Part shown: positions 1 through 64,000 of the stretch, one piece after another
How positions within the stretch are numbered: position 1 is the first letter of the stretch
How the letters are laid out: the number at the start of each line of letters is the position of its first letter
Assembly: GCA_000004695.1 (NCBI GenBank)
Contig: CM000150.2
Span: forward strand, 32,001-96,000
Direction: 5' to 3'
Source of the DNA: Dictyostelium discoideum
Lineage: Eukaryota
DNA length: 64,000 bases
The notes under the pieces: generated by a model
The model's input: the letters and a program-made list of their open reading frames with translations, nothing else
The model's database searches: none
What the model was told of the DNA's origin: nothing
Translations under genes and position numbers: made by a program

Positions 1-237
1 TATTAATTCAATTGTACTATCAACACTCTCAAAGTCAGGTATTGATATTGTCAAGTTCAAATCTCACTCTACCCGTTCCGCTATGGCTTCTCTGCTGTTG
101 TCCAATAACGCTCCGTTCCACGTTGTAAAGAAGTTGGGTCGTTGGAAATCAAACGATACTGTAGATACTTTCTACGATAAAAGAATCATTGGTGAAAAAT
201 CTGGTGGTTTCTTAAATACTGTCGTCCAAATTTCATA
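1..237 (+). CDS. DIRS-1-type ORF2 (tyrosine recombinase) C-terminal fragment; 5' part lies outside the window (copy D1)
   Basis: Translation ...LSTLSKSGIDIVKFKSHSTRSAMASLLLSNN..VDTFYDKRIIGEKSGGFLNTVVQIS* is near-identical to the C-termini of the 1025-aa ORFs at 14105-17182 and 42542-45619. Confidence 0.8.
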
Positions 238-697
238 ATATATATATATATATGATAATATAAATTAAAAATTTAATTTATTAAATTATATTTTATATTA
301 AATATATATATATATATTAGTCCCATCCCACCCGCCCTTAGTCGGAATTCCATAAATCAAATTGTTTTAGTTTTTAGTGCCACTATTTATACGTTTTTAT
401 TTTCTTAAAAATTTCGCAAAACTCAAAAAAATAAGAGTTTTCGACCCTTCACAACTTTGTGCATAGTGTCGGTTCGGAATTTTTTAGTTTTTTCGACCTT
501 GCGCAATGATCGCGTCATTGTGCCGGTTCGAAATTTTTACTTTTCTTTCGAAAATTTTTTATTCTTCGAATGTTCTAGAACATTCTAAAAAATTATCTTA
601 AATATTTGGGAAATTCAAATAAATAAATGTTATTCATAATATATATATATATATTTAATATAAAATATAATTTAATAAATTAAATTTTTAAACTTTC
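238..697 (+). repeat. DIRS-1 right inverted terminal repeat region of copy D1
   Basis: Reverse complement of 13655-14104 and 42086-42541; contains the ITR core with the palindromic GAATGTTCTAGAACATTC block. Confidence 0.75.
568..585. promoter_or_regulatory. Heat-shock-element-like palindromic array (GAAtgTTCtaGAAcaTTC) inside the DIRS ITR; the same block recurs in every ITR copy in the window
   Basis: Perfect alternating nGAAn/nTTCn pentamers; DIRS-1 ITRs are reported to carry heat-shock promoter elements (established knowledge). Confidence 0.55.
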
Positions 698-2925
698 CAT
701 CTAACTTCCAAGTGAATGTCGCTCCATTCGGTACACCTGAAGGTATTACTGTATCATCCAACGTCAAGAACAATGATACTGACTTGTTGATTGTCGAAAA
801 GCGAATCAACGATAGCTTGAAACCTTTGCTTCTCATGTCAAGTATGTTATCATCTGATAGCTCCAATGTCGATGTAGAACTTATTAGTTACTTAACTCAG
901 AGTGCAATCGTCTTAGCCGTTAATGCTCAAGCATCGCTTAGTCGTGTCCGTCGTAAAAACATCGCTAAAGAAATCTATGGTTCTGAAGTACTCTTACCAA
1001 TTAAGATCAAGGATACACCAAAGATGTTTGATGAAACTGAAACTGAACGTGTAAGAAAGCTAGCCAAGTCAATCAGAAAGAACAACGAAGCTAAACAATC
1101 ATTGTTAAAATTGAATTATCATTCCAAGTCCAATGTCAAGAAATCAGTTAACTCAAGTGGTAATAACACTACAGGAAACAGTAGTAATAGTAAATCCAGT
1201 AGTGGGAGTAATGGCCGATCTAACAACTTCAATGGATCACCAAGTAATGTTGCATCAGGTAGCAACAATACCAAGTCTGCCAACGGTACCAACAACCGTT
1301 TTCAGAAGAACAAGAAGTAAACTTACCAGTATGTGGACGTCTGTTCCACCACAAACAAGTTTGGAAAGAATTGGGTCTTCCAAACTTTTGTCAAGAGGTC
1401 GTAAATGGATTAAAAGTCCATCTACTTCCAAATTTCAAGCCGATGCTAAACCCAATTCCGATTTCAATTCCAGAGGGTCCAAAATCAGATTGTATCACAA
1501 AGGAAGTACAAGACTTGTTATCAGACGATGCCATCGAACAAGTACTTCCAAACTGTTATTCAAAACGCGTTTTTTACTCCAACGTGTTTACGGTTCCAAA
1601 ACCTGGGACGAATCTACATCGTCCAGTTCTAGATTTAAAAAGGTTAAACACCTACATCAACAACCAATCATTCAAGAAGGAAGGAATCAAGAATCTACCA
1701 TCAATGGTCAAACAAGGTTATTACATGGTAAAACTCGATATCAAGAAAGCTTACCTCCACGTATTAGTAGATCCACAATACAGAGACTTATTCCGCTTCG
1801 TGTGGAAAGGTTCACATTACCGTTGGAAAACAATGCCGTTCGGGTTATCGACAGCTCCTCGTATCTTTACAATGCTGTTAAGACCTGTACTTTCTTGAAT
1901 ACCAGAGACTTATTCCGCTTCGTGTGGAAAGGTTCGCATTACCGTTGGAAAACAATGCCGTTCGGGTTATCAACAGCTCCTCGTATCTTTACAATGCTGT
2001 TAAGACCTTTACTTCGAATGTTGAGAGATATCAACGTATCCGTCATCGCATACTTGGACGATCTATTAATCGTCGGTTCAACAAAAGAAGAATGTATATC
2101 CAACCTCAAAAAGACAATTGACTTACTTGTCAAACTAGGCTTCAAGTTAAACCTAGAAAAGAGTGTTCTCGAACCAACTCAATCAATTACGTTTCTCGGG
2201 TTACAGATCGATTCGGTATCAATGAAGCTTCTTGTTCCCAAAGAAAAGAAAAAAAGTGTCATCAAGGAAATAAGAAACTTTTTAAAACTAGATTGTTGCT
2301 CCCCAAGAAAGCTTGCTGGTTTAAAAGGAAAGTTAATCGCACTGAAAGATGCAGTCATCCCATTCAGACTTTACACTCGTCGAACAAACAAGTTTTCATG
2401 GATTATCTTACACGTCTGTTCAAGCACAAACCTCCGTTAGCCTTCTCAACAATTAACGGTCATCGCTCTGTGTTGAATCAGTTGTTACTCCTTAGGAATC
2501 AAACTGATATTGTTAATGATCCATTCATCTCAAGAATTATGACTAATATTCACAAGTTGCGCCCTTCATCAGCAAAGTATAAAGAGATATGGGATGCAAA
2601 TCAAGTATTCAAGCACTTATCTACTATCAAAGTCATCCCTAAGTACACATACACTGCGCTATTAAACAAGACATTTGTACTCTGTAAAATGTTTGGTTTA
2701 GCAAGATCACCAGACTTGTTTAAGTGGTCGTTCAAAGGTCTCATTATTACTCCTGACTCAATCAAAGGTCCAGTTATTAATGCTAAAGAACAAAGAAATG
2801 GTGTTGTTTCAATCTTAGAATTAACATCGTTAGATGATACAAACTCTCAAGTATGCCCTGTTCGCCACCTTGCAACATACCTTAGAGCCTCTAAAGGAAG
2901 AAGAAAACCCCATTCGGGTGATTTG
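698..2925 (+). mobile_element. DIRS-1 copy D2, 5'-truncated and rearranged: ORF1 C-terminal half (712-1320), RT start (1371-1898), ~120-bp tandem duplication (about 1780-2010), internal deletion joining RT to the recombinase region near 2400, recombinase fragment to 2925
   Basis: ORF-track proteins match the intact DIRS ORFs piecewise. The duplicated block cagagacttattccgcttcgtgtggaaaggttc...gctgttaagacc occurs twice back-to-back. Confidence 0.8.
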
Positions 2926-3590
2926 TTTATATTATCATATATATATATATATTATGAATAACATTTATTTATTTGAATTTCCCAAATATCTAAGATAATT
3001 TTTTAGAATGTTATAGAACATTCGAAGAATAAAAAATTTTCCAAAGAAAAGTAAAAATTTCGAACCGGCACAATGACGCGATCATTGAGCAAGGTCGAAA
3101 AACATAAAAATTAAATTGAAACCTTTGATTTAAGAATGAAATCAATGGAAGATCAAATCAACAACCTTTCCTTAGCCTTTACAAGATTCATGAAAGAACC
3201 AATGTTCTATTCTAATAAAAATTCACGTAGCCAACCTTCTCATGATAACTCTGACACTGAGAATGAACAAAGTGAAGATGAATCAAGTAACAATTTCGAT
3301 GTTTCAACCGATTATCAATTATCCGATACCTTACTTGGTCAGTACAAACATATGGTAAACAATCAAGGTTTACTCGTAGAAGAAGAATGTATCCTCAAGA
3401 AAGATGAGATATCCGAATTGAATAAAGTATTCAACTTTCCATCTAACTTCCAAGTGAATGTCGCTCCATTTATTACACTTGAAGGTAATTCTGTATCATC
3501 CAACTTCAAAAACAATGATACTGACTTGTTGATTGTCGAAAAGAGAATCAATGATAGCTTGAAACCTTTGATTCTCTTTTTTTTATAAAT
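2926..3590 (+). mobile_element. DIRS-1 fragment D3: partial left ITR (about 2930-3105) plus ORF1 codons ~28-170 (3136-3588), inserted into the recombinase ORF of D2
   Basis: ttatattatcatatatat...gaatgttatagaacattc ITR start followed by MKSMEDQINNLSLAFTRF..., which is ORF1 from residue 28. Confidence 0.75.
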
Positions 3591-3839
3591 TTTTTGATAT
3601 TTATTAACAATTAAAATAAAAAATATATATAAAAATAAATAAAATAAAAGAATGATTTACATACTAAATTTTAATTCTACGATAAGTCTTAACAAATATT
3701 GTTTAATATTATATAAAATTTTTGTTTTAAATAATGCGTTTTATTAAAAAAAAAAAAAAAAAAAAACAAATTTCATTTTAATTTTAAATCTTATAATTTT
3801 TTTTTTTTTTTTATTATTTTTTTTCACTTGAAAAGGTGT

Positions 3840-5640
3840 AAACATAGAAGTAGAAGATATCATCTACTTTTCATATTAATTTAATATGAAGTTTTTAACT
3901 TGGAAAAATTAAATTTATTGAATATCAAAAAGAGCACCAAAATCAACAAGTTTTGTTTCATTTGATAAATCACTTCTGATTGTTTGGTATTTATTGACTA
4001 AATAGCCAATGACACACCACACATCGTGATGTCTTTCCAAAACTTTATCCATATCTATTGTATCGCTTTTAAATTTATATATAAGTGGTAGACTTGCTAT
4101 TTAAAATTGTTTAATTCTTGTAAATACGTTTTCTATAATTATTCTAATAGATTTTTGATTGTTATCTTTTTATTTTTGGTAATCAGTTCTTTGACCTGAT
4201 GGGATCGTAAATATATTTTTGAAATGTTTTGTTAAACCCCTGAATCTTTTGTCACCAAACACGGAATCAACATTTTCATCTAATGATTTAATAAATTCTA
4301 AATCTCTTTGAAATAAATTAATATCGTTTTTACAACCACCACTTGGGTACCCTATGTGTAATATTTTCCCACTATTAGGACAACAATAAACTAGTAGAGT
4401 TAAAGTTGATTTACATTTTTTACCACTGTATAACATATTTCTTAATTTTTCATTGGTGGGAATAGTTATTTGTTGTTCCGATCCATCCACCACCATTGTT
4501 ACTGTATATTGTTTAACACCATCATTATAGTCACAACTATTTGATTTATCTTTTCTATCATTAAATATTGATTGGAAATTATTAATTGCTAATTGTTTTG
4601 TATATATTATATATTCATCAACATATCTTTTTAAAGTTCTGGTATCAATATTAAAAAGAACTTCCATTATAACAGGTCATGTATAGTGGCGAAAATAAAT
4701 GCAATATAGTTTCTTTCGACCCCTTTTTTCACCATTTTTAACAACCAACTTTTCTAAAATGTAGTCATTGAAATTTTCGTATGATATTCCAATTAAAGAT
4801 AAAAATTTATCCTTTAATTTTTCAATGGATACATTTGTTAAAAATTGTCTTTTATTTTTATTTTTTTGTTTTGATATTTTTGGAATTACCTTTTGGTTTT
4901 CCTTGAACCAACTCTTGTTCATCCTCTTCTTCTTCTTCATCATTTTTTGATTTTGATCTTGTTTTAATTGGTTCTTTTTTATCTTTTGATTTTTCATCTT
5001 TTTCTTCTTTTTCTTTTTCTTTTTCTTTTTCTTTTGGGGAGAATCTTCTTATAATTGTCTCCATGGTTTGTGTATATTGTTTCAATTTTACTGGTGAATT
5101 TACATTTGATATTTGTTTTGTTTGTTGAGTCGATTCTATCTGTTGAATGGGTTCAATGTTTTCAATGGTTTCGATTGGTTGTTTGGACTGATTTTGATGT
5201 TTGAACTAGCTGTGATTCATCTTTGAAGAAATTTAGTTTTAATTCATTTGTTCTTTTTCTTTTCCACCTTTCTTCACTTGAGAGTGAACAATTATTCATA
5301 TTTTATTCAACAAAGTTCAATTTAAAAGTTAATTCTTCAACTTTTTTTGATAATTCTTCTATCTGTTTTTGTTTATCATTAAATTGTTCAATTGTTGGAA
5401 ATCTTTCAATTTCATTTTCATCTAGTTTAACATTTATACATTTATGAACATGTTCTTGAATTAATTCAATCGTTTTGGCTGAAAATTCAATTACACAATT
5501 ACATATAAAACATTCAGTTGTAAACTTTTTCATATTAAATTTTATATTGTAAAACAAAAAAAAAAATTTAACAAAAAAAAACAAATTTTTTTTTTTTTAT
5601 TTTTTTTTGTTTTTTTTTTTTGCGGAAATTTATGATATAT
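3840..5640 (-). mobile_element. Putative Harbinger/PIF-like DNA transposon remnant; boundaries approximate and no TIRs identified
   Basis: Contains the DDE_Tnp_4-like transposase pseudogene (see 4101-5533), flanked by homopolymer-rich AT sequence. Confidence 0.4.
4101..5533 (-). pseudogene. Harbinger/PIF-type (DDE_Tnp_4-like) transposase, disrupted. Catalytic core at 4170-4667. An in-frame TAA at 4170 is followed by the C-terminal '..RIIIENVFTRIKQF' motif (to about 4101). Upstream exon-like pieces at 4677-4997 and 5303-5533 (C2HC-like N-terminus).
   Basis: Motifs VVDGSEQQITIP, YSGKKCKSTLTLLVYCCPNSGKILHIGYPSGGCKNDINLF, VFGDKRFRGL and IENVFTRIK match the D..D..E layout of Harbinger transposases. 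An in-frame stop and frame breaks are present. Confidence 0.55.
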
Positions 5641-5698
5641 TTTTGTTCTTTTTCATTTCCATTAACAATAATATGTTTAAGTTTGATATTATTAATTA

Positions 5699-7884
5699 TT
5701 AATTCAGTCCCAAATAATTCATTATAATCATCATTAAATAAGTTGCTAAATGATTATATTGATTTGGTTTTAAGTTTCTAACAATTATTTGATTGATAAA
5801 ATCTGTGACTGATTTATTTTCTTTTACATGCAACTGATTATCTTCTTTCCTTTGTATATTGGATGACATATCTGGATTAGAAACAAATTTGGAATTGATT
5901 AGACACTTTCGGAGAACATTCGAGACAATTCTGACCATGATTTGAGCTTGACCATTACCATGATGGTGGTAAGGCAGACATGTATTGTGAGTAATATTGT
6001 TGACTTGAATACATTTCTTCCAAGGTGTTGATGTGAACAAAGTATCATTATACTCAACTTGATCAACAGTACAGGCATCCAACCCGGATATAAAGTCCAT
6101 ATTGATTTCCATAAAGCATCAGACAGGTAAATGAGATGGCAAGTATAATCCCATGTTCATCTGTGGCGCATAAACAAACATTGCAACTCTTGCAGTAAAA
6201 TAAGATATATTCCATCATTCCATACCAATAAAAATTTCTCTTGACTAATTCAGAAGTTTTACGATTACTCCAGTGTCCAGCAATAGCAGAATCATGATAA
6301 CTTGAAATGACTAACTGTATGACATCTTCAATCTTGATCCATTCGATACCATTCTGATATGTGATACTTAAACTTTTATACTGGTCGTTGATGGTTTCAG
6401 ATTTAATAAGTTTAGCTTCCAATTCATAACCTTTTAAAATTTCCTTAACGATCTTCATTTCATCAAGAATGATACCTGTATTAAAATAATTTTTATCACA
6501 AAAAGAATTTTTAAGAGAGTTAGTAATTTGAGAGAAGTCCATTTTACTTCGATCGAAGTTATGTGATAAATATTATTATTATAATGTGATCTGAAAGACC
6601 ATCAGCGGCTGAATTGGTGACGCCTTTGATGTATTCAAGTGTGACTTTTCAGGCATCAATCTTCTGCATCCATCTGTTGATTCTTTGATTTAACCCAAGG
6701 ACCCTTTGGTTTCTTAGGAATTAAATATTATTATGATGATTACCTTGAACCCAAAGATATTGAAGTGATGCATTTCTAATGATTTCACGAATAGGCTTCC
6801 TTTTCTAACACATTCAAGGTAGAATGGATACTTGGTATTTGGAAGGTTGAGACTTACCGCATTGGCTACAGCTGATTTAACTTGATCAAAAGCCAATTGC
6901 ACCTCAGTATCCCATGTGAAAGCAGAATTCTTCTTAGTGAGACGATAGAGTGGATCAGCTATAATGGCTAAATTTCGGATGAAATCCTTGCAATAATTAA
7001 CGGTTCCCATAAATTATCTAACGGTAGTCTTATCAATTGGTTCTGGCCACTCGACGATTTGACACGGATGAAGAGTTGTACTACATTACATTGAGGTTAT
7101 GATACTTGAGCTTATTGAATACCTGTGATAAATCTTGTTTATGTTGATCATAATAAAAAGATTTTGTTAGTACTAAAATATCATCGATATAGACCACGAC
7201 GAGTCCTCAATCGATTTCATCGGCCAATATTTGTTACATAAATCTTTGAAAAGTATACGGTGCATTCTTGGCACCGAATGGCATTCCCCTCCACTGGAAT
7301 GTACCAAAAGGTGTATGGAATGCTGTCTTTGACCGATCTCTAGGTTCTACTTGGATCTGGTGGAAACCATCGGCTAAATCGATCCTGGACATTAACTTTG
7401 CACCTTTGGTCTTCTGGATGAGTACCGTTGTATTTGGAAGTGGATAACTATCATAAATAGTAAAGTCATTTAATGAACGGTTATCGATGCACATTCACCA
7501 CTTACCATTTTTCTTCTTTGCGAATATCACTGGTGCACCGAATTCTGATTTGTTTCTTTCAATCCATAACTTCTTTAACCTTTCAGTAAGTTGATCTTTC
7601 AATTCTTGTTATATTGACAATAGTACTGGATAACATCTTGATTTTGGAACTTGTGCACCATATTTTAACTTCACTTCAAAATTGAAACCTTTCCGAGATG
7701 GCGGAACTTGGTCTAATGAATCGAAGACTTCCTTGTAGTTTCCCTTCAGATGTTTGATGATGAATTGATCTTGAACTTCTTTCCATTCTTGGTGTTTTAC
7801 TTCCACTACCTTGTATTTCTCTTGATTTGGCTGATGATTAACTTTGTGAACTTGGTACGTTGGTTGATGATTGAAGACCTCTTG
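5699..7884 (-). mobile_element. Ty3/gypsy-type LTR-retrotransposon pol fragment (Skipper/DGLT-like), degenerate: protease end and RT (7234-7806), RT thumb (6714-7010), integrase HHCC zinc finger and core (5699-6542); no LTRs in view
   Basis: Motifs VPPSRKGFNFEVKLKYGAQVPKSR.YPV, LMSRIDLADGFHQIQV, FGTFQWRGMPFGAKNAPYTFQRFM, HDSAIAGHW..C..C and an integrase core. Multiple stops and frameshifts. Confidence 0.7.
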
Positions 7885-7889
7885 ATCAT

Positions 7890-10049
7890 ATGAGCCAACA
7901 AAATTTAAATGAAAATTTTATAATTGATGAGAATAATAATAATTTAGAAAATGAAAATGAAAATGAAAATGAAAATAATTCATTTGAGGATATAGGAAAT
8001 ATATTAAACCAAAATGGACAAGAAAATGATGATATTGAAATTTTAAAAGAAAAAGAAAATGGAAATTTAGGAAAAGAATTAAATAATTATGAAATTGGAT
8101 TTTTAAAGTTGGGTTTAGAAAATGCTAAATCGTTAAAATTTATGCAACAAATTTTGGATTTTTTTAAAAACAATATAAATGCAATTAATGAAATTAGATA
8201 TACAACAAAGTATATGGATTCTATATTTTTAGCAAATTTACCTATCGATGGTCACTTTTTGAGTTACAAATATTATGAAGAGTCAATTTTTTATTATGAA
8301 ATTTGTTCAGTTGTAAAATTATTAATTGAAAAAAAAATTTTTTTAGAATATTTAGATTTCTCAAAAGACTATGAGCAAGGTATTTATAAAAATTATAAAT
8401 CTGGAGAACAATTCAAAAAAGTAAAAAATTCAATTTCAGATAAATTTATTTTATTAAGAATATTTAGTGACGGAATGAGTCATCAAGGTAGATCAGATTA
8501 TACTATAATGGTGGATTTTGAAAATTATAATGGTCCATTTTTTAAAAATAACAAAATTGTTTTATTTAGTGTTCCAAAAGAAAGGTTTCACAATATACAT
8601 CAAACAATTAAAAAATTATTTTCAGCGCAATTTAATAATAAATTAATAATTAAAGATAATAATGGAAATGATTATGAAATTATACCATATGGATTAACAA
8701 TGGATATACCAGAATTTAGATCATCTTGTAGGATTAACCATTATAATTGCAATGAGTTCTCATGTCATACATGTGATAAAGCAAGAGGTGTCGATTATTT
8801 ATTAAAAGAAGGAAATTATAGAAATCAAAAAGACATTATTGACTTTCACAATTCAAAACCAAATAAACAAGATTTTTTGAATCCTCAAAATAAAATTTTA
8901 AAATTAGAAACAGAACAAAAAATGAAAAAAATCGGCATTACAGATTATGACAGATCTTGGGTAGAAAATTTAAAAATAAATTATTTGTACTTACATACTG
9001 ATATTTTACACAAAATATTATTGGGTATTGTACAATGGGTTTTAAATTATATTTTCAAAAAATATAAGGATCAAATTACAATTTTTATAAAAAAATTAAA
9101 AGAAGCTAAAATCATTCCAGATCATTTACCACCATCAGAATCTTTATTTGGTGTAAAAACAAGAAAAGGTAGAGAGAATAGAAGCATATTATATTTTATT
9201 TTATTTTTTACTAAATCAAATGTATCAAATGATGATTCCTTATTATTAGAAGAAATGGTTCAGATTACTTTTTTATTATATCAAGATTCTTTCGACGAAG
9301 ATGATTTGGATAAAATAAATTATTTAGTTAAAAATTTTAATAAAAAAATATTTATGATAATACCAAATGAACCAATCAACTTTCACCTTTTATTACATTA
9401 TCCTTTATATATAAAAAATTGGGGTGCACCAAAATTTACATCAGCAGAGAGATTTGAAGCACAATTTAGTAAAATTAAAGACCTTTTGACAAACAATACA
9501 AACAACCAAGATCAACATAAATTTGAAAGAGTAACAAAAATATTAATGGCAACATTTTTAGATAATTTTAACAATCTAAAAGAAAAAGATGATGACAATA
9601 ATGATTTAATTTTAGGGCAAATAATTAAAAAAAATGAAAATATTTATTTAAAAAATAATATTTTATCAGACATTAACTTGCATTACAAAAACATTGAAAA
9701 TATTCAATTTCATAAATCAATTAAAAATTTAAAAGAAATATATAATGTTGGTGATGGAATTGAAGTTGCCTCAGAAAATTCATTAACTGGACGATGGAGT
9801 GCAATAATTATTGCTATTTGTTTAATAGAATTAAAAAATAAAAAAAGTGCACATTCTATTTATATACAATACTTTGATAAAGATATAGGTGATCAAAATA
9901 ATAAGTACCACTTTTTAAGAAAAAGCTTTTCAAGTATAGTATTTGATAACATAGTAAACACATTAATACCAATACAAATCGATTCGTCTAACTATCTTAT
10001 AATTTATAAGTGCCATGACCAATTTTCAATAAGTAAAAAAAAAAAATGA
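7890..10049 (+). CDS. Family-A transposase, N-terminally truncated (equals residues ~100-816 of the 31591-34041 copy)
   Basis: 719-aa ORF. Motifs IIPYGLTMDIPEF, HYNCNEFSCHTCDK, DILHKILLGIVQ, NFHLLLHYPLYIKNWGAPKFTSAERFEAQFSKIK and a C-terminal GDGIEVASENSLTGRWSAII...LIIYKCHD domain resemble the Transposase_21/DUF4218/DUF4216 blocks of CACTA TnpD. Confidence 0.7.
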   Translation: MSQQNLNENFIIDENNNNLENENENENENNSFEDIGNILNQNGQENDDIEILKEKENGNLGKELNNYEIGFLKLGLENAKSLKFMQQILDFFKNNINAINEIRYTTKYMDSIFLANLPIDGHFLSYKYYEESIFYYEICSVVKLLIEKKIFLEYLDFSKDYEQGIYKNYKSGEQFKKVKNSISDKFILLRIFSDGMSHQGRSDYTIMVDFENYNGPFFKNNKIVLFSVPKERFHNIHQTIKKLFSAQFNNKLIIKDNNGNDYEIIPYGLTMDIPEFRSSCRINHYNCNEFSCHTCDKARGVDYLLKEGNYRNQKDIIDFHNSKPNKQDFLNPQNKILKLETEQKMKKIGITDYDRSWVENLKINYLYLHTDILHKILLGIVQWVLNYIFKKYKDQITIFIKKLKEAKIIPDHLPPSESLFGVKTRKGRENRSILYFILFFTKSNVSNDDSLLLEEMVQITFLLYQDSFDEDDLDKINYLVKNFNKKIFMIIPNEPINFHLLLHYPLYIKNWGAPKFTSAERFEAQFSKIKDLLTNNTNNQDQHKFERVTKILMATFLDNFNNLKEKDDDNNDLILGQIIKKNENIYLKNNILSDINLHYKNIENIQFHKSIKNLKEIYNVGDGIEVASENSLTGRWSAIIIAICLIELKNKKSAHSIYIQYFDKDIGDQNNKYHFLRKSFSSIVFDNIVNTLIPIQIDSSNYLIIYKCHDQFSISKKKK

Positions 10050-10192
10050 AAAAAATTCGTTGAACTTATTTACATAACTTTTACATTTTTACGTAACTTT
10101 TTCTTTTTTTTTTTTCTTTTTTTCCAATTTTCTTTTTTTTCGGTTGGAAATTATAGGATTTTAAAAAAAATTAAAAAAATATTATAAAAAAA

Positions 10193-10482
10193 ATGACTCA
10201 CAATAATTCTACATCATTTGAAACACCAAATAGAAGTGGTAATTATGTAAATAGATCATCTTTAACTTCACCAACATCACCAATAACACCAATACCATCT
10301 CTTATTTTAAATCAAACTGATACCTCCATAGGTCCACAACGTACTGTTAGAAGACAACAAAGACCTCAAAGACCAAATGCAAGTCATCCACCAACAACAA
10401 ATATTGTAGAAAAAATATTGGTGTATGAAACATTGCACAGAAATTGTGTTTCTCAATACTATGCAACTGGTAAGGTAAGATA

Positions 10483-10530
<48 letters not shown>

Positions 10531-11179
10531 GACTAATTAAATTAAATAAACAAAAACAATACATAAGATTTCCTCTCGTTTTATTAGGACCTGTATATTA
10601 AATGCTGGCGGTACAAATTCAAATGAAAATAAAGTTGTTCTATCCAAATTGGTTAAATGGGTCAACAATAAACGTGGTAACACACGTATTAAAGCCCTAA
10701 ATACCCTTAGACTTTTAGTTAGAAATAAAGTAGAACAGTTCAGCGAGTTGCTCTCTCAGGTTCCAGCATTAATGGAGTATGAATCGGTATGTAAAAAAAA
10801 AAAAAAATAAAAAAATAAAAAAAAAAAAAAAAATAAAAAAAAAAATAAAAAAAAAAAAAAAAATAAATTATTAATAATTTGTTTTTTTAATTTTTTAATT
10901 ATTATTTAGATAACTCCTTTTGATTTGGCCACTCTTATTATCGATACAGTTACCTTAGAAGCTTTTGACTCCGATCCTTTTGTAAAGTTCTTAGTGTCTC
11001 AATGCTTTACAATTGAAGAAAAAGAATGGTACAGCGGTTCCAAACCTCTTATTTCTTTAATAGTTAAAGCATTGCGTGGTGTTTCTCAAAAGTTCATTGA
11101 CTCTCCTGATGAACTTACTTACACTGAAAAGGTTGCTTTTGAATTCACTTCAATACCTCTTTATGCTCCACTAAATTAA
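10193..11179 (+). CDS. Family-A second gene (accessory protein of unknown function), 3 exons: about 10193-10474, ~10568/10588-10786, ~10909-11179. Exact splice phases not resolved by hand.
   Basis: Exon 1 ends ...YYATGK followed by GTAAGA. AT-rich introns end in AG. All three exon translations are conserved in family B (39540-40243, and 61147-61900 reverse) while the introns are not. Confidence 0.5.
10488..10525. repeat. Poly(A) tract (~38 nt) inside intron 1 of the family-A second gene
   Basis: Homopolymer; the corresponding tract in copy 2 (34483-34541) is ~59 nt. Confidence 0.9.
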
Positions 11180-11340
11180 ATCGTTTAAATAAAAAAAATT
11201 AATATGATTTCACATACTCAACTTTAATTTTTTCTTTTTTTTTTAAATCTTTATTTAATTTTTATTTTAAATTTTTATTTTTAATTTTTATTTTTAAAGT
11301 GATATTATTAATATATCTTATTAAGTTAACTTTATAATAT

Positions 11341-11760
11341 AAATTTATAAATGCACTTTTAAATTGAATTTTATAAATATAATTAATAAGAATACTTAAT
11401 AAGTGTACTTATAAAGAGTACATTATAATTATAAATAGTAATTACGCTTAATAAGTATACTTAATAATAATACTTAATAATAATACTTAATAAGTATACT
11501 TATTAAGTATACTTATTAATTTTACTTAATATGTATACTTATTAATTTTACTTAATATGTATACTTAATAATTATACTTAATAAGTATACTAATTAATTA
11601 TACTTAATAATTATACTTAATAATTATACTTAATAAGTATACTTAATAAGTATACTTAATAAGTGTATTTAATAAGTATACTTAATAAGTATACTTTATA
11701 AGTATATTTAATAAGTATACTTAAAAAGTATACTTTATAACTATACTTATTAAGTACACT
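11341..11760. repeat. Tandem array of ~15-17-bp units (TACTTAATAAGTATA and variants): subterminal repeats of family A
   Basis: Visible periodic repetition; the same array is at 35341-35760 and related arrays flank family-B ends (30300-30480, 36400-36480, 40808-40920). Confidence 0.75.
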
Positions 11761-11825
11761 TTATAATAGTACTATTTACATTCCTACTTTAAAGATGCTT
11801 TTAAGTATTTTTTTTCGCCCCTGTG

Positions 11826-12127
11826 AAAGGTATAGACAGGGTCATAGGTTCCCCGTCATTTTTTGAAAATGGGGTATATCCCTCTAAATAAATAAATCTA
11901 AAGCTAAATCCTATATTGACTTGCTATATTGCTAAAATTTGAATAAAATGAAAAAAAAAAAAAAAAATCGTAAAAACTCGAGGAAAAAAAAAAAAAAAAT
12001 ATTATTTTTAATTTCCACCCAGCAAACAAAATGAATTTAAATAACATATCATGCATTAATTGCAGAGAAAAATTAAAGAATTTTAAAAATATTATTATTC
12101 ATTATTTTATGCATAAAAATATATGTC
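11826..12127 (+). mobile_element. Family-B 5' region plus first 32 codons of its transposase (ATG at 12031), truncated at 12128 by a MITE-like insertion
   Basis: 11826-12127 aligns with 36707-37010 (aaaggtatagacagggtcataggttccccgtc...atgaatttaaataacatatcatgcattaattgc). Confidence 0.6.
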
Positions 12128-12764
12128 CACAGCAAAGAAAAATGCACCTTTAAAGCAAATTTAAAGCAAAGTTGATTTAAATTTGATTTAAATTGAATTT
12201 AAAGCCGCATTTAAAAAATTCATTTTTAAGGTAATTTTTAAGGTTATTTTTAAGATATTTAAAAATGCTTTTAAAATTTGCTTTAAAATAAATTTTTAAG
12301 CAATTTTAAAGGTGATTTTAAAGGTGATTTTAAAGGTGATTTTTAAGGTAATTTTTAAGATAATTTTTAAGATATTTAAAAATACCTTTAAAATTTATTT
12401 TAAATTAATTTTAAATTGAATTTAAGTAGATTTAAAGTAGATTTATAGTGAATTTAAATTTCCTTTAAATATAAATTTAAGGTTTTTAATAAAAAAGATC
12501 TAATTTTAGATCAAAATGGGGATAAAATATTCTATCAATTTTAAATTTTCATCAAAGCAATCAAATGGTGAAATGGTTGATGAGACTACCCTTTGATAAA
12601 GGGTCGGGGGGTAGAATCCCTTTTGGTAATTTTTGAAAAATTTAAAAAAAAAATTAAATAATTTTATCCGTTAAATAACGGCTTCGAACTCAGGACCTCG
12701 CTTTTAAAGCGATTAAAAAGGTTATTTTAAAGGTAATTTTTAAGGTGATTTTAAAGTAAACTTT
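12128..12764 (+). mobile_element. CACAG-terminus nonautonomous (MITE-like) element, copy i, 3'-truncated; contains GGTGATTTTAAA-type tandem repeats and a tRNA-like module (about 12545-12720)
   Basis: Starts CACAGCAAAGAAAAATGCACCTTTAAAGCAAATTTAAAG, the same as the termini of the complete copy at 55858-56605. Confidence 0.55.
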
Positions 12765-12812
12765 TAAATTTTTCAAGTAGCTTTAAACTTATTGAGTTTT
12801 CAATTCCCAACA
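12765..12812 (-). mobile_element. 48-bp fragment of the family-B transposase gene (reverse orientation)
   Basis: Reverse complement matches 37500-37547 (..FLMLGIENSISLKLLEKF..). Confidence 0.45.
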
Positions 12813-13654
12813 TTAAACACCGTCCAATAGCTCGTTAGTGGATATAATTCTTTCGTGGAACGTTTTAATGTGCGGGTGTTTCCGCGCCAATGACGGCTAG
12901 CTGGTGGTCGCTTTTTGTAATAACGAACAAGATTGAACAGAGATATCATCATTTGCGATCAACTTAAATAAATAGTCGACAGTCTGGGGAGTAGTGGGCA
13001 TTTCTGGATCGATAAGGTAAGCGTGACGATCATTTTAAATGGTTTCGCCTAAGCCCTTAACTTTACGTGCAACCATCTCAGTAAATTGCTCTGTGGTTAT
13101 TACACCCGCTGTGAGGTCTTGTTTACAGTTAGCGTACCATTGATCTAATTTTTGATTTGGTGTTTGTTTCATGATTGATACTCACTAATGGCTGATAGTA
13201 TTTAATGGGATGCGTGTTTCTTCAGACGACGCTGTAATACCGAATAGCCTTTGTTGAACCGTTCAGCATATAAATTTGACAAGCCGTTATACTGTATGAT
13301 GCGCCGCCATCCATCCGATGCTTACTGCTCAAATGAGGCTGCTGAACGACACAGTACCTTGAATGCCGGCATTAGATTCGATCACCTCATTGCTGGTTTC
13401 AAATGACACTGGCGCACGTCCGACGACCAGACCATCTTTAAGATTGTCGTAAGCTGTTGCGTACTGTAGCAAAGCACGTTTGAAATATAAATTGATTACC
13501 ACAACTAGAACGTTAGGGTTACGTATAGTATACTCAATTAACCAGCGAGTTTTCCCAGTTTGACGTGAGCCACTGAAGCCAATTGTAAACAACTCTCGTA
13601 AATGACATGCCTTAGTACCGCCAAGATTATTAGCAGCGCTACGCATTATTTAAA
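12813..13654 (-). other. Compositionally foreign (visibly higher-GC) prokaryote/phage-like segment, left half; continues at 18479 beyond the DIRS insertion
   Basis: Base composition differs sharply from the flanking AT-rich DNA. Contains a P-loop ORF and a further small ORF (MKQTPNQKLDQWYANCKQDLTAGVITTEQFTEMVARKVKGLGETI) on the minus strand. Confidence 0.5.
13329..13646 (-). CDS. P-loop NTPase fragment resembling the N-terminal ATPase of phage large-terminase subunits (Walker A GSRQTGKT; compare T4 gp17 SRQLGKT)
   Basis: 105-aa ORF; ATG at 13646 abuts the DIRS insertion point. Assignment is motif-based only. Confidence 0.4.
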   Translation of the reverse strand: MRSAANNLGGTKACHLRELFTIGFSGSRQTGKTRWLIEYTIRNPNVLVVVINLYFKRALLQYATAYDNLKDGLVVGRAPVSFETSNEVIESNAGIQGTVSFSSLI

Positions 13655-14104
13655 AATTTAATTTATTAAATTATATTTTATATTAAATATATATATATAT
13701 ATTATGAATAACATTTATTTATTTGAATTTCCCAAATATTTAAGATAATTTTTTAGAATGTTCTAGAACATTCGAAGAATAAAAAAAAATTTTCGAAAGA
13801 AAAGTAAAAATTTCGAACCGGCACAATGACGCGATCATTGTGTAAGGTCGAAAAACTGAAAAATTCCGAACCGACACTATGCACAAAGTTGTGAAGGGTC
13901 GAAAACTCTTATTTTTTTGAGTTTTGCGAAATTTTTAAGAAAATAAAAACGTATAAATAGTGGCACAAAAAACTAAAACAATTTGATTTATGGAATTCCG
14001 ACTAAGGGCGGGTGGGATGGGACTAATATATATATATATATTTAATATAAAATATAATTTAATAAATTAAATTTTTAATTTATATTATCATATATATATA
14101 TATA

Positions 14105-17100
14105 TTATGAAATTTGGACGACAGTATTTAAGAAACCACCAGATTTTTCACCAATGATTCTTTTATCGTAGAAGGTATCTACAGTATCATTTGATTTCCA
14201 ACGACCCATCTTCTTAACAACGTGGAACGGAACGTTATTGGACAACAGCAGAGAAGCCATAGCGGAACGGGTAGAGTGAGATTTGAACTTGACAATATCA
14301 ATACCTGACTTTGAGAGTGTTGATAGTACAATTGAGTTAATATCATTAACTTGGAGCGGTTCACCCTCATTCTTAATAAAGACAGAGTCACCCGAATGGG
14401 GCTTTCTTCTTCCTTTAGAGGCTCTAAGGTATGTTGCAAGGTGGCGAACAGGGCATACTTGAGAGTTTGTATCATCTAACGATGTTAATTCTAATATTGA
14501 AACAACACCACTTCTTTGTTCTTTAGCATTAATAACTGGACCTTTAATTGAGTCAGTAGTAATAATGAGACCTTTGAACGACCACTTCACCAAGTCTGAT
14601 GATCTTGCTAAACCAAACATTTTACAGAGTACAAGTGTCTTGTTTAATAGCGCAGTGTATGTGTACTTAGGGATAACTTTGATAGTAGATAAGTGCTTGA
14701 ATACTTGATTTGCATCCCATATCTCTTTATACTTTGCAGATGAAGGACGCAACTTGTGAATACCAGTCATAATTCTTGTGATGAATGGATCATTAACAAT
14801 ATCAGTTTGATTCCTGAGGAGTAACAACTGATTCAACATAGAGCGATGACCGTTAATTGTTGAGAAGGCTAACGGAGGTTTGTGTTTGAATAGATGTGTA
14901 AGATAATCCATGAAAACAACTAAGGTAATGTTTGCTGGATTCAAAGAGTTCAAAGTACAGAAATTGCGGAATCTTGTATAACTGGAGCTATATACTTTGA
15001 GAGTTGAAGGTTCCCAAGACTTCATTAACAGCTCAGCTGTTTTTGTATTTGCTGTACGAGCGAAGGACATTACATGAGATTGGAAAGTTGAATAATCCCC
15101 AGTTTCCAACGTTGTTGAATCTGGATTGGTATCGACTCTACTGATTGTTTGGTCAATACTTCTTGGAATGTTCCCAGTACTTGAGGGAACATGTGACGAT
15201 GATGACGAGGAACTTGTGCTTGAATCATCGGATACCAAGTTGCTGATCTCCAGATTGGGAAGATCAGTATTATAGAAACCTTCTTCGAACTGGATGAGTT
15301 CATCTTCTCCAGGATAGAAGGCAAAAGAATGGGTGGTGGGAAGGCCAGACATTGCTTCCATTGACTCCAGTCGAGGTGGAGTGCATTCATTCTGATTGTT
15401 GAGTAGTTGTTCGTTTGATGGTTCAGGTGAGATGCGAACAGATCCATCTGTATTTGACCGAATTGAAGTTGGATGCGATTGAACACTTCTTTCTTCAGTT
15501 GCCAGTTGTAACTCTTGATTACTCTGGTGGATGATTTGTGATTCATCTCTGAAAGACGGCTGAGGTGGTCGGCTTTTACATTGAAGAATCCTGGAATATG
15601 CTCTCCAATCAAGTTCACTTTCTTTTTGAGGCATTGTTTCCAAAGTTGTTCGAACAGAACTGAGAGATCTTGTATTTGACCACCCTGGCGATTGATGTAA
15701 GAGAGAGTAGTAGTGTTGTCGGTTTGAATCTTCAGCTTGCAGTTGTTTAGTTTCCGACATAGCGCTTGATAGGCCATAAGCAGCGCGAGCATTTCTCGAC
15801 GATTTGACGACATGTTTGATTGAGTTGTTGACCACTGGAATGACCAAGTTTTGATTACCTTGTTTCCTTTCTTGAGTGTGGCACCTGCACCTGATTCCGA
15901 GGCATCGGTTGTAAGAACATAGTCGTAACTTGGAAACAGACTGATTTCTTTTCCATTCCATTGGTTTAGAACTGTTAACCAATGCGAAATCTCTGACTTG
16001 ACCTCTTGGGGAATGGGGAATGATTGATCCCAATCTCCTTTGGCTATAGTCAGACACTGAGAGTGAAACTTGTTTGTTCGACGAGTGTAAAGTCTGAATG
16101 GGATGACTGCATCTTTCAGTGCGATTAACTTTCCTTTTAAACCAGCAAGCTTTCTTGGGGAGCAACAATCTAGTTTTAAAAAGTTTCTTATTTCTTTGAT
16201 GACACTTTTCTTCTTTTCTTTGGGAACAAGAAGCTTCATTGATACCGAATCGATTTGTAATCCGAGAAACGTAATTGATTGAGTTGGTTCGAGAACACTC
16301 TTTTCTAGATTTAACTTGAAGCCTAGTTTGACAAGTAAGTCCATTGTCTTTTTGAGGTTGGATAAACATTCTTCTTTTGTTGAACCGACGATTAATAGAT
16401 CGTCCAAGTAAGCGATGACGGATACGTTGATATCTCTCAACATTCGAAGTACAGGTCTTAACAGCATTGTAAATATACGAGGAGCTGTCGATAACCCGAA
16501 CGGCATTGTTTTCCAACGGTAGTGCGAACCTTTCCACACGAAGCGGAATAAGTCTCTGTATTGTGGATCTACTAACACGTGGAGGTAGGCTTTCTTGATA
16601 TCGAGTTTTACCATGTAATAACCTTGTTTGACCATTGACGGTAGATTCTTGATTCCTTCCATCTTGAATGATTGGTTGTTGATGTAAGTGTTTAACCTTT
16701 TTAGATCGAGAACTGGACGATGTAGATTCGTTCCAGGTTTTGGAACCGTAAACACGTTGGAGTAAAAAACGCGCTTTGAATAACGGTTTGGAAGTACTTG
16801 TTCGATAGCATCGTCTAATAACAAGTCTTGTACTTCCTTTGTGATGCAATCTGATTTCGGACCCTCTGGAATTGAAATCGGAATTGGGTTTAGCATCGGC
16901 TTGAAATTTGGAAGCAGATGGACTTTTAATCCATTTACGACCTCTTGACAAAAGTTTGGAAGACCCAATTCTTTCCAAACTTGTTTGTGGTGGAACAGAC
17001 GTCCACCTACTGGTAAGTTTACTTCTTGTTCTTCTGAAAACGGTTGTTGGTACCGTTTGCAGACTTGGTATTGTTGCTACCTGATGCAACACTACTTGGT

Positions 17101-17182
17101 GATCCATTGAAGTTGTTAGATCGGCCATTACTCCCACTACTGGATTTACTATTACTACTGTTTCCTGTAGTGTTATTACCAC
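14105..17182 (-). CDS. DIRS-1 long overlapping frame (ORF2), 1025 aa; C-terminal ~300 aa (about 14105-15060) is the tyrosine-recombinase domain; the N-terminal part overlaps ORF3 in another frame
   Basis: Open in all intact copies (also 20425-23520, 42542-45619). The true translation start is uncertain. Confidence 0.7.
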   Translation of the reverse strand: MVITLQETVVIVNPVVGVMADLTTSMDHQVVLHQVATIPSLQTVPTTVFRRTRSKLTSRWTSVPPQTSLERIGSSKLLSRGRKWIKSPSASKFQADAKPNSDFNSRGSEIRLHHKGSTRLVIRRCYRTSTSKPLFKARFLLQRVYGSKTWNESTSSSSRSKKVKHLHQQPIIQDGRNQESTVNGQTRLLHGKTRYQESLPPRVSRSTIQRLIPLRVERFALPLENNAVRVIDSSSYIYNAVKTCTSNVERYQRIRHRLLGRSINRRFNKRRMFIQPQKDNGLTCQTRLQVKSRKECSRTNSINYVSRITNRFGINEASCSQRKEEKCHQRNKKLFKTRLLLPKKACWFKRKVNRTERCSHPIQTLHSSNKQVSLSVSDYSQRRLGSIIPHSPRGQVRDFALVNSSKPMEWKRNQSVSKLRLCSYNRCLGIRCRCHTQERKQGNQNLVIPVVNNSIKHVVKSSRNARAAYGLSSAMSETKQLQAEDSNRQHYYSLLHQSPGWSNTRSLSSVRTTLETMPQKESELDWRAYSRILQCKSRPPQPSFRDESQIIHQSNQELQLATEERSVQSHPTSIRSNTDGSVRISPEPSNEQLLNNQNECTPPRLESMEAMSGLPTTHSFAFYPGEDELIQFEEGFYNTDLPNLEISNLVSDDSSTSSSSSSSHVPSSTGNIPRSIDQTISRVDTNPDSTTLETGDYSTFQSHVMSFARTANTKTAELLMKSWEPSTLKVYSSSYTRFRNFCTLNSLNPANITLVVFMDYLTHLFKHKPPLAFSTINGHRSMLNQLLLLRNQTDIVNDPFITRIMTGIHKLRPSSAKYKEIWDANQVFKHLSTIKVIPKYTYTALLNKTLVLCKMFGLARSSDLVKWSFKGLIITTDSIKGPVINAKEQRSGVVSILELTSLDDTNSQVCPVRHLATYLRASKGRRKPHSGDSVFIKNEGEPLQVNDINSIVLSTLSKSGIDIVKFKSHSTRSAMASLLLSNNVPFHVVKKMGRWKSNDTVDTFYDKRIIGEKSGGFLNTVVQIS
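15070..16968 (-). CDS. DIRS-1 ORF3 (reverse transcriptase / RNase H / C-terminal MT-like region), 632 aa, intact
   Basis: Motifs YLDDLLIVGS (RT), TDASESGAGATL and NVKADHLSR (RNase H). Confidence 0.85.
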   Translation of the reverse strand: MGLPNFCQEVVNGLKVHLLPNFKPMLNPIPISIPEGPKSDCITKEVQDLLLDDAIEQVLPNRYSKRVFYSNVFTVPKPGTNLHRPVLDLKRLNTYINNQSFKMEGIKNLPSMVKQGYYMVKLDIKKAYLHVLVDPQYRDLFRFVWKGSHYRWKTMPFGLSTAPRIFTMLLRPVLRMLRDINVSVIAYLDDLLIVGSTKEECLSNLKKTMDLLVKLGFKLNLEKSVLEPTQSITFLGLQIDSVSMKLLVPKEKKKSVIKEIRNFLKLDCCSPRKLAGLKGKLIALKDAVIPFRLYTRRTNKFHSQCLTIAKGDWDQSFPIPQEVKSEISHWLTVLNQWNGKEISLFPSYDYVLTTDASESGAGATLKKGNKVIKTWSFQWSTTQSNMSSNRREMLALLMAYQALCRKLNNCKLKIQTDNTTTLSYINRQGGQIQDLSVLFEQLWKQCLKKKVNLIGEHIPGFFNVKADHLSRLSEMNHKSSTRVIKSYNWQLKKEVFNRIQLQFGQIQMDLFASHLNHQTNNYSTIRMNALHLDWSQWKQCLAFPPPILLPSILEKMNSSSSKKVSIILIFPIWRSATWYPMIQAQVPRHHRHMFPQVLGTFQEVLTKQSVESIPIQIQQRWKLGIIQLSNLM

Positions 17183-18026
17183 TTGAGTTAACTAATTTCT
17201 TGACATTGGACTTGGAATGATAATTCAATTTTAACAATGATTGTTTAGCTTCGTTGTTCTTTCTGATTGACTTGGCTAGCTTTCTTACACGTTCAGTTTC
17301 AGTTTCATCAAACATCTTTGGTGTATCCTTGATCTTAATTGGTAAGAGTACTTCAGAACCATAGATTTCTTTAGCGATGTTGTTACGACGGACACGACTA
17401 AGCGATGCTTGAGCATTAACGGCTAAAACGATTGCACTCTGAGTTAAGTAACTAATAAGTTCTACATCGACATTAGAGCTATCAGATGATAACATACTTG
17501 ACATGAGAAGCAAAGGTTTTAAGCTATCGTTGATTCGCTTTTCAACAATCAACAAGTCAGTATCATTGTTCTTGACGTTGGATGATACAGTAATACCTTC
17601 AGGTGTACCGAATGGAGCGACATTCACTTGGAAGTTAGATGGAAAGTTGAATACTTTATTCAATTCGGATATTTCATCTTTCTTGAGGATACATTCTTCT
17701 TCGACGAGTAAACCTTGATTGTTAACCATATGTTTGTACTGACCAAGTAAGGTATCGGATAATTGATAATCGGTTGGAACATCGACATTGTTACTTGATT
17801 CATCTTCACTTTGTTCATTCTCGGTGTCAGAGTCATCATGAGAAGGTTGGCTACGTGAATTGGTATTAGATGAGAACATAGGTTCTTTCATGAATCTTGT
17901 AAAGGCTAAGGAAAGGTTGTTGATTTGATCCTCCATTGATTTCATTCTTAAATCAAAGGATTCAGCGCTATTAGAGACAGAGGTACTACTACTAGAGGCA
18001 TCATTATTATTAACAGTGGTAGACAT
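17019..18026 (-). CDS. DIRS-1 ORF1 (Gag-like), 335 aa, intact
   Basis: Open ORF; same protein in copies at 28063-29070 and 45456-46463. Confidence 0.85.
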   Translation of the reverse strand: MSTTVNNNDASSSSTSVSNSAESFDLRMKSMEDQINNLSLAFTRFMKEPMFSSNTNSRSQPSHDDSDTENEQSEDESSNNVDVPTDYQLSDTLLGQYKHMVNNQGLLVEEECILKKDEISELNKVFNFPSNFQVNVAPFGTPEGITVSSNVKNNDTDLLIVEKRINDSLKPLLLMSSMLSSDSSNVDVELISYLTQSAIVLAVNAQASLSRVRRNNIAKEIYGSEVLLPIKIKDTPKMFDETETERVRKLAKSIRKNNEAKQSLLKLNYHSKSNVKKLVNSSGNNTTGNSSNSKSSSGSNGRSNNFNGSPSSVASGSNNTKSANGTNNRFQKNKK

Positions 18027-18478
18027 ATTTTATTGTTGATATCTAAAATTATAATATGAGAAAAATAATAATATTAAAAATTAATAAAGAGAAATAATTA
18101 TTTGTATAAAATTTGTGTGTGTGTGTATCTTAAATATATATAGGAGGAATTCCCAAATAAAATAAATCAAATTGTTTTAGTTTTTTGTGCCACTATTTAT
18201 ACGTTTTTATTTTCTTAAAAATTTCGCAAAACTCAAAAAAATAAGAGTTTTCGACCCTTCACAACTTTGTGCATAGTGTCGGTTCGGAATTTTTCAGTTT
18301 TTCGACCTTACACAATGATCGCGTCATTGTGCCGGTTCGAAATTTTTACTTTTCTTTCGAAAATTTTTTTTTATTCTTCGAATGTTCTAGAACATTCTAA
18401 AAAATTATCTTAAATATTTGGGAAATTCAAATAAATAAATGTTATTCATAATATATATATATATATGATAATATAAAT

Positions 18479-19567
18479 AATCGCAATACTTTTCTCAAGT
18501 TCTTGAACTATCGCATCATAATCAATGGTAGAAGTCATGATTTTTTACCTCATTTATTTAAGTGGTTGTATGAACCCACAGGGTTATAGTCCTCATAAAC
18601 AGGAAGTAGTAGACCAGGTGCATTAGGCATTATTATTAATACACGCTGACCACGCACATAAGGTTGGTTGTTAACATATTTAAAATCAGTTGCCACATAG
18701 CCTTTTGGAATTTCCATGTTAAACTAATCCTCTTAATAGGTGACCGATGGCGGGGTTGACCGTCAGACTTCTACAACACCCAACCACGTAATATCGGAAG
18801 TGCTTCTGTCATTGTTCTTTTATTTTTAGATGCTACGCGGTTGATTGTGGTTTACTTACACCAAAGTGTAAGCGTCGGTTATTTGCTGGCATACTTTCAG
18901 ACACGTCCCAAGTCTCCAATTCACCGCCTTCCGCTATTAAGGGTGCCTAATGACGGACATTCATCTCAAAATAAAACCAGGAGGGGTAAAACCATCCTAT
19001 ATACTAATCTTACGGACGTGGTGATATCGAATACCACATTCTGTAATTTAGATCATGATCGGTGTTATTTATTTAATGTTTTGGCTATTGCTATAACCGA
19101 CCAAGCTACTGTGTTTCCACAGAAATGACTCGAACCATCGACCCACAGCGTGTATATAGTGAGCTGGTGGTTTAACCTCCCAAGGGCGGTGTTCGACTAT
19201 TCGTCAAACGATGACAAGCTTTTTAATTTAATTAAACTACCACACCATCTACAATTTCGATTTTGGTAGAAGAGTTAGATTCAGTTAACGCGTAATCAAT
19301 GTTGGCTTCGAAATCCAGAATCTCTTTTTCCTACTGCTTGATTACTTTGCTGATCTCCAGCGGATACAGCACGCCTGGCTGATAACGTTCGATAACTGGA
19401 TTAACGAACGCAGCAATGGAAGCTTCATCGGCTTTCTTAGTACCGTTGAATGCTTCGGTGCGCGCGATATTTTCACGCTGGTCAAAATTGGAGTTACCGT
19501 TGTGACGAGATATCGATTCGTAGTTCGCTTTCAAAGCTTTGACAATATCGCGTTTCTCACCTAATGC
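18479..19567 (-). other. Continuation of the prokaryote/phage-like segment; small ORFs with SD-like GAGG spacing
   Basis: Minus-strand ORFs 19331-19534, 18550-18716 (MEIPKGYVATDFKYVNNQPYVRGQRV...) and 18479-18538 (MTSTIDYDAIVQELEKSIAI). aaataaatGAGGtaaaaaatcATG sits 7 nt before the last of these. Confidence 0.45.
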
Positions 19568-19579
19568 ATTATGTGCATG

Positions 19580-19974
19580 TGCAGCAAAGAAAAATCCACA
19601 TTTAAAGCAAATTTAAAGCAAAGTTGATTTAAATTGGATTTAAATTGAATTTAAAGCCGGGTTTAAAAAATTCATTTTCAAGGTAATTTTTAAGATAATT
19701 TTAAGATATTTAAAAATGCTTTAAAATTTATTTTAAAATAATTTTAAAGAGGATTTAAAGTTGATTTAAAGTAGATTTAAAGTGAATTAAAATTTCCTTT
19801 AAATATAAATTTAAGGTTTTTAATAAAAAACATCTAATTTTAGATCAAAAAAATGGGGATAAAATATTCTATCATTTTTAAATTATCATCAAAGCAATCA
19901 AATGGTGAAATGGTTGATGAGACTACCCTTTGATTGATGAGACTACCCTTTTGGTAAATTTTCAAAAAATTTAA
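19580..19974 (+). mobile_element. MITE-like element, copy ii (5' ~400 bp), truncated by DIRS copy D5
   Basis: ..CAGCAAAGAAAAATCCACATTTAAAGCAAATTTAAAGCAAAGTTGATTTAAATT... is collinear with 12128-12560 and with the reverse complement of 56180-56605. Confidence 0.5.
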
Positions 19975-22900
19975 AAATTTAATTTATTAAATTATATTTT
20001 ATATTAAATATATATATATATATATTATGAATAACATTTATTTATTTGAATTTCCCAAATATTTAAGATAATTTTTTAGAATGTTCTAGAACATTCGAAG
20101 AATAAAAAATTTTCGAAAGAAAAGTAAAAATTTCGAACCGGCACAATGACGCGATCATTGCGACAGGTCGAAAAACTGAAAAATTCCGAACCGACACTAT
20201 GCACAAAGTTGTGAAGGGTCGAAAATACTTATTTTTTTTGAGTTTTGCGAAATTTTTAAGAAAAGAAAAACTTATAAATAGGGCACTAAAAACTAAAACA
20301 ATTTGATTTATGGAATTCCGACTAAGGGCGGGTGGGATGGGACTAATATATATATATATTTAATATAAAATATAATTTAATAAATTAAATTTTTAATTTA
20401 TATTATCATATATATATATATATATTATGAAATTTGGACGACAGTATTTAAGAAACCACCAGATTTTTCACCAATGATTCTCTTATCGTAGAAGGTATCT
20501 ACAGTATCGTTTGATTTCCAACGACCCATCTTCTTGACAACGTGGAACGGAACGTTATTGGACAACAGCAGAGAAGCCATAGCGGAACGGGTAGAGTGAG
20601 ATTTGAACTTGGAAATATCAATACCTGACTTTGAGAGTGTTGATAGTACAATTGAGTTAATATCATTAACTTGGAGTGATTCACCTTCATTCTTAATAAA
20701 GACAGAGTCACCCGAATGGGGCTTTCTTCTTCCTTTAGAGGCTCTAAGGTATGTTGCAAGGTGGCGAACAGGGCATACTTGAGAGTTAGTATCATCTAAA
20801 GATGTTAATTCTAAGATTGAAACAACACCACTTCTTTGTTCTTTAGCATTAATAACTGGACCTTTAATTGAGTCAGGAGTAATAATGAGACCTTTGAACG
20901 ACCACTTCACCAAGTCTGATGATCTTGCTAAACCAAACATTTTACAGAGTACAAGTGTCTTGTTTAATAGCGCAGTGTATGTGTACTTAGGGATAACTTT
21001 GATAGTAGATAAGTGCTTGAATACTTGATTTGCATCCCATATCTCTTTATACTTTGCTGATGAAGGACGCAACTTGTGAATACCAGTCATAATTCTTGTA
21101 ATGAATGGATCATTAACAATATCAGTTTGATTCCTAAGGAGTAATAACTGATTCAACATAGATCGATGACCGTTAATTGTTGAGAAGGCTAACGGAGGTT
21201 TGTGCTTGAACAGATGTGTAAGATAATCCATGAAAACAACTAAGGTAATGTTTGCTGGATTCAAAGAGTTCAAAGTACAGAAATTGCGGAATCTTGTATA
21301 ACTGGAGCTATATACTTTGAGAGTTGAAGGTTCCCAAGACTTCATTAACAGCTCAGCTGTTTTTGTATTTGTTGTACGAGCGAAGGACATTACATGAGAT
21401 TGGAAAGTTGAATAATCCCCAGTTTCCAACGTTGTTGAATCTGGATTGGTATCGACTCTACTGATTGTTTGGTCAATACTTCTTGGAATGTTCCCAGTAC
21501 TTGAGGAAACATGTGACGATGATGACGAGGAACTTGTGCTTGAATCATCGGATACCAAGTTGCTGATCTCCAGATTGGGAAGATCAGTATTATAGAAACC
21601 TTCTTCGAACTGGATGAGTTCATCTTCTCCAGGATAGAAGGCAAAAGAATGGGTGGTGGGAAGGCCAGACATTGCTTCTATTGACTCCAATCGAGGTGGA
21701 GTGCATTCATTCTGATTGTTGAGTAGTTGTTCGTTTGATGGTTGAGGTGAGATGCGAACAGATCCATCTGTATTTGACCGAATTGAAGTTGGATGCGATT
21801 GAACACTTCTTTCTTCAGTTGCCAGTTGTGACTCTTGATTACTCTGGTCGATGATTTGTGATTCATCTCTGAAAGACGACTGAGGTGGTCGGCTTTTACA
21901 TTGAAGAATCCTGGAATATGCTCTCCAATTAAGTTCACTTTCTTCTTGAGGCATTGTTTCCAAAGTTGTTCGAACAGAACTGAGAGATCTTGTATCTGAC
22001 CACCCTGGCGATTGATATAAGAGAGAGTGGTAGTGTTGTCGGTTTGAATCTTCAGCTTGCAGTTGTTCAGTTTCTGACATAGCGCTTGATAGGCCATTAG
22101 CAGTGCGAGCATTTCTCGACGATTTGACGACATGTTTGATTGAGTTGTTGACCACTGGAATGACCAAGTTTTGATTACCTTGTTTCCTTTCTTGAGAGTG
22201 GCACCTGCACCTGATTCCGAGGCATCGGTTGTAAGAACATAGTCGTAACTTGGAAACAGACTGATTTCTTTTCCATTCCATTGGTTTAGAACTGTTAACC
22301 AATGTGAAATCTCTGACTTGACATCTTGAGGAATGGGGAATGATTGATCCCAATCTCCATTGGCTAGAGTCAGACACTGAGAGTGAAACTTGTTTGTTCG
22401 ACGAGTGTAAAGTCTGAATGGGATGACTGCATCTTTCAGTGCGATTAGCTTTCCTTTTAAACCAGCAAGCTTTCTTGGGGAGCAAAAATCTAGTATTAAA
22501 AAGTTTCTTATTTCCTTGATGACACTTTTCTTCTTTTCTTTGGGAACAAGAAGCTTCATTGATACCGAATCGATTTGTAATCCGAGAAACGTAATTGATT
22601 GAGTTGGTTCGAGAACACTCTTTTCTAAGTTTAACTTGAAACCTAGTTTGACAAGTAAGTCCATTGTCTTTTTGAGGTTGGATAAACATTCTTCTTTTGT
22701 TGAACCGACGATTAATAGATCGTCCAAGTAAGCGATGACGGATACGTTGATATCTCTCAACATTCGAAGTACAGGTCTTAACAACATTGTAAAGATACGA
22801 GGAGCTGTCGATAACCCGAACGGCATTGTTTTCCAACGGTAGTGCGAACCTTTCCACACGAAGCGGAATAAGTCTCTGTATTGCGGATCTACTAATACGT

Positions 22901-25222
22901 GGAGGTAGGCTTTCTTGATATCGAGTTTTACCATGTAATAACCTTGTTTGACCATTGATGGTAGATTCTTGATTCCTTCCATCTTGAATGATTGGTTGTT
23001 GATGTAAGTGTTTAACCTTTTTAGATCGAGAACTGGACGATGTAGATTCGTTCCAGGTTTTGGAACCGTAAACACGTTGGAGTAAAAAACGCGCTTTGAA
23101 TAACGGTTTGGAAGAACTTGTTCGATAGCATCGTCTGATAACAAGTCTTGTACTTCCTTTGTGATGCAATCTGGACCCTCTGGAATTGAAATCGGAATTG
23201 GGTTTAGCATCGGCTTGAAATTTGGAAGTAGATGGACTTTTAATCCATTTACGACCTCTTGACAAAAGTTTGGAAGACCCAATTCTTTCCAAACTTGTTT
23301 GTGGTGGAACAGACGTCCACCTACTGGTAAGTTTACTTCTTGTTCTTCTGAAAACGGTTGTTGGTACCGTTGGCAGACTTGGTATTGTTGCTACCTGATG
23401 CAACACTACTTGGTGATCCATTGAAGTTGTTAGATCGGCCATTACTCCCACTACTGGATTTACTATTACTACTGTTTCCTGTAGTGTTAATACCACTTGA
23501 GTTAACTGATTTCTTGACATTGGGCTTGGAATGATAATTCAATTTTAACAATGATTGTTTTGCTTCGTTGTTCTTTCTGATTGACTTGGCTAGCTTTCTT
23601 ACACGTTCAGTTTCAGTTTCATCAAACATCTTTGGTGTATCCTTGATCTTAATTGGTAAGAGTACTTCAGAACCATAGATTTCTTTAGCGATGTTGTTAC
23701 GACGGACACGACTAAGCGATGCTTGAGCATTAACGGCTAAGACGATTGCACTCTGAGTTAAGTAACTAATAAGTTCTACATCGACATTAGAGCTATCAGA
23801 TGATAACATACTTGACATGAGAAGCAAAGGTTTCAAGCTATCGTTGATTCGCTTTTCGACAATCAACAAGTCAGTATCATTGTTCTTGACGTTGGATGAT
23901 ACAGTAATACCTTCAGGTGTACCGAATGGAGCGACATTCACTTGGAAGTTAGATGGAAAGTTGAATACTTTATTCAATTCGGATATCTCATCTTTCTTGA
24001 GGATACATTCTTCTTCGACAAGTAAACCTTGATTGTTTACCATATGTTTGTACTGACCAAGTAAGGTATCGGATAATTGATAATCGGTTGGAACATCAAC
24101 ATTGTTACTTGATTCATCTTCACTTTGTTCATTCTCGGTGTCAGAGTTATCATGAGAAGGTTGGCTACGTGAGTTGGCACGATTAAGCGATGCTTGAGCA
24201 TTAACGGCTAAGACGATTGCACTCTGAGTTAAGTAACTAATAAGTTCTACATCGACATTAGAGCTATCAGATGATAACATACTTGACATGAGAAGCAAAG
24301 GTTTCAAGCTATCGTTGATTCGCTTTTCGACAATCAACAAGTCAGTATCATTGTTCTTGACGTTGGATGATACAGTAATACCTTCAGGTGTACCGAATGG
24401 AGCGACATTCACTTGGAAGTTAGATGGAAAGTTGAATACTTTATTCAATTCGGATATCTCATCTTTCTTGAGGATACATTCTTCTTCGACAAGTAAACCT
24501 TGATTGTTTACCATATGTTTGTACTGACCAAGTAAGGTATCGGATAATTGATAATCGGTTGGAACATCAACATTGTTACTTGATTCATCTTCACTTTGTT
24601 CATTCTCGGTGTCAGAGTTATCATGAGAAGGTTGGCTACGTGAGTTGGTATTAGAAGAGAACATAGGTTCTTTCATGAATCTTGTAAAGGCTAAGGAAAG
24701 GTTGTTGATTTGATCCTCCATTGATTTCATTCTTAAATCAAAGGATTCAGCGCTTTTAGAGGCAGAGGTACTACTACTAGAGGTATCATTATTATTAACA
24801 GTGGTAGACATATTTTATTGTTGATATCTAAAATTATAATATGAGAAAAATAATAATATTAAAAATTAATAAAGAGAAATAATTATTTGTATAAAATTTG
24901 TGTGTGTGTGTATCTTAAATATATATAGGAGGAATTCCCAAATAAAATAAATCAAATTGTTTTAGTTTTTAGTGCCACTATTTATACGTTTTTATTTTCT
25001 TAAAAATTTCGCAAAATCAAAAAAATAAGAGTTTTCGACCCTTCACAACTTTGTGCATAGTGTCGGTTCGGAATTTTTCAGTTTTTCGACCTTGCGCAAT
25101 GATCGCGTCATTTTGCCGGTTCGAAATTTTTACTTTTCTTTCGAAAATTTTTTATTCTTCGAATGTTCTAGAACATTCTAAAAAATTATCTTAAATATTT
25201 GGGAAATTCAAATAAATAAATG
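19975..25222 (-). mobile_element. DIRS-1 copy D5: ORF2 open (20425-23520). ORF3 split by a frameshift near 21650-21680 (534-aa and 84-aa pieces). ORF1 carries a 471-bp internal tandem duplication. Left ITR truncated at 25222 where it abuts D6.
   Basis: ORF-track; the duplicated ORF1 segment gives identical antisense ORFs at 23817-24032 and 24288-24503. Confidence 0.85.
23333..24811 (-). CDS. DIRS-1 ORF1 variant with in-frame 157-codon tandem duplication (492 aa)
   Basis: Protein repeats ..NSRSQPSHDNSDTENEQSEDESSNNVDVPTDYQLSD...AVNAQASL twice and stays in frame. Confidence 0.8.
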   Translation of the reverse strand: MSTTVNNNDTSSSSTSASKSAESFDLRMKSMEDQINNLSLAFTRFMKEPMFSSNTNSRSQPSHDNSDTENEQSEDESSNNVDVPTDYQLSDTLLGQYKHMVNNQGLLVEEECILKKDEISELNKVFNFPSNFQVNVAPFGTPEGITVSSNVKNNDTDLLIVEKRINDSLKPLLLMSSMLSSDSSNVDVELISYLTQSAIVLAVNAQASLNRANSRSQPSHDNSDTENEQSEDESSNNVDVPTDYQLSDTLLGQYKHMVNNQGLLVEEECILKKDEISELNKVFNFPSNFQVNVAPFGTPEGITVSSNVKNNDTDLLIVEKRINDSLKPLLLMSSMLSSDSSNVDVELISYLTQSAIVLAVNAQASLSRVRRNNIAKEIYGSEVLLPIKIKDTPKMFDETETERVRKLAKSIRKNNEAKQSLLKLNYHSKPNVKKSVNSSGINTTGNSSNSKSSSGSNGRSNNFNGSPSSVASGSNNTKSANGTNNRFQKNKK

Positions 25223-28200
25223 TTACAGTATCGTTTGATTTTCAACGACCCATCTTCTTGACAACGTGGAACGGAACGTTATTGGACAACAGCAGAGAAG
25301 CCATAGCGGAACGGGTAGAGTGAGATTTGAACTTGACAATATCAATGCCTGACTTTGAGAGCGTTGATAATACAATTGAGTTAATATCATTAACTTGGAG
25401 CGGTTCACCCTCATTCTTAATAAAGACAGAGTCACCCGAATGGGGCTTTCTTCTTCCTTTAGAGGCTCTAAGGTATGTTGCAAGGTGGCGAACAGGACAT
25501 ACTTGAGAGTTTGTATCATCTAACGAAGTTAATTCTAAGATTGAAACAACACCACTTCTTTGTTCTTTAGCATTAATAACTGGACCTTTGATTGAGTCAG
25601 GAGTAATAATGAGACCTTTGAACGACCACTTCACCAAGTCTGATGATCTTGCTAAACCAAACATTTTACAGAGTGCAAGTGTCTTGTTTAATAGCGCAGT
25701 GTATGTGTACTTAGGGATAACTTTGATAGTAGATAAGTGCTTGAATACTTGGTTTGCATCCCATATCTCTTTATACTTTGCAGATGAAGGACGCAACTTG
25801 TGAATACCAGTCATAATTCTTGTGATGAATGGATCATTAACAATATCAGTTTGATTCCTAAGGAGTAACAACTGATTCAACATAGAGCGATGACCGTTAA
25901 TTGTTGAGAAGGCTAACGGAGGTTTGTGCTTGAACAGATGTGTAAGATAATCCATGAAAACAACTAAGGTAATGTTTGCTGGATTCAAAGAGTTCAAAGT
26001 ACAGAAATTGCGGAATCTTGTATAACTGGAGCTATATACTTTGAGAGTGGAAGGTTCCCAAGACTTCATTAACAGCTCAGCTGTTTTTGTATTTGTTGTA
26101 CGAGCGAATGACATTACATGAGATTGGAAAGTTGAATAATCCCCAGTTTCCAACGTTGTTGAATCTGGATTGGTATCGACTCTACTGATTGTTTGGTCAA
26201 TACTTCTTGGAATGTTCCCAATACTTGAGGAAACATGTGACGATGATGACGAGGAACTTGAGCTTGAATCATCGGATACCAAGTTGCTGATCTCCAGATT
26301 GGGAAGATCAGTATTATAGAAACCTTCTTCGAACTGGATGAGTTCATCTTCTCCAGGATAGAAGGCAAAAGAATGGGTGGTGGAAAGGCCAGACATTGCT
26401 TCCATTGACTCCAATCGAGGTGGAGTGCATTCATTCTGATTGTTGAGTAGTTGTTCGTTTGATGGTTGAGGTGAGATGCGAACAGATCCATCTGTATTTG
26501 ACCGAATTGAAGTTGGATGCGATTGAACACTTCCTTCTTCAGTTGCCAGTTGTAACTCTTGATTACTCTGGACGATGATTTGTGATTCATCTCTGAAAGA
26601 CGACTGAGGTGGTCGGCTTTTACATTGAAGAATCCTGGAATATGCTCTCCAATCAAGTTCACTTTCTTCTTGAGGCATTGTTTCCAAAGTTGTTCGAATA
26701 GAACTGAGAGATCTTGTATTTGACCACCTTGGCGATTGATGTAAGAGAGAGTGGTAGTGTTGTCGGTTTGAATCTTCAGCTTGCAGTTGTTCAGTTTCCG
26801 ACATAGCGCTTGATAGGCCATCAGCAGCGCTAGCATTTCTCGACGATTTGACGACATGTTTGATTGAGTTATTGACCACTGGAATGACCAAGTTTTGATT
26901 ACCTTGTTTCCTTTCTTGAGAGTGGCACCTGCACCTGATTCCGAGGCATCGGTTGTAAGAACATAGTCGTAACTTGGAAACAGACTGATTTCTTTTCCAT
27001 TCCATTGGTTTAGAACTGTTAACCAATGTGAAATCTCTGACTTGACATCTTGAGGAATGGGGAATGATTGATCCCAATCTCCATTGGCTAGAGTCAGACA
27101 TTGAGAGTGAAACTTGTTTGTTCGACGAGTGTAAAGTCTGAATGGGATGACTGCATCCTTCAGTGCAATTAGCTTTCCTTTTAAACCAGCAAGCTTTCTT
27201 GGGGAACAACAATCTAGTTTTAAAAAGTTTCTTATTTCCTTGATGACACTTTTCTTCTTTTCTTTGGGAACAAGAAGCTTCATTGATACCGAATCGATTT
27301 GTAATCCGAGAAAAGTAATTGATTGAGTTGGTTCGAGAACACTCTTTTCTAGATTTAACTTGAAACCTAGTTTGACAAGTAAGTCCATTGTCTTTTTGAG
27401 GTTGGATAAACATTCTTCTTTTGTTGAACCGACGATTAATAGATCGTCCAAGTATGCGATGACGGATACGTTGATATCTCTCAACATTCGAAGTACAGGT
27501 CTTAACAACATTGTAAAGATACGAGGAGCTTTCGATAACCCGAACGGCATTGTTTTCCAACGGTAGTGCGAACCTTTCCACACGAAGCGGAATAAGTCTC
27601 TGTATTGTGGATCTACTAACACGTGTAGGTAAGCTTTCTTGATATCGAGTTTTACCATGTAATAACCTTGTTTGACCATTGATGGTAGATTCTTGATCCC
27701 TTCCATCTTGAATGATTGGTTGTTGATGTAAGTGTTTAACCTTTTTAAATCTAGAACTGGACGATGTAGATTCGTTCCAGGTTTTGGAACCGTAAACACG
27801 TTGGAGTAAAAAACGCGCTTTGAAAAACGGTTTGGAAGTACTTGTTCTATGGCATCGTCTAATAACAAGTCTTGTACTTCCTTTGTGATGCAATCTGATT
27901 TCGGACCCTCCGGAATTGAAATCGGAATTGGGTTTAGCATCGGCTTGAAATTTGGAAGTAGATGGATTTTTAATCCATTTACGATCTCTTGACAAAAGTT
28001 TGGAAGACCCAATTCTTTCCAAACTTGTTTGTGGTGGAACAGACGTCCACCTACTGGTAAGTTTACTTCTTGTTCTTCTGAAAACGGTTGTTGGTACCGT
28101 TTGCAGACTTGGTATTGTTGCTACCTGATGCAACACTACTTGGTGATCCATTGAAGTTGTTAGATCGGCCATTACTCCCACTACTGGATTTACTATTACT

Positions 28201-29513
28201 ACTGTTTCCTGTAGTGTTATTACCACTTGAGTTAACTAATTTCTTGACATTGGGCTTGGAATGATAATTCAATTTTAACAATGATTGTTTTGCTTCGTTG
28301 TTCTTTCTGATTGACTTGGCTAGCTTCCTTACACGTTCAGTTTCAGTTTCATCAAACATCTTTGGTGTATCCTTGATCTTAATTGGTAAGAGTACTTCAG
28401 AACCATAGATTTCTTTAGCGATGTTGTTACGACGGACACGACTAAGCGATGCTTGAGCATTAACGGCTAAGATGATTGCACTCTGAGTTAAGTAACTAAT
28501 AAGTTCTACATCGACATTAGAGCTATCAGATGATAACATACTTGATATGAGAAGCAAAGGTTTCAAGCTATCGTTGATTCGCTTTTCGACAATCAACAAG
28601 TCAGTATCATTGTTTTTGACGTTGGATGATACAGTAATACCTTCAGGTGTACCGAATGGAGCGACATTCACTTGGAAGTTAGATGGAAAGTTGAATACTT
28701 TATTCAATTCGGATATCTCATCTTTCTTGAGGATACATTCTTCTTCGACGAGTAAACCTTGATTGTTTACCATATGTTTGTACTGACCAAGTAAGGTATC
28801 GGATAATTGATAATCGGTTGGAACATCGACATTCTTACTTGATTCATCTTCACTTTGTTCATTCTCGGTGTCAGAGTTATCATGAGAAGGTTGGCTACGT
28901 GAATTGGTATTAGAAGAGAACATAGGTTCTTTCATGAATCTTGTAAAGGCTAAGGAAAGGTTGTTGATTTGATCCTCCATTGATTTCATTCTTGAATCAA
29001 AGGATTCAGCACTATTAGAGGCAGAGGTACTACTACTAGAGGCATCATTATTATTAACAGTGGCAGACATATTTTATTGTTGATATCTAAAATTATAATA
29101 TGAGAAAAATAATAATATTAAAAATTAATAAAGAGAAATAATTATTTGTATAAAATTTGTGTGTGTGTGTATCTTAAATATATATAGGAGGAATTCCCAA
29201 ATAAAATAAATCAAATTGTTTTAGTTTTTAGTGCCACTATTTATACGTTTTTATTTTCTTAAAAATTTCGCAAAACTCAAAAAAATAAGAGTTTTCGACC
29301 CTTCACAACTTTGTGCATAGTGTCGGTTCGGAATTTTTCAGTTTTTCGACTTTGTGCAATTATCGCGTCATTGTGCCGGTTCGAAATTTTTACTTTTCTT
29401 TCGAAAATTTTTTATTCTTCGAATGTTCTAGAACATTCTAAAAAATTATCTTAAATATTTGGGAAATTCAAATAAATAAATGTTATTCATAATATATATA
29501 TATATGATAATAT
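25223..29513 (-). mobile_element. DIRS-1 copy D6: lacks the right ITR and the last ~25 codons of ORF2 (junction with D5). ORF3 (26114-28012, 632 aa) and ORF1 (28063-29070, 335 aa) are open. Left ITR about 29085-29513.
   Basis: At 25222/25223 the sequence jumps from an ITR (..aaatgtta) directly into the recombinase coding sequence (cagtatcgtttgattt...). Confidence 0.85.
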
Positions 29514-30255
29514 AAATAAATTAAATTTTTAATTTATATTATCATATATATATATATATTATGAAATTTGGACAGTATTTAAGAAACCACCAGATTTTTC
29601 ACCAATGATTCTTTTATCGTAGAAGGTATCTACAGTATCGTTTGATTTCCAACGACCCATCTTCTTGACAACGTGGAACGGAACGTTATTGGACAACAGC
29701 AGAGAAGCCATAGCGGAACGGGTAGAGTGAGATTTGAACTTGACAATATCAATACCTGACTTTGAGAGTGTTGATAGTACAATTGAATTAATATCATTAA
29801 CTTGGAGCGGTTCACCCTCATTCTTAATAAAGACAGAGTCACCCGAATGGGGCTTTCTTCTTCCTTTAGAGGCTCTAAGGTATGTTGCAAGGTGGCGAAC
29901 AGGGCATACTTGAGAGTTTGTATCATCTAACGAAGTTAATTCTAAGATTGAAACAACACCACTTCTTTGTTCTTTAGCATTAATAACTGGACCTTTGATT
30001 GAGTCAATAGTAATAATGAGACCTTTGAACGACCACTTCACCAAGTCTGATGATCTTGCTAAACCAAACATTTTACAGAGTACAAGTGTCTTGTTTAATA
30101 ACGCAGTGTATGTGTACTTAGGGATAACTTTGATAGTAGATAAGTGCTTGAATACTTGGTTTGCATCCCATATCTCTTTATACTTTGCTGATGAAGGACG
30201 CAACTTGTGAATACCAGTCATAATTCTTGTAATGAATGGATCATTAACAATATCA
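29514..30255 (-). mobile_element. DIRS-1 fragment D7: 3' ~740 bp (recombinase C-terminus 29559-30221), truncated at 30255 by a family-B terminus
   Basis: ORF 29559-30221 matches the ORF2 C-terminus. The expected continuation ..aacaatatcagtttgattcc is replaced by cacagcggcgaaaatc. Confidence 0.8.
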
Positions 30256-30505
30256 CACAGCGGCGAAAATCAACACTTTAAAGCACCTTTAAATCCAAGT
30301 ACTCTTTTTAATATATATTAATAAGTATACTTAATAAGTAATACTTAATAAGTACACTTAATAAGTATACTTAATAAATATACTTTATAAGTACTACTTA
30401 ATAAGTACACTTATTAAGTATACTTATTAAGTATACTTATAAAGTATTACTTTTTAAGTATACTTATTAATATATATTAATAATTAATTATTTTTATTTT
30501 TTTTT
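30256..30505 (-). mobile_element. Family-B right-end fragment (inverted): terminus CACAGCGGCGAAAATCAACACTTTAAAGCACC plus TAAGTATAC-type repeats
   Basis: Reverse complement of 40808-40976. Confidence 0.55.
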
Positions 30506-31270
30506 TTAAAAAATGTTTTGTGTGGGAATTGAACCCGTGACCTCCCTTCCTGAAGTTCCGTGGAAATGTTTTATGTGGGAATTTAACCATGACCTCCCTT
30601 CTGGAAGTTCCGGGGGAAAAAATGTTTTATATGGGAATCGAACCCTTGACCTCTACCTTATTAATTTATCGTATTTCTATGTAAGCTATAGACACTTTGA
30701 TAATTTTCATTGAAAATAGCTATAATATGAATGTTAAAAAACTTCCAAGTAAAAAAAAAAAGAATGTGAAATAACTCTGTGGTTGTTGTATTATTGATAT
30801 TGCTGTATGTAATTTCTATTGCTGTTGCTGTATTAGTGATGTTGTATTATTATTGTTGCTTTATTATTGCTGTTGTTGTACTATTGATGTTGCTGTTTTA
30901 TTGATGTTGCAGTCCTAACTGTTGTTGTGTTGTTATTATGTTGTAATTATTGTTGTTGTCGCACCTGTTGTGTTCAGCTACAGTGTTGTTATTGTGTTGT
31001 TATTGTGTTGTAATTGATTTTGAAGTTGTTTTGTTATTGTGTTGTTATTGTGTTTGTTGTGTTGTTATTGTGTTGTTATTGTGTTTGTTGTGTTGTTATT
31101 GTGTTGTTATTGTGTTTTTTGTGTTGTTATTGTGTTGATTTCATTTTTCAATTGATTTTGCAGTTGTTGTTGTACCTGTTATTGTTTTATTGTTTTATGG
31201 TTGCACCTGTTGTGGTTTTTATTATTGTTGCTAAAATTGTTGGTGTGTGTTGTAGTTGTTTGTTCTGTGT
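30506..31270. repeat. Left inverted arm of family-A copy 2: three tRNA-3'-half-like ~50-bp units (30513-30660), a GT-rich region, then a (TGTTGTTATTGTG)n array ending ..GTTCTGTG
   Basis: Inverted copy at 35830-36400. Units contain GGGAATCGAACCCTTGACCTC, the complement of a T-arm-like motif. Confidence 0.6.
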
Positions 31271-31289
31271 ATATATTCATAAAATTTTC

Positions 31290-31334
<45 letters not shown>

Positions 31335-31590
31335 ACTTTTTTCAATTTTTTCATTTTTTATTTTTTTTTTGCCGAAAAGGGAAAACATGCATGTTTAATT
31401 TTTAATTTTATTTTTTTTAATTTAATTTTATTTAATTCTTTTTTTTTTTTTGTATTTTTTTTTTTTTTTCATTTTTTTATTTCACTTTTTTATTTTTATT
31501 TTTTCATTTTTCATTTTTTTTTTTTCGCTTTTTTATTTCACTTTTTTATTTTTATTTTTTTAATTTATTTATTTTAAAAACATATTTGAA

Positions 31591-34041
31591 ATGGATTTAA
31601 AAAAAGTGGATTGCATTATTTGTAAACAACCAATTAAATGTTTCAAAGATATAGTTATACATTTTATTAAACATAATGATCGTTGCCCAATTTGTTTAAG
31701 CAAATATACATCATTTTCAAAAATGTATGCTTTAACAGGTCATTATTATTCACAAGGTTGTAATAATAAAAAAAATAATATAAAGGGTGAACAAAAATTG
31801 CAAGATGAATTTTATCAGAGGTTATCAAAGATTACAGGCGATAATATTATATACCCAACCAACTTATCCGATGACCCTTTCAATCATATGAGCCAACAAA
31901 ATTTAAATGAAAATTTTATAATTGATGAGAATAATAATAATTTAGAAAATGAAAATGAAAATGAAAATAATTCATTTGAGGATATAGGAAATATATTAAA
32001 CCAAAATGGACAAGAAAATGATGATATTGAAATTTTGAAAGAAAAAGAAAATGGAAATTTAGGAAAAGAATTAAATAATTATGAAATTGGATTTTTAAAG
32101 TTGGGTTTAGAAAATGCTAAATCGTTAAAATTTATGCAACAAATTTTGGATTTTTTTAAAAACAATATAAATGCAATTAATGAAATTAGATATACAACAA
32201 AGTATATGGATTCTATATTTTTAGCAAATTTACCTATCGATGGTCACTTTTTGAGTTACAAATATTATGAAGAGTCAATTTTTTATTATGAAATTTGTTC
32301 AGTTGTAAAATTATTAATTGAAAAAAAAAATTTTATAGAATATTTAGATTTCTCAAAAGACTATGAGCAAGGTATTTATAAAAATTATAAATCTGGAGAA
32401 CAATTCAAAAAAATAAAAAATTCAATTTCAGATAAATTTATTTTATTAAGAATATTTAGTGACGGAATGAGTCATCAAGGTAGATCAGATTATACTATAA
32501 TGGTGGATTTTGAAAATTATAATGGTCCATTTTTTAAAAATAACAAAATTGTTTTATTTATTGTTCCAAAAGAATGGTTTCACAATATACATCAAACAAT
32601 TAAAAAATTATTTTCAGCGCAATTTAATAATAAATTAATAATTAAAGATAATAATGGAAATGATTATGAAATTATACCATATGGATTAACAATGGATATA
32701 CCAGAATTTAGATCATCTTGTAGGATTAACCATTATAATTGCAATGAGTTCTCATGTCATACATGTGATAAACTAAGAGGTGTCGATTATTTATTAAAAG
32801 AAGGAAATTATAGAAATCAAAAAGACATTATTGACTTTCACAATTCAAAACCAAATAAACAAGATTTTTTAAATCCTCAAAATAAAATTTTAAAATTAGA
32901 AACAGAACAAAAAATGAAAAAAATCGGCATTACAGATTATGACAGATCTTGGGTAGAAAATTTAAAAATAAATTATTTGTACTTACAACCTGATATTTTA
33001 CACAACATATTATTGGGTATTGTACAATGGGTTTTAAATTATATTTTCAAAAAATATAAGGATCAAATTACAATTTTTATAAAAAAATTAAAAGAAGCTA
33101 AAATCATTCCAGATCATTTACCACCATCAGAATCTTTATTTGGTGTAAAAACAAGAAAAGGTAGAGAGAATAGAAGCATATTATATTATATTTTATTTTT
33201 TACTAAACCAAATGTATCAAATGATGATTTCTTATTATTAGAAGAAATGGTTCAGATTACTTTTTTATTATATCAAGATTCTTTCGACGAAGATGATTTG
33301 GATAAAATAAATTATTTAGTTAAAAATTTTAATAAAAAAATATTTATGATAATACCAAATGAACCAATCAACTTTCACCTTTTATTACATTATCCTTTAT
33401 ATATAAAAAATTGGGGTGCACCAAAATTTACATCAGCAGAGAGATTTGAAGCACAATTTAGTAAAATTAAAGACCTTTTGACAAACAATACAAACAACCA
33501 AGATCAACATAAATTTGAAAGAGTAACAAAAATATTAATGGCAACATTTTTAGATAATTTTAACAATCTAAAAGAAAAAGATGTTGACAATAATGATTTA
33601 ATTTTAGGGCAAATAATTAAAAAAAATGAAAATATTTATTTAAAAAATAATATTTTATCAGACATTAACTTGCATTACAAAAACATTGAAAATATTCAAT
33701 TTCATAAATCAATTAAAAATTTAAAAGAAATATATAATGTTGGTGATGGAATTGAAGTTGCCTCAGAAAATTCATTAACTGGACGATGGAGTGCAATAAT
33801 TATTGCTATTTGTTTAATAGAATTAAAAAATAAAAAAAGTGCACATTCTATTTATATACAATACTTTGATAAAGATACAGGTGATCAAAATAATAAGTAC
33901 CACTTTTTAAGAAAAAGCTTTTCAAGTATAGTATTTGATAACATAGTAAACACATTAATACCAATACAAATCGATTCGTCCAACTATCTTATAATTTATA
34001 AGTGCCATGACCAATTTTCAATAAGTAAAAAAAAAAAATGA
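31591..34041 (+). CDS. Family-A transposase, 816 aa, open: N-terminal C2H2/CPxC zinc-finger region then CACTA TnpD-like blocks
   Basis: MDLKKVDCIICKQPIKCFKDIVIHFIKHNDRCPICL..., then the motif set listed for 7890-10049. Confidence 0.75.
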   Translation: MDLKKVDCIICKQPIKCFKDIVIHFIKHNDRCPICLSKYTSFSKMYALTGHYYSQGCNNKKNNIKGEQKLQDEFYQRLSKITGDNIIYPTNLSDDPFNHMSQQNLNENFIIDENNNNLENENENENNSFEDIGNILNQNGQENDDIEILKEKENGNLGKELNNYEIGFLKLGLENAKSLKFMQQILDFFKNNINAINEIRYTTKYMDSIFLANLPIDGHFLSYKYYEESIFYYEICSVVKLLIEKKNFIEYLDFSKDYEQGIYKNYKSGEQFKKIKNSISDKFILLRIFSDGMSHQGRSDYTIMVDFENYNGPFFKNNKIVLFIVPKEWFHNIHQTIKKLFSAQFNNKLIIKDNNGNDYEIIPYGLTMDIPEFRSSCRINHYNCNEFSCHTCDKLRGVDYLLKEGNYRNQKDIIDFHNSKPNKQDFLNPQNKILKLETEQKMKKIGITDYDRSWVENLKINYLYLQPDILHNILLGIVQWVLNYIFKKYKDQITIFIKKLKEAKIIPDHLPPSESLFGVKTRKGRENRSILYYILFFTKPNVSNDDFLLLEEMVQITFLLYQDSFDEDDLDKINYLVKNFNKKIFMIIPNEPINFHLLLHYPLYIKNWGAPKFTSAERFEAQFSKIKDLLTNNTNNQDQHKFERVTKILMATFLDNFNNLKEKDVDNNDLILGQIIKKNENIYLKNNILSDINLHYKNIENIQFHKSIKNLKEIYNVGDGIEVASENSLTGRWSAIIIAICLIELKNKKSAHSIYIQYFDKDTGDQNNKYHFLRKSFSSIVFDNIVNTLIPIQIDSSNYLIIYKCHDQFSISKKKK

Positions 34042-34188
34042 AAAAAATTCGTTGAACTTATTTACATAACTTTTACATTTTTACGTAACTTTTTCTTTTT
34101 TTTTTTTTTTCTTTTTTTCCAATTTTCTTTTTTTTCGGTTGGAAATTATAGGATTTTAAAAAAAAATTAAAAAAATATTATAAAAAAA

Positions 34189-34476
34189 ATGACTCACAAT
34201 AATTCTGCATCATTTGAAACACCAAATAGAAGTGGTAATTATGTAAATAGATCATCTTTAACTTCACCAACATCACCAATAACACCAATACCATCTCTTA
34301 TTTTAAATCAAACTGATACCTCCATAGGTCCACAACGTACTGTTAGAAGACTACAAAGACCTCAAAGACCAAATGCAAGTCATCCACCAACAACAAATAT
34401 TGTAGAAAAAATATTGGTGTATGAAACATTGCACAGAAATTGTGTTTCTCAATACTATGCAACTGGTAAGGTAAGA

Positions 34477-34543
<67 letters not shown>

Positions 34544-35191
34544 AAGAGACTAATTAAATTAAATAAACAAAAATAATACATAAGATTTCCTCTCGTTTTA
34601 TTAGGACCTGTATATTAAATGCTGGCGGTACAAATTCAAATGAAAATAAAGTTGTTTTATCCAAATTGGTTAAATGGGTCAACAATAAACGTGGTAACAC
34701 ACGTATTAAAGCCCTAAATACCCTTAGACTTTTAGTTAGAAATAAAGTAGAACAGTTCAGCGAGTTGCTCTCTCAGGTTCCAGCATTAATGGAGTATGAA
34801 TCGGTATGTAAAATAAAAAAAAAAAATAAAAATAAAAAAATAAAAAAAAAAAAAAAATAAAAAAAAAAAAAAAAATAAATTATTAATAATTTGTTTTTTT
34901 AATTTTTTAATTATTATTTAGATAACTCCTTTTGATTTGGCCACTCTTATTATCGATACAGTTACCTTAGAAGCTTTTGACTCCGATCCTTTTGTAAAGT
35001 TCTTAGTGTCTCAATGCTTTACAATTGAAGAAAAAGAATGGTACAGCGGTTCCAAACCTCTTATTTCTTTAATAGTTAAAGCATTGCGTGGTGTTTCTCA
35101 AAAGTTCATTGACTCTCCTGATGAACTTACTTACACTGAAAAGGTTGCTTTTGAATTCACTTCAATACCTCTTTATGCTCCACTAAATTAA
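34189..35191 (+). CDS. Family-A second gene, copy 2: exons about 34189-34470, ~34585/34605-34803, ~34921-35191
   Basis: Identical organisation to 10193-11179; intron 1 carries a 59-nt poly(A) tract. Confidence 0.5.
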
Positions 35192-35340
35192 ATCGTTTAA
35201 ATAAAAAAAATTAATATGATTTCACATACTCAACTTTAATTTTTTCTTTTTTTTTTAAATCTTTATTTAATTTTTATTTTAAATTTTTATTTTTAATTTT
35301 TATTTTTAAAGTGATATTATTAATATATCTTATTAAGTTA

Positions 35341-35760
35341 ACTTTATAATATAAATTTATAAATGCACTTTTAAATTGAATTTTATAAATATAATTAATA
35401 AGAATACTTAATAATTGTACTTATAAAGAGTACATTATAATTATAATTAGTAATTACGCTTAATAAGTATACTTAATAATAATACTTAATAAGTATACTT
35501 ATTAAGTATACTTATTAATTATACTTAATAATTATACTTAATAAGTATACTTATTAAGTATACTTATTAATTATACTTAATAATTATACTTAATAAGTAT
35601 ACTAATTAATTATACTTAATAATTATACTTAATAATTATACTTAGTAAGTATACTTAATAAGTATACTTAATAAGTGTATTTAATAAGTATACTTAATAA
35701 GTATACTTTATAAGTATATTTAATAAGTATACTTAAAAAGTATACTTTATAATTATACTT
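35341..35760. repeat. TACTTAATAAGTATA-type subterminal tandem array (family-A copy 2)
   Basis: Same array as 11341-11760. Confidence 0.75.
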
Positions 35761-35829
35761 ATTAAGTACACTTTATAATAGTACTATTTACATTCCTACT
35801 TTAAAGATGCTTTTAAGTATTTTTTTTCG

Positions 35830-36400
35830 CCCCTGTGCAACACAACAAACAAATAACAACACAACAAACAAATAACACAATAACAACACAACAAACACAA
35901 TAACAACACAACAAACACAATAACAACACAATAACAAAACAACTTCAAAATAAATTACAACACAATAACAACACAATAACAACACTGTAGCCGAACACAA
36001 CAGGTACGACAACAACAATAATTACAACATAATAACAACACAACAACAGGTAGGACTGCAACATCAATAAAACAGCAACATCAATAGTACAACAACAGCA
36101 ATAATAAAGCAACAATAATAATACAACATCAATAATACAGCAACAGCAATAGAAATTACATAGCAATATCAATAATACAACAACCACAGAGTTATTTCAC
36201 ATTCTTTTTTTTTTTTACTTGGAAGTTTTTTAACATTCATATTATAGCTATTTCCAATGAAAATTATCAAAGTGTTTATAGCTTACATGGTAATGCGATA
36301 AATTAATAAGGTAGAGGTCAAGGGTTCGATTCCCATATAAAACATTTCCACGGAACTTCAGGAAGGGAGGTCACGGTTCAATTCCCACATAAAACATAAA
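35830..36400. repeat. Right inverted arm of family-A copy 2 (AC-rich array plus tRNA-half-like units)
   Basis: Reverse complement of about 30513-31140. Confidence 0.6.
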
Positions 36401-36913
36401 TATATATATTAATAAGTATACTTAAAAAGTAATACTTTATAAGTACACTTAATAAGTATACTTAATAAGTGTACTTATTAAGTAGTACCACAGCAAAGAA
36501 AAATGAAAAAAAAAAAAAAAATTTAATTATTTGTTTTGCATATTTATATTATAAGTATAAACATACATATAAAAAAAGATTTTTTATTTTTTATTTTTTA
36601 TAATTAATAAACAATTAACGAGTGCACAGGTATATTATTGCATTAGTGTAGTTTTACAATTAATTGGGCAGATTTTATAGTTTTTTTTTAATATTTTAAA
36701 AAGAAAAAGGTATAGACAGGGTCATAGGTTCCCCGTCATTTTTTGAAAATGGGGTATATCCCTCTAAATATAAAATTCTAAGTACTAAATCATATATCTA
36801 CTTGCTATAATGCTAAAATTTGAATAAAATGAAAAAAAAAAAAAAAAAAAACGTAAAAACTCGAGGAAAAAAAAAAAAAAAAAATTATTTTTAATTTCCA
36901 GCCAGCAAACAAA

Positions 36914-39420
36914 ATGAATTTAAATAACATATCATGCATTAATTGCAGAGAAAAATTAAAGAATTTTTAAAATATTATTATTCATTATATTATGCATAAA
37001 AATATATGTCCATTTTGTCTTGCATATTACCGTTCTTATAAACAATTTTATGATGTAAATGGACATTTCAACACCAAAAAATGTAAAAATGAACAAAATA
37101 AAATTATTACAAATAATCAAAAAAGAGATAGCTTTTATAAAAAATTAATGGATATTACTGGTGAAAAAATAAAATATCCAACAAATGATCCAGATGACCC
37201 ATGTAAACATTTATGTAACCAAAACCAAGATGAAATTTTTTATCAAGAAAATAATGAAAATAATGAAAATAATCAAACAATTGATAATGAAGAAAATCAT
37301 GATATAATTGGGTTGGTACATAGTGAAGATGAAAACAATGAAATTAGAATAGATGAAAATGAAGCAAACATTAATAATGAAAATAATGAAAATAATGAAA
37401 ATGAAAATGCTCAAAACGAACCAATAAATAATAATCTAAATAATAATTTAGATAATGAAAAATCAAAAAAAAAATTAAATGAAACTGAAATTGAATTTTT
37501 AATGTTGGGAATTGAAAACTCAATAAGTTTAAAGCTACTTGAAAAATTTAAAAGTTTTATTGACAAAAATAAAACCAATTTAAATCAAATAAGATACACA
37601 CCTCAATATATGGATAAATTATTTATTGAAGATTTTCAAATAAAAGGAGAAACATTTATAAATAAAAATTATGATCACTCAATTTTTTATTTTGAAATTA
37701 AAAAAGTATTAGAAACTTTATTAAATAAAAAGCAATTTTTTGAAAGAATAGATTTTGATACAGATTTTGAAACTGGAATTTATACAAATTATAAAAGTGG
37801 TCAACAATTTAAAGATTTAAAAAATAAAAATAAAAATAAAATTGTTTTACTTAGAATTTTCACTGATAGTATGCAGTGTCAAAACAAGAAAGATTATACT
37901 ATAATGCTGGATATAGAAAATTATATTGGAAATGAATTTAAAAATAATAAATTATTATTATTTGTAGTACCAAATGATTGGTTACTTAATTTTCATCAAA
38001 CAATTAGGGCATTGTTTTCATCTTTTATTGGTAATGGCTTTAATTTAATTATTGAAAATGAACAAATAGATGTTGTACCGTTTGGACTAACAATGGATAT
38101 TCCAGAATTTAGAGCATCGTGTAAACTTAATGGACATAATTCAAATGAATATGCATGTCACACATGTGAAAAACCAAGAGATGGTTTATTTATTTGCAAA
38201 TCAGGTACATTAAGAAAACAAGAAGATATTACAAATTTTCACTCCAACAAACCAAATTATGCTGAATTAAATGCTGATATAGAATTAAAAAAAGTATGGG
38301 AAAAAAAAGCAAAAGATATTGGTATCAAAGGTGTGGACAGAGGGTGGGTCGAACCCTTGTCTATTAATTATTTAAAAACACAACCAGACATATTACATAA
38401 TATTTTATTAGGTGTCGCGCAAAGATGTTTAAATTACATTTTTGATAAATATAAAAATAAAATTGCAAATTTTTTAAATAATTTAAAAAATGCAAAAATA
38501 ATAGATAACAAACCAAAACCTTCAATTTCACTATTTGCAAATAAAACAAGGAAAGGAAGAGAGAATAGATCAATATTATATTACCTTTTAATATCAATTA
38601 AAAATCAAATATCAAATGATGATTTTTTAATTATGGAACAATTAGTAACTATATGTTTTAAATTATATAGTGACTCTTTTGATGAAAATGATTTAAATTC
38701 ACTTCAAGTATTAATTGAATCGTTTAATGCAAAAGTAAATTTAATTACTGAAACAGAAATAATGAATTTCCACTTGTTGTTACATTATCCAATCTATATA
38801 AAAAATTGGGGAGCACCAAAATACACTTCAGCTGAAACTTTTGAAGCACAATTATCAAGAATTAAAAATTATTTAAAAAATAATACAAATAATAGGGATG
38901 AACAATATGAAAGGGTTACCAAATTAAACATGGTGAAATTTTTTAATTCAGTAGATAAATTAAAAAGTATTGAACCTGAAAGTACAGCATTAATTATTGG
39001 TTACAAAATAAAAAATCCAGATAATTTAGATAACATAAAAATTAAATTAGATTCATTATTTCAAAACTATAAAAATATAACTTTTCACTCATCAATTAAA
39101 AATAATTAAGAAATATACAATGTTGGTGATGCAGTTGAAGTTGCATCAGATAATGAACTTTCAGGTAGATGGTCAGGTATTATCAATTCAATATCAATGA
39201 TTGAAATGGATGATAACATAATAAAACATGCAATATTATTAAATTATTTTGACAAATATGTTGGTGACCAATTTAATAAATACCAATAATTAAATTATAT
39301 TACATATGATAATATTCTAAATAATGTTATACCAATTCAAATTGATGATACCAATTACCTTATTATTTACAAATGCCACGATAAATTCTCGGCTTCAAAA
39401 AATAAAAAATCAAAAAATTA
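36914..39420 (+). pseudogene. Family-B transposase (about 830 codons), disrupted: +1 T near 36965 (MNLNNISCINCREKLKNF*), in-frame TAA at 39107, further stops in the C-terminal domain
   Basis: 705-aa ORF-track piece 36992-39109 is homologous to the family-A transposase (same motif order). The undamaged N-terminus is seen at 12031-12127. Confidence 0.65.
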
Positions 39421-39539
39421 AAAACTTTTTTACATAATTTTTACATTGTTATGTAAATAATGATTTTTTTTTTTTAATTTTTTTTCATTTTCGGGCAGAC
39501 TGAAAAAGCGAATATGATTTCAATACATATTTTTTTAAA

Positions 39540-39920
39540 ATGAATTCATCTGCAAATTTTATAGCACCAAATGGTAATGTACCTGATTTTAACCAATCAC
39601 CAATCCAAAGAAGAACAAACAATAATATTTCTATCGGAGATGAATCATTTAATAATTTGTCAATAGGTAATGTATTAGGAAATGCAAATGCTCCAAACCC
39701 AATGGAAAACCAGAGAATAATTAGAAGAGTTCCAAGGCCAACTGTTCCACCAATCCAAGAAACAGTGCAAATAGCCACAAACCCACGTGTAACATACATA
39801 TTGGAATACGAAAGTCTTCAGAAAGTTTGTCAAAGTAAATACTATTCAGATGGCGATGTATGTTACCATTTGGTAATGAAATTGTGTGTATAAATTTATA
39901 TAATCAAAATTTACAAAATA

Positions 39921-39968
<48 letters not shown>

Positions 39969-40243
39969 AAATATAGTTTTCCCCTGCTTTACTTTCTCTT
40001 TTTCTCAGCCACATTAATTATGAAAATTATCAAAATGATATTTTCATAAAAGAGTTTGTTGACTCTTGTAAAACAGGTGAAGAGAAACACTGGTACCCAG
40101 ATTCAGTTCCTTTAATAAAGAGATTAATTTCAATATTAAATGATTTTAGTAGTAAATTTGACTCTAAGGCTAAAATGAGAAAAGATGCACAAGAAGCTTT
40201 TCAATTTCCTCATTCTGCACTTTACTTAAATTCTTCCCAATAA
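39540..40243 (+). CDS. Family-B second gene lacking the middle exon: exon about 39540-39857, intron with poly(T), exon ~40009-40243
   Basis: ..TYILEYESLQKVCQSKYYSDGD | ..EEKHWYPDSVPLIKRLISILNDFSSKF.. is homologous to family-A exons 1 and 3. Confidence 0.45.
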
Positions 40244-40489
40244 AAGTTTTAAAATAATTTTTAAAATTTAAAAATAAATTTTATTATTAAAAAATAATAT
40301 ATCTGTGTATTTTATTGTTCACATAAAATTTTATTTCATACTATAGTTTTAAAATAATTTTTAAATTTTTTTTTTTATTTTTGTGGCATTATTAATAAGG
40401 TGCTTTTAAATGTAATTATTAATAATCTTTAAAATTCAATTTTTAAGGAGCTTTAAAATGTAATTATTAATATAATTTTTAATCATATT

Positions 40490-40690
40490 TTTAAGTAATT
40501 TTAAAGAGCATTATAAAGTTAATTTTAAAGGGCATTTTAAACTTAATTTTAAAGAGCATTATAAAGGTAATTTTAAAGGTCATTTTAAAGGTAATTTTCA
40601 AGGTCATTTTAAAGTTAATTTTAAAGGTGATTTTAAAGGTAATTTTAAAGGTGATTTTAAAGGTGATTTTAAAGGTGATTTTAAAGGTCA
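40490..40690. repeat. Tandem ~10-12-bp repeats (A)GGTGATTTTAAA and variants: subterminal repeats of family B, also present in the MITE-like elements (12290-12360, 56370-56420) and at 60630-60900
   Basis: Direct visual periodicity. Confidence 0.8.
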
Positions 40691-40976
40691 TTTAAATAAT
40701 TGCTTTTAAATTAATTTTTAAGTGACTTTTTTATAGGACTTTAAATCCACTTTTAATTTAATTTAAAGTTGCTTTAAAGGTGTAATTTTCATCGCTGTGA
40801 CTTATAAAGTATATTTATTAAGTATACTTATTAATTGTACTTATTAAGTATTATTTATTAAGTATACTTATTAATTGTACTTATTAAGTATTACTTATTA
40901 AGTATACTTATTAATATATATTAAAAAGAGTACTTGGATTTAAAGGTGCTTTAAAGTGTTGATTTTCGCCGCTGTG

Positions 40977-41926
40977 GTTGATCACAGTGCAGATACGTTT
41001 CGATTTTAAAATTCACATCTACCCTTGCACCTTTATTGTGTAGCAATTTGACCAGATCTACCTTATTTTTTTTCACTGCCCAATTCAACAACTTCTCACC
41101 GTTATCATTAATCGCAACATCTAAGTCTGGGAGTTTACTCTTGGAAGAAAGGTAAGTTGTTAGAAGAAGGTTTAACAAATCATTACTCGGCCATGCGAAG
41201 CCAAACCCAGAGAGGTTTTTTTTTCACTATCTCGTTAAGCATTTCTGTAATAACGTAATCGCTATTACCCTCACCACGCAGTTCGATTATCATGGCAATT
41301 TATTCTGGGTTAAGTTGTTTCTTTTGGCTTTTACTAAATGCTGATCTACCAAGAGATAATTGTAACTTGGCGCTACACGAATTTGAGCAGGTTGGTGGCG
41401 TACCGGTTTCCATTCTAGCTAAATAGTTCTTAGCGAGGATGCGTTTGAGCGCTCCACATAATGGACAGTAGAAGTCGAAGTATACACCGCCTTTCTCTTT
41501 CAAAAATCTGCGATAACGTTCACTCTTAATTCGATTCTCTTCTACTGTAAGAATCTGATATCGTCATTGGTCCTATCTTCATCCATGTGATCTACTTGTT
41601 CATTGGGCGATAATAATCTACCCAACTTCACCGACATTAAGTATTATGCGTAAGTCCGAAACGATCATGGCTGCTGTTGAAGCGTTTTCTTTTATCAGAA
41701 CACTCGATTAGATATCCGAGAAGCCATTGTTCTTTAAAACGGTAACTGCAACTCTAAACGCATTTTGACTCCTTAATGGTCTATCAAGGTAGTCATGTAG
41801 GACTAAGAATATCTGCCACCGAAACCAATCATTCTACCAACTGAACTACACGAGCAAATATGGAATGAGACCTAGGAGTCGAACCCAGGACCGCCGGATT
41901 TGAATCCTATGCTCAACCAAGTGAGC
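40977..41926 (-). other. Higher-GC island between the family-B terminus and a DIRS ITR: degenerate ORF with zinc-ribbon-like (41300-41503) and ankyrin-repeat (40977-41178) pieces in different frames, plus two tRNA-like sequences (about 41770-41845 and 41851-41925)
   Basis: ..YCPLCGALKRIL..CSNSCS..; ..DVAINDNGEKLLNWAVKKNKVDLVKLLHNKGARVDVN.. fits the ankyrin consensus; T-arm-like CTGGGTTCGACTCCTAG. Confidence 0.45.
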
Positions 41927-44900
41927 TCATATTTAAAAATTTAATTTATTAAATTATATTTGAATTTCCCAAATATTTAAGATAATTTTTTAGAATGTTC
42001 TAGAACATTCGAAGAATAAAAAATTTTCGAAAGAAAAGTAAAAATTTCGAACCGGCACAATGACGCGATCATTGCGCAAGGTCGAAAAATTAAAAATTTA
42101 ATTTATTAAATTATATTTTATATTAAATATATATATATATATTATGAATAACATTTATTTATTTGAATTTCCCAAATATTTAAGATAATTTTTTAGAATG
42201 TTCTAGAACATTCGAAGAATAAAAAATTTTCGAAAGAAAAGTAAAAATTTCGAACCGGCACAATGACGCGATAATTGCGCAAGGTCGAAAAACTGAAAAA
42301 TTCCGAACCGACACTATGCACAAATTTGTGAAGGGTCGAAAACTCTTATTTTTTTGAGTTTTGCGAAATTTTTAAGAAAATAAAAACGTATAAATAGTGG
42401 CACTAAAAACTAAAACAATTTGATTTATGGAATTCCGACTAAGGGCGGGTGGGATGGGACTAATATATATATATATATTTAATATAAAATATAATTTAAT
42501 AAATTAAATTTTTAATTTATATTATCATATATATATATATATTATGAAATTTGAACGACAGTATTTAAGAAACCACCAGATTTTTCACCAATGATTCTTT
42601 TATCGTAGAAGGTATCTACAGTATCGTTTGATTTCCAACGACCCATCTTCTTGACAACGTGGAACGGAACGTTATTTGACAACAGCAGAGAAGCCATAGC
42701 GGAACGGGTAGAGTGTGATTTGAACTTGACAATATCAATGCCTGACTTTGAGAGTGTTGATAATACAATTGAATTAATATCATTAACTTGGAGCGGTTCA
42801 CCCTCATTCTTAATAAAGACAGAGTCACCCGAATGGGGCTTTCTTCTTCCTTTAGAGGCTCTAAGGTATGTTGCAATGTGGCGAACAGGGCATACTTGAG
42901 AGTTTGTATCATCTAACGATGTTAATTCTAAGATTGAAACAACACCACTTCTTTGTTCTTTAGCATTAATAACTGGACCTTTGATTGAGTCAGGAGTAAT
43001 AATGAGACCCTTGAACGACCACTTCACCAAGTCTGATGATCTTGCTAAACCAAACATTTTACAGAGTACAAGTGTCTTGTTTAATAGCGCAGTGTATGTG
43101 TACTTGGGGATGACTTTGATAGTAGATAAGTGCTTGAATACTTGATTTGCATCCCATATCTCTTTATACTTTGCAGATGAAGGACGCAACTTGTGAATAC
43201 CAGTCATAATTCTTGTAATGAATGGATCATTAACAATATCAGTTTGATTCCTAAGGAGTAACAACTGATTCAACATAGATCGATGACCGTTAATTGTTGA
43301 GAAAGCTAACGGAGGTTTGTGTTTGAATAGATGTGTAAGATAATCTATGAAAACAACTAAGGTAATGTTTGCTGGATTCAAAGAGTTCAAAGTACAGAAA
43401 TTGCGGAATCTTGTATAACTGGAGCTATATACTTTGAGAGTTGAAGGTTCCCAAGACTTCATTAACAGCTCAGCTGTTTTTGTATTTGTTGTACGAGCAA
43501 AGGACATTACATGAGATTGGAAAGTTGAATAATCCCCAGCTTCCAACGTTGTTGAATCTGGATTGGTATCGACTCTACTGATTGTTTGGTCAATACTTCT
43601 TGGAATGTTCCCAGTACTTGAGGAAACATGTGACGATGATGACGAGGAACTTGTGCTTGAATCATCGGATACCAAGTTGCTGATCTCCAGATTGGGAAGA
43701 TCAGTATTATAGAAACCTTCTTCGAACTGGATGAGTTCATCTTCTCCAGGATAGAAGGCAAAAGAATGGGTGGTGGGAAGGCTAGACATTGCTTCCATTG
43801 ACTCCAATCGAGGTGGAGTGCATTCATTCTTATTGTTGAGTAGTTGTTCGTTTGATGGTTGAGGTGAGATGCGAACAGATCCATCTGTATTTGACCGAAT
43901 TGAAGTTGGATGCGATTGAACACTTCCTTCTTCAGTTGCCAGTTGTAACTCTTGATTACTCTGGTCGATGATTTGTGATTCATCTCTGAAAGACGACTGA
44001 GGTGGTCGGCTTTTACATTGAAGAATCCTGGAATATGCTCTCCAATTAAGTTTACTTTCTTCTTGAGGCATTGTTTCCAAAGTTGTTCGAACAGAACTGA
44101 GAGATCTTGTATTTGACCACCCTGGCGATTGATATAAGAGAGAGTGGTAGTGTTGTCGGTTTGAATCTTCAGCTTGCAGTTGTTCAGTTTCCGACATAGC
44201 GCTTGATAGGCCATCAGCAGCGCGAGCATTTCTCGACGATTTGACGACATGTTTGATTGAGTTGTTGACCACTGGAATGACCAAGTTTTGATTACCTTGT
44301 TTCCTTTCTTGAGAGTGGCACCTGCACCTGATTCCGAGGCATCGGTTGTAAGAACATAGTCGTAACTTGGAAACAGACTGATTTCTTTTCCATTCCATTG
44401 GTTTAGAACTGTTAACCAATGTGAAATCTCTGACTTGACGTCTTGAGGAATGGGGAATGATTGATCCCAATCTCCATTGGCTAGAGTCAGACAGTGAGAG
44501 TGAAACTTGTTTGTTCGACGAGTGTAAAGTCTGAAAGGGATGACTGCATCTTTCAGTGCGATTAGCTTTCCTTTTAAACCAGCAAGCTTTCTTGGGGAGC
44601 AAAAATCTAGTTTTAAAAAGTTTCTTATTTCTTTGATGACACTTTTCTTCTTTTCTTTGGGAACAAGAAGCTTCATTGATACCGAATCGATTTGTAATCC
44701 GAGAAACGTAATTGATTGAGTTGGTTCGAGAACACTCTTTTCTAGGTTTAACTTGAAACCTAGTTTGACAAGTAAGTCCATTGTCTTTTTGAGGTTGGAT
44801 AAACATTCTTCTTTTGTTGAACCTACGATTAATAGATCGTCCAAGTAAGCGATGACGGATACGTTGATATCTCTCAACATTCGAAGTACAGGTCTTAACA

Positions 44901-46905
44901 GCATTGTAAAGATACGAGGAGCTGTCGATAGCCCGAACGGCATTGTTTTCCAACGGTAGTGCGAACCTTTCCACACGAAGCGGAATAAGTCTCTGTATTG
45001 TGGATCTACTAATACGTGGAGGTAGGCTTTCTTGATATCGAGTTTTACCATGTAATAACCTTGTTTGACCATTGATGGTAGATTCTTGATTCCTTCCATC
45101 TTGAATGATTGGTTGTTGATGTAAGTGTTTAACCTTTTTAAATCTAGAACTGGACGATGTAGATTCGTTCCAGGTTTTGGAACCGTAAACACGTTGGAGT
45201 AAAAAACGCGCTTTGAATAACGGTTTGGAAGTACTTGTTCGATGGCATCGTCTAATAACAAGTCTTGTACTTCCTTTGTGATGCAATCTGATTTCGGACC
45301 CTCCGGAATTGAAATCGGAATTGGGTTTAGCATCGGCTTGAAATTTGGAAGCAGATGGATTTTTAATCCATTTACGACCTCTTGACAAAAGTTTGGAAGA
45401 CCCAATTCTTTCCAAACTTGTTTGTGGTGGAATAGACGTCCACCTACTGGTAAGTTTACTTCTTGTTCTTCTGAAAACGGTTGTTGGTACCGTTGGCAGA
45501 CTTGGTATTGTTGCTACCTGATGCAACATTACTTGGTGATCCATTGAAGTTGTTAGATCGGCCATTACTCCCACTACTGGATTTACTATTACTACTGTTT
45601 CCTGTAGTGTTATTACCACTTGAGTTAACTAATTTCTTGACATTGGGCTTGGAATGATAATTCAATTTTAACAATGATTGTTTTGCTTCGTTGTTCTTTC
45701 TGATTGACTTGGCTAGCTTTCTTACACGTTCAGTTTCAGTTTCATCAAACATCTTTGGTGTATCCTTGATCTTAATTGGTAAGAGTACTTCAGAACCATA
45801 GATTTCTTTAGCGATGTTGTTACGACGGACACGACTAAGCGATGCTTGAGCATTAACAGCTAAGACGATTGCACTCTGAGTTAAGTAACTAATAAGTTCT
45901 ACATCGACATTAGAGCTATCAGATGATAACATACTTGATATGAGAAGCAAAGGTTTCAAGCTATCGTTGATTCGCTTTTCGACAATCAACAAGTCAGTAT
46001 CATTGTTTTTGACGTTGGATGATACAGTAATACCTTCAGGTGTACCGAATGGAGCGACATTCACTTGGAAGTTAGATGGAAAGTTGAATACTTTATTCAA
46101 TTCGGATATCTCATCTTTCTTGAGGATACATTCTTCTTCGACGAGTAAACCTTGATTGTTTACCATATGTTTGTACTGACCAAGTAAGGTATCGGATAAT
46201 TGATAATCGGTTGGAACATCGACATTGTTACTTGATTCATCTTCACTTTGTTCATTCTCGGTGTCAGAGTTATCATGAGAAGGTTGGCTACTTGAATTGG
46301 TATTAGAAGAGAACATAGGTTCTTTCATGAATCTTGTAAAGGCTAAGGAAAGGTTGTTGATTTGATCTTCCATTGATTTCATTCTTAAATCAAAGGATTC
46401 AGCGCTATTAGAGGCAGAGGTACTACTACTAGAGGCTTCGTTATTATTAACAGTGGTAGACATATTTTATTGTTGATATCTAAAATTATAATATGAGAAA
46501 AAAATAATAATAAAAATTAATAAAGAGAAATAATTATTTGTATAAAATTTGTGTGTGTGTGTATCTTAAATATATATAGGAGGAATTCCCAAATAAAATA
46601 AATCAAATTGTTTTAGTTTTTAGTGCCACTATTTATACGTTTTTATTTTCTTAAAAATTTCGCAAAACTCAAAAAAATAAGAGTTTTCGACCCTTCACAA
46701 ATTTGTGCATAGTGTCGGTTCGGAATTTTTCAGTTTTTCGACCTTGCGCAATTATCGCGTCATTGTGCCGGTTCGAAATTTTTACTTTTCTTTCGAAAAT
46801 TTTTTATTCTTCGAATGTTCTAGAACATTCTAAAAAATTATCTTAAATATTTGGGAAATTCAAATAAATAAATGTTATTCATAATATATATATATATATG
46901 ATAAT
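41927..46905 (-). mobile_element. DIRS-1 copy D8, full length with all three ORFs open (ORF2 42542-45619, ORF3 43507-45405, ORF1 45456-46463); preceded by an extra partial ITR (41927-42085)
   Basis: 335-aa, 632-aa and 1025-aa ORFs open; ITRs 42086-42541 and about 46480-46905. Confidence 0.9.
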
Positions 46906-47049
46906 ATAAACATAAAAATTCCGAACCGACACAATGCACAAAGTTGTGAAGGGTCGAAAACTCTTATTTTTTTTTGAGTTTTGCGAAATTTTTAAGAAAA
47001 TAAAAACGTATAAATAGTGGCACTAAAAACTAAAACAATTTGATTTATT
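46906..47049. repeat. Isolated DIRS ITR fragment
   Basis: ..gaaaaattccgaaccgacac...ctaaaacaatttgatttat matches the ITR core. Confidence 0.7.
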
Positions 47050-47912
47050 TTATTTGGGAAAACTCTTATTTTTTTGTATTTGACCACCTTGGCGATTGAT
47101 GTAAGAGAGAGTGGTAGTATTGTCGGTTTGAATCTTCAGTTTGCAGTTGTTCAGTTTCTGACATAGCGCTTGATAAGCCATTAGCAGCGCGAGCATTTCT
47201 CGACGATTTGACGACATGTTTGATTGAGTTGTTGACCACTGGAATGACCAAGTTTTGATTACCTTGTTTCCTTTCTTGAGTGTGGCACCTGCACCTGATT
47301 CCGAGGCATCGATTGTAAGAACATAGTCGTAGCTTGGAAACAGACTTATTTCTTTTCCATTCCATTGGTTTAGAACTGTTAACCAATGAGAAATCTCTGA
47401 CTTGACCTCTTGAGGAATGGGGAATGATTGATCCCAATCTCCATTGGCTAGAGTCAGACACTGAGAGTGAAACTTGTTTGTTCGACGAGTGTAAAGTCTG
47501 AATGGGATGACTGCATCCTTCAGTGCGATTAGCTTTCCTTTTAAACCAGCAAGCTTTCTTGGGGAGCAACAATCTAGTTTTAAAAAGTTTCTTATTTCCT
47601 TGATGACACTTTTCTTCTTTTCTTTGGGAACAAGAAGCTTCATTGATACCGAATCGATTTGTAATCCGAGAAACGTAATTGATTGAGTTGGTTCGAGAAC
47701 ACTCTTTTCTAGATTTAACTTGAAACCTAGTTTGACAAGTAAGTCCATTGTCTTTTTGAGGTTGGATAAACATTCTTCTTTTGTTGAACCGACGATCAAT
47801 AGATCGTCCAAGTAAGCGATGACGGATACGTTGATATCTCTCAACATTCGAAGTACAGGTCTTAACAGCATTGTAAATATACGAGGAGCTGTCGATAACC
47901 CGAACGGCATTT
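47050..47912 (-). mobile_element. DIRS-1 internal fragment D9 (RT/RNase H part of ORF3 only)
   Basis: ORF 47050-47910 MPFGLSTAPRIF...TDNTTTLSYINRQGGQIQ. Confidence 0.8.
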
Positions 47913-48340
47913 ATATTATCATATATATATATATATTATGAATAACATTTATTTATTTGAATTTCCCAAATATTTAAGATAATTTTTTAGAATGTTCTAG
48001 AGTTTTGCCAAATTTTTTAGTGCCACTATTTATACGTTTTTATTTTCTTAAAAATTTCGCAAAACTCAAAAAAATAAGTGTTTTCGACCCTTCACAACTT
48101 TGTGCATAGTGTCGGTTCGGAATTTTTCAGTTTTTCGACCTTGCGCAATGATCGCGTCATTGTGCCGGTTCGAAATTTTTACTTTTCTTTCGAAAATTTT
48201 TTATTCTTCGAATGTTCTAGAACATTCTAAAAAATTATCTTAAATATTTGGGAAATTCAAATAAATAAATGTTATTCATAATATATATATATATATTTAA
48301 TATAAAATATAATTTAATAAATTAAATTTTTAATTAAAAG
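47913..48340. repeat. Two juxtaposed DIRS ITR fragments in opposite orientations
   Basis: ttatattatcatatat...gaatgttctaga followed by tagtgccactatttatacg...aaatttttaa. Confidence 0.7.
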
Positions 48341-51300
48341 TCCATCTGCTTCCAAATTTCAAGCCGATGCTAAACCCAATTCCGATTTCAATTCCAGAGG
48401 GTCCGAAATCAGATTGCATCACAAAGGAAGTACAAGACTTGTTATTAGACGATGCCATCGAACAAGTACTTCCAAACCGTTTTTCAAAGCGCGTTTTTTA
48501 CTCCAACGTGTTTACGGTTCCAAAACCTGGAACGAATCTACATCGTCCAGTTCTAGATTTAAAAAGGTTAAACACTTACATCAACAACCAATCATTCAAG
48601 ATGGAAGGAATCAAGAATCTACCATCAATGGTCAAACAAGGTTATTACATGGTAAAACTCGATATCAAGAAAGCTTACCTACACGTGTTAGTAGATCCAC
48701 AATACAGACTTATTCCGCTTCGTGTGGAAAGGTTCGCATTACCGTTGGAAAACAATGCCGTTCGGGTTATCTTTACAATGTTGTTAAGACCTGTACTTCG
48801 AATGTTGAGAGATATCAACGTATCCGTCATCGCTTACTTGGACGATCTATTAATCGTCGGTTCAACAAAAGAAGAATGTTTATCCAACCTCAAAAAGACA
48901 ATGGACTTACTTGTCAAACTAGGTTTCAAGTTAAATCTAGAAAAGAGTGTTCTCGAACCAACTCAATCAATTACGTTTCTCGGATTACAAATCGATTCGG
49001 TATCAATGAAGCTTCTTGTTCCCAAAGAAAAGAAGAAAAGTGTCATCAAGGAAATAAGAAACTTTTTAAAACTAGATTGTTGTTCCCCAAGAAAGCTTGC
49101 TGGTTTAAAAGGAAAGCTAATCGCACTGAAGGATGCAGTCATCCCATTCAGACTTTACACTCGTCGAACAAACAAGTTTTACTCTCAATGTCTGACTCTA
49201 GCCAATGGAGATTGGGATCAATCATTCCCCATTCCTCAAGAGGTCAAGTCAGAGATTTCACATTGGTTAACAGTTCTAAACCAATGGAATGGAAAAGAAA
49301 TCAGTCTGTTTCCAAGTTACGACTATGTTCTTACAACCGATGCATGGGAATCAGGTGCAGGTGCCACTCTCAAGAAAGGAAACAAGGTAATCAAAACTTG
49401 GTCATTCCAGTGGTCAACAAATCAATCAAACATGTCGTCAAATCGTCGAGAAATGCTCGCTCTGCTAATGGCCTATCAAGCGCTATGTCGGAAACTGAAC
49501 AACTGCAAGCTGAAGATTCAAACCGACAACACTACCACTCTCTCTTACATCAATCGCCAAGGTGGTCAAATACAAGATCTCTCAGTTCTATTCGAACAAC
49601 TTTGGAAACAATGCCTCAAGAAGAAAGTGAACTTGATTGGAGAGCATATTCCAGGATTCTTCAATGTAAAAGCCGACCACCTCAGTCGTCTTTCAGAGAT
49701 GAATCACAAATCATCGTCCAGAGTAATCAAGAGTTACAACTGGCAACTGAAGAAGGAAGTGTTCAATCGCATCCAACTTCAATTCGGTCAAATACAGATG
49801 GATCTATTCGCATCTCACCTCAACCATCAAACGAACAACTACTCAACAATCAAAATGAATGCACTCCACCTCGATTGGAGTCAATGGAAGCAATGTCTGG
49901 CCTTCCCACCACCCATTCTTTTGCCTTCTATCCTGGAGAAGATGAACTCATCCAGTTCGAAGAAGGTTTCTATAATACTGATCTTCCCAATCTGGAGATC
50001 AGCAACTTGGTATCCGATGATTCAAGCTCAAGTTCCTCGTCATCATCGTCACATGTTTCCTCAAGTATTGGGAACATTCCAAGAAGTATTGACCAAACAA
50101 TCAGTAGAGTCGATACCAATCCAGATTCAACAACGTTGGAAACTGGGGATTATTCAACTTTCCAATCTCATGTAATGTCATTCGCTCGTACAACAAATAC
50201 AAAAACAGCTGAGCTGTTAATGAAGTCTTGGGAACCTTCAACTCTCAAAGTATATAGCTCCAGTTATACAAGATTCCGCAATTTCTGTACTTTGAACTCT
50301 TTGAATCCAGCAAACATTACCTTAGTTGTTTTCATGGATTATCTTACAAATCTGTTCAAGCACAAACCTCCGTTAGCCTTCTCAACAATTAACGGTCATC
50401 GCTCTATGTTGAATCAGTTGTTACTCCTCAGGAATCAAACTGATATTGTTAATGATCCATTCATCACAAGAATTATGACTGGTATTCACAAGTTGCGTCC
50501 TTCATCTGCAAAGTATAAAGAGATATGGGATGCAAACCAAGTATTCAAGCACTTATCTACTATCAAAGTTATCCCTAAGTACACATACACTGCTCTATTA
50601 AACAAGACACTTGTACTCTGTAAAATGTTTGGTTTAGCAAGATCATCAGACTTGGTGAAGTGGTCGTTCAAAGGTCTCATTATTACTCCTGACTCAATCA
50701 AAGGTCCAGTTATCAATGCTAAAGAACAAAGAAGTGGTGTTGTTTCAATCTTAGAATTAACATCGTTAGATGATACAAACTCTCAAGTATGCCCTGTTCG
50801 CCACCTTGCAACATACCTTAGAGCCTCTAAAGGAAGAAGAAAGCCCCATTCGGGTGACTCTGTCTTTATTAAGAATGAGGGTGAACCGCTCCAAGTTAAT
50901 GATATTAACTCAATTGTATTATCAACGCTCTCAAAGTCAGGCATTGATATCGTCAAGTTCAAATCTCACTCTACCCGTTCCGCTATGGCTTCTCTGCTGT
51001 TGTCCAATAATGTTCCGTTCCACATTGTCAAGAAGATGGGTCGTTGGAAATCAAACGATACTGTAGATACCTTCTACGATAAAAGAATCATTGGTGAAAA
51101 ATCTGGTGGTTTCTTAAATACTGTCGTCCAAATTTCATAATATATATATATATATGATAATATAAATTAAAAATTTAATTTATTAAATTATATTTTATAT
51201 TAAATATATATATATATTAGTCCCATCCCACCCGCCCTTAGTCGGAATTCCATAAATCAAATTGTTTTAGTTTTTAGTGCCACTATTTATACGTTTTTAT

Positions 51301-51990
51301 TTTCTTAAAAATTTCGCAAAACTCAAAAAAATAAGAGTTTTCGACCCTTCACAACTTTGTGCATAGTGTCGGTTCGGAATTTTTCAGTTTTTGTAAAAGT
51401 CACTCACACTAATCTTCAATCCATTGTCACATTTGTTCAATCTTAAATCAAACAGTCCAATCTTTAAAGTAATGTATTTTAATATGAAGGATAGAAAGAG
51501 TGAAAGACTAATATCATAAAAGTAAACATACATAAAAGAGATAATTAAAAGTAAGGGCGTTATGAAACTAAACCGAAAAATCAGAATTTTTATTATTTTT
51601 TTAAATTTTAATTTAATTTAATTTTTTTTAATTTAATTTTTTATTTTTTGACTGAAAAAATAAAAAATTAAAAAATAAAAATAAAAATTAAATGAAATAT
51701 TTTTACATGGAGATGCGCGAATTTGTTACGTTGTTGAGCTCATACTAACTTTAAATTAATTTAGTTTTGAGTCTCTAACAGTTTTTCGACCTTGCGCAAT
51801 TATCGCGTCATTGTGCCGGTTCGAAATTTTTACTTTTCTTTCGAAAATTTTTTATTCTTCGAATGTTCTAGAACATTCTAAAAAATTATCTTAAATATTT
51901 GGGAAATTCAAATAAATAAATGTTATTCATAATATATATATATATTTAATATAAAATATAATTTAATAAATTAAATTTTTAATTTTTTGA
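48341..51990 (+). mobile_element. DIRS-1 copy D10, 5'-truncated (starts within ORF3 codon ~14): ORF3 48367-50175 has a small internal rearrangement (~48700-48790); ORF2 48414-51140; right ITR interrupted by a 388-bp insertion (51393-51780)
   Basis: ORF-track 602-aa and 908-aa proteins match the RT/RH and recombinase sequences. Confidence 0.85.
51393..51780. other. 388-bp insertion of unknown identity inside the D10 right ITR, flanked by a 5-6-bp direct duplication (GTTTTT)
   Basis: ITR sequence ..ttcagttttt | insert | gtttttcgaccttgcgc..; the uninterrupted ITR reads ttcagtttttcgacc. No TIRs and no coding potential seen. Confidence 0.4.
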
Positions 51991-54900
51991 GTTTTGCGAA
52001 ATTTTTAAGAAAATAAAAACGTATAAATAGTGGCACAAAAAACTAAAACAATTTGATTTATGGAATTCCGACTAAGGGCGGGTGGGATGGGACTAATATA
52101 TATATATATATTTAATATAAAATATAATTTAATAAATTAAATTTTTAATTTATATTATCATATATATATATATTATGAAATTTGGACGACAGTATTTAAG
52201 AAACCACCAGATTTTTCACCAATGATTCTTTTATCGTAGAAAGTATCTACAGTATCATTTGATTTCCAACGACCCATCTTCTTAACAACGTGGAACGGAA
52301 CGTTATTGGACAACAGCAGAGAAGCCATAGCGGAACGGGTAGAGTGAGATTTGAACTTGACAATATCAATACCTGACTTTGAGAGTGTTGATAGTACAAT
52401 TGAGTTAATATCATTAACTTGGAGCGGTTCACCCTCATTCTTAATAAAGACAGAGTCACCCGAATGGGGCTTTCTTCTTCCTTTAGAGGCTCTAAGGTAT
52501 GTTGCAAGGTGGCGAACAGGGCATACTTGAGAGTTTGTATCATCTAACGATGTTAATTCTAAGATTGAAACAACACCACTTCTTTGTTCTTTAGCATTAA
52601 TAACTGGACCTTTGATTGAGTCAGTACTAATAATGAGACCTTTGAACGACCACTTCACCAAGTCTGATGATCTTGCTAAACCAAACATTTTACAGAGTAC
52701 AAGTGTCTTGTTTAATAGCGCAGTGTATGTGTACTTAGGGATAACTTTGATAGTAGATAAGTGCTTGAATACTTGATTTGCATCCCATATCTCTTTATAC
52801 TTTGCAGATGAAGGACGCAACTTGTGAATACCAGTCATAATTCTTGTGATGAATGGATCATTAACAATATCAGTTTGATTCCTGAGGAGTAACAACTGAT
52901 TCAACATAGAGCGATGACCGTTAATTGTTGAGAAGGCTAACGGAGGTTCGTGTTTGAATAGATGTGTAAGATAATCCATGAAAACAACTAAGGTAATGTT
53001 TGCTGGATTCAAAGAGTTCAAAGTACAGAAATTGCGGAATCTTGTATAACTGGAGCTATATACTTTGAGAGTTGAAGGTTCCCAAGACTTCATTAACAGC
53101 TCAGCTGTTTTTGTATTTGCTGTACGAGCGAAGGACATAACATGAGATTGGAAAGTTGAATAATCCCCAGTTTCCAACGTTGTTGAATCTGGATTGGTAT
53201 CGACTCTACTGATTGTTTGGTCAATACTTCTTGGAATGTTCCCAATACTTGAGGAAACATGTGACGATGATGACGAGGAACTTGTGCTTGAATCATCGGA
53301 TACCAAGTTGCTGATCTCCAGATTGGGAAGACCAGTATTATAGAAACCTTCTTCGAACTGGATGAGTTCATCTTCTCCAGGATAGAAGGCAAAAGAATGG
53401 GTGGTGGGAAGGCCAGACATTGCTTCCATTGACTCCAGTCGAGGTGGAGTGCATTCATTCTGATTGTTGAGTAGTTGTTCGTTTGATGGTTCAGGTGAGA
53501 TGCGAACAGATCCATCTGTATTTGACCGAATTGAAGTTGGATGCGATTGAACACTTCCTTCTTCAGTTGCCAGTTGTAACTCTTGATTACTCTGGTGGAT
53601 GATTTGTTATTCATCTCTGAAAGACGGCTGAGGTGGTCGGCTTTTACATTGAAGAATCCTGGAATATGCTCTCCAATCAAGTTCACTTTCTTCTTGAGGC
53701 ATTGTTTCTAAAGTTGTTCGAACAGAACTGAGAGATCTTGTATTTGACCACCCTGGCGATTGATGTAAGAGAGAGTGGTAGTGTTGTCGGTTTGAATCTT
53801 CAGCTTGCAGTTGTTCAGTTTCCGACATAGCGCTTGATAGGCCATAAGCAGCGCGAGCATTTCTCGACGATTTGACGACATGTTTGATTGATTTGTTGAC
53901 CACTGGAATGACCAAGTTTTGATTACCTTGTTTCCTTTCTTGAGAGTGGCACCTGCACCTGATTCCGAGGCATCGGTTGTAAGAACATAGTCGTAACTTG
54001 GAAACAGACTGATTTCTTTTCCGTTCCATTGGTTTAGAACTGTTAACCAATGCGAAATCTCTGACTTGACCTCTTGGGGAATGGGGAATGATTGATCCCA
54101 ATCTCCATTGGCTAGAGTCAGACATTGAGAGTGAAACTTGTTTGTTCGACGAGTGTAAAGTCTGAATGGGATGACTGCATCCTTCAGTGCGATTAACTTT
54201 CCTTTTAAACCAGCAAGCTTTCTTGGGGAGCAACAATCTAGTTTTAAAAAGTTTCTTATTTCTTTGATGACACTTTTCTTCTTTTCTTTGGGAACAAGAA
54301 GCTTCATTGATACCGAATCGATTTGTAATCCGAGAAAAGTAATTGATTGAGTTGGTTCGAGAACACTCTTTTTTAAGTTTAACTTGAAGCCTAGTTTGAC
54401 AAGTAAGTCCATTGTCTTTTTGAGGTTGGATAAACATTCTTCTTTTGTTGAACCGACGATTAATAGATCGTCCAAGTAAGCGATGACGGATACGTTGATA
54501 TCTCTCAACATTCGAAGTACAGGTCTTAACAGCATTGTAAAGATACGAGGAGCTGTCGATAACCCGAACGGCATTGTTTTCCAACGGTAGTGCGAACCTT
54601 TCCACACGAAGCGGAATAAGTCTCTGTATTGTGGATCTACTAACACGTGGAGGTAGGCTTTCTTGATATCGAGTTTTACCATGTAATAACCTTGTTTGAC
54701 CATTGATGGTAGATTCTTGATTCCTTCCATCTTGAATGATTGGTTGTTGATGTAAGTGTTTAACCTTTTTAAATCTAGAACTGGACGATGTAGATTCGTT
54801 CCAGGTTTTGGAACCGTAAACACGTTGGAGTAAAAAACGCGCTTTGAATAACAGTTTGGAAGTACTTGTTCGATAGCATCGTCTAATAACAAGTCTTGTA

Positions 54901-57290
54901 CTTCCTTTGTGATGCAATCTGATTTCGGACCCTCTGGAATTGAAATCGGAATTGGGTTTAGCATCGGCTTGAAATTTGGAAGCAGATGGACTTTTAATCC
55001 ATTTACAACCTCTTGACAAAAGTTTAGAAGACCCAATTCTTTCCAAACTTGTTTGTGGTGGAACAGACGTCCACCTACTGGTAAGTTTACTTCTTGTTCT
55101 TCTGAAAACGGTTGTTGGTACCGTTGGCAGACTTTGTATTGTTGCTACCTGATGCAACAATACTTGGTGATCCATTGAAGTTGTTAGATCGGCCATTACT
55201 CCCACTACTGGATTTACCATTACTACTGTTTCCTGTAGTGTTATTACCACTTGAGTTAACTGATTTCTTGACATTGGACTTGGAATGATAATTCAATTTT
55301 AACAATGATTGTTTAGCTTCGTTGTTCTTTCTGATTGACTTGGCTAGCTTTCTTACACGTTCAGTTTCAGTTTCATCAAACATCTTTGGTGTATCCTTGA
55401 TCTTAATTCGTAAGAGTACTTCAGAACCATAAATTTCTTTAGCGATGTTGTTACGACGGACACGACTAAGCGATGCTTGAGCATTAACGGCTAAGACGAT
55501 TGCACTCTGAGTTAAATAACTAATAAGTTCTAAATCGACATTAGAGCTATCAGATGATAACATACTTGACATGAGAAGCAAAGGTTTTAAGCTATCGTTG
55601 ATTCGCTTTTCGACAATCAACAAGTCAGTATCATTGTTCTTGACGTTGGATGATACAGTAATACCTTCAGGTGTACCGAATGGAGCGACATTCACTTGGA
55701 AGTTAGATGGAAAGTTGAATACTTTATTCAATTCGGATATCTCATCTTTCTTGAGGATACATTCTTCTTCGACGAATAAACCTTGATTGTTAACCATATG
55801 TTTGTACTGACCAAGTAAAGTATCGGATAATTGATAATCGGTTGGAAAATCGACATTCACAGCAAAGAAAAAACCACCTTTAAATTCGCTTTAAATTAAA
55901 TTTAAATTTGCTTTAAAGTCCTGAATTAAAGCAATTTTAAAGGTAATTTTAAAGGTAATTTTTAAAGGTTACTTAAAATCACCTTAAAAAATTACATTAA
56001 AATTACCTTTTTAATGGCTTTAAAAGCGAGGTCCTGAGTTCGAATCCGTTATTTAACGGATAAATTTTTTAAAATTTTTTTTTTAATTTTTCAAAAATTA
56101 CCCAAAAGGGATTCGATCCCCCGACCCTCTATCAAAGGGTAGTCTCATCAACCATTACACCATTTGATTGCTTTGATGAAAAATTTAAAAATGATAGAAT
56201 ATTTTATCCCCATTTTTTTGTGCTAAAATTAGATCTTTTTTATTAAAAACCTTAAATTTATGTTTAAAGGAAATTTAAATTCACTTTAAATCTACTTTTA
56301 ATCTACTTTAAATCCTATTTAAAATTAATTTAAAATAAATTTTAAAGGTATTTTTAAATATCTTAAAAATTATCTTAAAAATTACCTTAAAAATCACCTT
56401 TAAAATCACCTTTAAAATCACCTTTAAAATTGCTTAAAAATTTATTTTAAAGCAAATTTTAAAGGCATTTTTAAATATCTTAAAAATTACCTTAAAAATT
56501 ACCTTAAAAATGAATTTTTTAAACGCGGCTTTAAATTCAATTTAAATCCAATTTAAATCAACTTTTCTTTAAATTTGCTTTAAAGGTGCATTTTTCTTTG
56601 CTGTGTTGTTACTTGATTCATCTTCACTTTGTTCATTCTCAGTGTCAGAGTCATCATGAGAAGGTTGGCTACGTGAATTGGTATTAGATGAGAACATAGG
56701 TTCTTTCATGAATCTAGTAAAGGCTAAGGAAAGGTTGTTGATTTGATCCTCCATTGACTTCATTCTTAAATCAAAGGATTCAGCACTATTAGAGGCAGAG
56801 GTATTGCTACTAGAGGCTTCATTATTATTAACAGTGGTAGACATATTTTATTGTTGATATCTAAAATTATAATATGAGAAAAATAATAATATTAAAAATT
56901 AATAAAGAGAAATAATTATTTGTATAAAATTTGTGTGTGTGTGTATCTTAAATATATATAGGAGGAATTCCCAAATAAAATAAATCGAATTGTTTTAGTT
57001 TTTAGTGCCACTATTTATACGTTTTTATTTTCTTAAAAATTTCGCAAAACTCAAAAAAATAAGAGTTTTCGACCCTTCACAACTTTGTGCATAGTGTCGG
57101 TTCGAAATTTTTCAGTTTTTCGACCTTACACAATGATCGCGTCATTGTGCCGGTTCGAAATTTTTACTTTTCTTTCGAAAATTTTTTATTCTTCGAATGT
57201 TCTAGAACATTCTAAAAAATTATCTTAAATATTTGGGAAATTCAAATAAATAAATGTTATTCATAATATATATATATATATGATAATATA
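51991..57290 (-). mobile_element. DIRS-1 copy D11, full-length-derived: recombinase C-terminus 52173-53429, frameshifted ORF3 pieces (53093-55036), ORF1 split by a MITE-like insertion, left ITR about 56870-57290
   Basis: ORF1 residues 79-335 at 55087-55857 and residues 1-78 at 56606-56844, separated by the 748-bp element. Confidence 0.85.
55858..56605 (-). mobile_element. Complete MITE-like nonautonomous element (748 bp) with ~15-bp TIR CACAGCAAAGAAAAA / TTTTTCTTTGCTGTG, internal GGTGATTTTAAA-type repeats and a tRNA-like module (about 56040-56180), inserted into DIRS ORF1 codon ~79
   Basis: Uninterrupted ORF1 reads ..atcgacattgttacttg.. (e.g. 17780-17800). Here atcgacatt + element + ttgttacttg, an apparent 2-bp (TT) duplication. 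Confidence 0.7.
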
Positions 57291-58640
57291 AAACAGCTGA
57301 GCTGTTAATGAAGTCATGGGAACCTTCCACTCTCAAAGTATATAGCTCCAGTTATACAAGATTCCGCAATTTCTGTACTTTGAACTCTTTGAATCCAGCA
57401 AACATTACCTTAGTTGTTTTCATGGATTATCTTACACATCTGTTCAAACACAAACCTCCGTTTGCCTTCTCAACAATTAACGGTCATCGCTCTATGTTGA
57501 ATCAGTTGTTACTCCTTAGGAATCAAACTGATATTGCTAATGATCCATTCATCACAAGAATTATGACTGGCATTCACAAGTTGCGTCCTTCATCTGCAAA
57601 GTATAAAGAGATATGGGATGCAAATCAAGTATTCAAGCACTTATCTACTATCAAAGTCATCCCCAAGTACACATACACTGCGCTATTAAACAAGACACTT
57701 GTACTCTGTAAAATGTTTGGTTTAGCAAGATCATCAGACTTGGTGAAGTGGTCGTTCAAAGGTCTCATTATTACTACTGACTCAATCAAAGGTCCAGTTA
57801 TTAATGCTAAAGAACAAAGAAGTGGTGTTGTTTCAATCTTAGAATTAACATCTTTAGATGATACAAACTCTCAAGTATGCCCTGTTCGCCACCTTGCAAC
57901 ATACCTTAGAGCCTCTAAAGGAAGAAGAAAGCCCCATTCGGGTGACTCTGTCTTTATTAAGAATGAGGGCTCCAAGTTAATGATATTAACTCAATTGTAT
58001 TATCAACACTCTCAAAGTCAGGTATTGATATTGTCAAGTTCAAATCTCACTCTACCCGTTCCGCTATGGCTTCTCTGCTGTTGTCAAATAACTTTCCGTT
58101 CCACGTTGTCAAGAAGTTGGTTCGTTGGAAATCAAACGATACTGTAGATACCTTCTACGATAAAAGAATCATTGGTGAAAAATCTGGTGGTTTCTTAAAT
58201 ACTGTCGTCCAAATTTCATAATATATATATATATATAATAATATAAATTAAAAATTTAATTTATTAAATTATATTTTATATTAAATATATATATATATAT
58301 TAGTCCCATCCCACTCTCCCTTAGTCGGAATTCCATAAATCAAATTGTTTTAGTTTTTAGTGCCACTATTTATACGTTTTTATTTTCTTAAAAATTTCGC
58401 AAAACTCAAAAAAATAAGTGTTTTCGACCCTTCACAACTTTGTGCATTGTGTCGGTTCGGAATTTTTATGTTTTTCGACCTTGCGCAATGATCGCGTCAT
58501 TGTGCCGGTTCGAAATTTTTACTTTTCTTTCGAAAATTTTTTTATTCTTCGAATGTTCTAGAACATTCTAAAAAATTATCTTAAATATTTGGGAAATTCA
58601 AATAAATAAATGTTATTCATAATATATATATATGATAATA
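57291..58640 (+). mobile_element. DIRS-1 fragment D12: recombinase C-terminal region (57308-58220) with an internal deletion/frameshift near 57970, plus right ITR (58221-58640)
   Basis: ORF 57308-58147 MKSWEPSTLKVYSSSYTRFRNF...; canonical ITR follows the stop. Confidence 0.8.
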
Positions 58641-58692
58641 TAAATGCCGTTCGGGTTATCGACAGCTCCTCGTATCTTTACAATGCTGTTAC

Positions 58693-60530
58693 AAAGAGAT
58701 AGCTTTTATAAAAAATTAATGGATATTACTGGTGAAAAAATAAAATATCCAACAAATGATCCAGATGACCCATGTAAACATTTATGTAACCAAAACCAGA
58801 TGAAATTTTTTATCAAGAAAATAATGAAAATAATGAAAATAATCAAACAATTGATAATGAAGAAAATCATGATACAATTGGGTTGGTACATAGTGAAGAT
58901 GAAAACAATGAAATTATAATGGATCAAAATGAAGCAAACATTAATAATGAAAATAATGAAAATAATGAAAATGAAAATTGTCAAAATGAACCAATAAATA
59001 ATAATCAAAATAATAATATAGATATTGAAAAATCAAAAAAAAAATTAAATGAAACTGAAATTGAATTTTTAATGTTGGGAATTGAAAACTCAATAAGTTT
59101 AAAGCTTCTTGAAAAATTTAAAAGTTTTATTGACAAAAATAAAACTAATTTAAATCAAATAAGATACACACCTCAATATATTGATAAATTATTTATGGAA
59201 GATTTTCAAATAAAAGGAGAAACATTTATAAATAAAAATTATGATCACTCAATTTTTTATTTTGAAATTAAAAAAGTATTAGAAACTTTATTAAATAAAA
59301 AGCAATTTTTTGAAAGAATAGATTTTGATACAGATTTTGAAACTGGAATTTATACAAATTATAAAAGTGGTCAACAATTTAAAGATTTAAAAAATAAAAA
59401 TAAAAATAAAATTGTTTTACTTAGAATATTCACTGATAGTATGCAGTGTCAAAACAAGAAAGATTATACTATAATGCTGGATACAGAAAATTATATTGGA
59501 AATTAATTTAAAAATAATAAATTATTATTATTTGTAGTACCAAATGATTGGTTACTTAATTTCCATCAAACAATTAGGGCATTGTTTTCATCTTTTATTG
59601 GTAATGGCTTTAATTTAATTATTGAAAATGAGCAAATAGATGTTGTACCGTTTGGACTGACAATGGATATTCCAGAATTTAGAGCATCGTGTAAACTTAA
59701 TGGACATAATCCAAATGAATATGCATGTCACACATGTGACAAACCAAGATATGGTTTATTTATTTGCAAATCAGGTACATTAAGAAAACAAGAAGATATT
59801 ACAAATTTTCACTCCACCAAACCAAATTATGCTGAACTAAATGCTGATATAGAATTAAAAAAAGTATGGGAAAAAAAAGCAAAAGATATTGGTATCAAAG
59901 GTGTGGACAGAGGGTGGGTCGAACCCTTGTCCATTAATTATTTAAAAACACAGCCGGACATTTTACATAATATTTTATAAGGTGTCGCACAAAGGTGTTT
60001 AAATTACATTTTTGATAAATATAAAAATAAAATTGCAAATTTTTTAAATAATTTAAAAAATGCAAAAATAATAGATAACAAACCAAAACCAGCAATTTCA
60101 CTATTTGCAAATAAAACAAGGAAAGGAAGAGATAATAGATCAATATTATATTACCTTTTGATGTCAATTAAAAATCAAATATCAAATGATGATTTTTTAA
60201 TTATGGAATAATTAGTAACTATATGTTTTAAATTATACAGTGACTCTTTTGATGAAAATGATTTAAATTCACTTCAAGAATTAATTGAAAGTAAATTTAA
60301 TTACTGAAACAGAAATAATGAATTTCCACTTGTAATTACATTATCCAATTTATATAAAAAATTTAGGTGCTCCAAAATACACTTCAGCTGAAACTTTTGA
60401 AGCACAATTATCAAGAATTAAAAATTATTTAAATAATAATACAAATAATAGGGATGAACAATATGAAAGGGTTTCCAAAGAAAACATGGTGAAATTTTTT
60501 AATTCAGTAGATAAATTAAAAACACAGCGA
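58693..60530 (+). mobile_element. Family-B copy 2: internal transposase-gene fragment (residues ~47-600), frameshifted, lacking both termini
   Basis: ORFs 58883-59506 and 59582-59980 match 37300-38400 at protein level with frame breaks. Confidence 0.6.
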
Positions 60531-60532
60531 TG

Positions 60533-61421
60533 AAAGTTACACCTTTAAAGCAACTTTAAATTAAATTAAAGTGGATTTAAAGTCCTATAAAAAAGTCACT
60601 TAAAAATTAATTTAAAAGCAATTTTTTAAATGACCTTTAAAATCACCTTTAAAATCACCTTTAAAATTACCTTTAAAATCACCTTTAAAATTAACTTTAA
60701 AATGACCTTGAAAATTACCTTTATAATGCTCTTTAAAATTAACTTTAAAATGCCCTTTAAAATTACCTTTATAATGCTCTTTAAAATTACCTTTAAAATG
60801 ACCTTTAAAATGACCTTTAAAATTACCTTTATAATTTTTTTTAAAATTAAGTTTAAAATGCCCTTTAAAATTAACTTTATAATGCTCTTTAAAATTACTT
60901 AAAAATATGATTAAAAACTATATTAATAATTACATTTTAAATCTCCTTAAAAATTGAATTTTAAAGTTTATTAATAATTACATTTAAAAGCACCTTATTA
61001 ATAATGCAAAAATAAATAAAAAAATTTTAAAAATTATTTTAAAACTATAGTATGAAATAAAATTTTATGTGAACAATAAAATACACAGATATATTATTTT
61101 TTAATAATAAAATTTATTTTTAAATTTTAAAAATTATTTAAAACTTTTATTGGGAAGAATTTAAGTAAAGTGCAGAATGAGGAAATTGAAATGCTTCTTG
61201 TGCATCTTTTCTCATTTTAGCCTTAGAGTCAAATTTACTACTAAAATCATTTAATATTGAAATTAATCTCTTTATTAAAGGAACTGAATCTGGGTACCAG
61301 TGTTTCTCTTCACCTGTTTAACAAGAGTCAACAAACTCTTTTATGAAAATATCATTTTGATAATTTTCATAATTAATGTGGCTGAGAAAAAGAGAAAGTA
61401 AAGCAGGGGAAAACTGTATTT

Positions 61422-61471
<50 letters not shown>

Positions 61472-61749
61472 TATTTTGTAAATTTTGATTATATTAATTT
61501 ATACACACAATTTCATTACCAAAAAATACTTGGCTATCGGAAATATAAACTTTAAGATTGTGGTTTTTTTCACCTTTTGAATAAATGGCTAAACTGTCAG
61601 CTACTTTTGTTCTTGTGTTACTATCCTTATTACTTACCCATTTCGTTAACCTTGCAAAAATATTTTGACTGGTACAATCTTCGTTACTACCACCAGCTTG
61701 TTTAATTATTCCAGTAATAAAGAAATTTGAAACCTATTTATTTAAATTA

Positions 61750-61786
<37 letters not shown>

Positions 61787-64000
61787 ATTAATCTGGTAAC
61801 ATACATCGCCATCTGAAAAGTATTTACTTTGACAAACTTTCTGAAGACTTTCGTATTCCAATATGTATTGAAATCATTTTCGCTTTTTCAGTCTGCCCGA
61901 AAATGAAAAAAAATTAAAAAAAATCATTTTTTACATAAAAATGTAAAAATTATGTAAAAAAGTTTTTAATTTTTTGATTTATTATTTTTTGAAGCCGAGA
62001 TTTTATCGTGGCATTTGTAAATTATAAGGTAATTGGTATCATCAATTTGAATTGGTAAAACATTATTTAGAATATTATCATATGTAATATAATTTAATTC
62101 ATTTGAAAGAAAATGGTATTTGTTAAATTGGTCACCAACATATTTGTCAAATAATTTAATAATATTGCATGTTTTATTATGTTATCATCCATTTCAATCA
62201 TTGATATTGAATTGATAATACCTGACCATCTACCTGAAAGTTCATTATCTGATGCAACTTCAACTGCATCACCAACATTGTATATTTCTTTATTATTTTT
62301 AATTGATGAGTGATTATTTATATTTTTATAATTTTGAAATAATGAATCTAATTTAATTTTTATGTTATCTAAATTATCTGGATTTTTTATTTTGTTACCA
62401 ATAATTAAAGCTGTACTTTCAATTTCAATACTTTTTAATTTATCTACTGATTTAAAAAATTTCACCATGTTTAATTTGGTAACCCTTTCATATTGTTCGT
62501 CCCTATTATTTGTATTATTATTTAAATAATTTTTAATTCTTGAGAATTGTGCTTCAAAAGTTTCAGCTGAAGTGTATTTTGGTGCACCCCAATTTTTTAT
62601 ATAAATTGGATAATGTAACAACAAGTGGAAATTCATTATTTCTGTTACTTTAAACATCTTTGCGCGACACCTAATAAAATATGTAAAATGTCTGGTTGTG
62701 TTTTTAAATAATTAATGGACAAGGGTTCGACCCACCCTCTGTCCACACCTTTGATACCAATATCTTTTGCTTTTTTTCCCATACTTTTTTTAATTCTATA
62801 TCAGCATTTAGTTCAGCATAATTTGGTTTGGTGGAGTGAAAATTTGTAATATCTTCTTGTTTTCTTAATGTACCTGATTTGCAAATAAATAAACCATATC
62901 TTGGTTTGTCACATGTGTGACATGCATATTCATTTGGATTATGTCCATTAAGTTTACACGATGCTCTAAATTCTGGAATATCCATTGTCAGTCCAAACGG
63001 TACAACATCTATTTGCTCATTTTCAATAATTAAATTAAAGCCATTACCAATAAAAGATGAAAACAATGCCCTAATTGTTTGATGGAAATTAAGTAACCAA
63101 TCATTTGGTACTACAAATAATAATAATTTATTATTTTTAAATTAATTTCCAATATAATTTTCTGTATCCAGCATTATAGTATAATCTTTCTTGTTTTGAC
63201 ACTGCATACTATCAGTGAATATTCTAAGTAAAACAATTTTATTTTTATTTTTATTTTTTAAATCTTTAAATTGTTGACCACTTTTATAATTTGTATAAAT
63301 TCCAGTTTCAAAATCTGTATCAAAATCTATTCTTTCAAAAAATTGCTTTTTATTTAATAAAGTTTCTAATACTTTTTTAATTTCAAAATAAAAAATTGAG
63401 TGATCATAATTTTTATTTATAAATGTTTCTCCTTTTATTTGAAAATCTTCCATAAATAATTTATCAATATATTGAGGTGTGTATCTTATTTGATTTAAAT
63501 TAGTTTTATTTTTGTCAATAAAACTTTTAAATTTTTCAAGAAGCTTTAAACTTATTGAGTTTTCAATTCCCAACATTAAAAATTCAATTTCAGTTCCATT
63601 TAATTTTTTTTTTGATTTTTCATTATCTAAATTATTATTAAGATTATTATTTATTGGTTCGTTTTGAGCATTTTCATTTTCATTATTTTCATTATTTTCA
63701 TTATTAATGTTTGCTTCATTTTCATCTATTCTAATTTCATTGTTTTCATCTTCACTATGTACCAACCCAATTATATCATGATTTTCTTCATTATCAATTG
63801 TTTGATTATTTTCATTATTTTCATTATTTTCTTGATAAAAAATTTCATCTTGGTTTTGGTTACATAAATGTTTACATGGGTCATCTGGATCATTTGTTGG
63901 ATATTTTATTTTTTCACCAGTAATATCCACTAATTTTTTATAAAAGCTATCTCTTTTTTGATTATTTGTAATAATTTTATTTTGTTCATTTTTACATTTT
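60533..64000 (-). mobile_element. Family-B copy 3 (inverted), running off the window end: inner terminus unit (60533-60600), GGTGATTTTAAA repeats (60630-60900), second-gene remnant (61147 to about 61905, exon 1 largely deleted but middle exon retained), frameshifted transposase (62094-63930)
   Basis: 60533 CACAGCGATGAAAGTTACACCTTTAAAGC is the reverse complement of 40779-40807. ORFs 62094-62657, 62704-63066 and 63142-63930 match the family-B transposase. Confidence 0.6.

Follow-up and report, generated by a model that had tools for sequence, protein, structure and literature searches.

What does the 165-codon open reading frame on the minus strand of this locus represent: a host gene, a gene of bacterial origin or the remains of a mobile element? 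The frame lies at positions 4170–4667 of the 64,000-nucleotide stretch of Dictyostelium discoideum AX4 DNA that was analyzed here (the window), and a preliminary description, made from the sequence alone, had read it as the core of a Harbinger/PIF-type transposase pseudogene with the layout of the DDE_Tnp_4 family. Every peptide motif quoted in that description was found in the frame. When the ORF and its continuation beyond the stop codon were compared with Pfam, DDE_Tnp_4 (PF13359) was matched with a score of 58.9 bits (E = 6.2e-16), the curated cutoff being 24.8 bits; this is far beyond chance, and no rival DDE family scored higher, the runner-up being DDE_Tnp_1 with 22.5 bits. The second profile proposed for the check, PF04827 (Plant_tran), gave no match to the window ORF in the same search. 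Overall, DDE_Tnp_4 scores were 58.9–62.5 bits for the window copy and 57–82 bits for its relatives, while the ORFs upstream had no Pfam match when scanned alone. The AX4 gene model DDB_G0267216 (P0012, 165 amino acids), which UniRef labels "DDE Tnp4 domain-containing protein", is residue-for-residue identical to the window ORF. As argued below, the interval from about 5635 to 3861 (minus strand) is very probably a dead, 3′-truncated copy of a PIF/Harbinger (DDE_Tnp_4) cut-and-paste DNA transposon.

The catalytic triad is still encoded on the minus strand, by the codons at 4487–4485 (D), 4253–4251 (D) and 4133–4131 (E), all three of which align to columns that are invariant in the core alignment of the family. 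The glutamate lies outside the annotated ORF: an in-frame TAA (4172–4170) and, after it, the glutamate motif RIIIENVF are both real, as had been proposed, and the frame around and beyond this stop reads …TDYQK, stop, KDNNQKSIRIIIENVFTRIKQF, stop, IASLPL…HHDVWCVIGYLVNKYQTIR…DIQ, with the final stop at 3917–3915. In three-frame translation, one frame is open from about 5006 to 3915 except for three stops (TGA at 4679–4677, TAA at 4172–4170 and TAA at 4103–4101), and the codons of the related locus L001 at these three sites, read directly, specify Arg, Gln and Tyr. DDB_G0267216 is, judging by this reading frame, a truncated fragment without the catalytic glutamate. A functional role for the 165-residue product, for instance as a regulator that keeps the first two catalytic aspartates, might nonetheless be considered, given that the ORF is open, that it is also intact in a second strain (L003) with few substitutions, and that, among other transposons, there are systems in which a truncated transposase serves as a repressor. 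We regard such a role as very improbable: the ORF is the stretch between two of the three nonsense mutations, the frame downstream of it is still recognizably coding, and the product would have neither the catalytic glutamate, nor the N-terminal DNA-binding modules, nor a native start context.

The closest full-length relative, P0010 (691 amino acids), aligns to the window in three pieces. Residues 7–104 correspond to window positions 5512–5195 (43% identity, joint E = 9e-22 by tblastn), residues 127–180 to positions 5157–5002, past a frameshift located between 5195 and 5157, and residues ~350–677 to positions ~4997–3969, whereas a Cys-rich block (P0010 residues ~181–325, or ~145 codons) is deleted in the window near 5030. 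On the minus strand, exon 1 starts with a segment (5303–5533) that encodes a zinc-finger-like module of the form C-x2-C…H-x3-C and a coiled coil, and that ends at an in-frame TAA (5305–5303); aligned with the family, this ORF keeps all four metal ligands of the first finger-like motif, and it matches the upstream ORF of L002 at E = 1.6e-9. The rest of exon 1 (4890–5302, minus strand), as delimited by the P0010 alignment, comprises the frameshift, the deletion of the Cys-rich block and a K/E-rich linker that ends …QGKPKG. Exon 2 (3915–4831, minus strand) holds, in the single frame interrupted by the three stops, the helix-turn-helix region, the DDE catalytic domain and the C-terminus. Its helix-turn-helix stretch (~4760–4560) is shortened, carries the TGA stop and has no significant Pfam match; DNA homology of L001 to the window begins at 4974.

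Between the two exons lies a 58-nt intron remnant (4832–4889, minus strand) that begins GTAATT and ends in TG rather than AG, so that the window copy has no splice acceptor left. The change of frame between 4889 and 4831 coincides with the sole intron position conserved in the family, where GT…AG introns are found in L001 (10247–10347), L002 (9756–9826), L008 (7233–7321) and L011 (102 nt), so that intact introns measure 71–102 nt compared with 58 nt for the remnant. The preliminary description had taken 4677–4997 and 5303–5533 for N-terminal exons. The latter does match the N-terminus of the family, but because only one intron position is conserved, the reading of the upstream pieces as separate exons was rejected in favor of one broken exon and a single true intron. 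The ORF at 4677–4997 is accordingly composite, its 3′ part (4831–4677) being true exon 2 and its 5′ part out-of-frame exon 1 together with the intron remnant. Downstream of exon 2, a piece of the 3′ non-coding part has been kept (3869–3914, minus strand), including the palindrome TTCATATTAAATTAATATGAA at 3890–3870, to which a palindrome located downstream of the stop codon in L002 (10776–10798) is similar.

The ends of the element became apparent from comparison with L003, which comes from a different strain of D. discoideum and represents, on a contig of 13 kb, the same locus as the window at 99.4% identity. Inside the element the two differ at only 12 of 1,765 nt, none of them at a stop codon, and inactivation is therefore older than the split of the two strains. 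Terminal repeats reading TAAATTTCCGCAA[A/G]A are located in L003 at 7086 and 8911, and the element is flanked there by TCA on both sides (7083–7085 and 8912–8914). In the window, the core of the 5′ terminal inverted repeat, TAAATTTCCGCAAAA, occupies 5618–5632 (minus strand), with its inverted partner in L003 at 8911–8897 (14/15 matches), and is flanked at 5633–5635 (minus strand) by TCA, the same trinucleotide as at both element ends in L003 and a probable copy of the target-site duplication. An A-rich extension of the 5′ repeat probably reaches about 5573. The repeat (5632–5618) also agrees at 17/19 positions with the motif that precedes the closest full-length relative, in L007. Placement of the 5′ terminus comes from the comparisons with L003 and L007, not from the window alone, where the terminal motif of L002 gave a 3-mismatch match at chance level and inverted-repeat searches returned A/T homopolymer matches only; in DNA as AT-rich as that of the window (GC 0.20–0.42), mononucleotide shuffles overrate significance.

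The 3′ repeat is missing from the window, since AX4 is without ~862 bp that are found in L003 (about 8852–9713) and that hold the last ~60 bp of the element, the 3′ terminal inverted repeat, the TCA and an integrase fragment. Comparison with L003 places the deletion junction, with an 8-nt filler AGTAGATG, at 3861–3868 (minus strand). Because L003 has matching repeats and flanks, the AX4 deletion is taken as the derived state, and it appears specific to AX4 in this two-strain comparison. The extent of 4101–5533 originally given to the feature thus falls short of the whole, which runs from ~5635 to ~3861. No empty site of the insertion was found, the L003 flanks occurring nowhere else in the window or in the loci studied.

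The pseudogene status claimed at the outset is well supported: the window copy has a frameshift and four in-frame stops (one in exon 1, three in exon 2), its splice acceptor, its Cys-rich block and its 3′ repeat are gone, and it cannot function. Its surroundings are also repetitive. Just upstream, at 5699–7600 on the minus strand, degenerate fragments of an integrase (Integrase_H2C2, 54 bits) and of a reverse transcriptase mark an LTR retrotransposon, and the window contains at least four repeated sets of ORFs of 1025, 632 and 335 amino acids, which are DIRS-type elements as judged from the tyrosine-recombinase domain of the 1025-aa ORF. Surrounded by such retrotransposon debris, the copy is situated in a DIRS-type repeat cluster, and as a relic it is ordinary.

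The family to which it belongs is widespread among Dictyostelia. A single-sequence homology search recovered relatives in dictyostelids only and missed most members, even the identical AX4 protein. A profile search recovered family members that had been missed, including P0012, as well as full-length proteins of 640–700 amino acids from new assemblies of D. discoideum and D. cf. discoideum (P0008, P0009, P0010, P0013 and P0014), proteins in Cavenderia, Heterostelium, Polysphondylium, D. purpureum and D. firmibasis, and two more short AX4 models, DDB_G0268906 and DDB_G0268438. An exhaustive profile search returned 3,618 matches at E≤1e-3. Several paralogous lineages are present per genome, and the nearest named relatives outside Dictyostelia are proteins of Willaertia and Pharyngomonas (Heterolobosea) and a "transposase family protein" of a bacterial MAG. 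In full-length proteins HTH_Tnp_4 precedes DDE_Tnp_4, the former scoring above its Pfam cutoff in P0008, P0011, P0013, P0014 and P0025. Full-length members also share the N-terminal finger-like motif C-x2-C…H-x3-C and a second conserved block, C-x2-C-x3-C…[FY]-C-x3-C…W, which no Pfam model matches. A sequence search of the PDB gave acidic low-complexity noise only, with no solved structure related by sequence.

An insertion sequence of the bacterial IS5 family, brought in by horizontal transfer or present as contamination, might be considered, given that DDE_Tnp_4 and DDE_Tnp_1 are common to IS5-like elements, that weak matches to NCBIfam IS5/IS982 models were obtained and that many metagenomic relatives of ~280 amino acids exist, among them a protein from a Fervidobacterium MAG. 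However, the NCBIfam scores of 13–19 bits are far below the respective cutoffs (110–275 bits), and the family has a spliceosomal GT…AG intron whose position is conserved, the AT-rich composition of Dictyostelium, eukaryote-style N-terminal extensions and a distribution over at least seven dictyostelid species or lineages plus Heterolobosea. A bacterial source therefore seems exceedingly improbable, and a eukaryotic PIF/Harbinger-type element is the reading that we retain.

Many of the copies compared are themselves damaged. L001 has lost sequence from either end and contains one stop and one frameshift, the helix-turn-helix linker of L002 is broken, and the gene models of P0008 and P0010 contain implausible "introns" of 34–35 nt that look like annotation workarounds for defects. 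In L011, from a strain assembly of D. discoideum (GCA_054859355.1), a 2,401-bp element with near-perfect terminal repeats of ~45 nt carries a gene for a 687-aa protein that is open save for one canonical intron of 102 nt. By its sequence, this is apparently an intact copy.

Mobility is indicated by the ends of the elements and by their locations. Across the family, elements measure 1.8–2.5 kb and their terminal inverted repeats begin TAA… / TAATAATG..., with 14–15 of the first 15 terminal nucleotides matching in L002, L003, L004, L005, L008 and L011. Two Heterostelium copies, L004 and L005, are 96.6% identical over 2.1–2.3 kb with sharp ends and unlike flanks, and have terminal inverted repeats of ~125 bp starting TAATAATGGGCAC. 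Likewise, L002 of D. discoideum and L008 of D. cf. discoideum share 85.6% identity along 2.5 kb and have unrelated flanks, and the motif TAAYTTTCACCAAAA occurs in each with zero mismatches, exactly twice per locus, in inverted orientation and at the boundaries of homology. Identical 3-nt flanks were found in six of seven elements (TGA/TGA five times and TCA/TCA once, in L003), the exception being L007 (TCA/AAG), and no direct repeats were found farther out in the six elements. TGA is the reverse complement of TCA, and the pattern is most simply explained if a T-S-A target, hit in either orientation, is duplicated over 3 bp. The flanks have the length of the 3-bp target-site duplication expected for Harbinger elements but read T-S-A in place of TWA. 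Since the trinucleotides are the same within each related pair, they could in part be inherited element sequence and not independent duplications; were the trinucleotide part of the element, however, its switch in the window lineage would have required coordinated changes, one at each end.

A difference in occupancy between sister species was found at the L008 locus. In the orthologous D. discoideum locus, L009, the same two neighboring genes are 280 nt apart, compared with 2.8 kb, and the L008 element is absent. Homology of the left flanks runs to …AACARATATTATCT, the last base before TGA, which confirms the left boundary of the element; on the right side, a 9-nt indel in the AT-rich spacer blurs the empty site at base level, and a clean single TGA was not seen in comparison with L009 or L010. 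The contrast between L008 and L009 shows that an insertion (or a loss) occurred between the two species.

These observations bear on whether the relic is a decayed host gene of HARBI1 type, domesticated as a cellular nuclease of transposase origin, and not a transposon. Such a gene would fit with the relatives in L001, L002, L008 and L011, which stand singly among ordinary genes, with the annotation of the AX4 model as an ordinary hypothetical protein, and with the divergence of the copies under purifying selection. In the HTH-DDE region, dN/dS (Nei-Gojobori) was 0.16 between the window and L001 (dS 0.45), 0.12 between L002 and L008, and 0.16–0.27 for deeper pairs, in which dS is saturated; purifying selection therefore acted during most of the divergence, and the examined copies decayed late. 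Purifying selection of this kind is, however, also what would be expected of active transposases. Moreover, the genes lie between terminal inverted repeats with identical 3-nt flanks, related copies are found at loci that are not orthologous, a sister species has no element at the locus orthologous to that of one copy, and the window copy is disabled and lies within a retrotransposon cluster. The host-gene explanation is largely refuted by these features and we give it very little credence. Terminal repeats, identical flanks, non-orthologous loci, presence/absence variation and an intact copy elsewhere together argue for a transposon and not merely a gene family.

The assignment to PIF/Harbinger is based on a DDE_Tnp_4 score above threshold, the order HTH_Tnp_4 then DDE_Tnp_4, terminal inverted repeats, identical 3-nt flanks, an intron-containing transposase gene, a size of 1.8–2.5 kb, copies at non-orthologous sites and the presence/absence of the L008 element. 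Differences are also clear. Canonical Harbinger elements use a separate Myb-like protein to recognize the element ends, and their usual target is TWA (TTA/TAA), whereas the dictyostelid elements are flanked by T-S-A (TGA/TCA), have no second Myb/SANT-like ORF and encode a transposase with N-terminal zinc-finger-like modules of its own. The Myb-like partner ORF anticipated in the preliminary description was not encountered: the complete elements L008 and L004 have no second ORF, their other ORFs being shorter than 100 amino acids and overlapping the transposase exons, and no Myb/SANT domain was detected in any Pfam scan of the window copy and its relatives. The nearest named relatives, moreover, are protist proteins and not plant or animal PIF or HARBI1. 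Vertebrate HARBI1, a domesticated Harbinger transposase, shares the Pfam catalytic family but is an immobile gene of the host that occurs in single copy and has no terminal repeats. The dictyostelid elements, by contrast, are bounded by repeats and found at varying locations, and some of their copies are dead. Closer in organization is ISL2EU, a group often merged into PIF/Harbinger, in which a single ORF fuses a THAP-type finger to an IS5-like DDE transposase and the duplications are reported to be 2 bp long. The dictyostelid elements likewise have a single ORF with a zinc-finger domain fused to the DDE transposase, but their flanks are 3 nt long, and no THAP domain was found at E<=0.5 among nine full-length family proteins.

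Intact members would thus carry a single intron-containing gene for a transposase of ~690 amino acids that starts with a C2HC-like zinc finger, continues with a coiled coil and a Cys-rich finger block, and ends with HTH_Tnp_4 followed by the catalytic DDE_Tnp_4 domain. The DNA-binding modules may recognize the terminal inverted repeats (TAA...), and the DDE center would then excise the element and reinsert it through a 3-bp staggered cut at T-S-A sites, with the fused finger modules presumably taking over the recognition of the ends that is performed by the Myb-like protein in canonical Harbinger. From sequence alone, we infer that intact members may be active at present. Whether the relic represents an uncatalogued dictyostelid Harbinger-type lineage that has kept its autonomy in some strains of D. 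discoideum, with L011 as the intact copy, that uses a single finger-fused protein in place of the Myb partner and that targets T-S-A sites, is a proposal that we advance only tentatively.

The DNA transposons of D. discoideum named in a 2017 review are Tdd, DDT and thug, whose transposases, according to that review, are all unlike known ones (PMC5633606); the list is in agreement with the suggestion in the preliminary description that this superfamily is missing from the classical catalogue. Tdd-4/5, DDT-A/B/S and thug-S/T share with the window element the host, class II membership and a setting among other repeats. The transposases of Tdd-4/5 are retroviral-integrase-like (PMC2836005), whereas Pfam scans of the window copy detected no rve domain, and those of DDT and thug have been described as without similarity to known transposases (PMC5633606), whereas the window transposase is readily recognized by Pfam, a distinction from DDT and thug that is drawn from published description only. 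For dictyostelids, a survey of elements published in 2013 names Sola2 and not Harbinger (PMC3627910), and a 2025 PNAS paper on ten new Nanopore and Illumina Dictyostelium assemblies, from which the strain assemblies compared here probably come, does not mention the family (PMC12745789). Our literature search, which did not extend to Repbase, Dfam or the 2001 catalogue, found no substantive link of Harbinger or HARBI1 to Dictyostelium. The DDE Tnp4 domain label of DDB_G0267216 was already known from public databases (UniProt/UniRef); what is new is the full anatomy of the window copy, the ends and flanks of the family, an architecture in which one ORF carries fused fingers and no Myb partner is encoded, the T-S-A sequence of the flanks and the apparently intact strain copy.

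D. discoideum is a model organism, and its transposon catalogue, fixed in 2001, has no DNA transposons besides Tdd, DDT and thug. As this locus shows, a recognizable PIF/Harbinger-type family exists as well, with several deep lineages across Dictyostelia and at least one apparently intact copy in a strain sequenced recently. DDB_G0267216 is, by our reading, a transposon fragment and deserves to be flagged as a pseudogene or as TE-derived; DDB_G0268906 and DDB_G0268438 are probably transposon fragments as well, and relics of this family have caused several gene models of the new strain assemblies to be over-spliced or chimeric. The single-ORF finger-fused architecture would offer a compact Harbinger-type system in which to study how a transposase finds the ends of its element without a Myb partner.

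The 3' end of the dead PIF/Harbinger copy has been lost in AX4. Compared with the same locus in one other D. discoideum strain (L003), approximately 862 bp (L003 8852-9713) are absent from AX4, and the lost segment includes the transposon's 3' end together with an integrase fragment. The deletion junction (window 3861-3868) carries an 8-nt filler, AGTAGATG, which forms a palindrome with the adjoining ATATCTTCTAC. A short way downstream of the transposase stop codon lies a further palindrome of about 21 nt, TTCATATTAAATTAATATGAA / TTCCATATAAAATTAATATGGAA (window 3870-3890; 10776-10798 in the related D. discoideum locus L002), conserved in two lineages whose proteins are only 54% identical; this palindrome may serve as a terminator or as a subterminal binding site.

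Directly adjoining the transposon's 5' end are degenerate LTR-retrotransposon pieces (window 5699-7600, minus strand) with an Integrase_H2C2 domain at 6063-6542 and reverse-transcriptase motifs, and a separate RVT_1 ORF occupies 1133-2440 on the plus strand. Sets of 1025-, 632- and 335-aa ORFs are repeated at window 14105-18026, 20425-24811, 25242-29070 and 42542-46463, with partial sets near 47050-55860; because a tyrosine-recombinase (Phage_integrase) domain is encoded in the 1025-aa ORF, they form a DIRS-type retroelement cluster. A recurrent motif, AAAAATTTCGCAAAA, in most cases with CTCAAAAA after it, occurs at 15 window sites on both strands (for example, 407-421, 18217-18231, 25002-25016 and 46653-46667) and probably belongs to the DIRS-type repeat units; it bears a superficial likeness to the transposon's terminal motif. 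Long plus-strand ORFs of 705-816 aa, situated in very AT-rich stretches, were also found at 7890-10049, 31591-34041 and 36992-39109; the first two were compared with Pfam and had no match.

L007, the D. cf. discoideum locus of the closest full-length relative (P0010), contains another DDE_Tnp_4 gene, 312 aa long (1585-2523), which is separated by 3.5 kb from the P0010 element and adjoins a perfect-register inverted duplication of approximately 540 bp (2374-2914).

Gene models in new strain assemblies splice around the stops and frameshifts of transposon relics (L003 6618-8547 and 8665-9577; L001, a related copy, 10001-11654; L008, D. cf. discoideum, 6091-6125; L007 6772-6805); the 34-35-nt "introns" are implausibly short. 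In one case, the P0007 gene model, a neighbouring integrase is joined to the transposase C-terminus. AX4 has two further short gene models, P0029 (DDB_G0268906) and P0033 (DDB_G0268438), on the 4.92-Mb contig that carries DDB_G0267216; they are fragments of the family's L002-type lineage, with 77-81% identity to the family protein P0002, and are probably mis-annotated relics as well.

Follow-up and report, generated by a model that had tools for sequence, protein, structure and literature searches.

The window analysed here, 64,000 nucleotides of Dictyostelium discoideum AX4 chromosome 1, very probably contains a fossil of horizontally acquired bacteriophage DNA, the remains of a genuine, old, amplified and pseudogenised transfer into the amoeba. 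The foreign segment comprises window positions 12818-13649 and 18478-19581 (GC 0.41, ~1.9 kb once rejoined), both halves of which occur once in the 64-kb window, and its ORFs are annotated as DDB_G0267234 and DDB_G0267232. The segment and its immediate surroundings contain the following features.

12758-12817, unstranded: Z fragment, 60 bp, an internal part of another repeat, with an X copy (12128-12757) on one side and the phage DNA on the other
12818-13034, minus strand: distal end of the phage-derived block, with short ORFs (MPTTPQTVDYLFKLIANDD...), GC 0.38-0.41, unique in the window
13035-13172, minus strand: 45-aa ORF MKQTPNQ..., DDB_G0267232, an exact match to XP_647777
13329-13649, minus strand: main part of the phage P-loop gene, from about codon 22 (tblastn, phrog_2586 and family alignment)
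13650-18477, minus strand: full-length DIRS-1, 4828 bp, inserted in codon 21/22 of the phage P-loop gene
18478-18538, minus strand: first 20 codons (MTSTIDYDAIVQELEKSIAI) of the P-loop gene, from alignment to phage N-termini
18550-18717, minus strand: 55-aa ORF MEIPKGY..., located between the two identifiable phage genes and preceded by a good SD (AAGAGGA)
19232-19581, minus strand: C-terminal half (about residues 103-217) of the gp202-like gene, phrog_1491 family
19582-19975, plus strand: X copy that truncates the gp202-like phage gene and is itself cut by the next DIRS-1

Alignment placed the left end of the segment at 12818, against the Z fragment, and the right end at 19581, where the terminal inverted repeat of X, a 749-bp transposon, starts. 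The original prediction of 12813-19567 was broadly right, the right-hand limit moving by 14 bases, and the compact, intronless minus-strand ORFs that it quoted are present. The short ORFs at 12818-13034 had no PHROG or Pfam match and no detected homologue, and neither the 45-aa nor the 55-aa ORF had a relative in PHROG or Pfam. GC content was 0.38-0.44 in 12750-13649 and 18600-19649 and 0.18-0.27 in the immediate flanks and DIRS terminal repeats. The excess had been described as holding over everything around the segment; it holds for the immediate flanks only, because the DIRS-1 coding interior is equally GC-rich (0.35-0.45). The segment nevertheless remains far above the host value of ~0.22, which implies a transfer of no great age or else slow decay.

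Protein comparison, which had been proposed as a check, established a phage origin far beyond chance. Against 2.3 Gb of phage genomes, tblastn matched the gp202-like half to Agricanvirus phages (E 3e-22, 45.5 % identity) and the P-loop ORF to Salmonella phage SA002 gene 2060, Erwinia phage pEa_SNUABM_37 and others (E 9e-13, 46 % identity). PHROG profiles agreed, with phrog_1491 at 8e-20 and phrog_2586 at 5e-10, the latter match spanning the DIRS-1 junction. Positions 19089-19378 have 67 % nucleotide identity to Agricanvirus. The family phrog_1491 includes Desertfox gp202, annotated 'tail fiber protein', to which the reconstructed full-length gp202-like protein is 47 % identical, and phrog_2586 homologues are uncharacterised proteins of 168-194 aa. 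The earlier reading had missed that the right-hand ORF represents the truncated C-terminal half of a second gene from the phage.

Two adjacent genes of jumbo phages that infect Enterobacterales are collinear with the segment, at amino-acid identities of 42-47 % (and of 35-47 % where the P-loop gene is considered separately). These relatives are Erwinia Agricanvirus (Ea35-70, Desertfox gp202 region), Salmonella vB_SalM_SA002 and Serratia Moabitevirus, and related phage genomes encode a PhuZ tubulin and a nuclear-shell protein. The order from the gp202-like gene to the P-loop gene, their orientation and their ~1.3 kb spacing are the same in SA002, pEa_SNUABM_37 and a 287-kb IMG/VR phage, so that phrog_1491 and phrog_2586 are arranged as in nucleus-forming jumbo phages; the matching regions are SA002 genes 2050-2060, pEa_SNUABM_37 genes 221-227 and Serratia Moabitevirus Totoro genes 03160-03180. 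Both the phage regions and the Dictyostelium DNA have compact genes with ribosome-binding sites of bacterial type and, close by, an HNH endonuclease and tRNA genes; GC content is 0.43 in Totoro and 0.41 in the Dictyostelium segment. Unlike the phage regions, those in Dictyostelium have suffered truncations, frameshifts and interruption by eukaryotic transposons.

The annotated P-loop ORF (13329-13646, DDB_G0267234, an exact match to XP_647778) lacks the C-terminal 45-70 residues of its family, and its N terminus lies beyond the DIRS-1. Positions 18478-18538 align with residues 2-17 of SA002_2060 and pEa37_227 and with MTSTTTP.NWKAIVQELERGI of metagenomic jumbo phages, and an SD-like GAGG lies 9 nt 5' of the ATG at 18538. 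The short upstream ORF reported earlier is present with its GAGG but is not a separate coupled gene; it corresponds to residues 1-20 of the P-loop gene, shifted by one nucleotide. These codons are +1 out of frame with the remainder of the gene in both the window copy and the uninterrupted paralogue L009.

The P-loop ORF had also been described as terminase-like, and this assignment was rejected. No terminase Pfam match was found for the ORF, and the phrog_2586 family profile retrieved no terminase from PDB even at E<=10. The P-loop ORF does have an SRQxGKT-type Walker A string, as in the T4-like large terminase ATPase (gp17), and this motif is intact in the window copy, but its lysine is not conserved across the family, being lost in the Totoro homologue. 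The family has no profile-level similarity to gp17, lacks a nuclease domain and is far shorter than gp17 at about 600 aa; the large terminase of Desertfox is a separate protein (gp184).

The bounds of the DIRS-1 were taken from the terminal consensus of 14 DIRS ends in the window, giving 13650-18477 (or 13651-18478, owing to a one-T ambiguity) in place of 13655-18478; its position precisely between the two halves stands. The element has RT, RNase H, Dam-like (methyltransferase-like) and tyrosine-recombinase domains, an ORF1 identical to DDB_G0267238 / AAA70200, and inverted terminal repeats that produce identical mirrored ORFs at 13740-13886 and 18267-18413. In paralogue L009, from an independent D. 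discoideum assembly, the empty site (11900-12060) reads GCGATTAATAATGCG, which is the reverse complement of the sequence from 18478 onward joined to the reverse complement of the sequence up to 13649. This shows directly that target bases were neither duplicated nor lost. The segment was contiguous before this precise insertion, and the foreign DNA therefore pre-dates the DIRS-1, as the original prediction held. The insertion resembles others in D. discoideum centromeres in being canonical and full-length, with inverted terminal repeats and no target duplication. It differs from them in its target, and because this is unique foreign DNA with an uninterrupted paralogue, the junction can be resolved at single-nucleotide level, something rarely feasible for DIRS-1 inserted into other DIRS-1 copies.

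At least three copies of the segment are present in AX4 (besides the window, DDB_G0267284/286 and DDB_G0294314) and at least four in a second, independent assembly, GCA_054883475.1 (contigs 14, 22, 33 and 37). The copies differ by about 1-11 % and have junctions in common; no base-for-base equivalent of the window copy with its DIRS-1 was recovered from the second assembly, in which the nearest copies are 1.2-1.3 % different. Copies A and L006 have more than 1 kb of left flank in common, the junction at 12818 is kept in L006, and copies A, B and L007 have both the X junction and a DIRS-fragment junction in common. The X terminus, CAGCAAAGAAAAAT(G/C)CAC(C/A)TTTAAAGC, is common to three window copies whose outside flanks are unrelated, and comparison of a full element with its empty site showed inverted ends and a duplicated TT; X is a genuine mobile element. 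It occupies the identical site in the window, L007 and L009, and is absent from the gp202-like gene of L008. In the window it has removed the N-terminal half of this gene, which is found beyond X in L007 and L009. The Z fragment aligns with three longer Z copies (37498-37557, 59068-59127 and 63521-63580) and looks like filler at the original junction. Membership of a multi-copy family, like the pseudogene state described below, was overlooked in the earlier reading.

Because flanks and internal insertions are held in common, the copies would have arisen mostly by segmental duplication. Spread of the genuine block inside a transposon or an X/DIRS composite is unlikely, if the most credible of the alternatives. 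It would fit the presence of copies on several contigs, the X elements that flank or interrupt several of them, and the distal end of the phage DNA (window 12818), next to which copies A and L006 have Z and X whereas copy B has a DIRS-1 end. However, long common flanks and identical internal insertion sites are the pattern of regional duplication, no bounding pair of matching termini or target duplications surrounds the block, and copy B owes its different flank to a DIRS-1 that inserted later, within 0-4 nt of that junction.

With passive duplication preferred, the history can be proposed as follows. At least 3-4 kb of an unsampled jumbo-phage genome (Agricanvirus / SA002-like / Moabitevirus kin) would have entered the D. 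discoideum germline, perhaps from phagocytosed phage or infected prey, Enterobacterales being typical amoeba prey. End-joining at a chromosome break most likely placed it in the centromeric repeat cluster, which is rich in DIRS-1. Listed in phage order, the block comprised HNH endonuclease and tRNA genes, the phrog_1491 gp202-like gene, small ORFs and the phrog_2586 P-loop gene. The block was then copied to several centromeric-repeat sites and the copies were struck repeatedly by transposons. Insertion of X into the gp202-like gene preceded the separation of copies A, B and D, and DIRS-1 entered codon 21/22 of the window P-loop gene by tyrosine-recombinase integration.

Identity to the sampled phages is only 42-47 %, and the donor is therefore none of them. 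Across INPHARED, IMG/VR, JGI metagenomes and 1.84 billion protein representatives the best identity was 45-48 %, with no close donor, so the donor lineage is placed only through distant relatives. In other copies, no phage match was obtained for ~0.7 kb of the larger block (L007 8709-9427) or for the 340-bp insert of L007. A second foreign-looking block in the window had been overlooked.

40955-41932, minus strand: second foreign-looking block, adjoining a DIRS-1 end, GC 0.40 and found once in the window
40951-41293, minus strand: ankyrin-repeat-like ORF with a frameshift
about 41300-41750, minus strand: HNH homing-endonuclease pseudogene over three frames, phrog_14913 at 1.2e-15
41872-41927, minus strand: weak (18 bits), 5'-truncated tRNA-like remnant with an 85 % nucleotide match to phage tRNA-Lys

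In tblastn the HNH pseudogene had its best match (5e-15) in Serratia jumbo phage Totoro, to an HNH nuclease that lies ~0.9 kb from the Totoro P-loop homologue with a tRNA-Ser in between. Window positions 41235-41357 recur in L007 and L009, ~0.5 kb upstream of the gp202-like gene and ~1.8 kb upstream of frag1. The ankyrin-like ORF had no phage match, and a phage origin within this block is supported for the HNH nuclease and tRNA remnant only.

Ankyrin repeats are common in intracellular bacteria, and that ORF could point to indirect transfer, in which the phage genes would have arrived by way of a bacterial chromosome, endosymbiont or other vehicle with a phage remnant. Bacterial symbionts are indeed carried by wild Dictyostelium isolates (PMC12745789). 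This route is nonetheless improbable, as the gp202-like gene has no relative in 185,579 bacterial and archaeal species (one genome each) and phage gene order is matched over every recognisable part. The closest jumbo-phage relatives also belong to families known only to be lytic.

The phage genes of the window are dead: they are truncated and frameshifted, and one carries a nonsense mutation. At 19331-19333 the gp202-like gene has an in-frame TAG; the aligned phage residue is Leu or Met, and the codon in paralogue L008 is TTG. The +1 frameshift of the P-loop gene is common to copies. Copy B has a 400-bp deletion, and private substitutions among three copies comprise 15 GC>AT and 5 AT>GC. Other copies keep a phage-type tRNA-Ser and the missing gene half. 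That the acquired genes or the tRNA-Ser work in the amoeba, for example as a domesticated P-loop protein, is very doubtful: the ORFs are annotated as protein-coding in AX4, the window Walker A is intact and the tRNA-Ser of L007 scores 48.6 bits, but the P-loop gene is split and shortened, the gp202-like gene is halved, the tRNA anticodon varies between copies, the AT bias is as in neutral DNA and eukaryotic-type gene structure is absent. The block probably has no function in the amoeba and would have decayed neutrally, accumulating the nonsense codon, the frameshifts, the deletions and an AT-biased set of substitutions.

Enterobacteria are a common food for amoebae in culture and the segment GC is not ameliorated, which could suggest contaminating phage reads or an assembly chimera. 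Manual reconstruction from Sanger reads and read pairs also underlies the chromosome-1 centromere of AX4 (PMC2665215). Such an artefact is effectively refuted, since the foreign DNA recurs in AX4 and in the independent assembly with common Dictyostelium junctions (X, Z filler, DIRS fragment), distinct later indels and sequence divergence, its nonsense codon and frameshifts are not expected in a viable phage, and a chimera would require three precise mobile-element junctions; the acquisition is real, as originally argued.

No earlier report of this phage-to-amoeba transfer was found in the literature, and it is a rare multi-gene example of phage-to-eukaryote DNA transfer. Like NUMTs, NUPTs, Wolbachia/prophage WO fragments in insects and 'dead-on-arrival' bacterial HGT, it is a multi-gene foreign stretch in a tolerant, repeat-rich region, with probably neutral decay, later duplication and filler-like DNA at junctions. 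In contrast to those insertions, the donor was apparently a lytic bacteriophage of prey bacteria rather than an organelle or resident endosymbiont, the site is a transposon-built centromere, and the fragment is now a small repeat family.

The window lies at the DIRS-1-rich end of AX4 chromosome 1. Comparison of the window with itself showed that the foreign DNA spans 12818 to 19581; both of its stretches are single-copy within the window, and nearly all of the surroundings are repeated. The ORFs quoted in the original prediction were present, and several ORFs of the interval are identical to database entries.

ORFs of the interval identical to database entries
13329-13646, minus strand: ORF identical to XP_647778 (DDB_G0267234)
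13035-13172: ORF identical to XP_647777 (DDB_G0267232)
17019-18026: DIRS ORF1, identical to DDB_G0267238 / GenBank AAA70200

The two stretches had been described as higher in GC than everything around them. This holds relative to the immediate flanks and the DIRS terminal repeats (0.38–0.44 versus 0.18–0.27), but the DIRS-1 coding interior is just as GC-rich, so the contrast is limited to the immediate flanks. The left edge adjoins a 60-bp internal piece of a repeat, Z (12758-12817), preceded by a copy of X (12128-12757), an element with terminal inverted repeats; the right edge adjoins the terminus of a second X copy, at 19582. The Z fragment recurs at 37498-37557, 59068-59127 and 63521-63580, and its position exactly between X and the phage DNA resembles that of filler at an end-joined junction. 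In copy B, an AX4 paralogue of the type found at locus L009 of a second D. discoideum assembly, a DIRS-1 end lies 0–4 nt from the same phage end (L009 about 12414). Elsewhere, window 5700-7800 holds a degenerate LTR-retrotransposon fragment with RT, RNase H-like and integrase-like ORFs (GC 0.35–0.37), which is unique in the window, includes DDB_G0267224 as one of its ORFs and is unrelated to the phage block.

In tblastn searches the P-loop ORF matched a 194-aa hypothetical protein of the phages Salmonella SA002 and Erwinia pEa_SNUABM_37 (46%, E 9e-13), and phages of Serratia, Klebsiella and Pectobacterium matched likewise; the matches comprised 24 records, all Enterobacterales phages, with each listed genome 272–297 kb in size. 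Residues 3-81 of the protein aligned to positions 6-86 of the phrog_2586 profile (E 5.1e-10), and profile and gene neighbourhood together place it in this family, a jumbo-phage protein of unknown function. The window gene encodes only the N-terminal two thirds of the family protein, the C-terminal 45–70 residues being absent from the P-loop ORF. Weak alignments hinted that the MKQTPNQ ORF could be the shifted C-terminus, but at E>1 they were set aside. Querying a word-indexed protein collection with the reconstituted P-loop product returned no match, although the ORF itself is part of that collection. The short ORF MTSTIDYDAIVQELEKSIAI, directly right of DIRS-1, aligned to residues 2-17 of this 194-aa protein and to the N-terminus of metagenomic homologues, MTSTTTP.NWKAIVQELERGI. 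It is therefore the N-terminus of the same phage protein, and DIRS-1 split one phage gene; the two coupled genes proposed earlier are parts of that single gene.

The suggestion that the P-loop ORF is terminase-like was not borne out, given the lack of a terminase profile match, the size of the protein and a separate terminase gene in a relative. The reconstituted window protein matched no Pfam family at E<=1, and its full-length homologue SA002_2060 showed no terminase, with a single sub-threshold match to ASXH (E 0.087). Likewise, a six-member family profile run on the full set of PDB chains (E<=10) found no terminase; GCP2, polynucleotide kinase and RadA were the only matches and were non-significant. 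Whereas a large terminase has about 500–700 aa with ATPase and nuclease, homologues of the P-loop family have 168–194 aa, and the related phage Desertfox carries a separate 2196-bp ‘terminase large subunit’, gp184. The Walker A motif GxxxxGK[ST] is present as GSRQTGKT in the window and is kept in most homologues; by itself this motif does not define a terminase family, and the likeness of SRQxGKT to T4 gp17 holds at the motif level only. In the homologue of Serratia phage Totoro (TOTORO_03160, L010 4050-4556), SRQSGSS replaces SRQTGKT and the Walker A lysine is lost, so nucleotide binding may be dispensable in this phage family.

The second phage gene was recognized from the right half of the segment, in which 19089-19378 shares 67% of its nucleotides with jumbo phages of the Erwinia Agricanvirus group; for the left half, the nucleotide search against phages gave no match. 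The protein of 19232-19581 (minus strand) matched Agricanvirus gp202 at 45.5% identity (E 3e-22, tblastn). The window fragment aligned to positions 104-209 of the 211 of phrog_1491 (E 8e-20) and the N-terminal half, found in the paralogue L007, to positions 1-95 (E 3.9e-16), so that the profile match extends across the length of this family. The reconstructed gp202-like protein is 47% identical to Desertfox gp202, for which ‘tail fiber protein’ is an annotation label alone. Downstream of this gene, non-coding 19089-19231 is conserved with Agricanvirus at the nucleotide level, as part of the 67% match, and gives tblastx matches in several frames. Rfam returned no family in 18479-19600 and thus none for this stretch, which may be a regulatory or RNA element conserved in phages.

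The gp202-like and P-loop genes are neighbours in SA002, pEa_SNUABM_37 and a 287-kb IMG/VR phage (3300013104), in the order and orientation of the window and about 1.3 kb apart. Genes for PhuZ tubulin and a nuclear-shell protein mark the related phages as nucleus-forming jumbo phages. The transferred fragment holds none of the hallmarks that these relatives have (chimallin shell protein, PhuZ, multisubunit RNA polymerases), and it is the distribution of the two families, together with synteny, that points to a nucleus-forming jumbo phage (Chimalliviridae) as the putative donor. Across INPHARED, IMG/VR, JGI metagenomes and protein representatives, the best identity to any candidate donor was 45–48%, indicating that the donor is an unsampled phage. 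No close donor was found by a single-protein search of IMG/VR, and a profile search of IMG/VR and JGI metagenomes gave at most 48%. Among 1.84 billion protein representatives, the gp202-like fragment returned three close matches (81–96%), all of them Dictyostelium gene models, and otherwise only matches of 33–35%. Transfer through a bacterial intermediate is unlikely, since no relative was found among the 185,579 prokaryotic species genomes of GTDB and such jumbo phages are known only as lytic.

A second foreign-looking block of the window, 40955-41932, lay outside the original prediction; it has a GC of 0.40, is unique in the window and abuts a DIRS-1 end. Its HNH endonuclease gene is a pseudogene scattered across three frames (phrog_14913, 1.2e-15), for which Serratia jumbo phage Totoro supplies the best match, an HNH nuclease (5e-15). 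The block also has a truncated tRNA-like remnant (18 bits), the sole Rfam match there, and an ankyrin-like ORF, for which no phage match was found. Totoro has its HNH gene, a tRNA-Ser and its P-loop homologue side by side. Furthermore, about 120 bp of the second block (41235-41357) recurs in L007 and L009, about 0.5 kb upstream of the gp202-like gene and about 1.8 kb upstream of the sequence that joins the window's two phage halves. Because of this synteny and the shared 120-bp stretch, both window blocks probably go back to a single ancestral stretch of phage genome, at least 3–4 kb long. L007 and L009 also carry, at 9780-9869 upstream of the gp202-like gene, a class II tRNA-Ser(UGA) of bacterial/phage type. 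The L007 copy scores 48.6 bits in Rfam and is 84% identical to phage tRNA-Ser, and the L009 copy has its anticodon mutated to UAA. ARAGORN found no intact tRNA in the window, where this tRNA-Ser is not present.

The termini of DIRS-1 were defined by alignment of 14 DIRS-1 ends in the window; the left-type end begins TTAAAAATTTAATTT and the right-type end finishes ...GATAATATAAA. The element was assigned to DIRS-1 by its mirrored terminal ORFs (inverted terminal repeats), its RT/RNase H and tyrosine recombinase ORFs and its length of about 4.8 kb, with domain matches to RVT_1 (2.3e-27), RT_RNaseH (5e-10), Dam-like (1e-11) and Phage_integrase (4.7e-9; tyrosine recombinase). The Dam DNA N6-adenine methyltransferase match (PF05869, 1e-11) lies in the RT/RNase H ORF (15070-16968, minus strand) and is probably a known feature of DIRS elements. 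An uninterrupted paralogue was found at L009 (GCA_054883475.1, contig JBTAPE010000022), in which 10483-11978 matches window 19993-18478 and 11978-12166 matches window 13650-13462. Its empty site, ...GAGAAAAGTATTGCGATTAATAATGCGTAGCGCTGCT..., equals the window's two flanks joined, which sets DIRS-1 at 13650-18477 (4828 bp, with a one-T ambiguity), with neither target duplication nor loss of target bases. The empty site thus directly demonstrates that the foreign DNA is older than the DIRS-1 insertion and, to within one base, that no target was duplicated, both as originally predicted. The contig of L007 (JBTAPE010000033, position 1; L007 12330) ends exactly at the base of window 18479, the DIRS-1 junction; the same insertion may conjecturally be present there, with the assembler breaking at the repeat edge.

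Paralogous copies were located both in AX4 and in the second, independent D. discoideum assembly, which probably represents one of the isolates of the Nanopore and Illumina project PRJNA1300491 (Holland et al. 2025, PMC12745789).

Gene models and loci of the paralogous copies
ACTFIT_003263: in L007, at the end of a 4.89-Mb contig
ACTFIT_001947: in L008
ACTFIT_001916: in L009
DDB_G0267286: in AX4, adjoining DDB_G0267284
DDB_G0267284: in AX4, a 61-aa P-loop copy, the exact sequence of which is encoded by L009
DDB_G0294314: in AX4, the L007 variant, carried by an unplaced contig of 5,151 bp
L006: 98.8% identical to window 12818-13568, with >1 kb of left flank in common

AX4 therefore has at least three copies (A, the window copy; B, DDB_G0267284/DDB_G0267286; and D, DDB_G0294314) and the second assembly at least four, in which no base-identical counterpart of copy A was found. 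Divergence is 1.3–2.1% among A, L007 and L009 and about 9–11% for L008. L006 is cut by an X-type terminus at the equivalent of window 13566. In L007 and L009, X (about 0.6–0.75 kb) and a 340-bp insert lie between the C- and N-terminal halves of the gp202-like gene; in L008 the site lacks X. The X element measures 749 bp, ends in inverted repeats of about 28 bp (CACAGCAAAGAAAAATGCACCTTTAAAGC...) and shows a TT duplication when compared with an empty site in L007.

Copies of X
Window 12128-12757
Window 19582-19975
Window 55858-56605
L009 8667-9415

X holds a tRNA-like internal stretch and has inserted into phage-derived DNA at least twice. At the break in the gp202-like gene, L007 10250-10630 contains a palindromic junction, GGCAAAGAATAC-TGTGTG-GTATTCTTTGCC, which suggests a fold-back or inversion rearrangement; beyond it lies a GC-rich insert of 340 bp, the opposite strand of which has a 93-aa ORF. 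Neither this insert nor a 0.7-kb GC-rich stretch at L007 8709-9427 had a family match.

The order of events was reconstructed from shared versus private features. The block would have been acquired first, after which the L008 lineage would have split off. Next, the gp202-like gene would have received X and been rearranged, and the TTG>TAG change and the +1 frameshift, as seen in copies A and B, would have arisen; the frameshift may also predate the L008 split, since the region concerned is absent from L008. Duplication would then have given rise to copies A, B, D and L006, and the private events would be the DIRS-1 insertion in A, a 400-bp deletion and the DIRS-1 at the distal junction in B, and the X-type insertion in L006.

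The state of the genes was assessed from frames and substitutions. At the empty site the 20 N-terminal codons are out of frame by +1 with the MRSAANN... ORF, and in phage homologues of the P-loop gene the two parts, equally spaced, belong to a single unbroken ORF. In the gp202-like gene, an in-frame TAG occupies 19331-19333, where phages have Leu or Met and the more diverged L008 has TTG, and the window lacks the N-terminal half of the gp202-like gene. Private substitutions among three copies number 15 GC>AT versus 5 AT>GC, with G or C at only 41% of sites, a bias that fits the pattern expected of neutral decay in an AT-rich genome. An intact frame and conservation between copies, the marks of a functional transferred gene, were not found; the inactivating lesions comprise the nonsense codon, frameshifts, truncations and the 400-bp deletion in copy B. 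Judged by these lesions, the phage block is a non-functional fossil.

Paralogues with shared junctions in two assemblies, together with the inactivating mutations, exclude contamination or an assembly chimera, and the segment is a genuine acquisition as proposed. Phage-collinear DNA is embedded in host repeats, with the filler-like 60-bp Z piece at one junction, and the block carries no integration machinery of its own. We infer that phage DNA would have been taken up along with phagocytosed prey or virions and captured by end-joining at a double-strand break in a gene-free, transposon-tolerant centromeric region, followed by neutral persistence, segmental duplication and later transposon hits. 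It is very improbable that transposon-built centromeres capture the phage DNA of prey repeatedly or preferentially, with jumbo genomes, shielded by their protein ‘nucleus’, surviving phagosomal digestion better than other DNA and the block having a role in centromeric heterochromatin; there it might act, for example, as a small-RNA source or as unique sequence helping array maintenance. If true, a phage-to-eukaryote route of the ‘you are what you eat’ kind would still be in operation, and this would be a visible instance of it.

Literature searches (gene identifiers; Dictyostelium with phage or centromere; jumbo phage with HGT) found no earlier description, and the AX4 centromere paper does not mention phage DNA (PMC2665215). 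The acquisition is of a known kind, a foreign-DNA insertion in a eukaryotic genome, and is more extensive than originally predicted; it is unusual in its donor, a lytic jumbo phage of prey bacteria, in its collinearity over several genes, in its place in the centromere and in having been amplified. Few transfers from phages to eukaryotes have been documented, and those known mostly concern single domesticated genes or came in together with endosymbiont DNA. In the present case the germline of a bacterivorous model amoeba contains several collinear genes from a lytic jumbo phage, which shows that viral DNA from the prey can enter a eukaryotic nucleus and be retained there.

The block is also useful because it is unique, non-host sequence within a centromere of near-identical transposons. 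DIRS-1 and X junctions can be read in it to the nucleotide against matching empty sites, its successive duplications form a datable record for studies of centromere turnover, and it is a convenient marker for assembling and comparing Dictyostelium centromeres. Finally, DDB_G0267232, DDB_G0267234, DDB_G0267284, DDB_G0267286 and DDB_G0294314 should be re-annotated as phage-derived pseudogene fragments and not as amoeba genes.

Follow-up and report, generated by a model that had tools for sequence, protein, structure and literature searches.

The DNA transposons of Dictyostelium discoideum include the DDT class (DDT-A, DDT-B and DDT-S), described by Glockner et al., 2001, as cited in PMC2665215, PMC5633606 and PMC9012585. 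DDT elements make up approximately 20% of centromeres, and a D. discoideum DNA transposon is enriched together with DIRS-1 in centromeric clusters (PMC2665215). The DDT-B consensus is 5471 bp long, with a tRNA-like A/B-box reported within nucleotides 1–428 (PMC9012585), and DDT transcripts have been detected (PMC4559204). According to a 2017 review, no D. discoideum DNA-transposon transposase is significantly similar to known transposases (PMC5633606).

The CMC group of transposons comprises CACTA/EnSpm, Mirage and Chapaev, and has been widened to ‘CMCT’ by the inclusion of Transib/RAG1, Plavaka, ESTA and Lanisha (PMC12730594). The group is defined by the DDE residues and by the C(2)C and H(3)H motifs; CMC/CMCT elements have 5'-CA...TG-3' ends and generate target duplications of 2–5 bp (PMC12730594). 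Mirage, from Caenorhabditis, has since been merged into EnSpm in Repbase (PMC4455052).

We identified an apparently intact two-gene DNA transposon (30256–35837, + strand, 5582 bp) in a 64,000-nucleotide window of the D. discoideum genome (GenBank assembly GCA_000004695.1, contig CM000150.2, positions 32,001 to 96,000 of the forward strand). The element, called ‘family A’ in a first-pass annotation of the window, has CACAG...CTGTG ends and subterminal repeat arrays, and both of its ORFs and both of its ends are intact. Very probably, it is one apparently autonomous copy of a DDT-class cut-and-paste transposon, in which ORF1 is a CMC-type DDE transposase and insertion duplicates 2 bp of target.

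Judged against published descriptions of DDT, the element is almost certainly a member of this class, which was catalogued in 2001. It has the same host, its ORF1 protein being identical to that of strain AX4, and the same DIRS-1-rich centromeric setting: DIRS-1-type copies, which encode a tyrosine recombinase, predominate in the window, and the region is a DIRS-1-rich, centromere-type repeat cluster. Its length (about 5.5 kb) compares with 5471 bp for the published DDT-B consensus. As in the report on DDT-B nucleotides 1–428, a tRNA-like B-box, with a putative A-box, lies near the left end. A short non-autonomous relative in the window is plausibly DDT-S. There is no known difference from DDT, and ‘family A’ may be either DDT-A or DDT-B. 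The suspicion in the first-pass annotation that the element is a catalogued DDT-type transposon lacking a superfamily fits these data and the absence of transposase similarity in the 2017 review (PMC5633606). Any novelty would be confined to its superfamily assignment.

The limits of the element are defined by its flanks and by copies elsewhere. On the left, a DIRS-1-type flank extends as far as 30255, and CACAGCGGCG opens the element at 30256. At the other side, 35837 is the last base of ...CGCCCCTGTG, which had been read as an inner terminus and is the true right end. Two full copies, one in D. cf. discoideum (L001, 2434–10226, 83% identity) and one in another D. discoideum assembly (L002, 4662–10223, 99.2% identity), align from element position 1 to 5582 and stop at CTGTG, with unrelated flanks.

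The terminal inverted repeats (30256–30481 and 35605–35837) are 79% identical. They include a left terminus, CACAGCGGCGAAAATCAACACTTTAAAGCACCTTTAAATCC (30256–30296, + strand), and a right terminus whose reverse complement is CACAGGGGCGAAAAAAAATACTTAAAAGCATCTTTAAAG (35779–35837, - strand); both external copies and a second copy in the window stop at the same base as the latter. We compared eight DDT-type ends, one from L001 and the other seven from the window. All eight start with CACAG(C/G), and they share with the left terminus the end consensus CACAGC..GAAAA..CAC.TTTAAAGCA..TTTAAA.

A subterminal tandem array, recognized in the first-pass annotation, is present at both ends of the element. 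The arrays are built from a 13-bp unit, AATAAGTATACTT, on the left at 30297–30496 (TRF 30314–30483, 12.9 copies, 85% matches) and on the right at 35385–35778 (TRF, 30 copies). The unit has a palindromic core, AAGTATACTT. The window contains 30 exact matches to this 10-mer versus 0.13 expected, in every case within the arrays of this family.

Interior to the left array, repeat finding and sequence reading revealed a 53-bp repeat (30510–30653, - strand, 2.6 copies) with tRNA T-arm-like sequence. The minus strand of these repeats (element positions about 255–398) carries a perfect B-box, GGTTCGATTCC; neither ARAGORN nor Rfam called a tRNA in this region. Further inside lie TG-rich internal repeats with 11-, 17- and 34-bp periods (30784–31250, + strand). 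Sequence reading further distinguished a T-rich region upstream of ORF1 (31251–31590, + strand), presumably the promoter and leader.

Four independent insertions each carry a 2-bp target duplication (TA, CA, AC and TT), rather than the 3 bp that had been expected. TA and CA flank the two independent full-length copies, L001 and L002, respectively. AC flanks a 4.3-kb relative at 36489–40799. Excising this relative together with one AC restores its target with 78/79 identity, whereas identity falls to 50/78 when 3 bp are removed instead of 2. TT flanks a non-autonomous relative of 748 bp whose ends are of the same type (55858–56605, + strand); this relative lies inside a DIRS-1 copy, and its duplication was judged by comparison with the uninterrupted DIRS-1 site near 17789. 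For the window copy itself, the CA to its left (30254–30255) equals the CA at 35838–35839 and may be a 2-bp target duplication. A chance match has a probability of 1 in 16, and the CA pair is ambiguous because the flanks differ in origin (DIRS-1 on one side, an inverted element fragment on the other).

ORF1 (31591–34041, + strand) is an uninterrupted frame of 816 amino acids, as originally described, in which N-terminal zinc fingers are followed by a putative DDE transposase core. The ORF1 protein has exactly the sequence of D. discoideum AX4 DDB_G0267250 (UniProt Q55H31), which is annotated as hypothetical. Its N-terminus contains the zinc-finger block noted earlier (C8-x2-C11...H24-x3-H28) as well as C32-x2-C35, motifs of C2H2/CCHC zinc fingers. 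The putative catalytic core consists of D291, D369, C389-x2-C392, H596-x3-H600 and E620, with a long D-to-E spacing of 250 residues.

An exhaustive phmmer search with ORF1 identified 15 relatives outside Dictyostelium (E 4e-7 to 1e-3). The only Pfam families that recur among these relatives are Transposase_21 (four proteins, best E 6e-10), DUF4218 (four proteins) and DUF1258 (three proteins). The DUF1258 matches fall under the Pfam cut-off and were made by the relatives rather than by ORF1. Neither the 816-aa protein nor any other Dictyostelium member directly matched a transposase model in Pfam, even at E<=1; this includes the models proposed for this check (PF02992, PF13960, PF13952 and PF13963). 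The link between ORF1 and the CMC group is transitive and profile-based.

Profile comparisons provide this link. A Dictyostelium-only profile aligned with five relatives over 390 columns (hhalign probability 98.5%, E 3.7e-15), compared with an E of 0.63 for a reversed-template control. The N-terminal half of ORF1 played no part in choosing the relatives; on its own, it aligned in the same register (E 0.004, hhalign probability 8%). In both hhalign and an independent MAFFT alignment, D291, D369 and E620 align at the sequence level with the equivalent D, D and E residues in Transposase_21-bearing relatives, and C389-x2-C392 and H596-x3-H600 are kept in nearly all sequences of the MAFFT alignment. 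Motifs picked out by eye in the first-pass annotation proved to be in the right register (RIFSDG at the first D, TMDIPEF at the second, CHTC at C(2)C, HLLLH at H(3)H and SAERFE at the E), and its proposal of a CACTA/EnSpm-like transposase is borne out by both methods as distant homology to the CMC group. The likeness to DUF4216 proposed for the GDGIEVAS...YKCHD block is not supported: no similarity between the C-terminal domain (residues 660–816) and the relatives could be detected (E 0.17). The N-terminal zinc fingers likewise have no detectable counterpart in them.

From these comparisons, ORF1 most likely encodes a transposase. By sequence, it is placed as a very distant, divergent member of the CMC group: homologous at the profile level to Transposase_21 proteins, yet far removed from them, with a long D-to-E spacing and with terminal domains that have no detectable equivalent among the relatives. 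The 5'-CA...TG-3' ends and the 2-bp duplication of the element lie within the range of CMC/CMCT elements. Like En/Spm, it has two genes (for a transposase and a second protein), subterminal arrays of short motifs at both ends, and CAC starts. In En/Spm, both proteins arise by alternative splicing of one transcript, whereas here they come from separate genes. The element also starts with CACAG instead of CACTA, duplicates 2 bp instead of 3 bp, and encodes a second protein without similarity to TnpA. Of the hallmarks of CACTA elements, the subterminal arrays are present at both ends, and the 5'-CACTA...TAGTG-3' ends and 3-bp duplication are absent; lacking these two, it falls outside CACTA/EnSpm in its strict sense. 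The target duplication of Mirage is 2 bp, as it is here, and DUF1258, matched below threshold by relatives of ORF1, is a nematode family.

We consider it unlikely that ORF1 belongs to another DDE lineage (Transib/RAG-like, Kyakuja-Dileera-Zisupton-type or an unnamed amoebozoan superfamily) and resembles Transposase_21 at the level of the supergroup, not through membership. Such a placement would agree with the missing direct Pfam match. A search of the PDB by sequence gave no match to ORF1. With Foldseek, the RAG1 core and Transib rank top among solved structures, RAG1 first, which also counts toward the main reading of ORF1 as a transposase. This fold evidence is no more than suggestive, given the low quality of the AlphaFold model (mean pLDDT 56, falling to <50 across the RNase H-like part) and RAG1 matches with an E of 0.02 and a TM of about 0.35. 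CACAG ends also resemble the RSS heptamer, CACAGTG, and one ORF1 relative has a weak Plavaka match (E 0.075). The authors of the CMCT classification themselves hesitate over which divergent lineages fall in or out of CMC (PMC12730594). Against this placement, the relatives bear Transposase_21, DUF4218 or DUF1258 with no other transposase family recurring, and the profile–profile alignment (E about 1e-15) is collinear across about 400–460 columns. The target duplication of Transib is 5 bp, not 2 bp. That of Zisupton is 8 bp (PMC12730594), again unlike the 2 bp found here.

ORF2 (34189–35191, + strand) encodes 256 amino acids in three exons (34189–34470, 34585–34803 and 34922–35191) separated by GT..AG introns, in agreement with the second, three-exon gene originally called on this strand. 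From end to end, the protein shares 99% identity with DDB_G0267230, as annotated in AX4, and is kept in the related family at 36489–40799 with 33–36% amino-acid identity. ORF2 has no match in Pfam and no recognizable domain, and its predicted structure is unusable; its role is thus proposed by analogy only.

We propose that the ORF1 zinc fingers would recognize DNA and that its DDE core, of the CACTA/EnSpm-Mirage-Chapaev type (a group sharing motifs with Transib and RAG1), would perform catalysis. The enzyme would cut the CACAG...CTGTG ends, reinsert the element and duplicate 2 bp of target. The palindromic 13-bp arrays are probably multimeric protein-binding sites that bring both ends together, as TnpA does on the subterminal repeats of En/Spm. 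Their partner may be the ORF2 protein or the zinc fingers of ORF1.

It is quite improbable that the element is a dead relic or that its genes are domesticated host genes in centromeric repeats. AX4 annotates both genes as ordinary hypothetical proteins, the window copy lies between fragments of different origin, and a structural role is conceivable because DDT elements form so large a part of centromeres (PMC2665215). These points are countered by the intactness of both ORFs and both ends, and by L002, which encodes an identical 816-aa protein and occupies an unrelated site, flanked by a separate 2-bp duplication. Several strains contain many copies, with 74–99% protein identity. The clean insertion of the short non-autonomous relative and the detected DDT transcripts (PMC4559204) also argue against a relic.

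The sequence to the right of the element derives from another copy. At 35838–36488 (- strand) lies an inverted fragment from the left part of that copy (about 871 to 136 in element coordinates), outside the element. It is continued at 40800–40976 (- strand, element coordinates 177 to 1), which ends in ...CGCCGCTGTG and matches 30256–30432, in reverse complement, with 94% identity. The 4.3-kb relative (4311 bp, + strand) sits inserted between these two parts. The first-pass annotation had instead included part of this sequence in a 5.9-kb CACTA element at 30506–36400, with complex terminal inverted repeats of 0.6–0.75 kb and CGCCCCTGTG as a merely inner, subterminal sequence, and this reading is scarcely credible: 30566–31136 and 36397–35848 are indeed inverted repeats with 93% identity, but homology with other copies runs from 30256 to 35837, the external copies (including the 99.2% identical L002) lack any arm past their right ends and already refute these limits, the second copy in the window has unrelated sequence right after CTGTG, and the right arm resumes past the 4.3-kb insert and ends in a genuine left terminus, which makes it a separate inverted copy.

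The 4311-bp relative represents a second, related DDT family (about 67% nucleotide identity). Its ends are CACAGCAAAG...CATCGCTGTG, its ORF1 is degenerate, and it carries its own 12-bp array at 40487–40693. The second copy of the element itself (7885–11825, + strand, 97.9% identity) is 5'-truncated, as had been reported; ‘near-identical’ overstated its resemblance, since it differs by 2.1%. Its right end adjoins a related-family fragment, and it retains a 719-aa open ORF1 remnant and an ORF2.

We identified the 5.6-kb element at 30256-35837, with a length of 5582 bp. Self-comparison supports these limits in three ways. First, the DIRS-1-type flank ends at 30255, and CACAGCGGCGAAAA begins at the next base. 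Second, 30256-30481 and 35605-35837 form an inverted repeat (79%), with the right end, ...CGCCCCTGTG, at 35837. Third, a 5'-truncated second copy (7885-11825) stops at the counterpart of base 35837, with unrelated sequence beyond. This copy is 97.9% identical to 31883-35837 and retains an open frame of 719 aa.

Two external full-length copies have the same limits. A copy in another D. discoideum assembly (L002) aligns to element positions 1-5582 at 99.2% identity, encodes an identical protein and has flanks unrelated to those in the window, with CA at each side. A D. cf. discoideum copy (L001) is 83% identical, shares both terminal positions with the 5.6-kb element and has TA at each side. The transposon described in the first-pass annotation is real, apparently autonomous and almost certainly already catalogued. 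Its limits in that annotation (30506-36400) were wrongly drawn: the flank stop at 30255, the second copy, L001 and L002 all give 30256-35837. About 2.7 kb of L001 between the left array and ORF1 (2740-5436) is unmatched in the D. discoideum element, so that the species differ in the left internal part. This stretch lacks tRNA-like and TG-rich repeats and has small called genes.

Long, complex inverted arms had also been attributed to the element. The supposed right arm is the left end of a second, inverted, truncated copy that abuts the intact copy, and is not a terminal repeat. It is split on the minus strand into 35838-36488 (reverse complement of element positions about 871-136) and 40800-40976 (reverse complement of positions 177-1, 94% identity), the latter finishing in a genuine terminus, ...CGCCGCTGTG. 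The two pieces are separated by a 4311-bp element (36489-40799, the 4.3-kb element) that belongs to a related family and has ends CACAGCAAAG...CATCGCTGTG and its own 12-bp subterminal array. Removing this element with one AC copy reconstitutes a left end of the first family at 78/79 identity; removal with 0, 1, 3 or 4 bases instead of 2 gives only 50-53 matches. The two inverted pieces, the terminus at 40976 and the restored empty site thus identify the arm as a separate copy. In L002, the arm sequence is present once, in the left part of the element, and none is found past the right end. A reading in which 30256 and 40976 bound a single large composite insertion into DIRS-1 was rejected because the sequence past 40976 does not continue the DIRS-1 copy.

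The family of the 4.3-kb element is a second DDT (Dictyostelium DNA Transposon) family, with ~67% nucleotide and ~50% protein identity to the 5.6-kb element and three copies in the window (36489-40799, 58693-60522 and 60523-64000, minus strand). The 36489-40799 copy keeps both ends, and its ORF1 is broken by stops. The other two copies meet head-to-tail at 60522/60523.

We identified a 2-bp target duplication in four independent insertions, where 3 bp had been expected of a CACTA element. The duplicated bases are TA in L001, CA in L002, AC for the 4.3-kb element and TT for a 748-bp non-autonomous element (55858-56605), the last by comparison with an uninterrupted DIRS-1 copy. At this site, ...GACATT/GTTACTT of DIRS-1 becomes ...GACATT, the element and then TTGTTACTT. 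The window copy of the 5.6-kb element has CA at both 30254-30255 and 35838-35839, which is ambiguous as a duplication because the two flanks differ in origin: it reflects either chance (1 in 16) or insertion no more than 2 bp from a junction already present. The left flank of this copy is truncated DIRS-1, and the right flank is the inverted fragment of its own family.

DDT-type ends were compared in the window at 11825, 30256, 35837, 36489, 40799, 40976, 55858, 56605 and 12128. A terminal consensus, CACAGC..GAAAA....CAC.TTTAAAGCA..TTTAAA, is common to eight of eight ends compared (seven from the window, one from L001). This consensus of ~40 bp is common to all three families, which differ in the subterminal arrays further in. 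Its initial CACAG matches the first five bases of CACAGTG, the heptamer of the V(D)J recombination signal. The 748-bp element has ends CACAGCAAAG...CTTTGCTGTG, is cleanly inserted in a DIRS-1 copy, has a truncated copy at 12128-12771 and is probably DDT-S.

The subterminal tandem array noted in the first-pass annotation was recovered by TRF near both ends, as 13 copies (30314-30483) and 30 copies (35385-35778) of a 13-bp unit, AATAAGTATACTT. The core of this unit, AAGTATACTT, is a perfect palindrome with 30 occurrences in the window (0.13 expected), found only in arrays of the 5.6-kb element's family. The sister-family array has a different, 12-bp unit, ATTTTAAAGGTA, unlike the 13-bp palindromic unit. 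TRF further identified a 53-bp repeat (30510-30653, mirrored at 36314-36390) that has, on the minus strand, a perfect B-box for RNA polymerase III (GGTTCGATTCC), and TG-rich repeats of 11 to 34 bp (30816-31137). ARAGORN and Rfam detected no tRNA in the tRNA-like repeats of the 5.6-kb or 748-bp element, and we thus term these repeats T-arm/B-box-like only. The 748-bp element also has tRNA T-arm-like stretches. The retrotransposon TRE5-A, which targets tRNA genes, is reported to target a tRNA-like A/B-box in DDT-B as well (PMC9012585).

ORF1 (31591-34041, plus strand) is open and encodes 816 aa. The protein is identical, residue for residue, to AX4 DDB_G0267250 (XP_647743.1, UniProt Q55H31, 'C2H2-type domain-containing protein'), and the ORF1 remnant of the second copy is DDB_G0267228. 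ORF1 contains zinc-finger motifs (C8-x2-C11...H24-x3-H28 and C32-x2-C35...). In a Pfam scan, ORF1 matched none of the transposase families directly, even with the threshold set at E<=1, and a scan of a related 705-aa ORF gave nothing relevant. Word-indexed homology searches with ORF1 and a family profile returned Dictyostelium hypothetical proteins only, and PDB sequence searches with ORF1 and a broad profile returned no match.

An exhaustive phmmer search of 1.8 billion representatives identified 34 matches to ORF1. Fifteen of these are non-Dictyostelium proteins (E 4e-7 to 1e-3) that align to ORF1 residues about 385-783, mostly 460-720. The only recurrent Pfam families among these relatives are Transposase_21 (4 proteins, two above the Pfam cut-off), DUF4218 (4) and DUF1258 (3). 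One relative has a weak Plavaka match, and other transposase families are absent among the relatives in the Pfam scan. An hhalign comparison of a Dictyostelium-only profile with an alignment of five non-Dictyostelium relatives gave a probability of 98.5% (E 3.7e-15, 390 columns, query 235-652). Repeated locally, the comparison covered 464 columns (E 1.6e-15), against E 0.63 for a column-reversed template control. The N-terminal half of ORF1 alone (225-460), residues that had no role in the selection of the relatives, aligned in the same register (E 0.004). Conserved columns in an independent MAFFT alignment include D291 (RIFSDG), D369 (TMDIPEF) and E620 (SAERFE), together with C389-x2-C392 (CHTC) and H596-x3-H600 (HLLLH). 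The C-terminal domain (660-816), previously likened to DUF4216, has no detectable similarity to the relatives (E 0.17). AlphaFold2 modelled the ORF1 core poorly (pLDDT 56). The three best solved-structure matches to this low-confidence model are RAG1 core (E 0.02, TM about 0.35), with HzTransib tenth, a ranking that is only consistent with the assignment that follows.

Remote homology and diagnostic motifs place the 5.6-kb element, as judged from its predicted protein, in the broad CMC group (CACTA/EnSpm, Mirage and Chapaev). The proposed CACTA-like transposase thus holds at this wider level and not in the strict sense, as the element lacks CACTA ends and a 3-bp duplication. Mirage target duplications are 2 bp, as in the 5.6-kb element. 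Repbase has merged Mirage into EnSpm (PMC4455052).

DDT dates from 2001, when it was defined as a new DNA-transposon class in Dictyostelium (cited in PMC2665215, PMC5633606 and PMC9012585), and as of 2017 was described as having no similarity to known transposases (PMC5633606). The 5.6-kb element fits published descriptions of this class (DDT-A or DDT-B), with the same host, a centromeric DIRS-1 context and a short non-autonomous relative. Its ~5.5 kb compares with a 5471-bp published consensus for DDT-B, and a tRNA-like B-box lies close to its left end, in keeping with one published for DDT-B within nt 1-428 (PMC9012585). Our literature searches found no link of Dictyostelium DDT to CACTA/EnSpm/CMC and no later assignment; a CACTA-like (wider CMC) transposase for DDT elements is possibly unpublished. 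We tentatively propose, at somewhat less than an even chance, that DDT represents an amoebozoan lineage branching deeply within the CACTA/Mirage/Chapaev(-Transib/RAG1) clade. The lineage would be marked by 2-bp duplications, by CACAG ends common to its autonomous and non-autonomous families, by palindromic subterminal arrays that differ from family to family and by a second protein of its own. This assignment would be as yet unrecorded, including in Repbase and Dfam.

The second, three-exon gene predicted on the same strand was resolved downstream of ORF1. ORF2 (exons 34189-34470, 34585-34803 and 34922-35191, plus strand; introns GTAAGA...AG and GTATGT...AG) encodes 256 aa, and along its entire length this product shares 99% identity with DDB_G0267230, an annotated AX4 protein. 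It is kept in both the 5.6-kb and 4.3-kb families (33-36% amino-acid identity). A Pfam scan of ORF2 found no recognisable domain, a word-indexed homology search returned only Dictyostelium hypothetical proteins, and its AlphaFold model is unusable (pLDDT 42).

We infer that ORF1 is a DDE transposase that would cleave at the CACAG...CTGTG ends, integrating the element with a 2-bp stagger, its zinc fingers probably recognising the conserved ends. In En/Spm, subterminal repeats bound by TnpA bring the two ends together. By analogy, the family-specific subterminal arrays probably gather multiple copies of a DNA-binding protein and so pair the ends, for which the ORF2 protein is the obvious candidate.

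DDT elements make up about one fifth of D. discoideum centromeres (PMC2665215), and their mode of transposition was left open because their proteins seemed unrelated to anything known (PMC5633606). The CMC assignment yields testable predicted catalytic residues (D291, D369 and E620) and adds the supergroup Amoebozoa to a transposase clade related to the RAG1 ancestor. The defined ends and duplication allow copy annotation and scoring of insertion polymorphism in new long-read assemblies. This is a useful but modest refinement of annotation and classification; the kind of mobile element is not new.

The window is AT-rich. Most of it is a DIRS-1-type retrotransposon cluster, in which an element encoding a tyrosine recombinase (Phage_integrase) recurs in copies that are 95-99% identical. 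This cluster and the identity of the ORF1 protein to AX4 DDB_G0267250 establish the window as a D. discoideum centromere-type repeat region; such regions are ~49% DIRS and ~19% DDT (PMC2665215). A 165-aa ORF at 4170-4667 (minus strand) matches DDE_Tnp_4 (PIF/Harbinger-type transposase, E 2.8e-10). This adds a second recognisable fragment of a DNA transposase, in a genome said to have none with known relatives. An Integrase_H2C2 fragment at 6063-6542 (minus strand) is an LTR retrotransposon remnant. Finally, a 75-aa ankyrin-repeat ORF (40951-41178, minus strand) covers the final 26 bases of the terminus of the inverted fragment (end 40976) and extends into 40977-41956, a GC-richer and otherwise unique stretch.

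Follow-up and report, generated by a model that had tools for sequence, protein, structure and literature searches.

Genomic Setting of the Element

The window, i.e., the whole 64,000-nt stretch of Dictyostelium discoideum contig CM000150.2 analyzed here, encodes proteins identical to D. discoideum AX4 chromosome-1 gene products. Self-comparison of the window revealed many copies of a moderately GC-rich repeat of ~4.8 kb, alternating with two AT-rich element families (A and B):

7885-11828: family-A element, copy 1
30256-35838: family-A element, copy 2
~37078-40799: family-B element, copy 1
58693-60522: family-B element, copy 2
64000-60523, minus strand: family-B element, copy 3

The two family-A copies are 97.9% identical; copy 1 carries the genes DDB_G0267228 and DDB_G0267230, while copy 2, a 5583 bp (~5.6 kb) element with terminal inverted repeats at its ends, carries DDB_G0267250 (ORF1) and DDB_G0267252 (ORF2). 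Family B is represented by three copies. Every element end in the window adjoins another repeat.

We take the ~4.8-kb repeat to be DIRS-1 on the basis of its size, copy number and centromeric position, not of a sequence match. The centromeres of D. discoideum are DIRS-1 clusters in which DDT DNA transposons account for ~20% (PMC2665215); in the chromosome-1 centromere, DDT elements represent 22% as against 0.9% for the Tdd elements (PMC2665215). DDT-A, DDT-B and DDT-S are the Dictyostelium DNA transposons of this type, for which Glockner et al. 2001 is cited (PMC5633606, PMC2665215). Since the setting of the window matches the published description of DIRS-1/DDT centromeres, families A and B were treated as DDT elements. 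Like DDT, they are multi-copy elements of ~5.5 kb with terminal inverted repeats, hosted by D. discoideum and interleaved with the putative DIRS-1 repeat in the chromosome-1 centromere, and their proteins are unlike known transposases: ORF1 and ORF2 gave no Pfam or PDB match and contain no integrase (rve) domain as found in Tdd-4/5. The published DDT-B consensus of 5471 bp displays a tRNA-like A/B-box motif (PMC9012585); family A, at its 5583 bp, contains tRNA-like 53-bp repeats in the left arm. The comparison of DDT with the present elements yielded no differing feature. The element is a two-gene, terminal-inverted-repeat DNA transposon of the DDT type, located in the centromeric DIRS/DDT cluster of AX4 chromosome 1. 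Families A and B presumably correspond to DDT-A and DDT-B, an assignment that draws on size and location and on names that reportedly go back to Glockner et al. 2001.

ORF2 Is a Three-Exon Gene

The genes of family A are arranged as follows:

31591..34041, plus strand: ORF1 of copy 2 (816 aa, DDB_G0267250), encoding a putative transposase whose N-terminus bears a C2H2-type zinc finger
34189..34470, plus strand: ORF2 exon 1 of copy 2 (DDB_G0267252), encoding a predicted disordered, S/T/P/N-rich N-terminus that bears the conserved QRxVRRxxRP motif, as well as the first part of the helical core
34471..34584 (114 nt), plus strand: intron 1, phase 0, GTAAGA..AAG, 92% A+T, with a poly-A run
34585..34803, plus strand: exon 2 (73 aa), containing the most conserved block AGG...KWVNNKRGNTRIK
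34804..34921 (118 nt), plus strand: intron 2, phase 0, GTATGT..TAG, 97% A+T
34922..35191, plus strand: exon 3, TAA stop included, with AATAAA within ~15 nt 3' of the stop
10193..11179, plus strand: intact ORF2 of copy 1 (DDB_G0267230), exons 10193-10474, 10568-10786 and 10910-11179

The ORF2 ATG of copy 2 lies 147 bp downstream of ORF1 on the same strand, in an A-rich start context. The three ORF2 frames of this copy can be joined by one combination of GT..AG junctions only, and unspliced read-through of the intron 1 donor encounters an in-frame stop after two codons. The spliced product of 256 aa is residue-for-residue identical to the annotated hypothetical protein DDB_G0267252. The splice model and this identity bear out the original prediction of a second, three-exon gene encoded by the element, whose quoted peptides were all located in the frames given for them; the product, estimated there at ~220 aa, proved longer, and the intron phases that had been ambiguous are settled as phase 0 for both introns, since the product equals DDB_G0267252. 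The A+T content of the exons (65-67%) and introns (92-97%) displays the usual Dictyostelium contrast. Both family-A copies retain all three exons intact, as had been claimed; they differ by three exon substitutions, and their intron length differences are not multiples of three. Intact 256-aa copies of ORF2 are numerous, as are fragmentary gene models.

Family-B Copies and Comparison with Family A

A tblastn search of the window identified exactly four ORF2 loci, two in family A and two in family B, as family-B copy 2 (58693-60522) terminates within ORF1 and contains no ORF2. The family-B loci are:

39540..39857, plus strand: copy 1, exon 1 (106 aa)
39858..39976, plus strand: copy 1, fused intron remnant; most of intron 1 has been deleted together with exon 2, of which only ~15 nt survive, leaving exons 1 and 3 in frame
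39977..40243, plus strand: copy 1, exon 3, stop included
61805..61860, minus strand: copy 3, exon 1 reduced to its final 56 nt, the remainder being deleted along with the upstream leader (junction 61861/61860)
61509..61733, minus strand: copy 3, exon 2 (75 aa), with the donor ATT/GTGTGT conserved as coding sequence in diverged subfamilies
61147..61413, minus strand: copy 3, exon 3, with a premature TAA at 61320-61318

Neither copy therefore possesses the full exon set, in agreement with the original prediction: copy 1 is missing nearly all of exon 2 and copy 3 most of exon 1. From end to end, a composite family-B protein shares 97% identity with an intact protein of 270 aa encoded in another D. 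discoideum assembly, and intact 270-aa family-B copies are present in other assemblies.

Family-A ORF2 and the composite family-B protein share 34% identity over 214 aa (E 8e-33). Exon by exon, the proteins of the two families are similar at z = 7.5, 13.4 and 22.4 for exons 1-3 (0/300 shuffles reach the observed score), while similarity of the exon DNA is at chance level (z −0.5 to 2.0). The proposed conservation at the protein level is thus supported. The accompanying observation that the introns cannot be aligned is true, their only similarity being poly-A, but carries little weight for sequences of 60-120 nt composed of homopolymeric tracts of 88-97% A+T.

Conservation at Other Loci and Selection

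Five more loci in four assemblies (D. discoideum and D. cf. discoideum) contain ORF2 120-150 bp downstream of an ORF1 that, where intact, encodes ~815-835 aa. At all five, ORF2 is split into three exons by two GT..AG introns, both of phase 0 and homologous in position. A-type genes have an exon 2 of exactly 219 nt, B-type genes one of exactly 225 nt. The exons are free of frame-breaking indels, whereas the introns differ freely in length, between 59 and 123 nt. Together, the window and these loci define six ORF2 subfamilies of 31-85% pairwise amino-acid identity, in all of which the ORF1-ORF2 order, the intron positions and the reading frame are kept and ORF2 lies upstream of the right subterminal repeat array.

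In within-family pairs, to which the analysis was restricted and in which synonymous sites are unsaturated, the dN/dS of ORF2 is 0.21-0.48, with each bootstrap 95% interval below 1; values for the helical domain are 0.22-0.56, and those of ORF1 in matching pairs are 0.24-0.25. Purifying selection on ORF2, which the original prediction had read from the pattern of exon and intron similarity, is therefore real and about as strong as that on ORF1. The dN/dS between family-A and family-B exons, proposed at the same time, was computed but is unusable, as synonymous sites are saturated (dS 1.2-1.8, above 1.2) and the values unreliable. Purifying selection shows that ORF2 has a function, not which one.

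ORF1 and the ORF1-ORF2 Junction

ORF1 displayed no match to known transposases in Pfam or PDB profile searches, and its AlphaFold model has a pLDDT of 39. The predicted order of strands and helices in residues 283-378, with the subsequent long helical insertion, would fit an RNase-H-like DDE core only loosely. Between families A and B, ORF1 retains 50% amino-acid identity; ORF2 has diverged further, to about 33-34%.

A conserved palindromic motif of 27 bp, TTACATAAYTTTTACATTKTTAYGTAA, occupies the space between the ORF1 stop and the ORF2 ATG:

34062..34088, plus strand: TTACATAAYTTTTACATTKTTAYGTAA motif of family-A copy 2
10070-10096, 39430-39456 and 61931-61957 (the last on the minus strand): other TTACATAAYTTTTACATTKTTAYGTAA sites of the window

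The motif is present in all subfamilies. Within the window, each ORF1-ORF2 junction has exactly one copy of it, where chance alone would give zero. It is a candidate ORF2 promoter or ORF1 3'-end element. The conservation of this intergenic motif, of the ATG and of the N-terminal peptide favors an independently expressed ORF2.

A copy of ORF2 is detected by RNA-seq. In a dnmA knockout, DDB_G0267252 is up-regulated (baseMean 24.4, log2 fold change 2.44, adjusted P 0.0024; PMC12405889), where it appears without annotation alongside Tdd-4, thug-S, Skipper and TRE genes (PMC12405889); as DDB_G0267252 is a multi-copy gene, RNA-seq reads are assigned to it with ambiguity. Studies of CbfA also detected transcripts of DDT-A and DDT-S (PMC4559204).

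ORF2 Defines an Orphan Protein Family

Profile searches of the product had been suggested; those of Pfam and PDB gave no consistent match. With Pfam, family-A and family-B ORF2 and six aligned members displayed, up to E = 10, scattered single-member matches, none of which recurred (HEAT_EF3_N at 0.18, DUF5032, Bromo_TP_like), and a PDB sequence profile search with ORF2 returned no match. When 1.84 billion representative proteins were searched exhaustively with an HMMER profile, 21 ORF2 matches emerged. Those whose source was looked up belong to D. discoideum, D. cf. discoideum or D. dimigraforme, the others being near-identical fragments of these; the D. dimigraforme locus is a rearranged ORF2 relic lacking ORF1. 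The same search revealed no host ORF2 paralogue outside DDT contexts. As judged from its sequence, ORF2 is an orphan family, known from Dictyostelium only.

AlphaFold2, run on a six-sequence alignment, produced a low-confidence model (pLDDT 47, pTM 0.29) in which the first ~75 residues are disordered and nine helices are placed between residues 78 and 244. Foldseek comparison of this model to PDB returned nothing at E <= 0.001, and its fold matches are uninformative because confidence in the model is low. The alignment displays a conserved extreme N-terminus (MxNSSxxFxxPN) and the basic QRxVRRxxRP motif, while the best-conserved block, AGG...L.KWVxNKxxNTRxK, forms a basic/polar patch. The N-terminal region is basic in four of the six subfamilies, its basic character being lost in the other two, and the helical domain is near neutral (pI 5.4-8.8). 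A homeodomain was considered and rejected: the likeness is a local match of 12 residues (KLVKWVNNKRG to QIKIWFQNRR), with an hhalign probability of 1% and no Pfam Homeodomain match.

Element Ends and Subterminal Arrays

The ends of the elements contain the following features:

30256..30293, plus strand: left terminal inverted repeat of family-A copy 2 (CACAGCGGCGAAAATCAACACTTTAAAGCACCTTTAAA)
35800..35837, minus strand: right terminal inverted repeat of family-A copy 2, 31/38 matches to the left repeat
30314-30483: family-A left subterminal array
35385..35778: family-A right subterminal array, 30 copies of the 13-bp unit ATAAGTATACTTA, beginning ~190 bp past the ORF2 stop
40487..40693: family-B right subterminal array, 17 copies of the 12-bp unit ATTTTAAAGGTA, unlike that of family A

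The terminal inverted repeats of family-A copy 2 are imperfect, 38 bp in length and start with CACAG. The termini are CACAGCGGCG / CACAGGGGCG in family A and CACAGCGATG in family B, whose copy 1 has its right terminus at 40799; the tip sequence is common to both families (34/40 matches). The array units differ by subfamily: those of A and A' are 13-bp sequences related to TACTTAATAAGTA, that of B is the 12-bp ATTTTAAAGGTA and that of B''' is 24 bp. Shared tips and a better conserved ORF1, set against family-specific arrays and a diverged ORF2, are what a division of labor between the two proteins predicts, in which the transposase would act on the tips and the accessory protein on the arrays. 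This is only a correlation, and it is confounded by the position of ORF2, which physically adjoins the right array.

Comparison with Known Two-Protein Transposons

In En/Spm, TnpA binds short subterminal repeats and works with the TnpD transposase, with which it shares exons. ORF2 resembles TnpA in being the second protein of a terminal-inverted-repeat transposon whose ends contain arrays of short (12-13 bp) subterminal repeats. The termini here are CACAG..., not CACTA, and TnpA is an alternative splice product, whereas ORF2 appears to be a separate gene whose DNA binding is putative; no homology to TnpA, including Pfam Transposase_24, was found at E <= 10 among six ORF2 members. PIF/Harbinger is a two-gene cut-and-paste element in which end binding and nuclear import require a small Myb-like accessory protein besides the transposase. 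DDT is likewise a two-gene element with a small second protein; however, its gene order and transposase are unrelated to those of PIF/Harbinger, and Pfam detected no Myb, SANT or trihelix domain in ORF2. Membership of ORF2 in the TnpA, Harbinger-Myb or homeodomain families was tested in each case and failed in each.

MURB of maize MuDR is a lineage-restricted second gene with no recognizable domains, whose role is unclear. ORF2, too, is a lineage-restricted second transposon gene of this kind, but its sequence is unrelated, and ORF1 and ORF2 are arranged in tandem whereas the MuDR genes are convergently transcribed. VANC of the Arabidopsis VANDAL (Mutator-like) elements is an accessory protein with strong divergence from one related family to the next, and each of these families has its own non-coding tandem repeats (PMC5735166). 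Similarly, ORF2 is element-encoded and diverged between families that each have their own repeat motifs. VANC shows no sequence similarity to ORF2, whose dN/dS displays no signal of positive selection and for which an anti-silencing role is hypothetical.

What ORF2 May Do

ORF2 is almost certainly a functional, spliced, transposon-encoded protein gene. That it is instead a chance or decaying open reading frame is hardly credible, even though both ORF2-bearing family-B copies of the window are broken and fragmentary gene models abound: dN/dS well below 1 and the exon-wise protein scores (z 7.5-22) effectively refute it, and six subfamilies have preserved its frame, its length and the positions of its introns, with many intact 256-aa copies in existence. 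It is very unlikely that ORF2, though a gene, is not an independent one, being either the 3' exons of an alternatively spliced ORF1 transcript, in the manner of TnpA/TnpD, or a captured passenger host gene. The former would suit its location on the ORF1 strand only 147 bp downstream, but all subfamilies share the ATG, its A-rich context and the first ~15 residues, the conserved ORF1 stop is followed by the conserved 27-bp motif, and independent gene predictions in five assemblies call a separate ORF2; the sole obvious donor-acceptor pair for an ORF1-ORF2 splice fusion yields an immediate stop. A passenger gene is at odds with the exhaustive search, which revealed no paralogue among host genes beyond DDT contexts.

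The most economical reading of ORF2, to which we give an even chance or slightly better, is that of an accessory transposition factor; it is suggested by selection matching that on ORF1, by the fixed ORF1-ORF2-array architecture and by the lack of host paralogues. No transposition activity has been shown for any DDT element (PMC5633606). As an overall explanation, which we regard as evenly balanced, ORF2 would be an accessory protein required for propagation of the element, acting with the putative transposase ORF1 at the element ends. The helical domain of ~180 aa would engage the family-specific 12-13-bp subterminal repeats, or ORF1 bound there, through the invariant patch W125-V-x-N128-K129-x-x-N132-x-R134-x-K136, and this engagement would contribute to the assembly or licensing of the transposition complex; the basic N-terminal RRxxRP motif could serve in nuclear import or nucleic-acid contact. 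That ORF2 itself binds the subterminal repeats in a TnpA-like fashion, an idea drawn from analogy to En/Spm, is a reasonable guess but less likely than not. The basic/polar character of the best-conserved block, and repeat units that differ between families as ORF2 does, speak for DNA binding. What counts against it, and against an accessory role in general, is that neither a DNA-binding domain nor an accessory protein of any transposon is detectably homologous to ORF2; the pI of the helical domain (5.4-8.8) and the loss of N-terminal basicity in two subfamilies also count against DNA binding. Moreover, a separate DNA-binding partner is not required, since ORF1 has its own N-terminal C2H2-type zinc finger and could bind the ends unaided.

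That zinc finger is consistent with a protein-protein adaptor, a role comparable to the nuclear import function of the Harbinger Myb-like protein, in which ORF2 would bind the ORF1 transposase or host chromatin/import factors via its N-terminal peptide MxNSSxxFxxPN and RRxxRP together with a helical scaffold. The predicted all-helical, solenoid-like fold, the disordered N-terminus bearing short conserved motifs and the near-neutral helical domain fit such an adaptor, as do the sole weak Pfam/Foldseek matches of ORF2, to helical repeats of the HEAT/ARM/PPR type. These matches are not significant, however, and the top conserved block, with its abundance of Asn, Lys and Arg, suits nucleic-acid contact at least as well; we consider an adaptor possible but less likely than not. 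By analogy to VANC, ORF2 might instead be a family-specific anti-silencing or regulatory factor that binds its own tandem repeats and counters centromeric heterochromatin or RNAi silencing rather than taking part in cut-and-paste chemistry. The targets of VANC are tandem repeats that vary between related elements (PMC5735166), and here each family has its own tandem arrays in non-coding ends and an ORF2 less conserved between A and B (33%) than ORF1 (50%). The elements reside in centromeric heterochromatin (PMC2665215), and loss of dnmA de-represses DDB_G0267252 together with other transposon genes (PMC12405889). Such a role is nevertheless quite unlikely: ORF2 has no sequence similarity to VANC or any other protein, silencing in D. 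discoideum is unlike plant DNA methylation, and dN/dS (0.22-0.56 in the helical domain) bears no sign of an arms race.

A bolder proposal, which we think unlikely, is that ORF2 founds a new class of proteins, restricted to Dictyostelium, that bind nucleic acids sequence-specifically. The ORF2 of each DDT family would recognize only the 12-13-bp subterminal array of that family, via the conserved WVxNK..N.R.K patch. This would provide family-specific licensing of transposition or relief from centromeric silencing, i.e., a TnpA-like or VANC-like role performed by an unrelated fold.

Significance

The DDT element family was reportedly described by Glockner and colleagues in 2001, and both element genes have since then been carried in the AX4 annotation as hypothetical proteins. 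With the element family and the gene models already known, the finding is a correct rediscovery. According to reviews, the proteins of Dictyostelium DNA transposons are unlike any known transposase, and how they are expressed and controlled has received no study (PMC5633606); the same holds for the mobility of DDT elements and for the DDT proteins (PMC2665215, PMC5633606). The conservation of the introns, the dN/dS values, the restriction to Dictyostelium and the conserved intergenic motif are added here and provide some quantitative support. It is of practical value to recognize that DDB_G0267252, DDB_G0267230 and genes paralogous to them are the ORF2 of a transposon and not anonymous genes of the host, as exemplified by the listing of DDB_G0267252 without annotation among the genes de-repressed in the dnmA knockout (PMC12405889). 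If ORF2 is a family-specific recognizer of subterminal repeats, it would offer a handle on how DDT elements target and build centromeric DNA.

Divergence of ORF1 and ORF2, and remnants of ORF2

The two genes of the DDT-type elements, the putative transposase gene ORF1 and the downstream three-exon gene ORF2, were compared between family B and the diverged subfamily B''', using window 36992-39106 against locus L002 3377-5875 for ORF1 and locus L003 against L002 for ORF2. ORF1 showed 83% identity and a dS of 0.35, as against 66% and 0.81 for ORF2. On these values, the histories of ORF1 and ORF2 seem to differ, through module exchange or recombination among subfamilies.

In family-B copy 1, the donor of exon 1 and the acceptor of exon 3 survive the deletion at window 39858-39976, in frame. 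The copy could still specify a 194-aa protein without exon 2. Outside the window, a rearranged remnant was found at L006, the sole ORF2 match recorded from a species that is neither D. discoideum nor D. cf. discoideum, and no ORF1 lies within 7 kb of it:

L006 6639-7452 (D. dimigraforme): rearranged ORF2 relic, exon-1-like piece on the opposite strand to the exon-2/3-like piece

The ORF2 gene of family-A copy 2, DDB_G0267252, is present in a table of genes up-regulated in a dnmA knockout with neither a product name nor a "_TE" suffix, in contrast to the Tdd-4, thug-S, Skipper and TRE genes in that table (PMC12405889). Its transposon origin was apparently not flagged in the annotation used by those authors.

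Noncoding features of the elements

The intergenic DNA that separates the ORF1 stop from the ORF2 ATG holds a palindromic motif:

Window 34062-34088, 10070-10096, 39430-39456 and 61931-61957 (minus strand): 27-bp palindromic motif TTACATAAYTTTTACATTKTTAYGTAA
L001-L005 (loci from other assemblies), around 5860-5900: the same motif

It is kept in 6/6 subfamilies despite the divergence of the flanking intergenic DNA and of ORF2, and occurs once per element versus zero times in shuffled sequences. It is a candidate for a promoter element of ORF2 or a 3'-end signal of ORF1.

The left arm of family A contains two kinds of repeat:

Window 30510-30653 (inverted copy at 36314-36400): 53-bp unit, 2.6 copies, with tRNA 3'-half-like sequence
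Window 30780-31250 and 35838-36190: long imperfect (GTGTTGTTATT)n / (TGTTGTTGTGTTGTTATTGTG)n array

The tRNA 3'-half-like stretch, GGTTCAATTCCC, is read on the opposite strand of the 53-bp unit; ARAGORN found no intact tRNA in these repeats, which recall the DDT-B A/B-box motif reported to be targeted by TRE5-A for integration (PMC9012585). The array is flanked by the tRNA-like repeats on one side and the ORF1 leader on the other.

Nesting and the ORF1 C-terminal domain

DDT elements are inserted in each other (window 40800-40976; 35848-36488; 11826-12129 / 36706-37012). An inverted family-A terminus adjoins the right end of family-B copy 1, with 40917-40976 identical to the A left end at 60/60 positions, and the right end of family-A copy 2 is followed by an inverted partial A left arm. 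Such nesting agrees with the published observation that DDT elements tend to lie among other DDT elements (PMC2665215).

The C-terminus of ORF1 carries a further domain:

Window ~33685-33936 (ORF1 residues 699-782): beta-rich domain (EIYNVGDGIEVAS..GRWSAIIIAI..)

Foldseek, with a low-confidence query model, returned a consistent series of matches (E 6e-3 to 0.07, probability ~1.0) whose targets are BAH domains, readers of histone marks; Pfam and PDB sequence searches gave no confirmation of a BAH identity. If real, a BAH-like chromatin reader inside the transposase could account for the centromere bias of DDT elements.

Follow-up and report, generated by a model that had tools for sequence, protein, structure and literature searches.

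A dead DDT-group transposon nested in a sister-family fragment of the Dictyostelium discoideum chromosome 1 centromere

The element called here family B copy 1 is dead. It is a copy of a DDT-group transposon known from earlier work and lies within a fragment of its sister family, family A, a situation that is ordinary for this region. The window analysed, a stretch of 64,000 nucleotides, very probably represents a transposon nest in a DIRS-1-rich centromere, in which A and B are two autonomous DDT families, their transposase belongs, if distantly, to the CACTA/Mirage/Chapaev (CMC) group, and the nesting reflects the accumulation of DDT elements in centromeric DNA. The features of the window and the junctions between elements are collected in Table 1.

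Table 1. Transposon features of the window and junctions between elements (L003 and L004 are related loci outside the window).
Feature	Position	Strand	Basis
Family A copy 1, truncated at the 5' end, 98.0% identity with copy 2	7885..11825	+	ORF exactly DDB_G0267228
Old family B fragment (B positions 218-522)	11826..12127	+	5' UTR and first 33 codons, without nonsense codon
Short non-autonomous element, B-type termini, truncated, inserted in B ORF1	12128..12771	+	Terminus CACAGCAAAGAAAAATGCACC
Family A copy 2, complete, 5582 bp, both termini	30256..35837	+	Termini; ORF1 = DDB_G0267250
A' inner part, inverted family A 5' fragment (A positions ~165-871)	35838..36488	-	Self-comparison, alignment
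Family B copy 1, pseudogenised DDT-type transposon with internal deletions, 4311 bp	36489..40799	+	Termini, restored flanks
B copy 1 ORF1, transposase pseudogene, single frame throughout	36914..39421	+	Translation, tblastn, alignment to intact ORF
B copy 1 second gene remnant	39540..40244	+	First and last exons kept; tblastn with A gene-2 protein
B 3' subterminal repeats, 12-bp unit ATTTTAAAGGTN, 17 copies	40487..40693	+	Tandem Repeats Finder
A' outer part, terminal 177 bp of the same inverted A 5' end	40800..40976	-	Alignment, 13-mer repeats
Complete 748-bp non-autonomous element, B-type termini	55858..56605	.	In DIRS-1 copy, 2-bp duplication TT
Family B copy 2, ORF1 fragment (aa 63-688), 2 frameshifts, 4 stops	58693..60522	+	Self-comparison, tblastn
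Family B copy 3, 3 frame changes, 1 stop, 100-aa deletion, runs off window	60523..64000	-	Self-comparison, tblastn, terminus
Junctions in B sequence	5' UTR 11825/6; ORF1 12127/8, 60522/3		
Junctions in B gene 2	L003 8843/4, L003 12856, L004 8926, L004 11516		
Junctions in A sequence	Microsatellite 35837/8; subterminal repeats 36488/9		
Junction in DIRS-1	55857/8		

The window corresponds to the chromosome 1 centromere of D. discoideum AX4, and the reading frames of family A match the AX4 proteins DDB_G0267250 and DDB_G0267228 exactly. DIRS-1 makes up 53% of the window and DDT-type DNA transposons 34%. For the published chromosome 1 centromere the values are 46.5% for DIRS and 22% for DDT, with DDT elements clustering with each other (PMC2665215), and this agreement indicates that both are the same DIRS-1-rich centromere. 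Families A and B and the short element are almost certainly the known DDT group ("Dictyostelium DNA transposon"), to which they were matched by organism, locus and size; like that group, they belong to D. discoideum and are enriched and fragmented in DIRS-1-rich centromeric clusters. The element sizes of both families are compatible with the DDT-B consensus of 5471 bp (PMC9012585), A and B being working labels that do not imply DDT-A and DDT-B respectively; the match was made to published descriptions of the group. The AX4 gene models DDB_G0267250, DDB_G0267228 and DDB_G0267352 are transposase genes that are annotated as hypothetical proteins. With known transposon families in a published centromere, the finding itself changes little. 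What it adds, of modest value, are corrected boundaries, 2-bp target duplications with empty-site proof in DIRS-1, a clean definition of the DDT ends, and evidence on the class of the transposase.

A preliminary description of this DNA had proposed that B is a sister family of A with common termini and architecture, and this proposal was borne out. The window contains ten copies of the sequence CACAGSNNNGAAA, where chance would give 0.19, and each of them lies exactly on a repeat boundary (11825, 12128, 30256, 35837, 36489, 40799, 40976, 55858, 56605, and 60523). All ten termini in the window, and all those in the loci L001 to L006, begin with CACAG. An element consists of ends of about 30 bp, subterminal arrays whose 12-13-bp repeats differ between the families, an intron-less transposase gene of about 820-840 aa, and a spliced second gene of about 256-276 aa. 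The ORF1 genes of A and B are collinear and homologous (~68% DNA identity over 2.1 kb; 48-51% for the protein). The second genes are also homologous (against a full B copy, three blocks of exon size align with 30-36% amino acid identity and E 1e-9 to 1e-12), and no similarity of this gene to anything else was detectable. The first 30 nt of the termini are partly common to both families, the subterminal unit being the 13-mer TATACTTAATAAG in A (13 and 30 copies at the two ends) and the 12-mer ATTTTAAAGGTN in B. These differences in termini and subterminal repeats would argue against cross-mobilisation between A and B.

All ten complete elements show a 2-bp target duplication of no fixed sequence. 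Identical 2-bp flanks were found for B copy 1 (AC), the 748-bp element (TT), the B elements of L002 (TG) and L001 (AA), two short A-type elements in L004 (AG, TA), and four short elements in L003 (GT, TA, TA, TA). The 748-bp element is a short non-autonomous relative, and its empty site, ATCGACATTGTTACTTG, is visible in intact DIRS-1 copies. [quoted passage not shown]

B copy 1, with termini CACAGCAAAGAAAAATG... and ...TTTTCATCGCTGTG, is shorter than its full-length relatives, which measure 5.0-5.6 kb. It had been placed at 36489-40976. The 5' end of this interval is correct, but the element ends at 40799, its 3' end being the one found in the independent B copy of L002 and in window copy 3, and the remaining 177 bp are an inverted family A terminus. 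Independent B copies finish in ...TTTTCATTGCTGTG. B copy 1 lies in the 13-bp subterminal repeats of an inverted family A 5' fragment, designated A', and the excision of B copy 1 together with one AC regenerates the family A sequence.

The ORF1 of B copy 1 contains three in-frame TAA codons (36968-36970, 39107-39109, and 39287-39289), a 12-bp deletion at 39287, and no frameshift. Comparison with the intact 842-aa protein by tblastn gave one HSP in frame 2 with three stops and 97.7% identity. The +1 frameshift previously noted at about 36965 is actually the first of these TAA codons, since the ATG at 36914 and the open reading frame at 36992 are in one frame; at this position the fragment 11826-12129 and the intact copies carry Lys. 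The in-frame stops reported from 39107 onward are present, as are the reported subterminal repeats. When compared with L002 and L003b, B copy 1 lacks 563 bp right after its 17-bp 5' terminus (36505/36506) and, at 39868/39869, a stretch of gene 2 that measures 260 bp or more and contains the middle exon. The A gene-2 protein used as tblastn query found only exons 1 and 3 in B copy 1, against all three blocks in L002, and a poly-T intron is located at about 39890-39977. Judged by its sequence, B copy 1 can no longer supply transposase and is probably not mobilisable itself.

The other two B copies of the window are pseudogenes as well, so that all three are dead, as had been described. The reading frames of copies 2 and 3 are indeed broken, but their limits had to be moved: copy 2 ends at 60522 and is followed directly, at 60523, by the 3' terminus of copy 3. 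The mutual identity of the window B copies is 96.5-98.2%, and that of the two A copies is 98.0%. The old B fragment is bounded on the left by the terminus of A copy 1 and on the right by a short B-type element that is 94% identical to 56605-55957.

The suggestion that B is extinct does not hold outside the window. For instance, L003, from another D. discoideum assembly, contains an uninterrupted B ORF1 of 842 aa, which shows 98.6% identity with the product conceptually translated from B copy 1. In L001, from D. cf. discoideum, there is a complete B element of 5580 bp that has both termini, the 2-bp duplication, an 831-aa ORF1, and gene 2. In AX4, DDB_G0267352 is an 813-aa B product (99.3% identical) from which only the first 26 aa are missing. 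On the evidence of these reading frames, family B is not extinct.

Family A copy 2 has an intact ORF1 of 816 aa (31591-34041), identical to DDB_G0267250, and, according to the splice model, an intact three-exon gene 2 (34189-35191, 256 aa). Its left end is also found on the independent A copy L006 (4464 onward). It is flanked by DIRS-1 on the left and by A' on the right, which do not form one contiguous target although both carry CA. The tract in which this copy was thought to be bounded by B ends (TAAGTATAC repeats, 30256-30505 and 36401-36488) consists of A's own terminus and 13-bp repeats. A copy 1 adjoins an unrelated retroelement on its left, and its 3' terminus at 11825 abuts B sequence, as first observed (11826-12129 against 36706-37012, 94.5% identity). 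The inner part of A' contains microsatellite-like TGTTGTTAT repeats, tRNA-like 53-bp units, and 13-mers; in the self-comparison, 36397-35838 is 93.8% identical to 30566-31126, and 36488-36314 is 81.8% identical to 30418-30596. The outer part includes the A terminus CACAGCGGCGAAAATC, read on the minus strand, and 40976-40800 is 94.4% identical to 30256-30432 as reverse complement.

The following order of events would account for this arrangement. A' may have inserted in minus orientation beside unique sequence at 40976/40977, after which B copy 1 would have entered its 5' subterminal repeats, duplicating AC. A copy 2 would have come to abut A' at the internal microsatellite, the order at this point being uncertain; since its left flank is DIRS-1, a later rearrangement or a recombination between A copies is needed. 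B copy 1 would have decayed through three nonsense changes of the AAA/TTA/CAT-to-TAA type and through deletions in the 5' subterminal region, in ORF1 (12 bp), and in the middle exon of gene 2.

The physical nesting of A and B, which had been recognised, is real, and among DDT elements every combination occurs: each family in itself, each in the other, and the short element in DIRS-1. We attribute this to the way in which DDT elements are known to accumulate in centromeric DNA and not to a specific attraction of A to B repeats. Such accumulation could be passive, with DDT elements inserting at random and surviving only in the gene-free centromeric repeats of a gene-dense haploid genome, a reading that is possible, if somewhat doubtful. 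Beyond 2 bp the insertion sites share no sequence, genes are densely packed in this genome, and centromeres collect DIRS, DDT and Skipper alike (PMC2665215; PMC5633606). However, DDT/Tdd patches are enriched for themselves within centromeres (PMC2665215), for which selection alone offers no obvious explanation, and a BAH-like fold predicted at the C-terminus of the transposase hints at tethering to chromatin.

This predicted domain might, speculatively, account for the targeting of centromeres. In its complete form, which we consider unlikely, the idea is that DDT transposases would be an Amoebozoa-restricted, deeply diverged CMC branch with a RAG1-like core and a C-terminal BAH-fold reader that tethers integration to centromeric heterochromatin. 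The share of DDT elements is about 20% in D. discoideum centromeres and about 1% in the remaining genome, and the tethering, if true, would explain both this distribution and the mutual nesting. That a BAH-like domain might steer DDT elements to centromeric chromatin is a testable idea.

The DDT transposase itself appears to be a distant DDE enzyme of the CMC group (Pfam Transposase_21). Neither the A nor the B protein gave a direct Pfam match, Transposase_21 included, at E <=10. A profile search of 1.84 billion representatives found weak relatives (E 1e-7 to 1e-3), three of which pass the Pfam threshold for Transposase_21. With hhalign, the DDT profile matched these three proteins with 97.4% probability (E 1e-11, 470 columns) and 13 long relatives with 99.7% (E 1e-26, 540 columns), although the assignment to CMC is partly circular, because the bridging relatives were themselves picked up with the DDT profile. 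In these alignments the residues D, D, CxxC, HxxxH, and E of the DDT profile and of the relatives fall into the same columns, which are invariant. Other features shared with the CMC group are termini starting with CAC, a 2-bp target duplication (within the range of 2-4 bp), and subterminal repeat arrays, as in the CACTA branch. The candidate catalytic residues are D291, D369 and E620 (A numbering), and CxxC (389/392) and HxxxH (596/600) would form a putative zinc module, in addition to an N-terminal zinc-finger region. According to a review from 2017, no DNA-transposon transposase of D. discoideum resembles known transposases, so this superfamily assignment may be unreported. It would provide the orphan DDT transposase, as a CACTA/Mirage-type enzyme with a RAG1-like core, with a mechanistic frame and Dictyostelium research with candidate catalytic residues.

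The AlphaFold model, whose underlying alignment included remote relatives, has a pLDDT of 74 overall and of 80-95 in the core. It shows a RAG1-like catalytic core fold, RAG1 being the closest match in Foldseek (E 1e-10), and the only solved structures that resemble it are RAG1 and Transib. To our knowledge, no structure of a CMC enzyme has been solved. A position within, or sister to, the Transib/RAG1 lineage instead of the CMC group nevertheless seems quite improbable. The RSS heptamer is CACAGTG and Transib ends are similar, so that the CACAG termini of DDT start in the same way; likewise, the order and spacing D...D-20-CxxC...HxxxH-20-E resemble those of RAG1 (D600, D708, C727/C730, H937/H942, and E962). 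However, Transib duplicates 5 bp of target, against 2 bp in all ten complete elements, the profiles tie DDT to proteins that pass for Transposase_21 (CACTA Tnp2 family), and, among solved structures, RAG1 may just be the one most closely related to CMC enzymes.

The preliminary description had explained the nest by an active family A that inserts preferentially into B-associated repeats, or by cross-mobilisation, with B extinct. This explanation is very improbable. It can point to the 3' end of A copy 1 abutting the B 5' UTR, to two short A-type elements inside the B copy of L004, to the intact genes and termini of A copy 2, and to the fact that the three window B copies are all dead. However, the nesting at the main locus is the reverse, with B copy 1 in the subterminal repeats of A, and the TAAGTATAC repeats belong to A. 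Across the window and the related loci the junctions are scattered, only one of them falling in subterminal repeats, those of A, and B in B, A in A and the short element in DIRS-1 are equally seen. Family B retains intact ORF1 genes in D. discoideum and D. cf. discoideum and a near-intact one in AX4, and the subterminal repeats of the two families differ. The A copies of L005 and L006 adjoin DIRS-1, not B; thus, both observations named beforehand as speaking against a specific A-B relationship, A copies elsewhere and intact B reading frames, were made.

Hardly any credit can be given to a composite "macro-transposon" (30256-40976) that moves as a unit or was made by aberrant transposition with the ends of two A copies. 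In its favour, the block begins at 30256 with 45 nt that equal the reverse complement of 40976 (CACAGCGGCGAAAATCAACACTTTAAAGCACC...), both facing outward, and the 3' end of A copy 2 is joined directly to the inverted A 5' region, an architecture that other cut-and-paste elements produce by alternative transposition. However, the flanks of the block (…ATATCA on the left, a DIRS-1 fragment; GTTGAT… on the right, unique ankyrin-like sequence) show no 2-bp duplication, and the identity between A' and the corresponding part of A copy 2 is about 94%, against 98% between A copies 1 and 2, which indicates that A' is an older, separate insertion.

Among known systems, Transib/RAG1 provides the best structural match of the predicted DDT core and shares with it heptamer-like CACAG ends and the order of catalytic and zinc-binding residues, but DDT differs in its duplication (2 bp, not 5 bp), in profiles that indicate CMC, and in having no RAG2-like partner. 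If the BAH-like domain is real, DDT would resemble chromodomain retrotransposons, such as MAGGY, in which a chromatin-reader module steers insertion to silent chromatin, a theme that has been reviewed (bioRxiv 10.1101/2021.11.30.470311). However, these belong to another element class and use another reader fold, the DDT domain being a predicted structure alone.

The plant CACTA/En-Spm elements are similar in many respects: they have termini that start with CAC, arrays of subterminal repeats of about 12 bp, a transposase gene together with one for a second protein, and a target duplication that is short. Their DDE core, too, contains CxxC and H...H motifs, and a long insertion separates its second D from the E. 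However, their duplication is typically 3 bp and that of DDT 2 bp, the DDT terminus is CACAG instead of CACTA, DDT has no direct Pfam match, and its second gene has no detectable similarity. The TnpA protein of CACTA binds the subterminal repeats. A 2-bp duplication has been reported for Mirage, which DDT resembles in this respect, as it does Mirage and Chapaev in having a distantly related DDE core, and two of the bridging relatives also give weak matches to DUF1258, a Caenorhabditis family. DDT is much larger than Mirage/Chapaev and has long subterminal repeat arrays and a second gene, and no close sequence relationship between them was shown.

DDT-A, DDT-B and DDT-S were reportedly first described in D. 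discoideum by Gloeckner et al. in 2001. With no sign of any difference, the families described here agree with them in organism and chromosome 1 centromere, in being putative DNA transposons of about 5-5.6 kb with a short form, in their fragmentation and enrichment within DIRS-1 clusters, and in a tRNA-like A/B-box sequence within the element.

Repeats make up most of the window, whose G+C content is 31%. The commonest of them is DIRS-1, about 4.8 kb long, whose overlapping ORFs include one with a tyrosine-recombinase domain. By BLAST against reference copies, DIRS-1 accounts for 53% of the window, and family A, family B and their short relative together for 34%. In the published chromosome 1 centromere, DIRS and DDT (Dictyostelium DNA transposon) elements represent 46.5% and 22%, respectively, later insertions have heavily fragmented the elements, and DDT/Tdd elements form self-enriched patches (PMC2665215). 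Since the window fits this description, families A and B (working labels) almost certainly correspond, as a pair, to the described DDT-A and DDT-B; neither the elements nor their clustering are new. Both long A ORFs are identical to the Dictyostelium discoideum AX4 proteins DDB_G0267250 and DDB_G0267228, and the DDT-B consensus is 5471 bp long (PMC9012585). Literature searches, which did not reach the original DDT description, found no classification of DDT. The AX4 genes DDB_G0267250, DDB_G0267228, DDB_G0267352, DDB_G0267274 and others, which are transposases or pseudogene fragments, are labelled as hypothetical or "C2H2-type domain-containing", and several gene models of newer assemblies (e.g. 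P0016 and P0017) splice out stop codons as introns.

Families A and B share termini and architecture, as the preliminary description had stated. The sequence CACAGSNNNGAAA occurs 10 times in the window (0.19 expected), and a census of termini placed all 10 at repeat boundaries. ORF1, the transposase gene, is collinear in both families (identity of about 68% in DNA and 48-51% in protein), and the spliced gene 2 is homologous over three exon-sized blocks; that of A copy 2 is intact, with three exons, GT-AG introns and a product of 256 aa. The 12-bp repeat ATTTTAAAGGTN is present in 17 copies at 40487-40693. The 13-bp TATACTTAATAAG (TAAGTATAC) repeats, found at both A ends, are the subterminal repeats of this family, and the left end at 30256 recurs in an independent full A copy of another assembly (L006, from 4464), where it runs on into the element. 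The terminus at 30256 belongs to A itself; A copy 2 had been thought to lie in a repeat tract bounded by "family-B ends", but both terminus and repeats are its own. An imperfect microsatellite-like tract, composed of TGTTGTTAT and related units, is located in the 5' non-coding region of A (30800-31270 and 35838-36170), upstream of a poly-T promoter-like region.

B copy 1 is inserted in an inverted family-A 5' fragment, called A', and is flanked by a duplicated AC (2 bp, plus strand). The 3' end of this copy (...TTTTCATCGCTGTG) is at 40799 and not at 40976, as previously placed, and is the same as those of copy 3 at 60523 and of independent copies in other assemblies. The 40800-40976 and 35838-36488 stretches are the two halves of A': the former shares 94.4% identity with 30256-30432 in reverse complement, and the latter matches 30418-31126 in the same inverted orientation. 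The insertion is deduced from comparison of the A' junctions, which on the minus strand read ...ATATACTTTATAAGT [B copy 1] GTACTACTTAATAAG..., with the uninterrupted sequence of A copy 2, ...ATATACTTTATAAGTACTACTTAATAAG... To the right of the nest, 40977-41950 is neither DIRS-1 nor DDT; a minus-strand ORF of 75 aa (40951-41178) has an ankyrin-repeat-like reading, and this region may be what is left of a host gene or of a different element.

Transposon features of the window (coordinates are window positions)
Feature	Coordinates	Strand	Condition	Setting
A copy 1	7885-11825		truncated	
Old B fragment	11826-12127			
Short element	12128-12771			
Short element	19582-19993			
A copy 2	30256-35837			
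A', first half	35838-36488		inverted	
B copy 1	36489-40799			within A'
A', second half	40800-40976		inverted	
Short element, B-type termini	55858-56605		complete, 748 bp; no ORF, non-autonomous	within DIRS-1 copy
B copy 2	58693-60522		two frameshifts, four stops	
B copy 3	60523-64000	minus	three frame changes, one stop, 100-aa deletion	

All three B copies of the window are pseudogenes, as had been noticed, each of them carrying stops, frame changes or deletions. In B copy 1, the ATG at 36914 and the 705-aa ORF beginning at 36992 share frame, and the "+1 frameshift" proposed at about 36965 is instead an in-frame TAA (36968-36970, codon 19) at a position occupied by Lys in intact copies. The in-frame stops reported from 39107 onward are present as TAA codons at 39107 and 39287, adjoining a 12-bp deletion. 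Compared with full-length relatives, this copy also lacks 563 bp immediately after its 17-bp 5' terminus and, in gene 2, a stretch of at least 260 bp that comprises the middle exon. Copies 2 and 3 are indeed damaged by frame changes, but their boundaries, formerly set at 60530 and 60533, had to be corrected: the 3' terminus of copy 3 adjoins copy 2 within ORF1, at 60522/60523.

Family B is not extinct. A search for intact transposases elsewhere identified, in another D. discoideum assembly (GCA_054883475.1, locus L003), an uninterrupted B ORF1 of 842 aa, which shares 98.6% identity with the conceptual translation of copy 1; this assembly and AX4 have in common a protein identical to that of A copy 2. 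In D. cf. discoideum (locus L001) there is a B element of 5580 bp that has both termini, is flanked by a duplicated AA, and carries gene 2 and an ORF1 of 831 aa. The termini census set its limits at 4979-10558, so that 10135 was discarded as its 3' end. Another strain has a collinear B protein of 852 aa and, on AX4 chromosome 1 itself, DDB_G0267352 encodes an 813-aa product, 99.3% identical, that lacks only the first 26 residues. The B copies of the window are 96.5-98.2% identical to each other, the value for A copies 1 and 2 being 98.0%. Also in L001, a B-type terminus at 2776 is flanked by TTACCTTCTGTT, whose reverse complement follows the terminus at 10558, which suggests an inverted duplication including the transposon end.

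With respect to nesting, A copy 1 does end directly in B sequence, since its 3' terminus (11825) adjoins an old B fragment, and this fragment is in turn cut, at the far side, by a short element whose termini are of B type. To the left of this truncated copy, 3577-7884 is probably a fragment of an LTR retroelement, for instance Skipper or DGLT-A, because parts of it share 84-86% identity with a region (12701-13558) carrying a reverse transcriptase in L002, a locus with an independent B copy. The 748-bp element, probably the short DDT form, DDT-S, is flanked by TT on both sides, and the empty site ATCGACATTGTTACTTG is found in intact DIRS-1 copies; L003 contains four more copies of the short element. 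In other assemblies, B is inserted within B (L003, 8843/8844), the short element within B gene 2 (L003, 12856-13613), and B gene 2 also contains, nearly in tandem, two elements of about 2.5 kb whose termini are those of family A (L004, 8926-11381 and 11516-14057). The latter have separate 2-bp duplications, AG and TA, and are non-autonomous A derivatives that evidently transposed.

All elements whose two ends were both covered have identical 2-bp flanks (AC, TT, TG, AA, AG, TA, GT, TA, TA, TA), and their insertion positions are scattered among UTRs, ORFs, gene 2, microsatellite and subterminal repeats. A copy 2 (30255/30256 and 35837/35838) has CA on both sides, its flanks being unrelated (DIRS-1 on the left, inverted A' on the right); the shared CA could be due to chance, and the unrelated flanks point to a rearrangement, such as recombination of one A copy with another, rather than to a simple insertion. 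No sign of a preference of A for B repeats was detected among insertion positions in the window and the other assemblies, and B copy 1 sits in A'. Although the nesting originally observed is largely real, it had been mis-parsed, and the proposal of an A that targets the repeats of an extinct B is unsupported.

Several tRNA-like pieces with B-box-like GGTTCGAxxCC motifs are present in DDT elements (12600-12720, 30510-30653, 36314-36397, which is an inverted copy, and 56099-56169). The family A 5' region contains three tandem tRNA-like units of 53 bp and the short element one pseudo-tRNA. Neither ARAGORN at default settings nor Rfam at gathering thresholds detected RNA genes in the window; the pieces surface only when the ARAGORN threshold is strongly relaxed, and have no Rfam match at E <=1. 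They are not genes but box motifs or remnants. In DDT-B, an A/B-box motif serves as a target of the TRE5-A retrotransposon (PMC9012585).

No D. discoideum DNA-transposon transposase resembles known transposases according to a 2017 review (PMC5633606). Neither the A nor the B transposase had a meaningful Pfam match at E of 0.01 or 10, the A gene-2 protein likewise had none, and no close relatives of the transposases were found outside D. discoideum. When 1.84 billion representatives were searched with a profile, weak relatives (E 1e-7 to 1e-3) were recovered, three of which exceed the Pfam threshold for Transposase_21, the CACTA Tnp2 family. In profile-profile comparisons, the DDT profile matched these three with 97.4% probability (E 1e-11, 470 columns) and 13 long relatives with 99.7% (E 1e-26, 540 columns). 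The invariant aligned positions (A numbering) are D291, D369, C389xxC392, H471, H596xxxH600, G609 and E620, among which the catalytic residues are candidates only. D468, in a PDILH motif, was discarded as the third catalytic residue, since the invariant E620 after HxxxH suits a RAG1-like order better.

The AlphaFold model, which rests on an alignment of 37 sequences including remote relatives, has an overall pLDDT of 74, with values of 80-95 in the core; only 12 close sequences gave 40. Its C-terminal region (about aa 695-805) is predicted, with only moderate confidence, to be BAH-like. At the sequence level, no BAH was detected by profile search against PDB sequences or by Pfam on the C-terminal 135 aa, and hhalign found no similarity between this domain and the tails of remote CMC-like relatives. 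A role of the predicted domain as a centromere-tethering chromatin reader is speculative; if true, integration directed by such a module to centromeric heterochromatin could account for the clustering. Chromo and PHD reader domains are known in mobile elements (bioRxiv 10.1101/2021.11.30.470311).

Taken together, the profile and structural evidence, the CAC... termini, the subterminal arrays, the two genes and the 2-bp duplication are best read as those of a deeply divergent branch within the CACTA/Mirage/Chapaev (CMC) superfamily, whose elements would move by cut-and-paste. We know of no CMC enzyme whose structure has been solved, and the likeness to RAG1 probably reflects this absence. An affinity of the transposase with Transib is unlikely because Transib makes target duplications of 5 bp, in contrast to the 2 bp of these elements. 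By analogy, the gene 2 protein might act like TnpA of En/Spm and bind the subterminal repeats.
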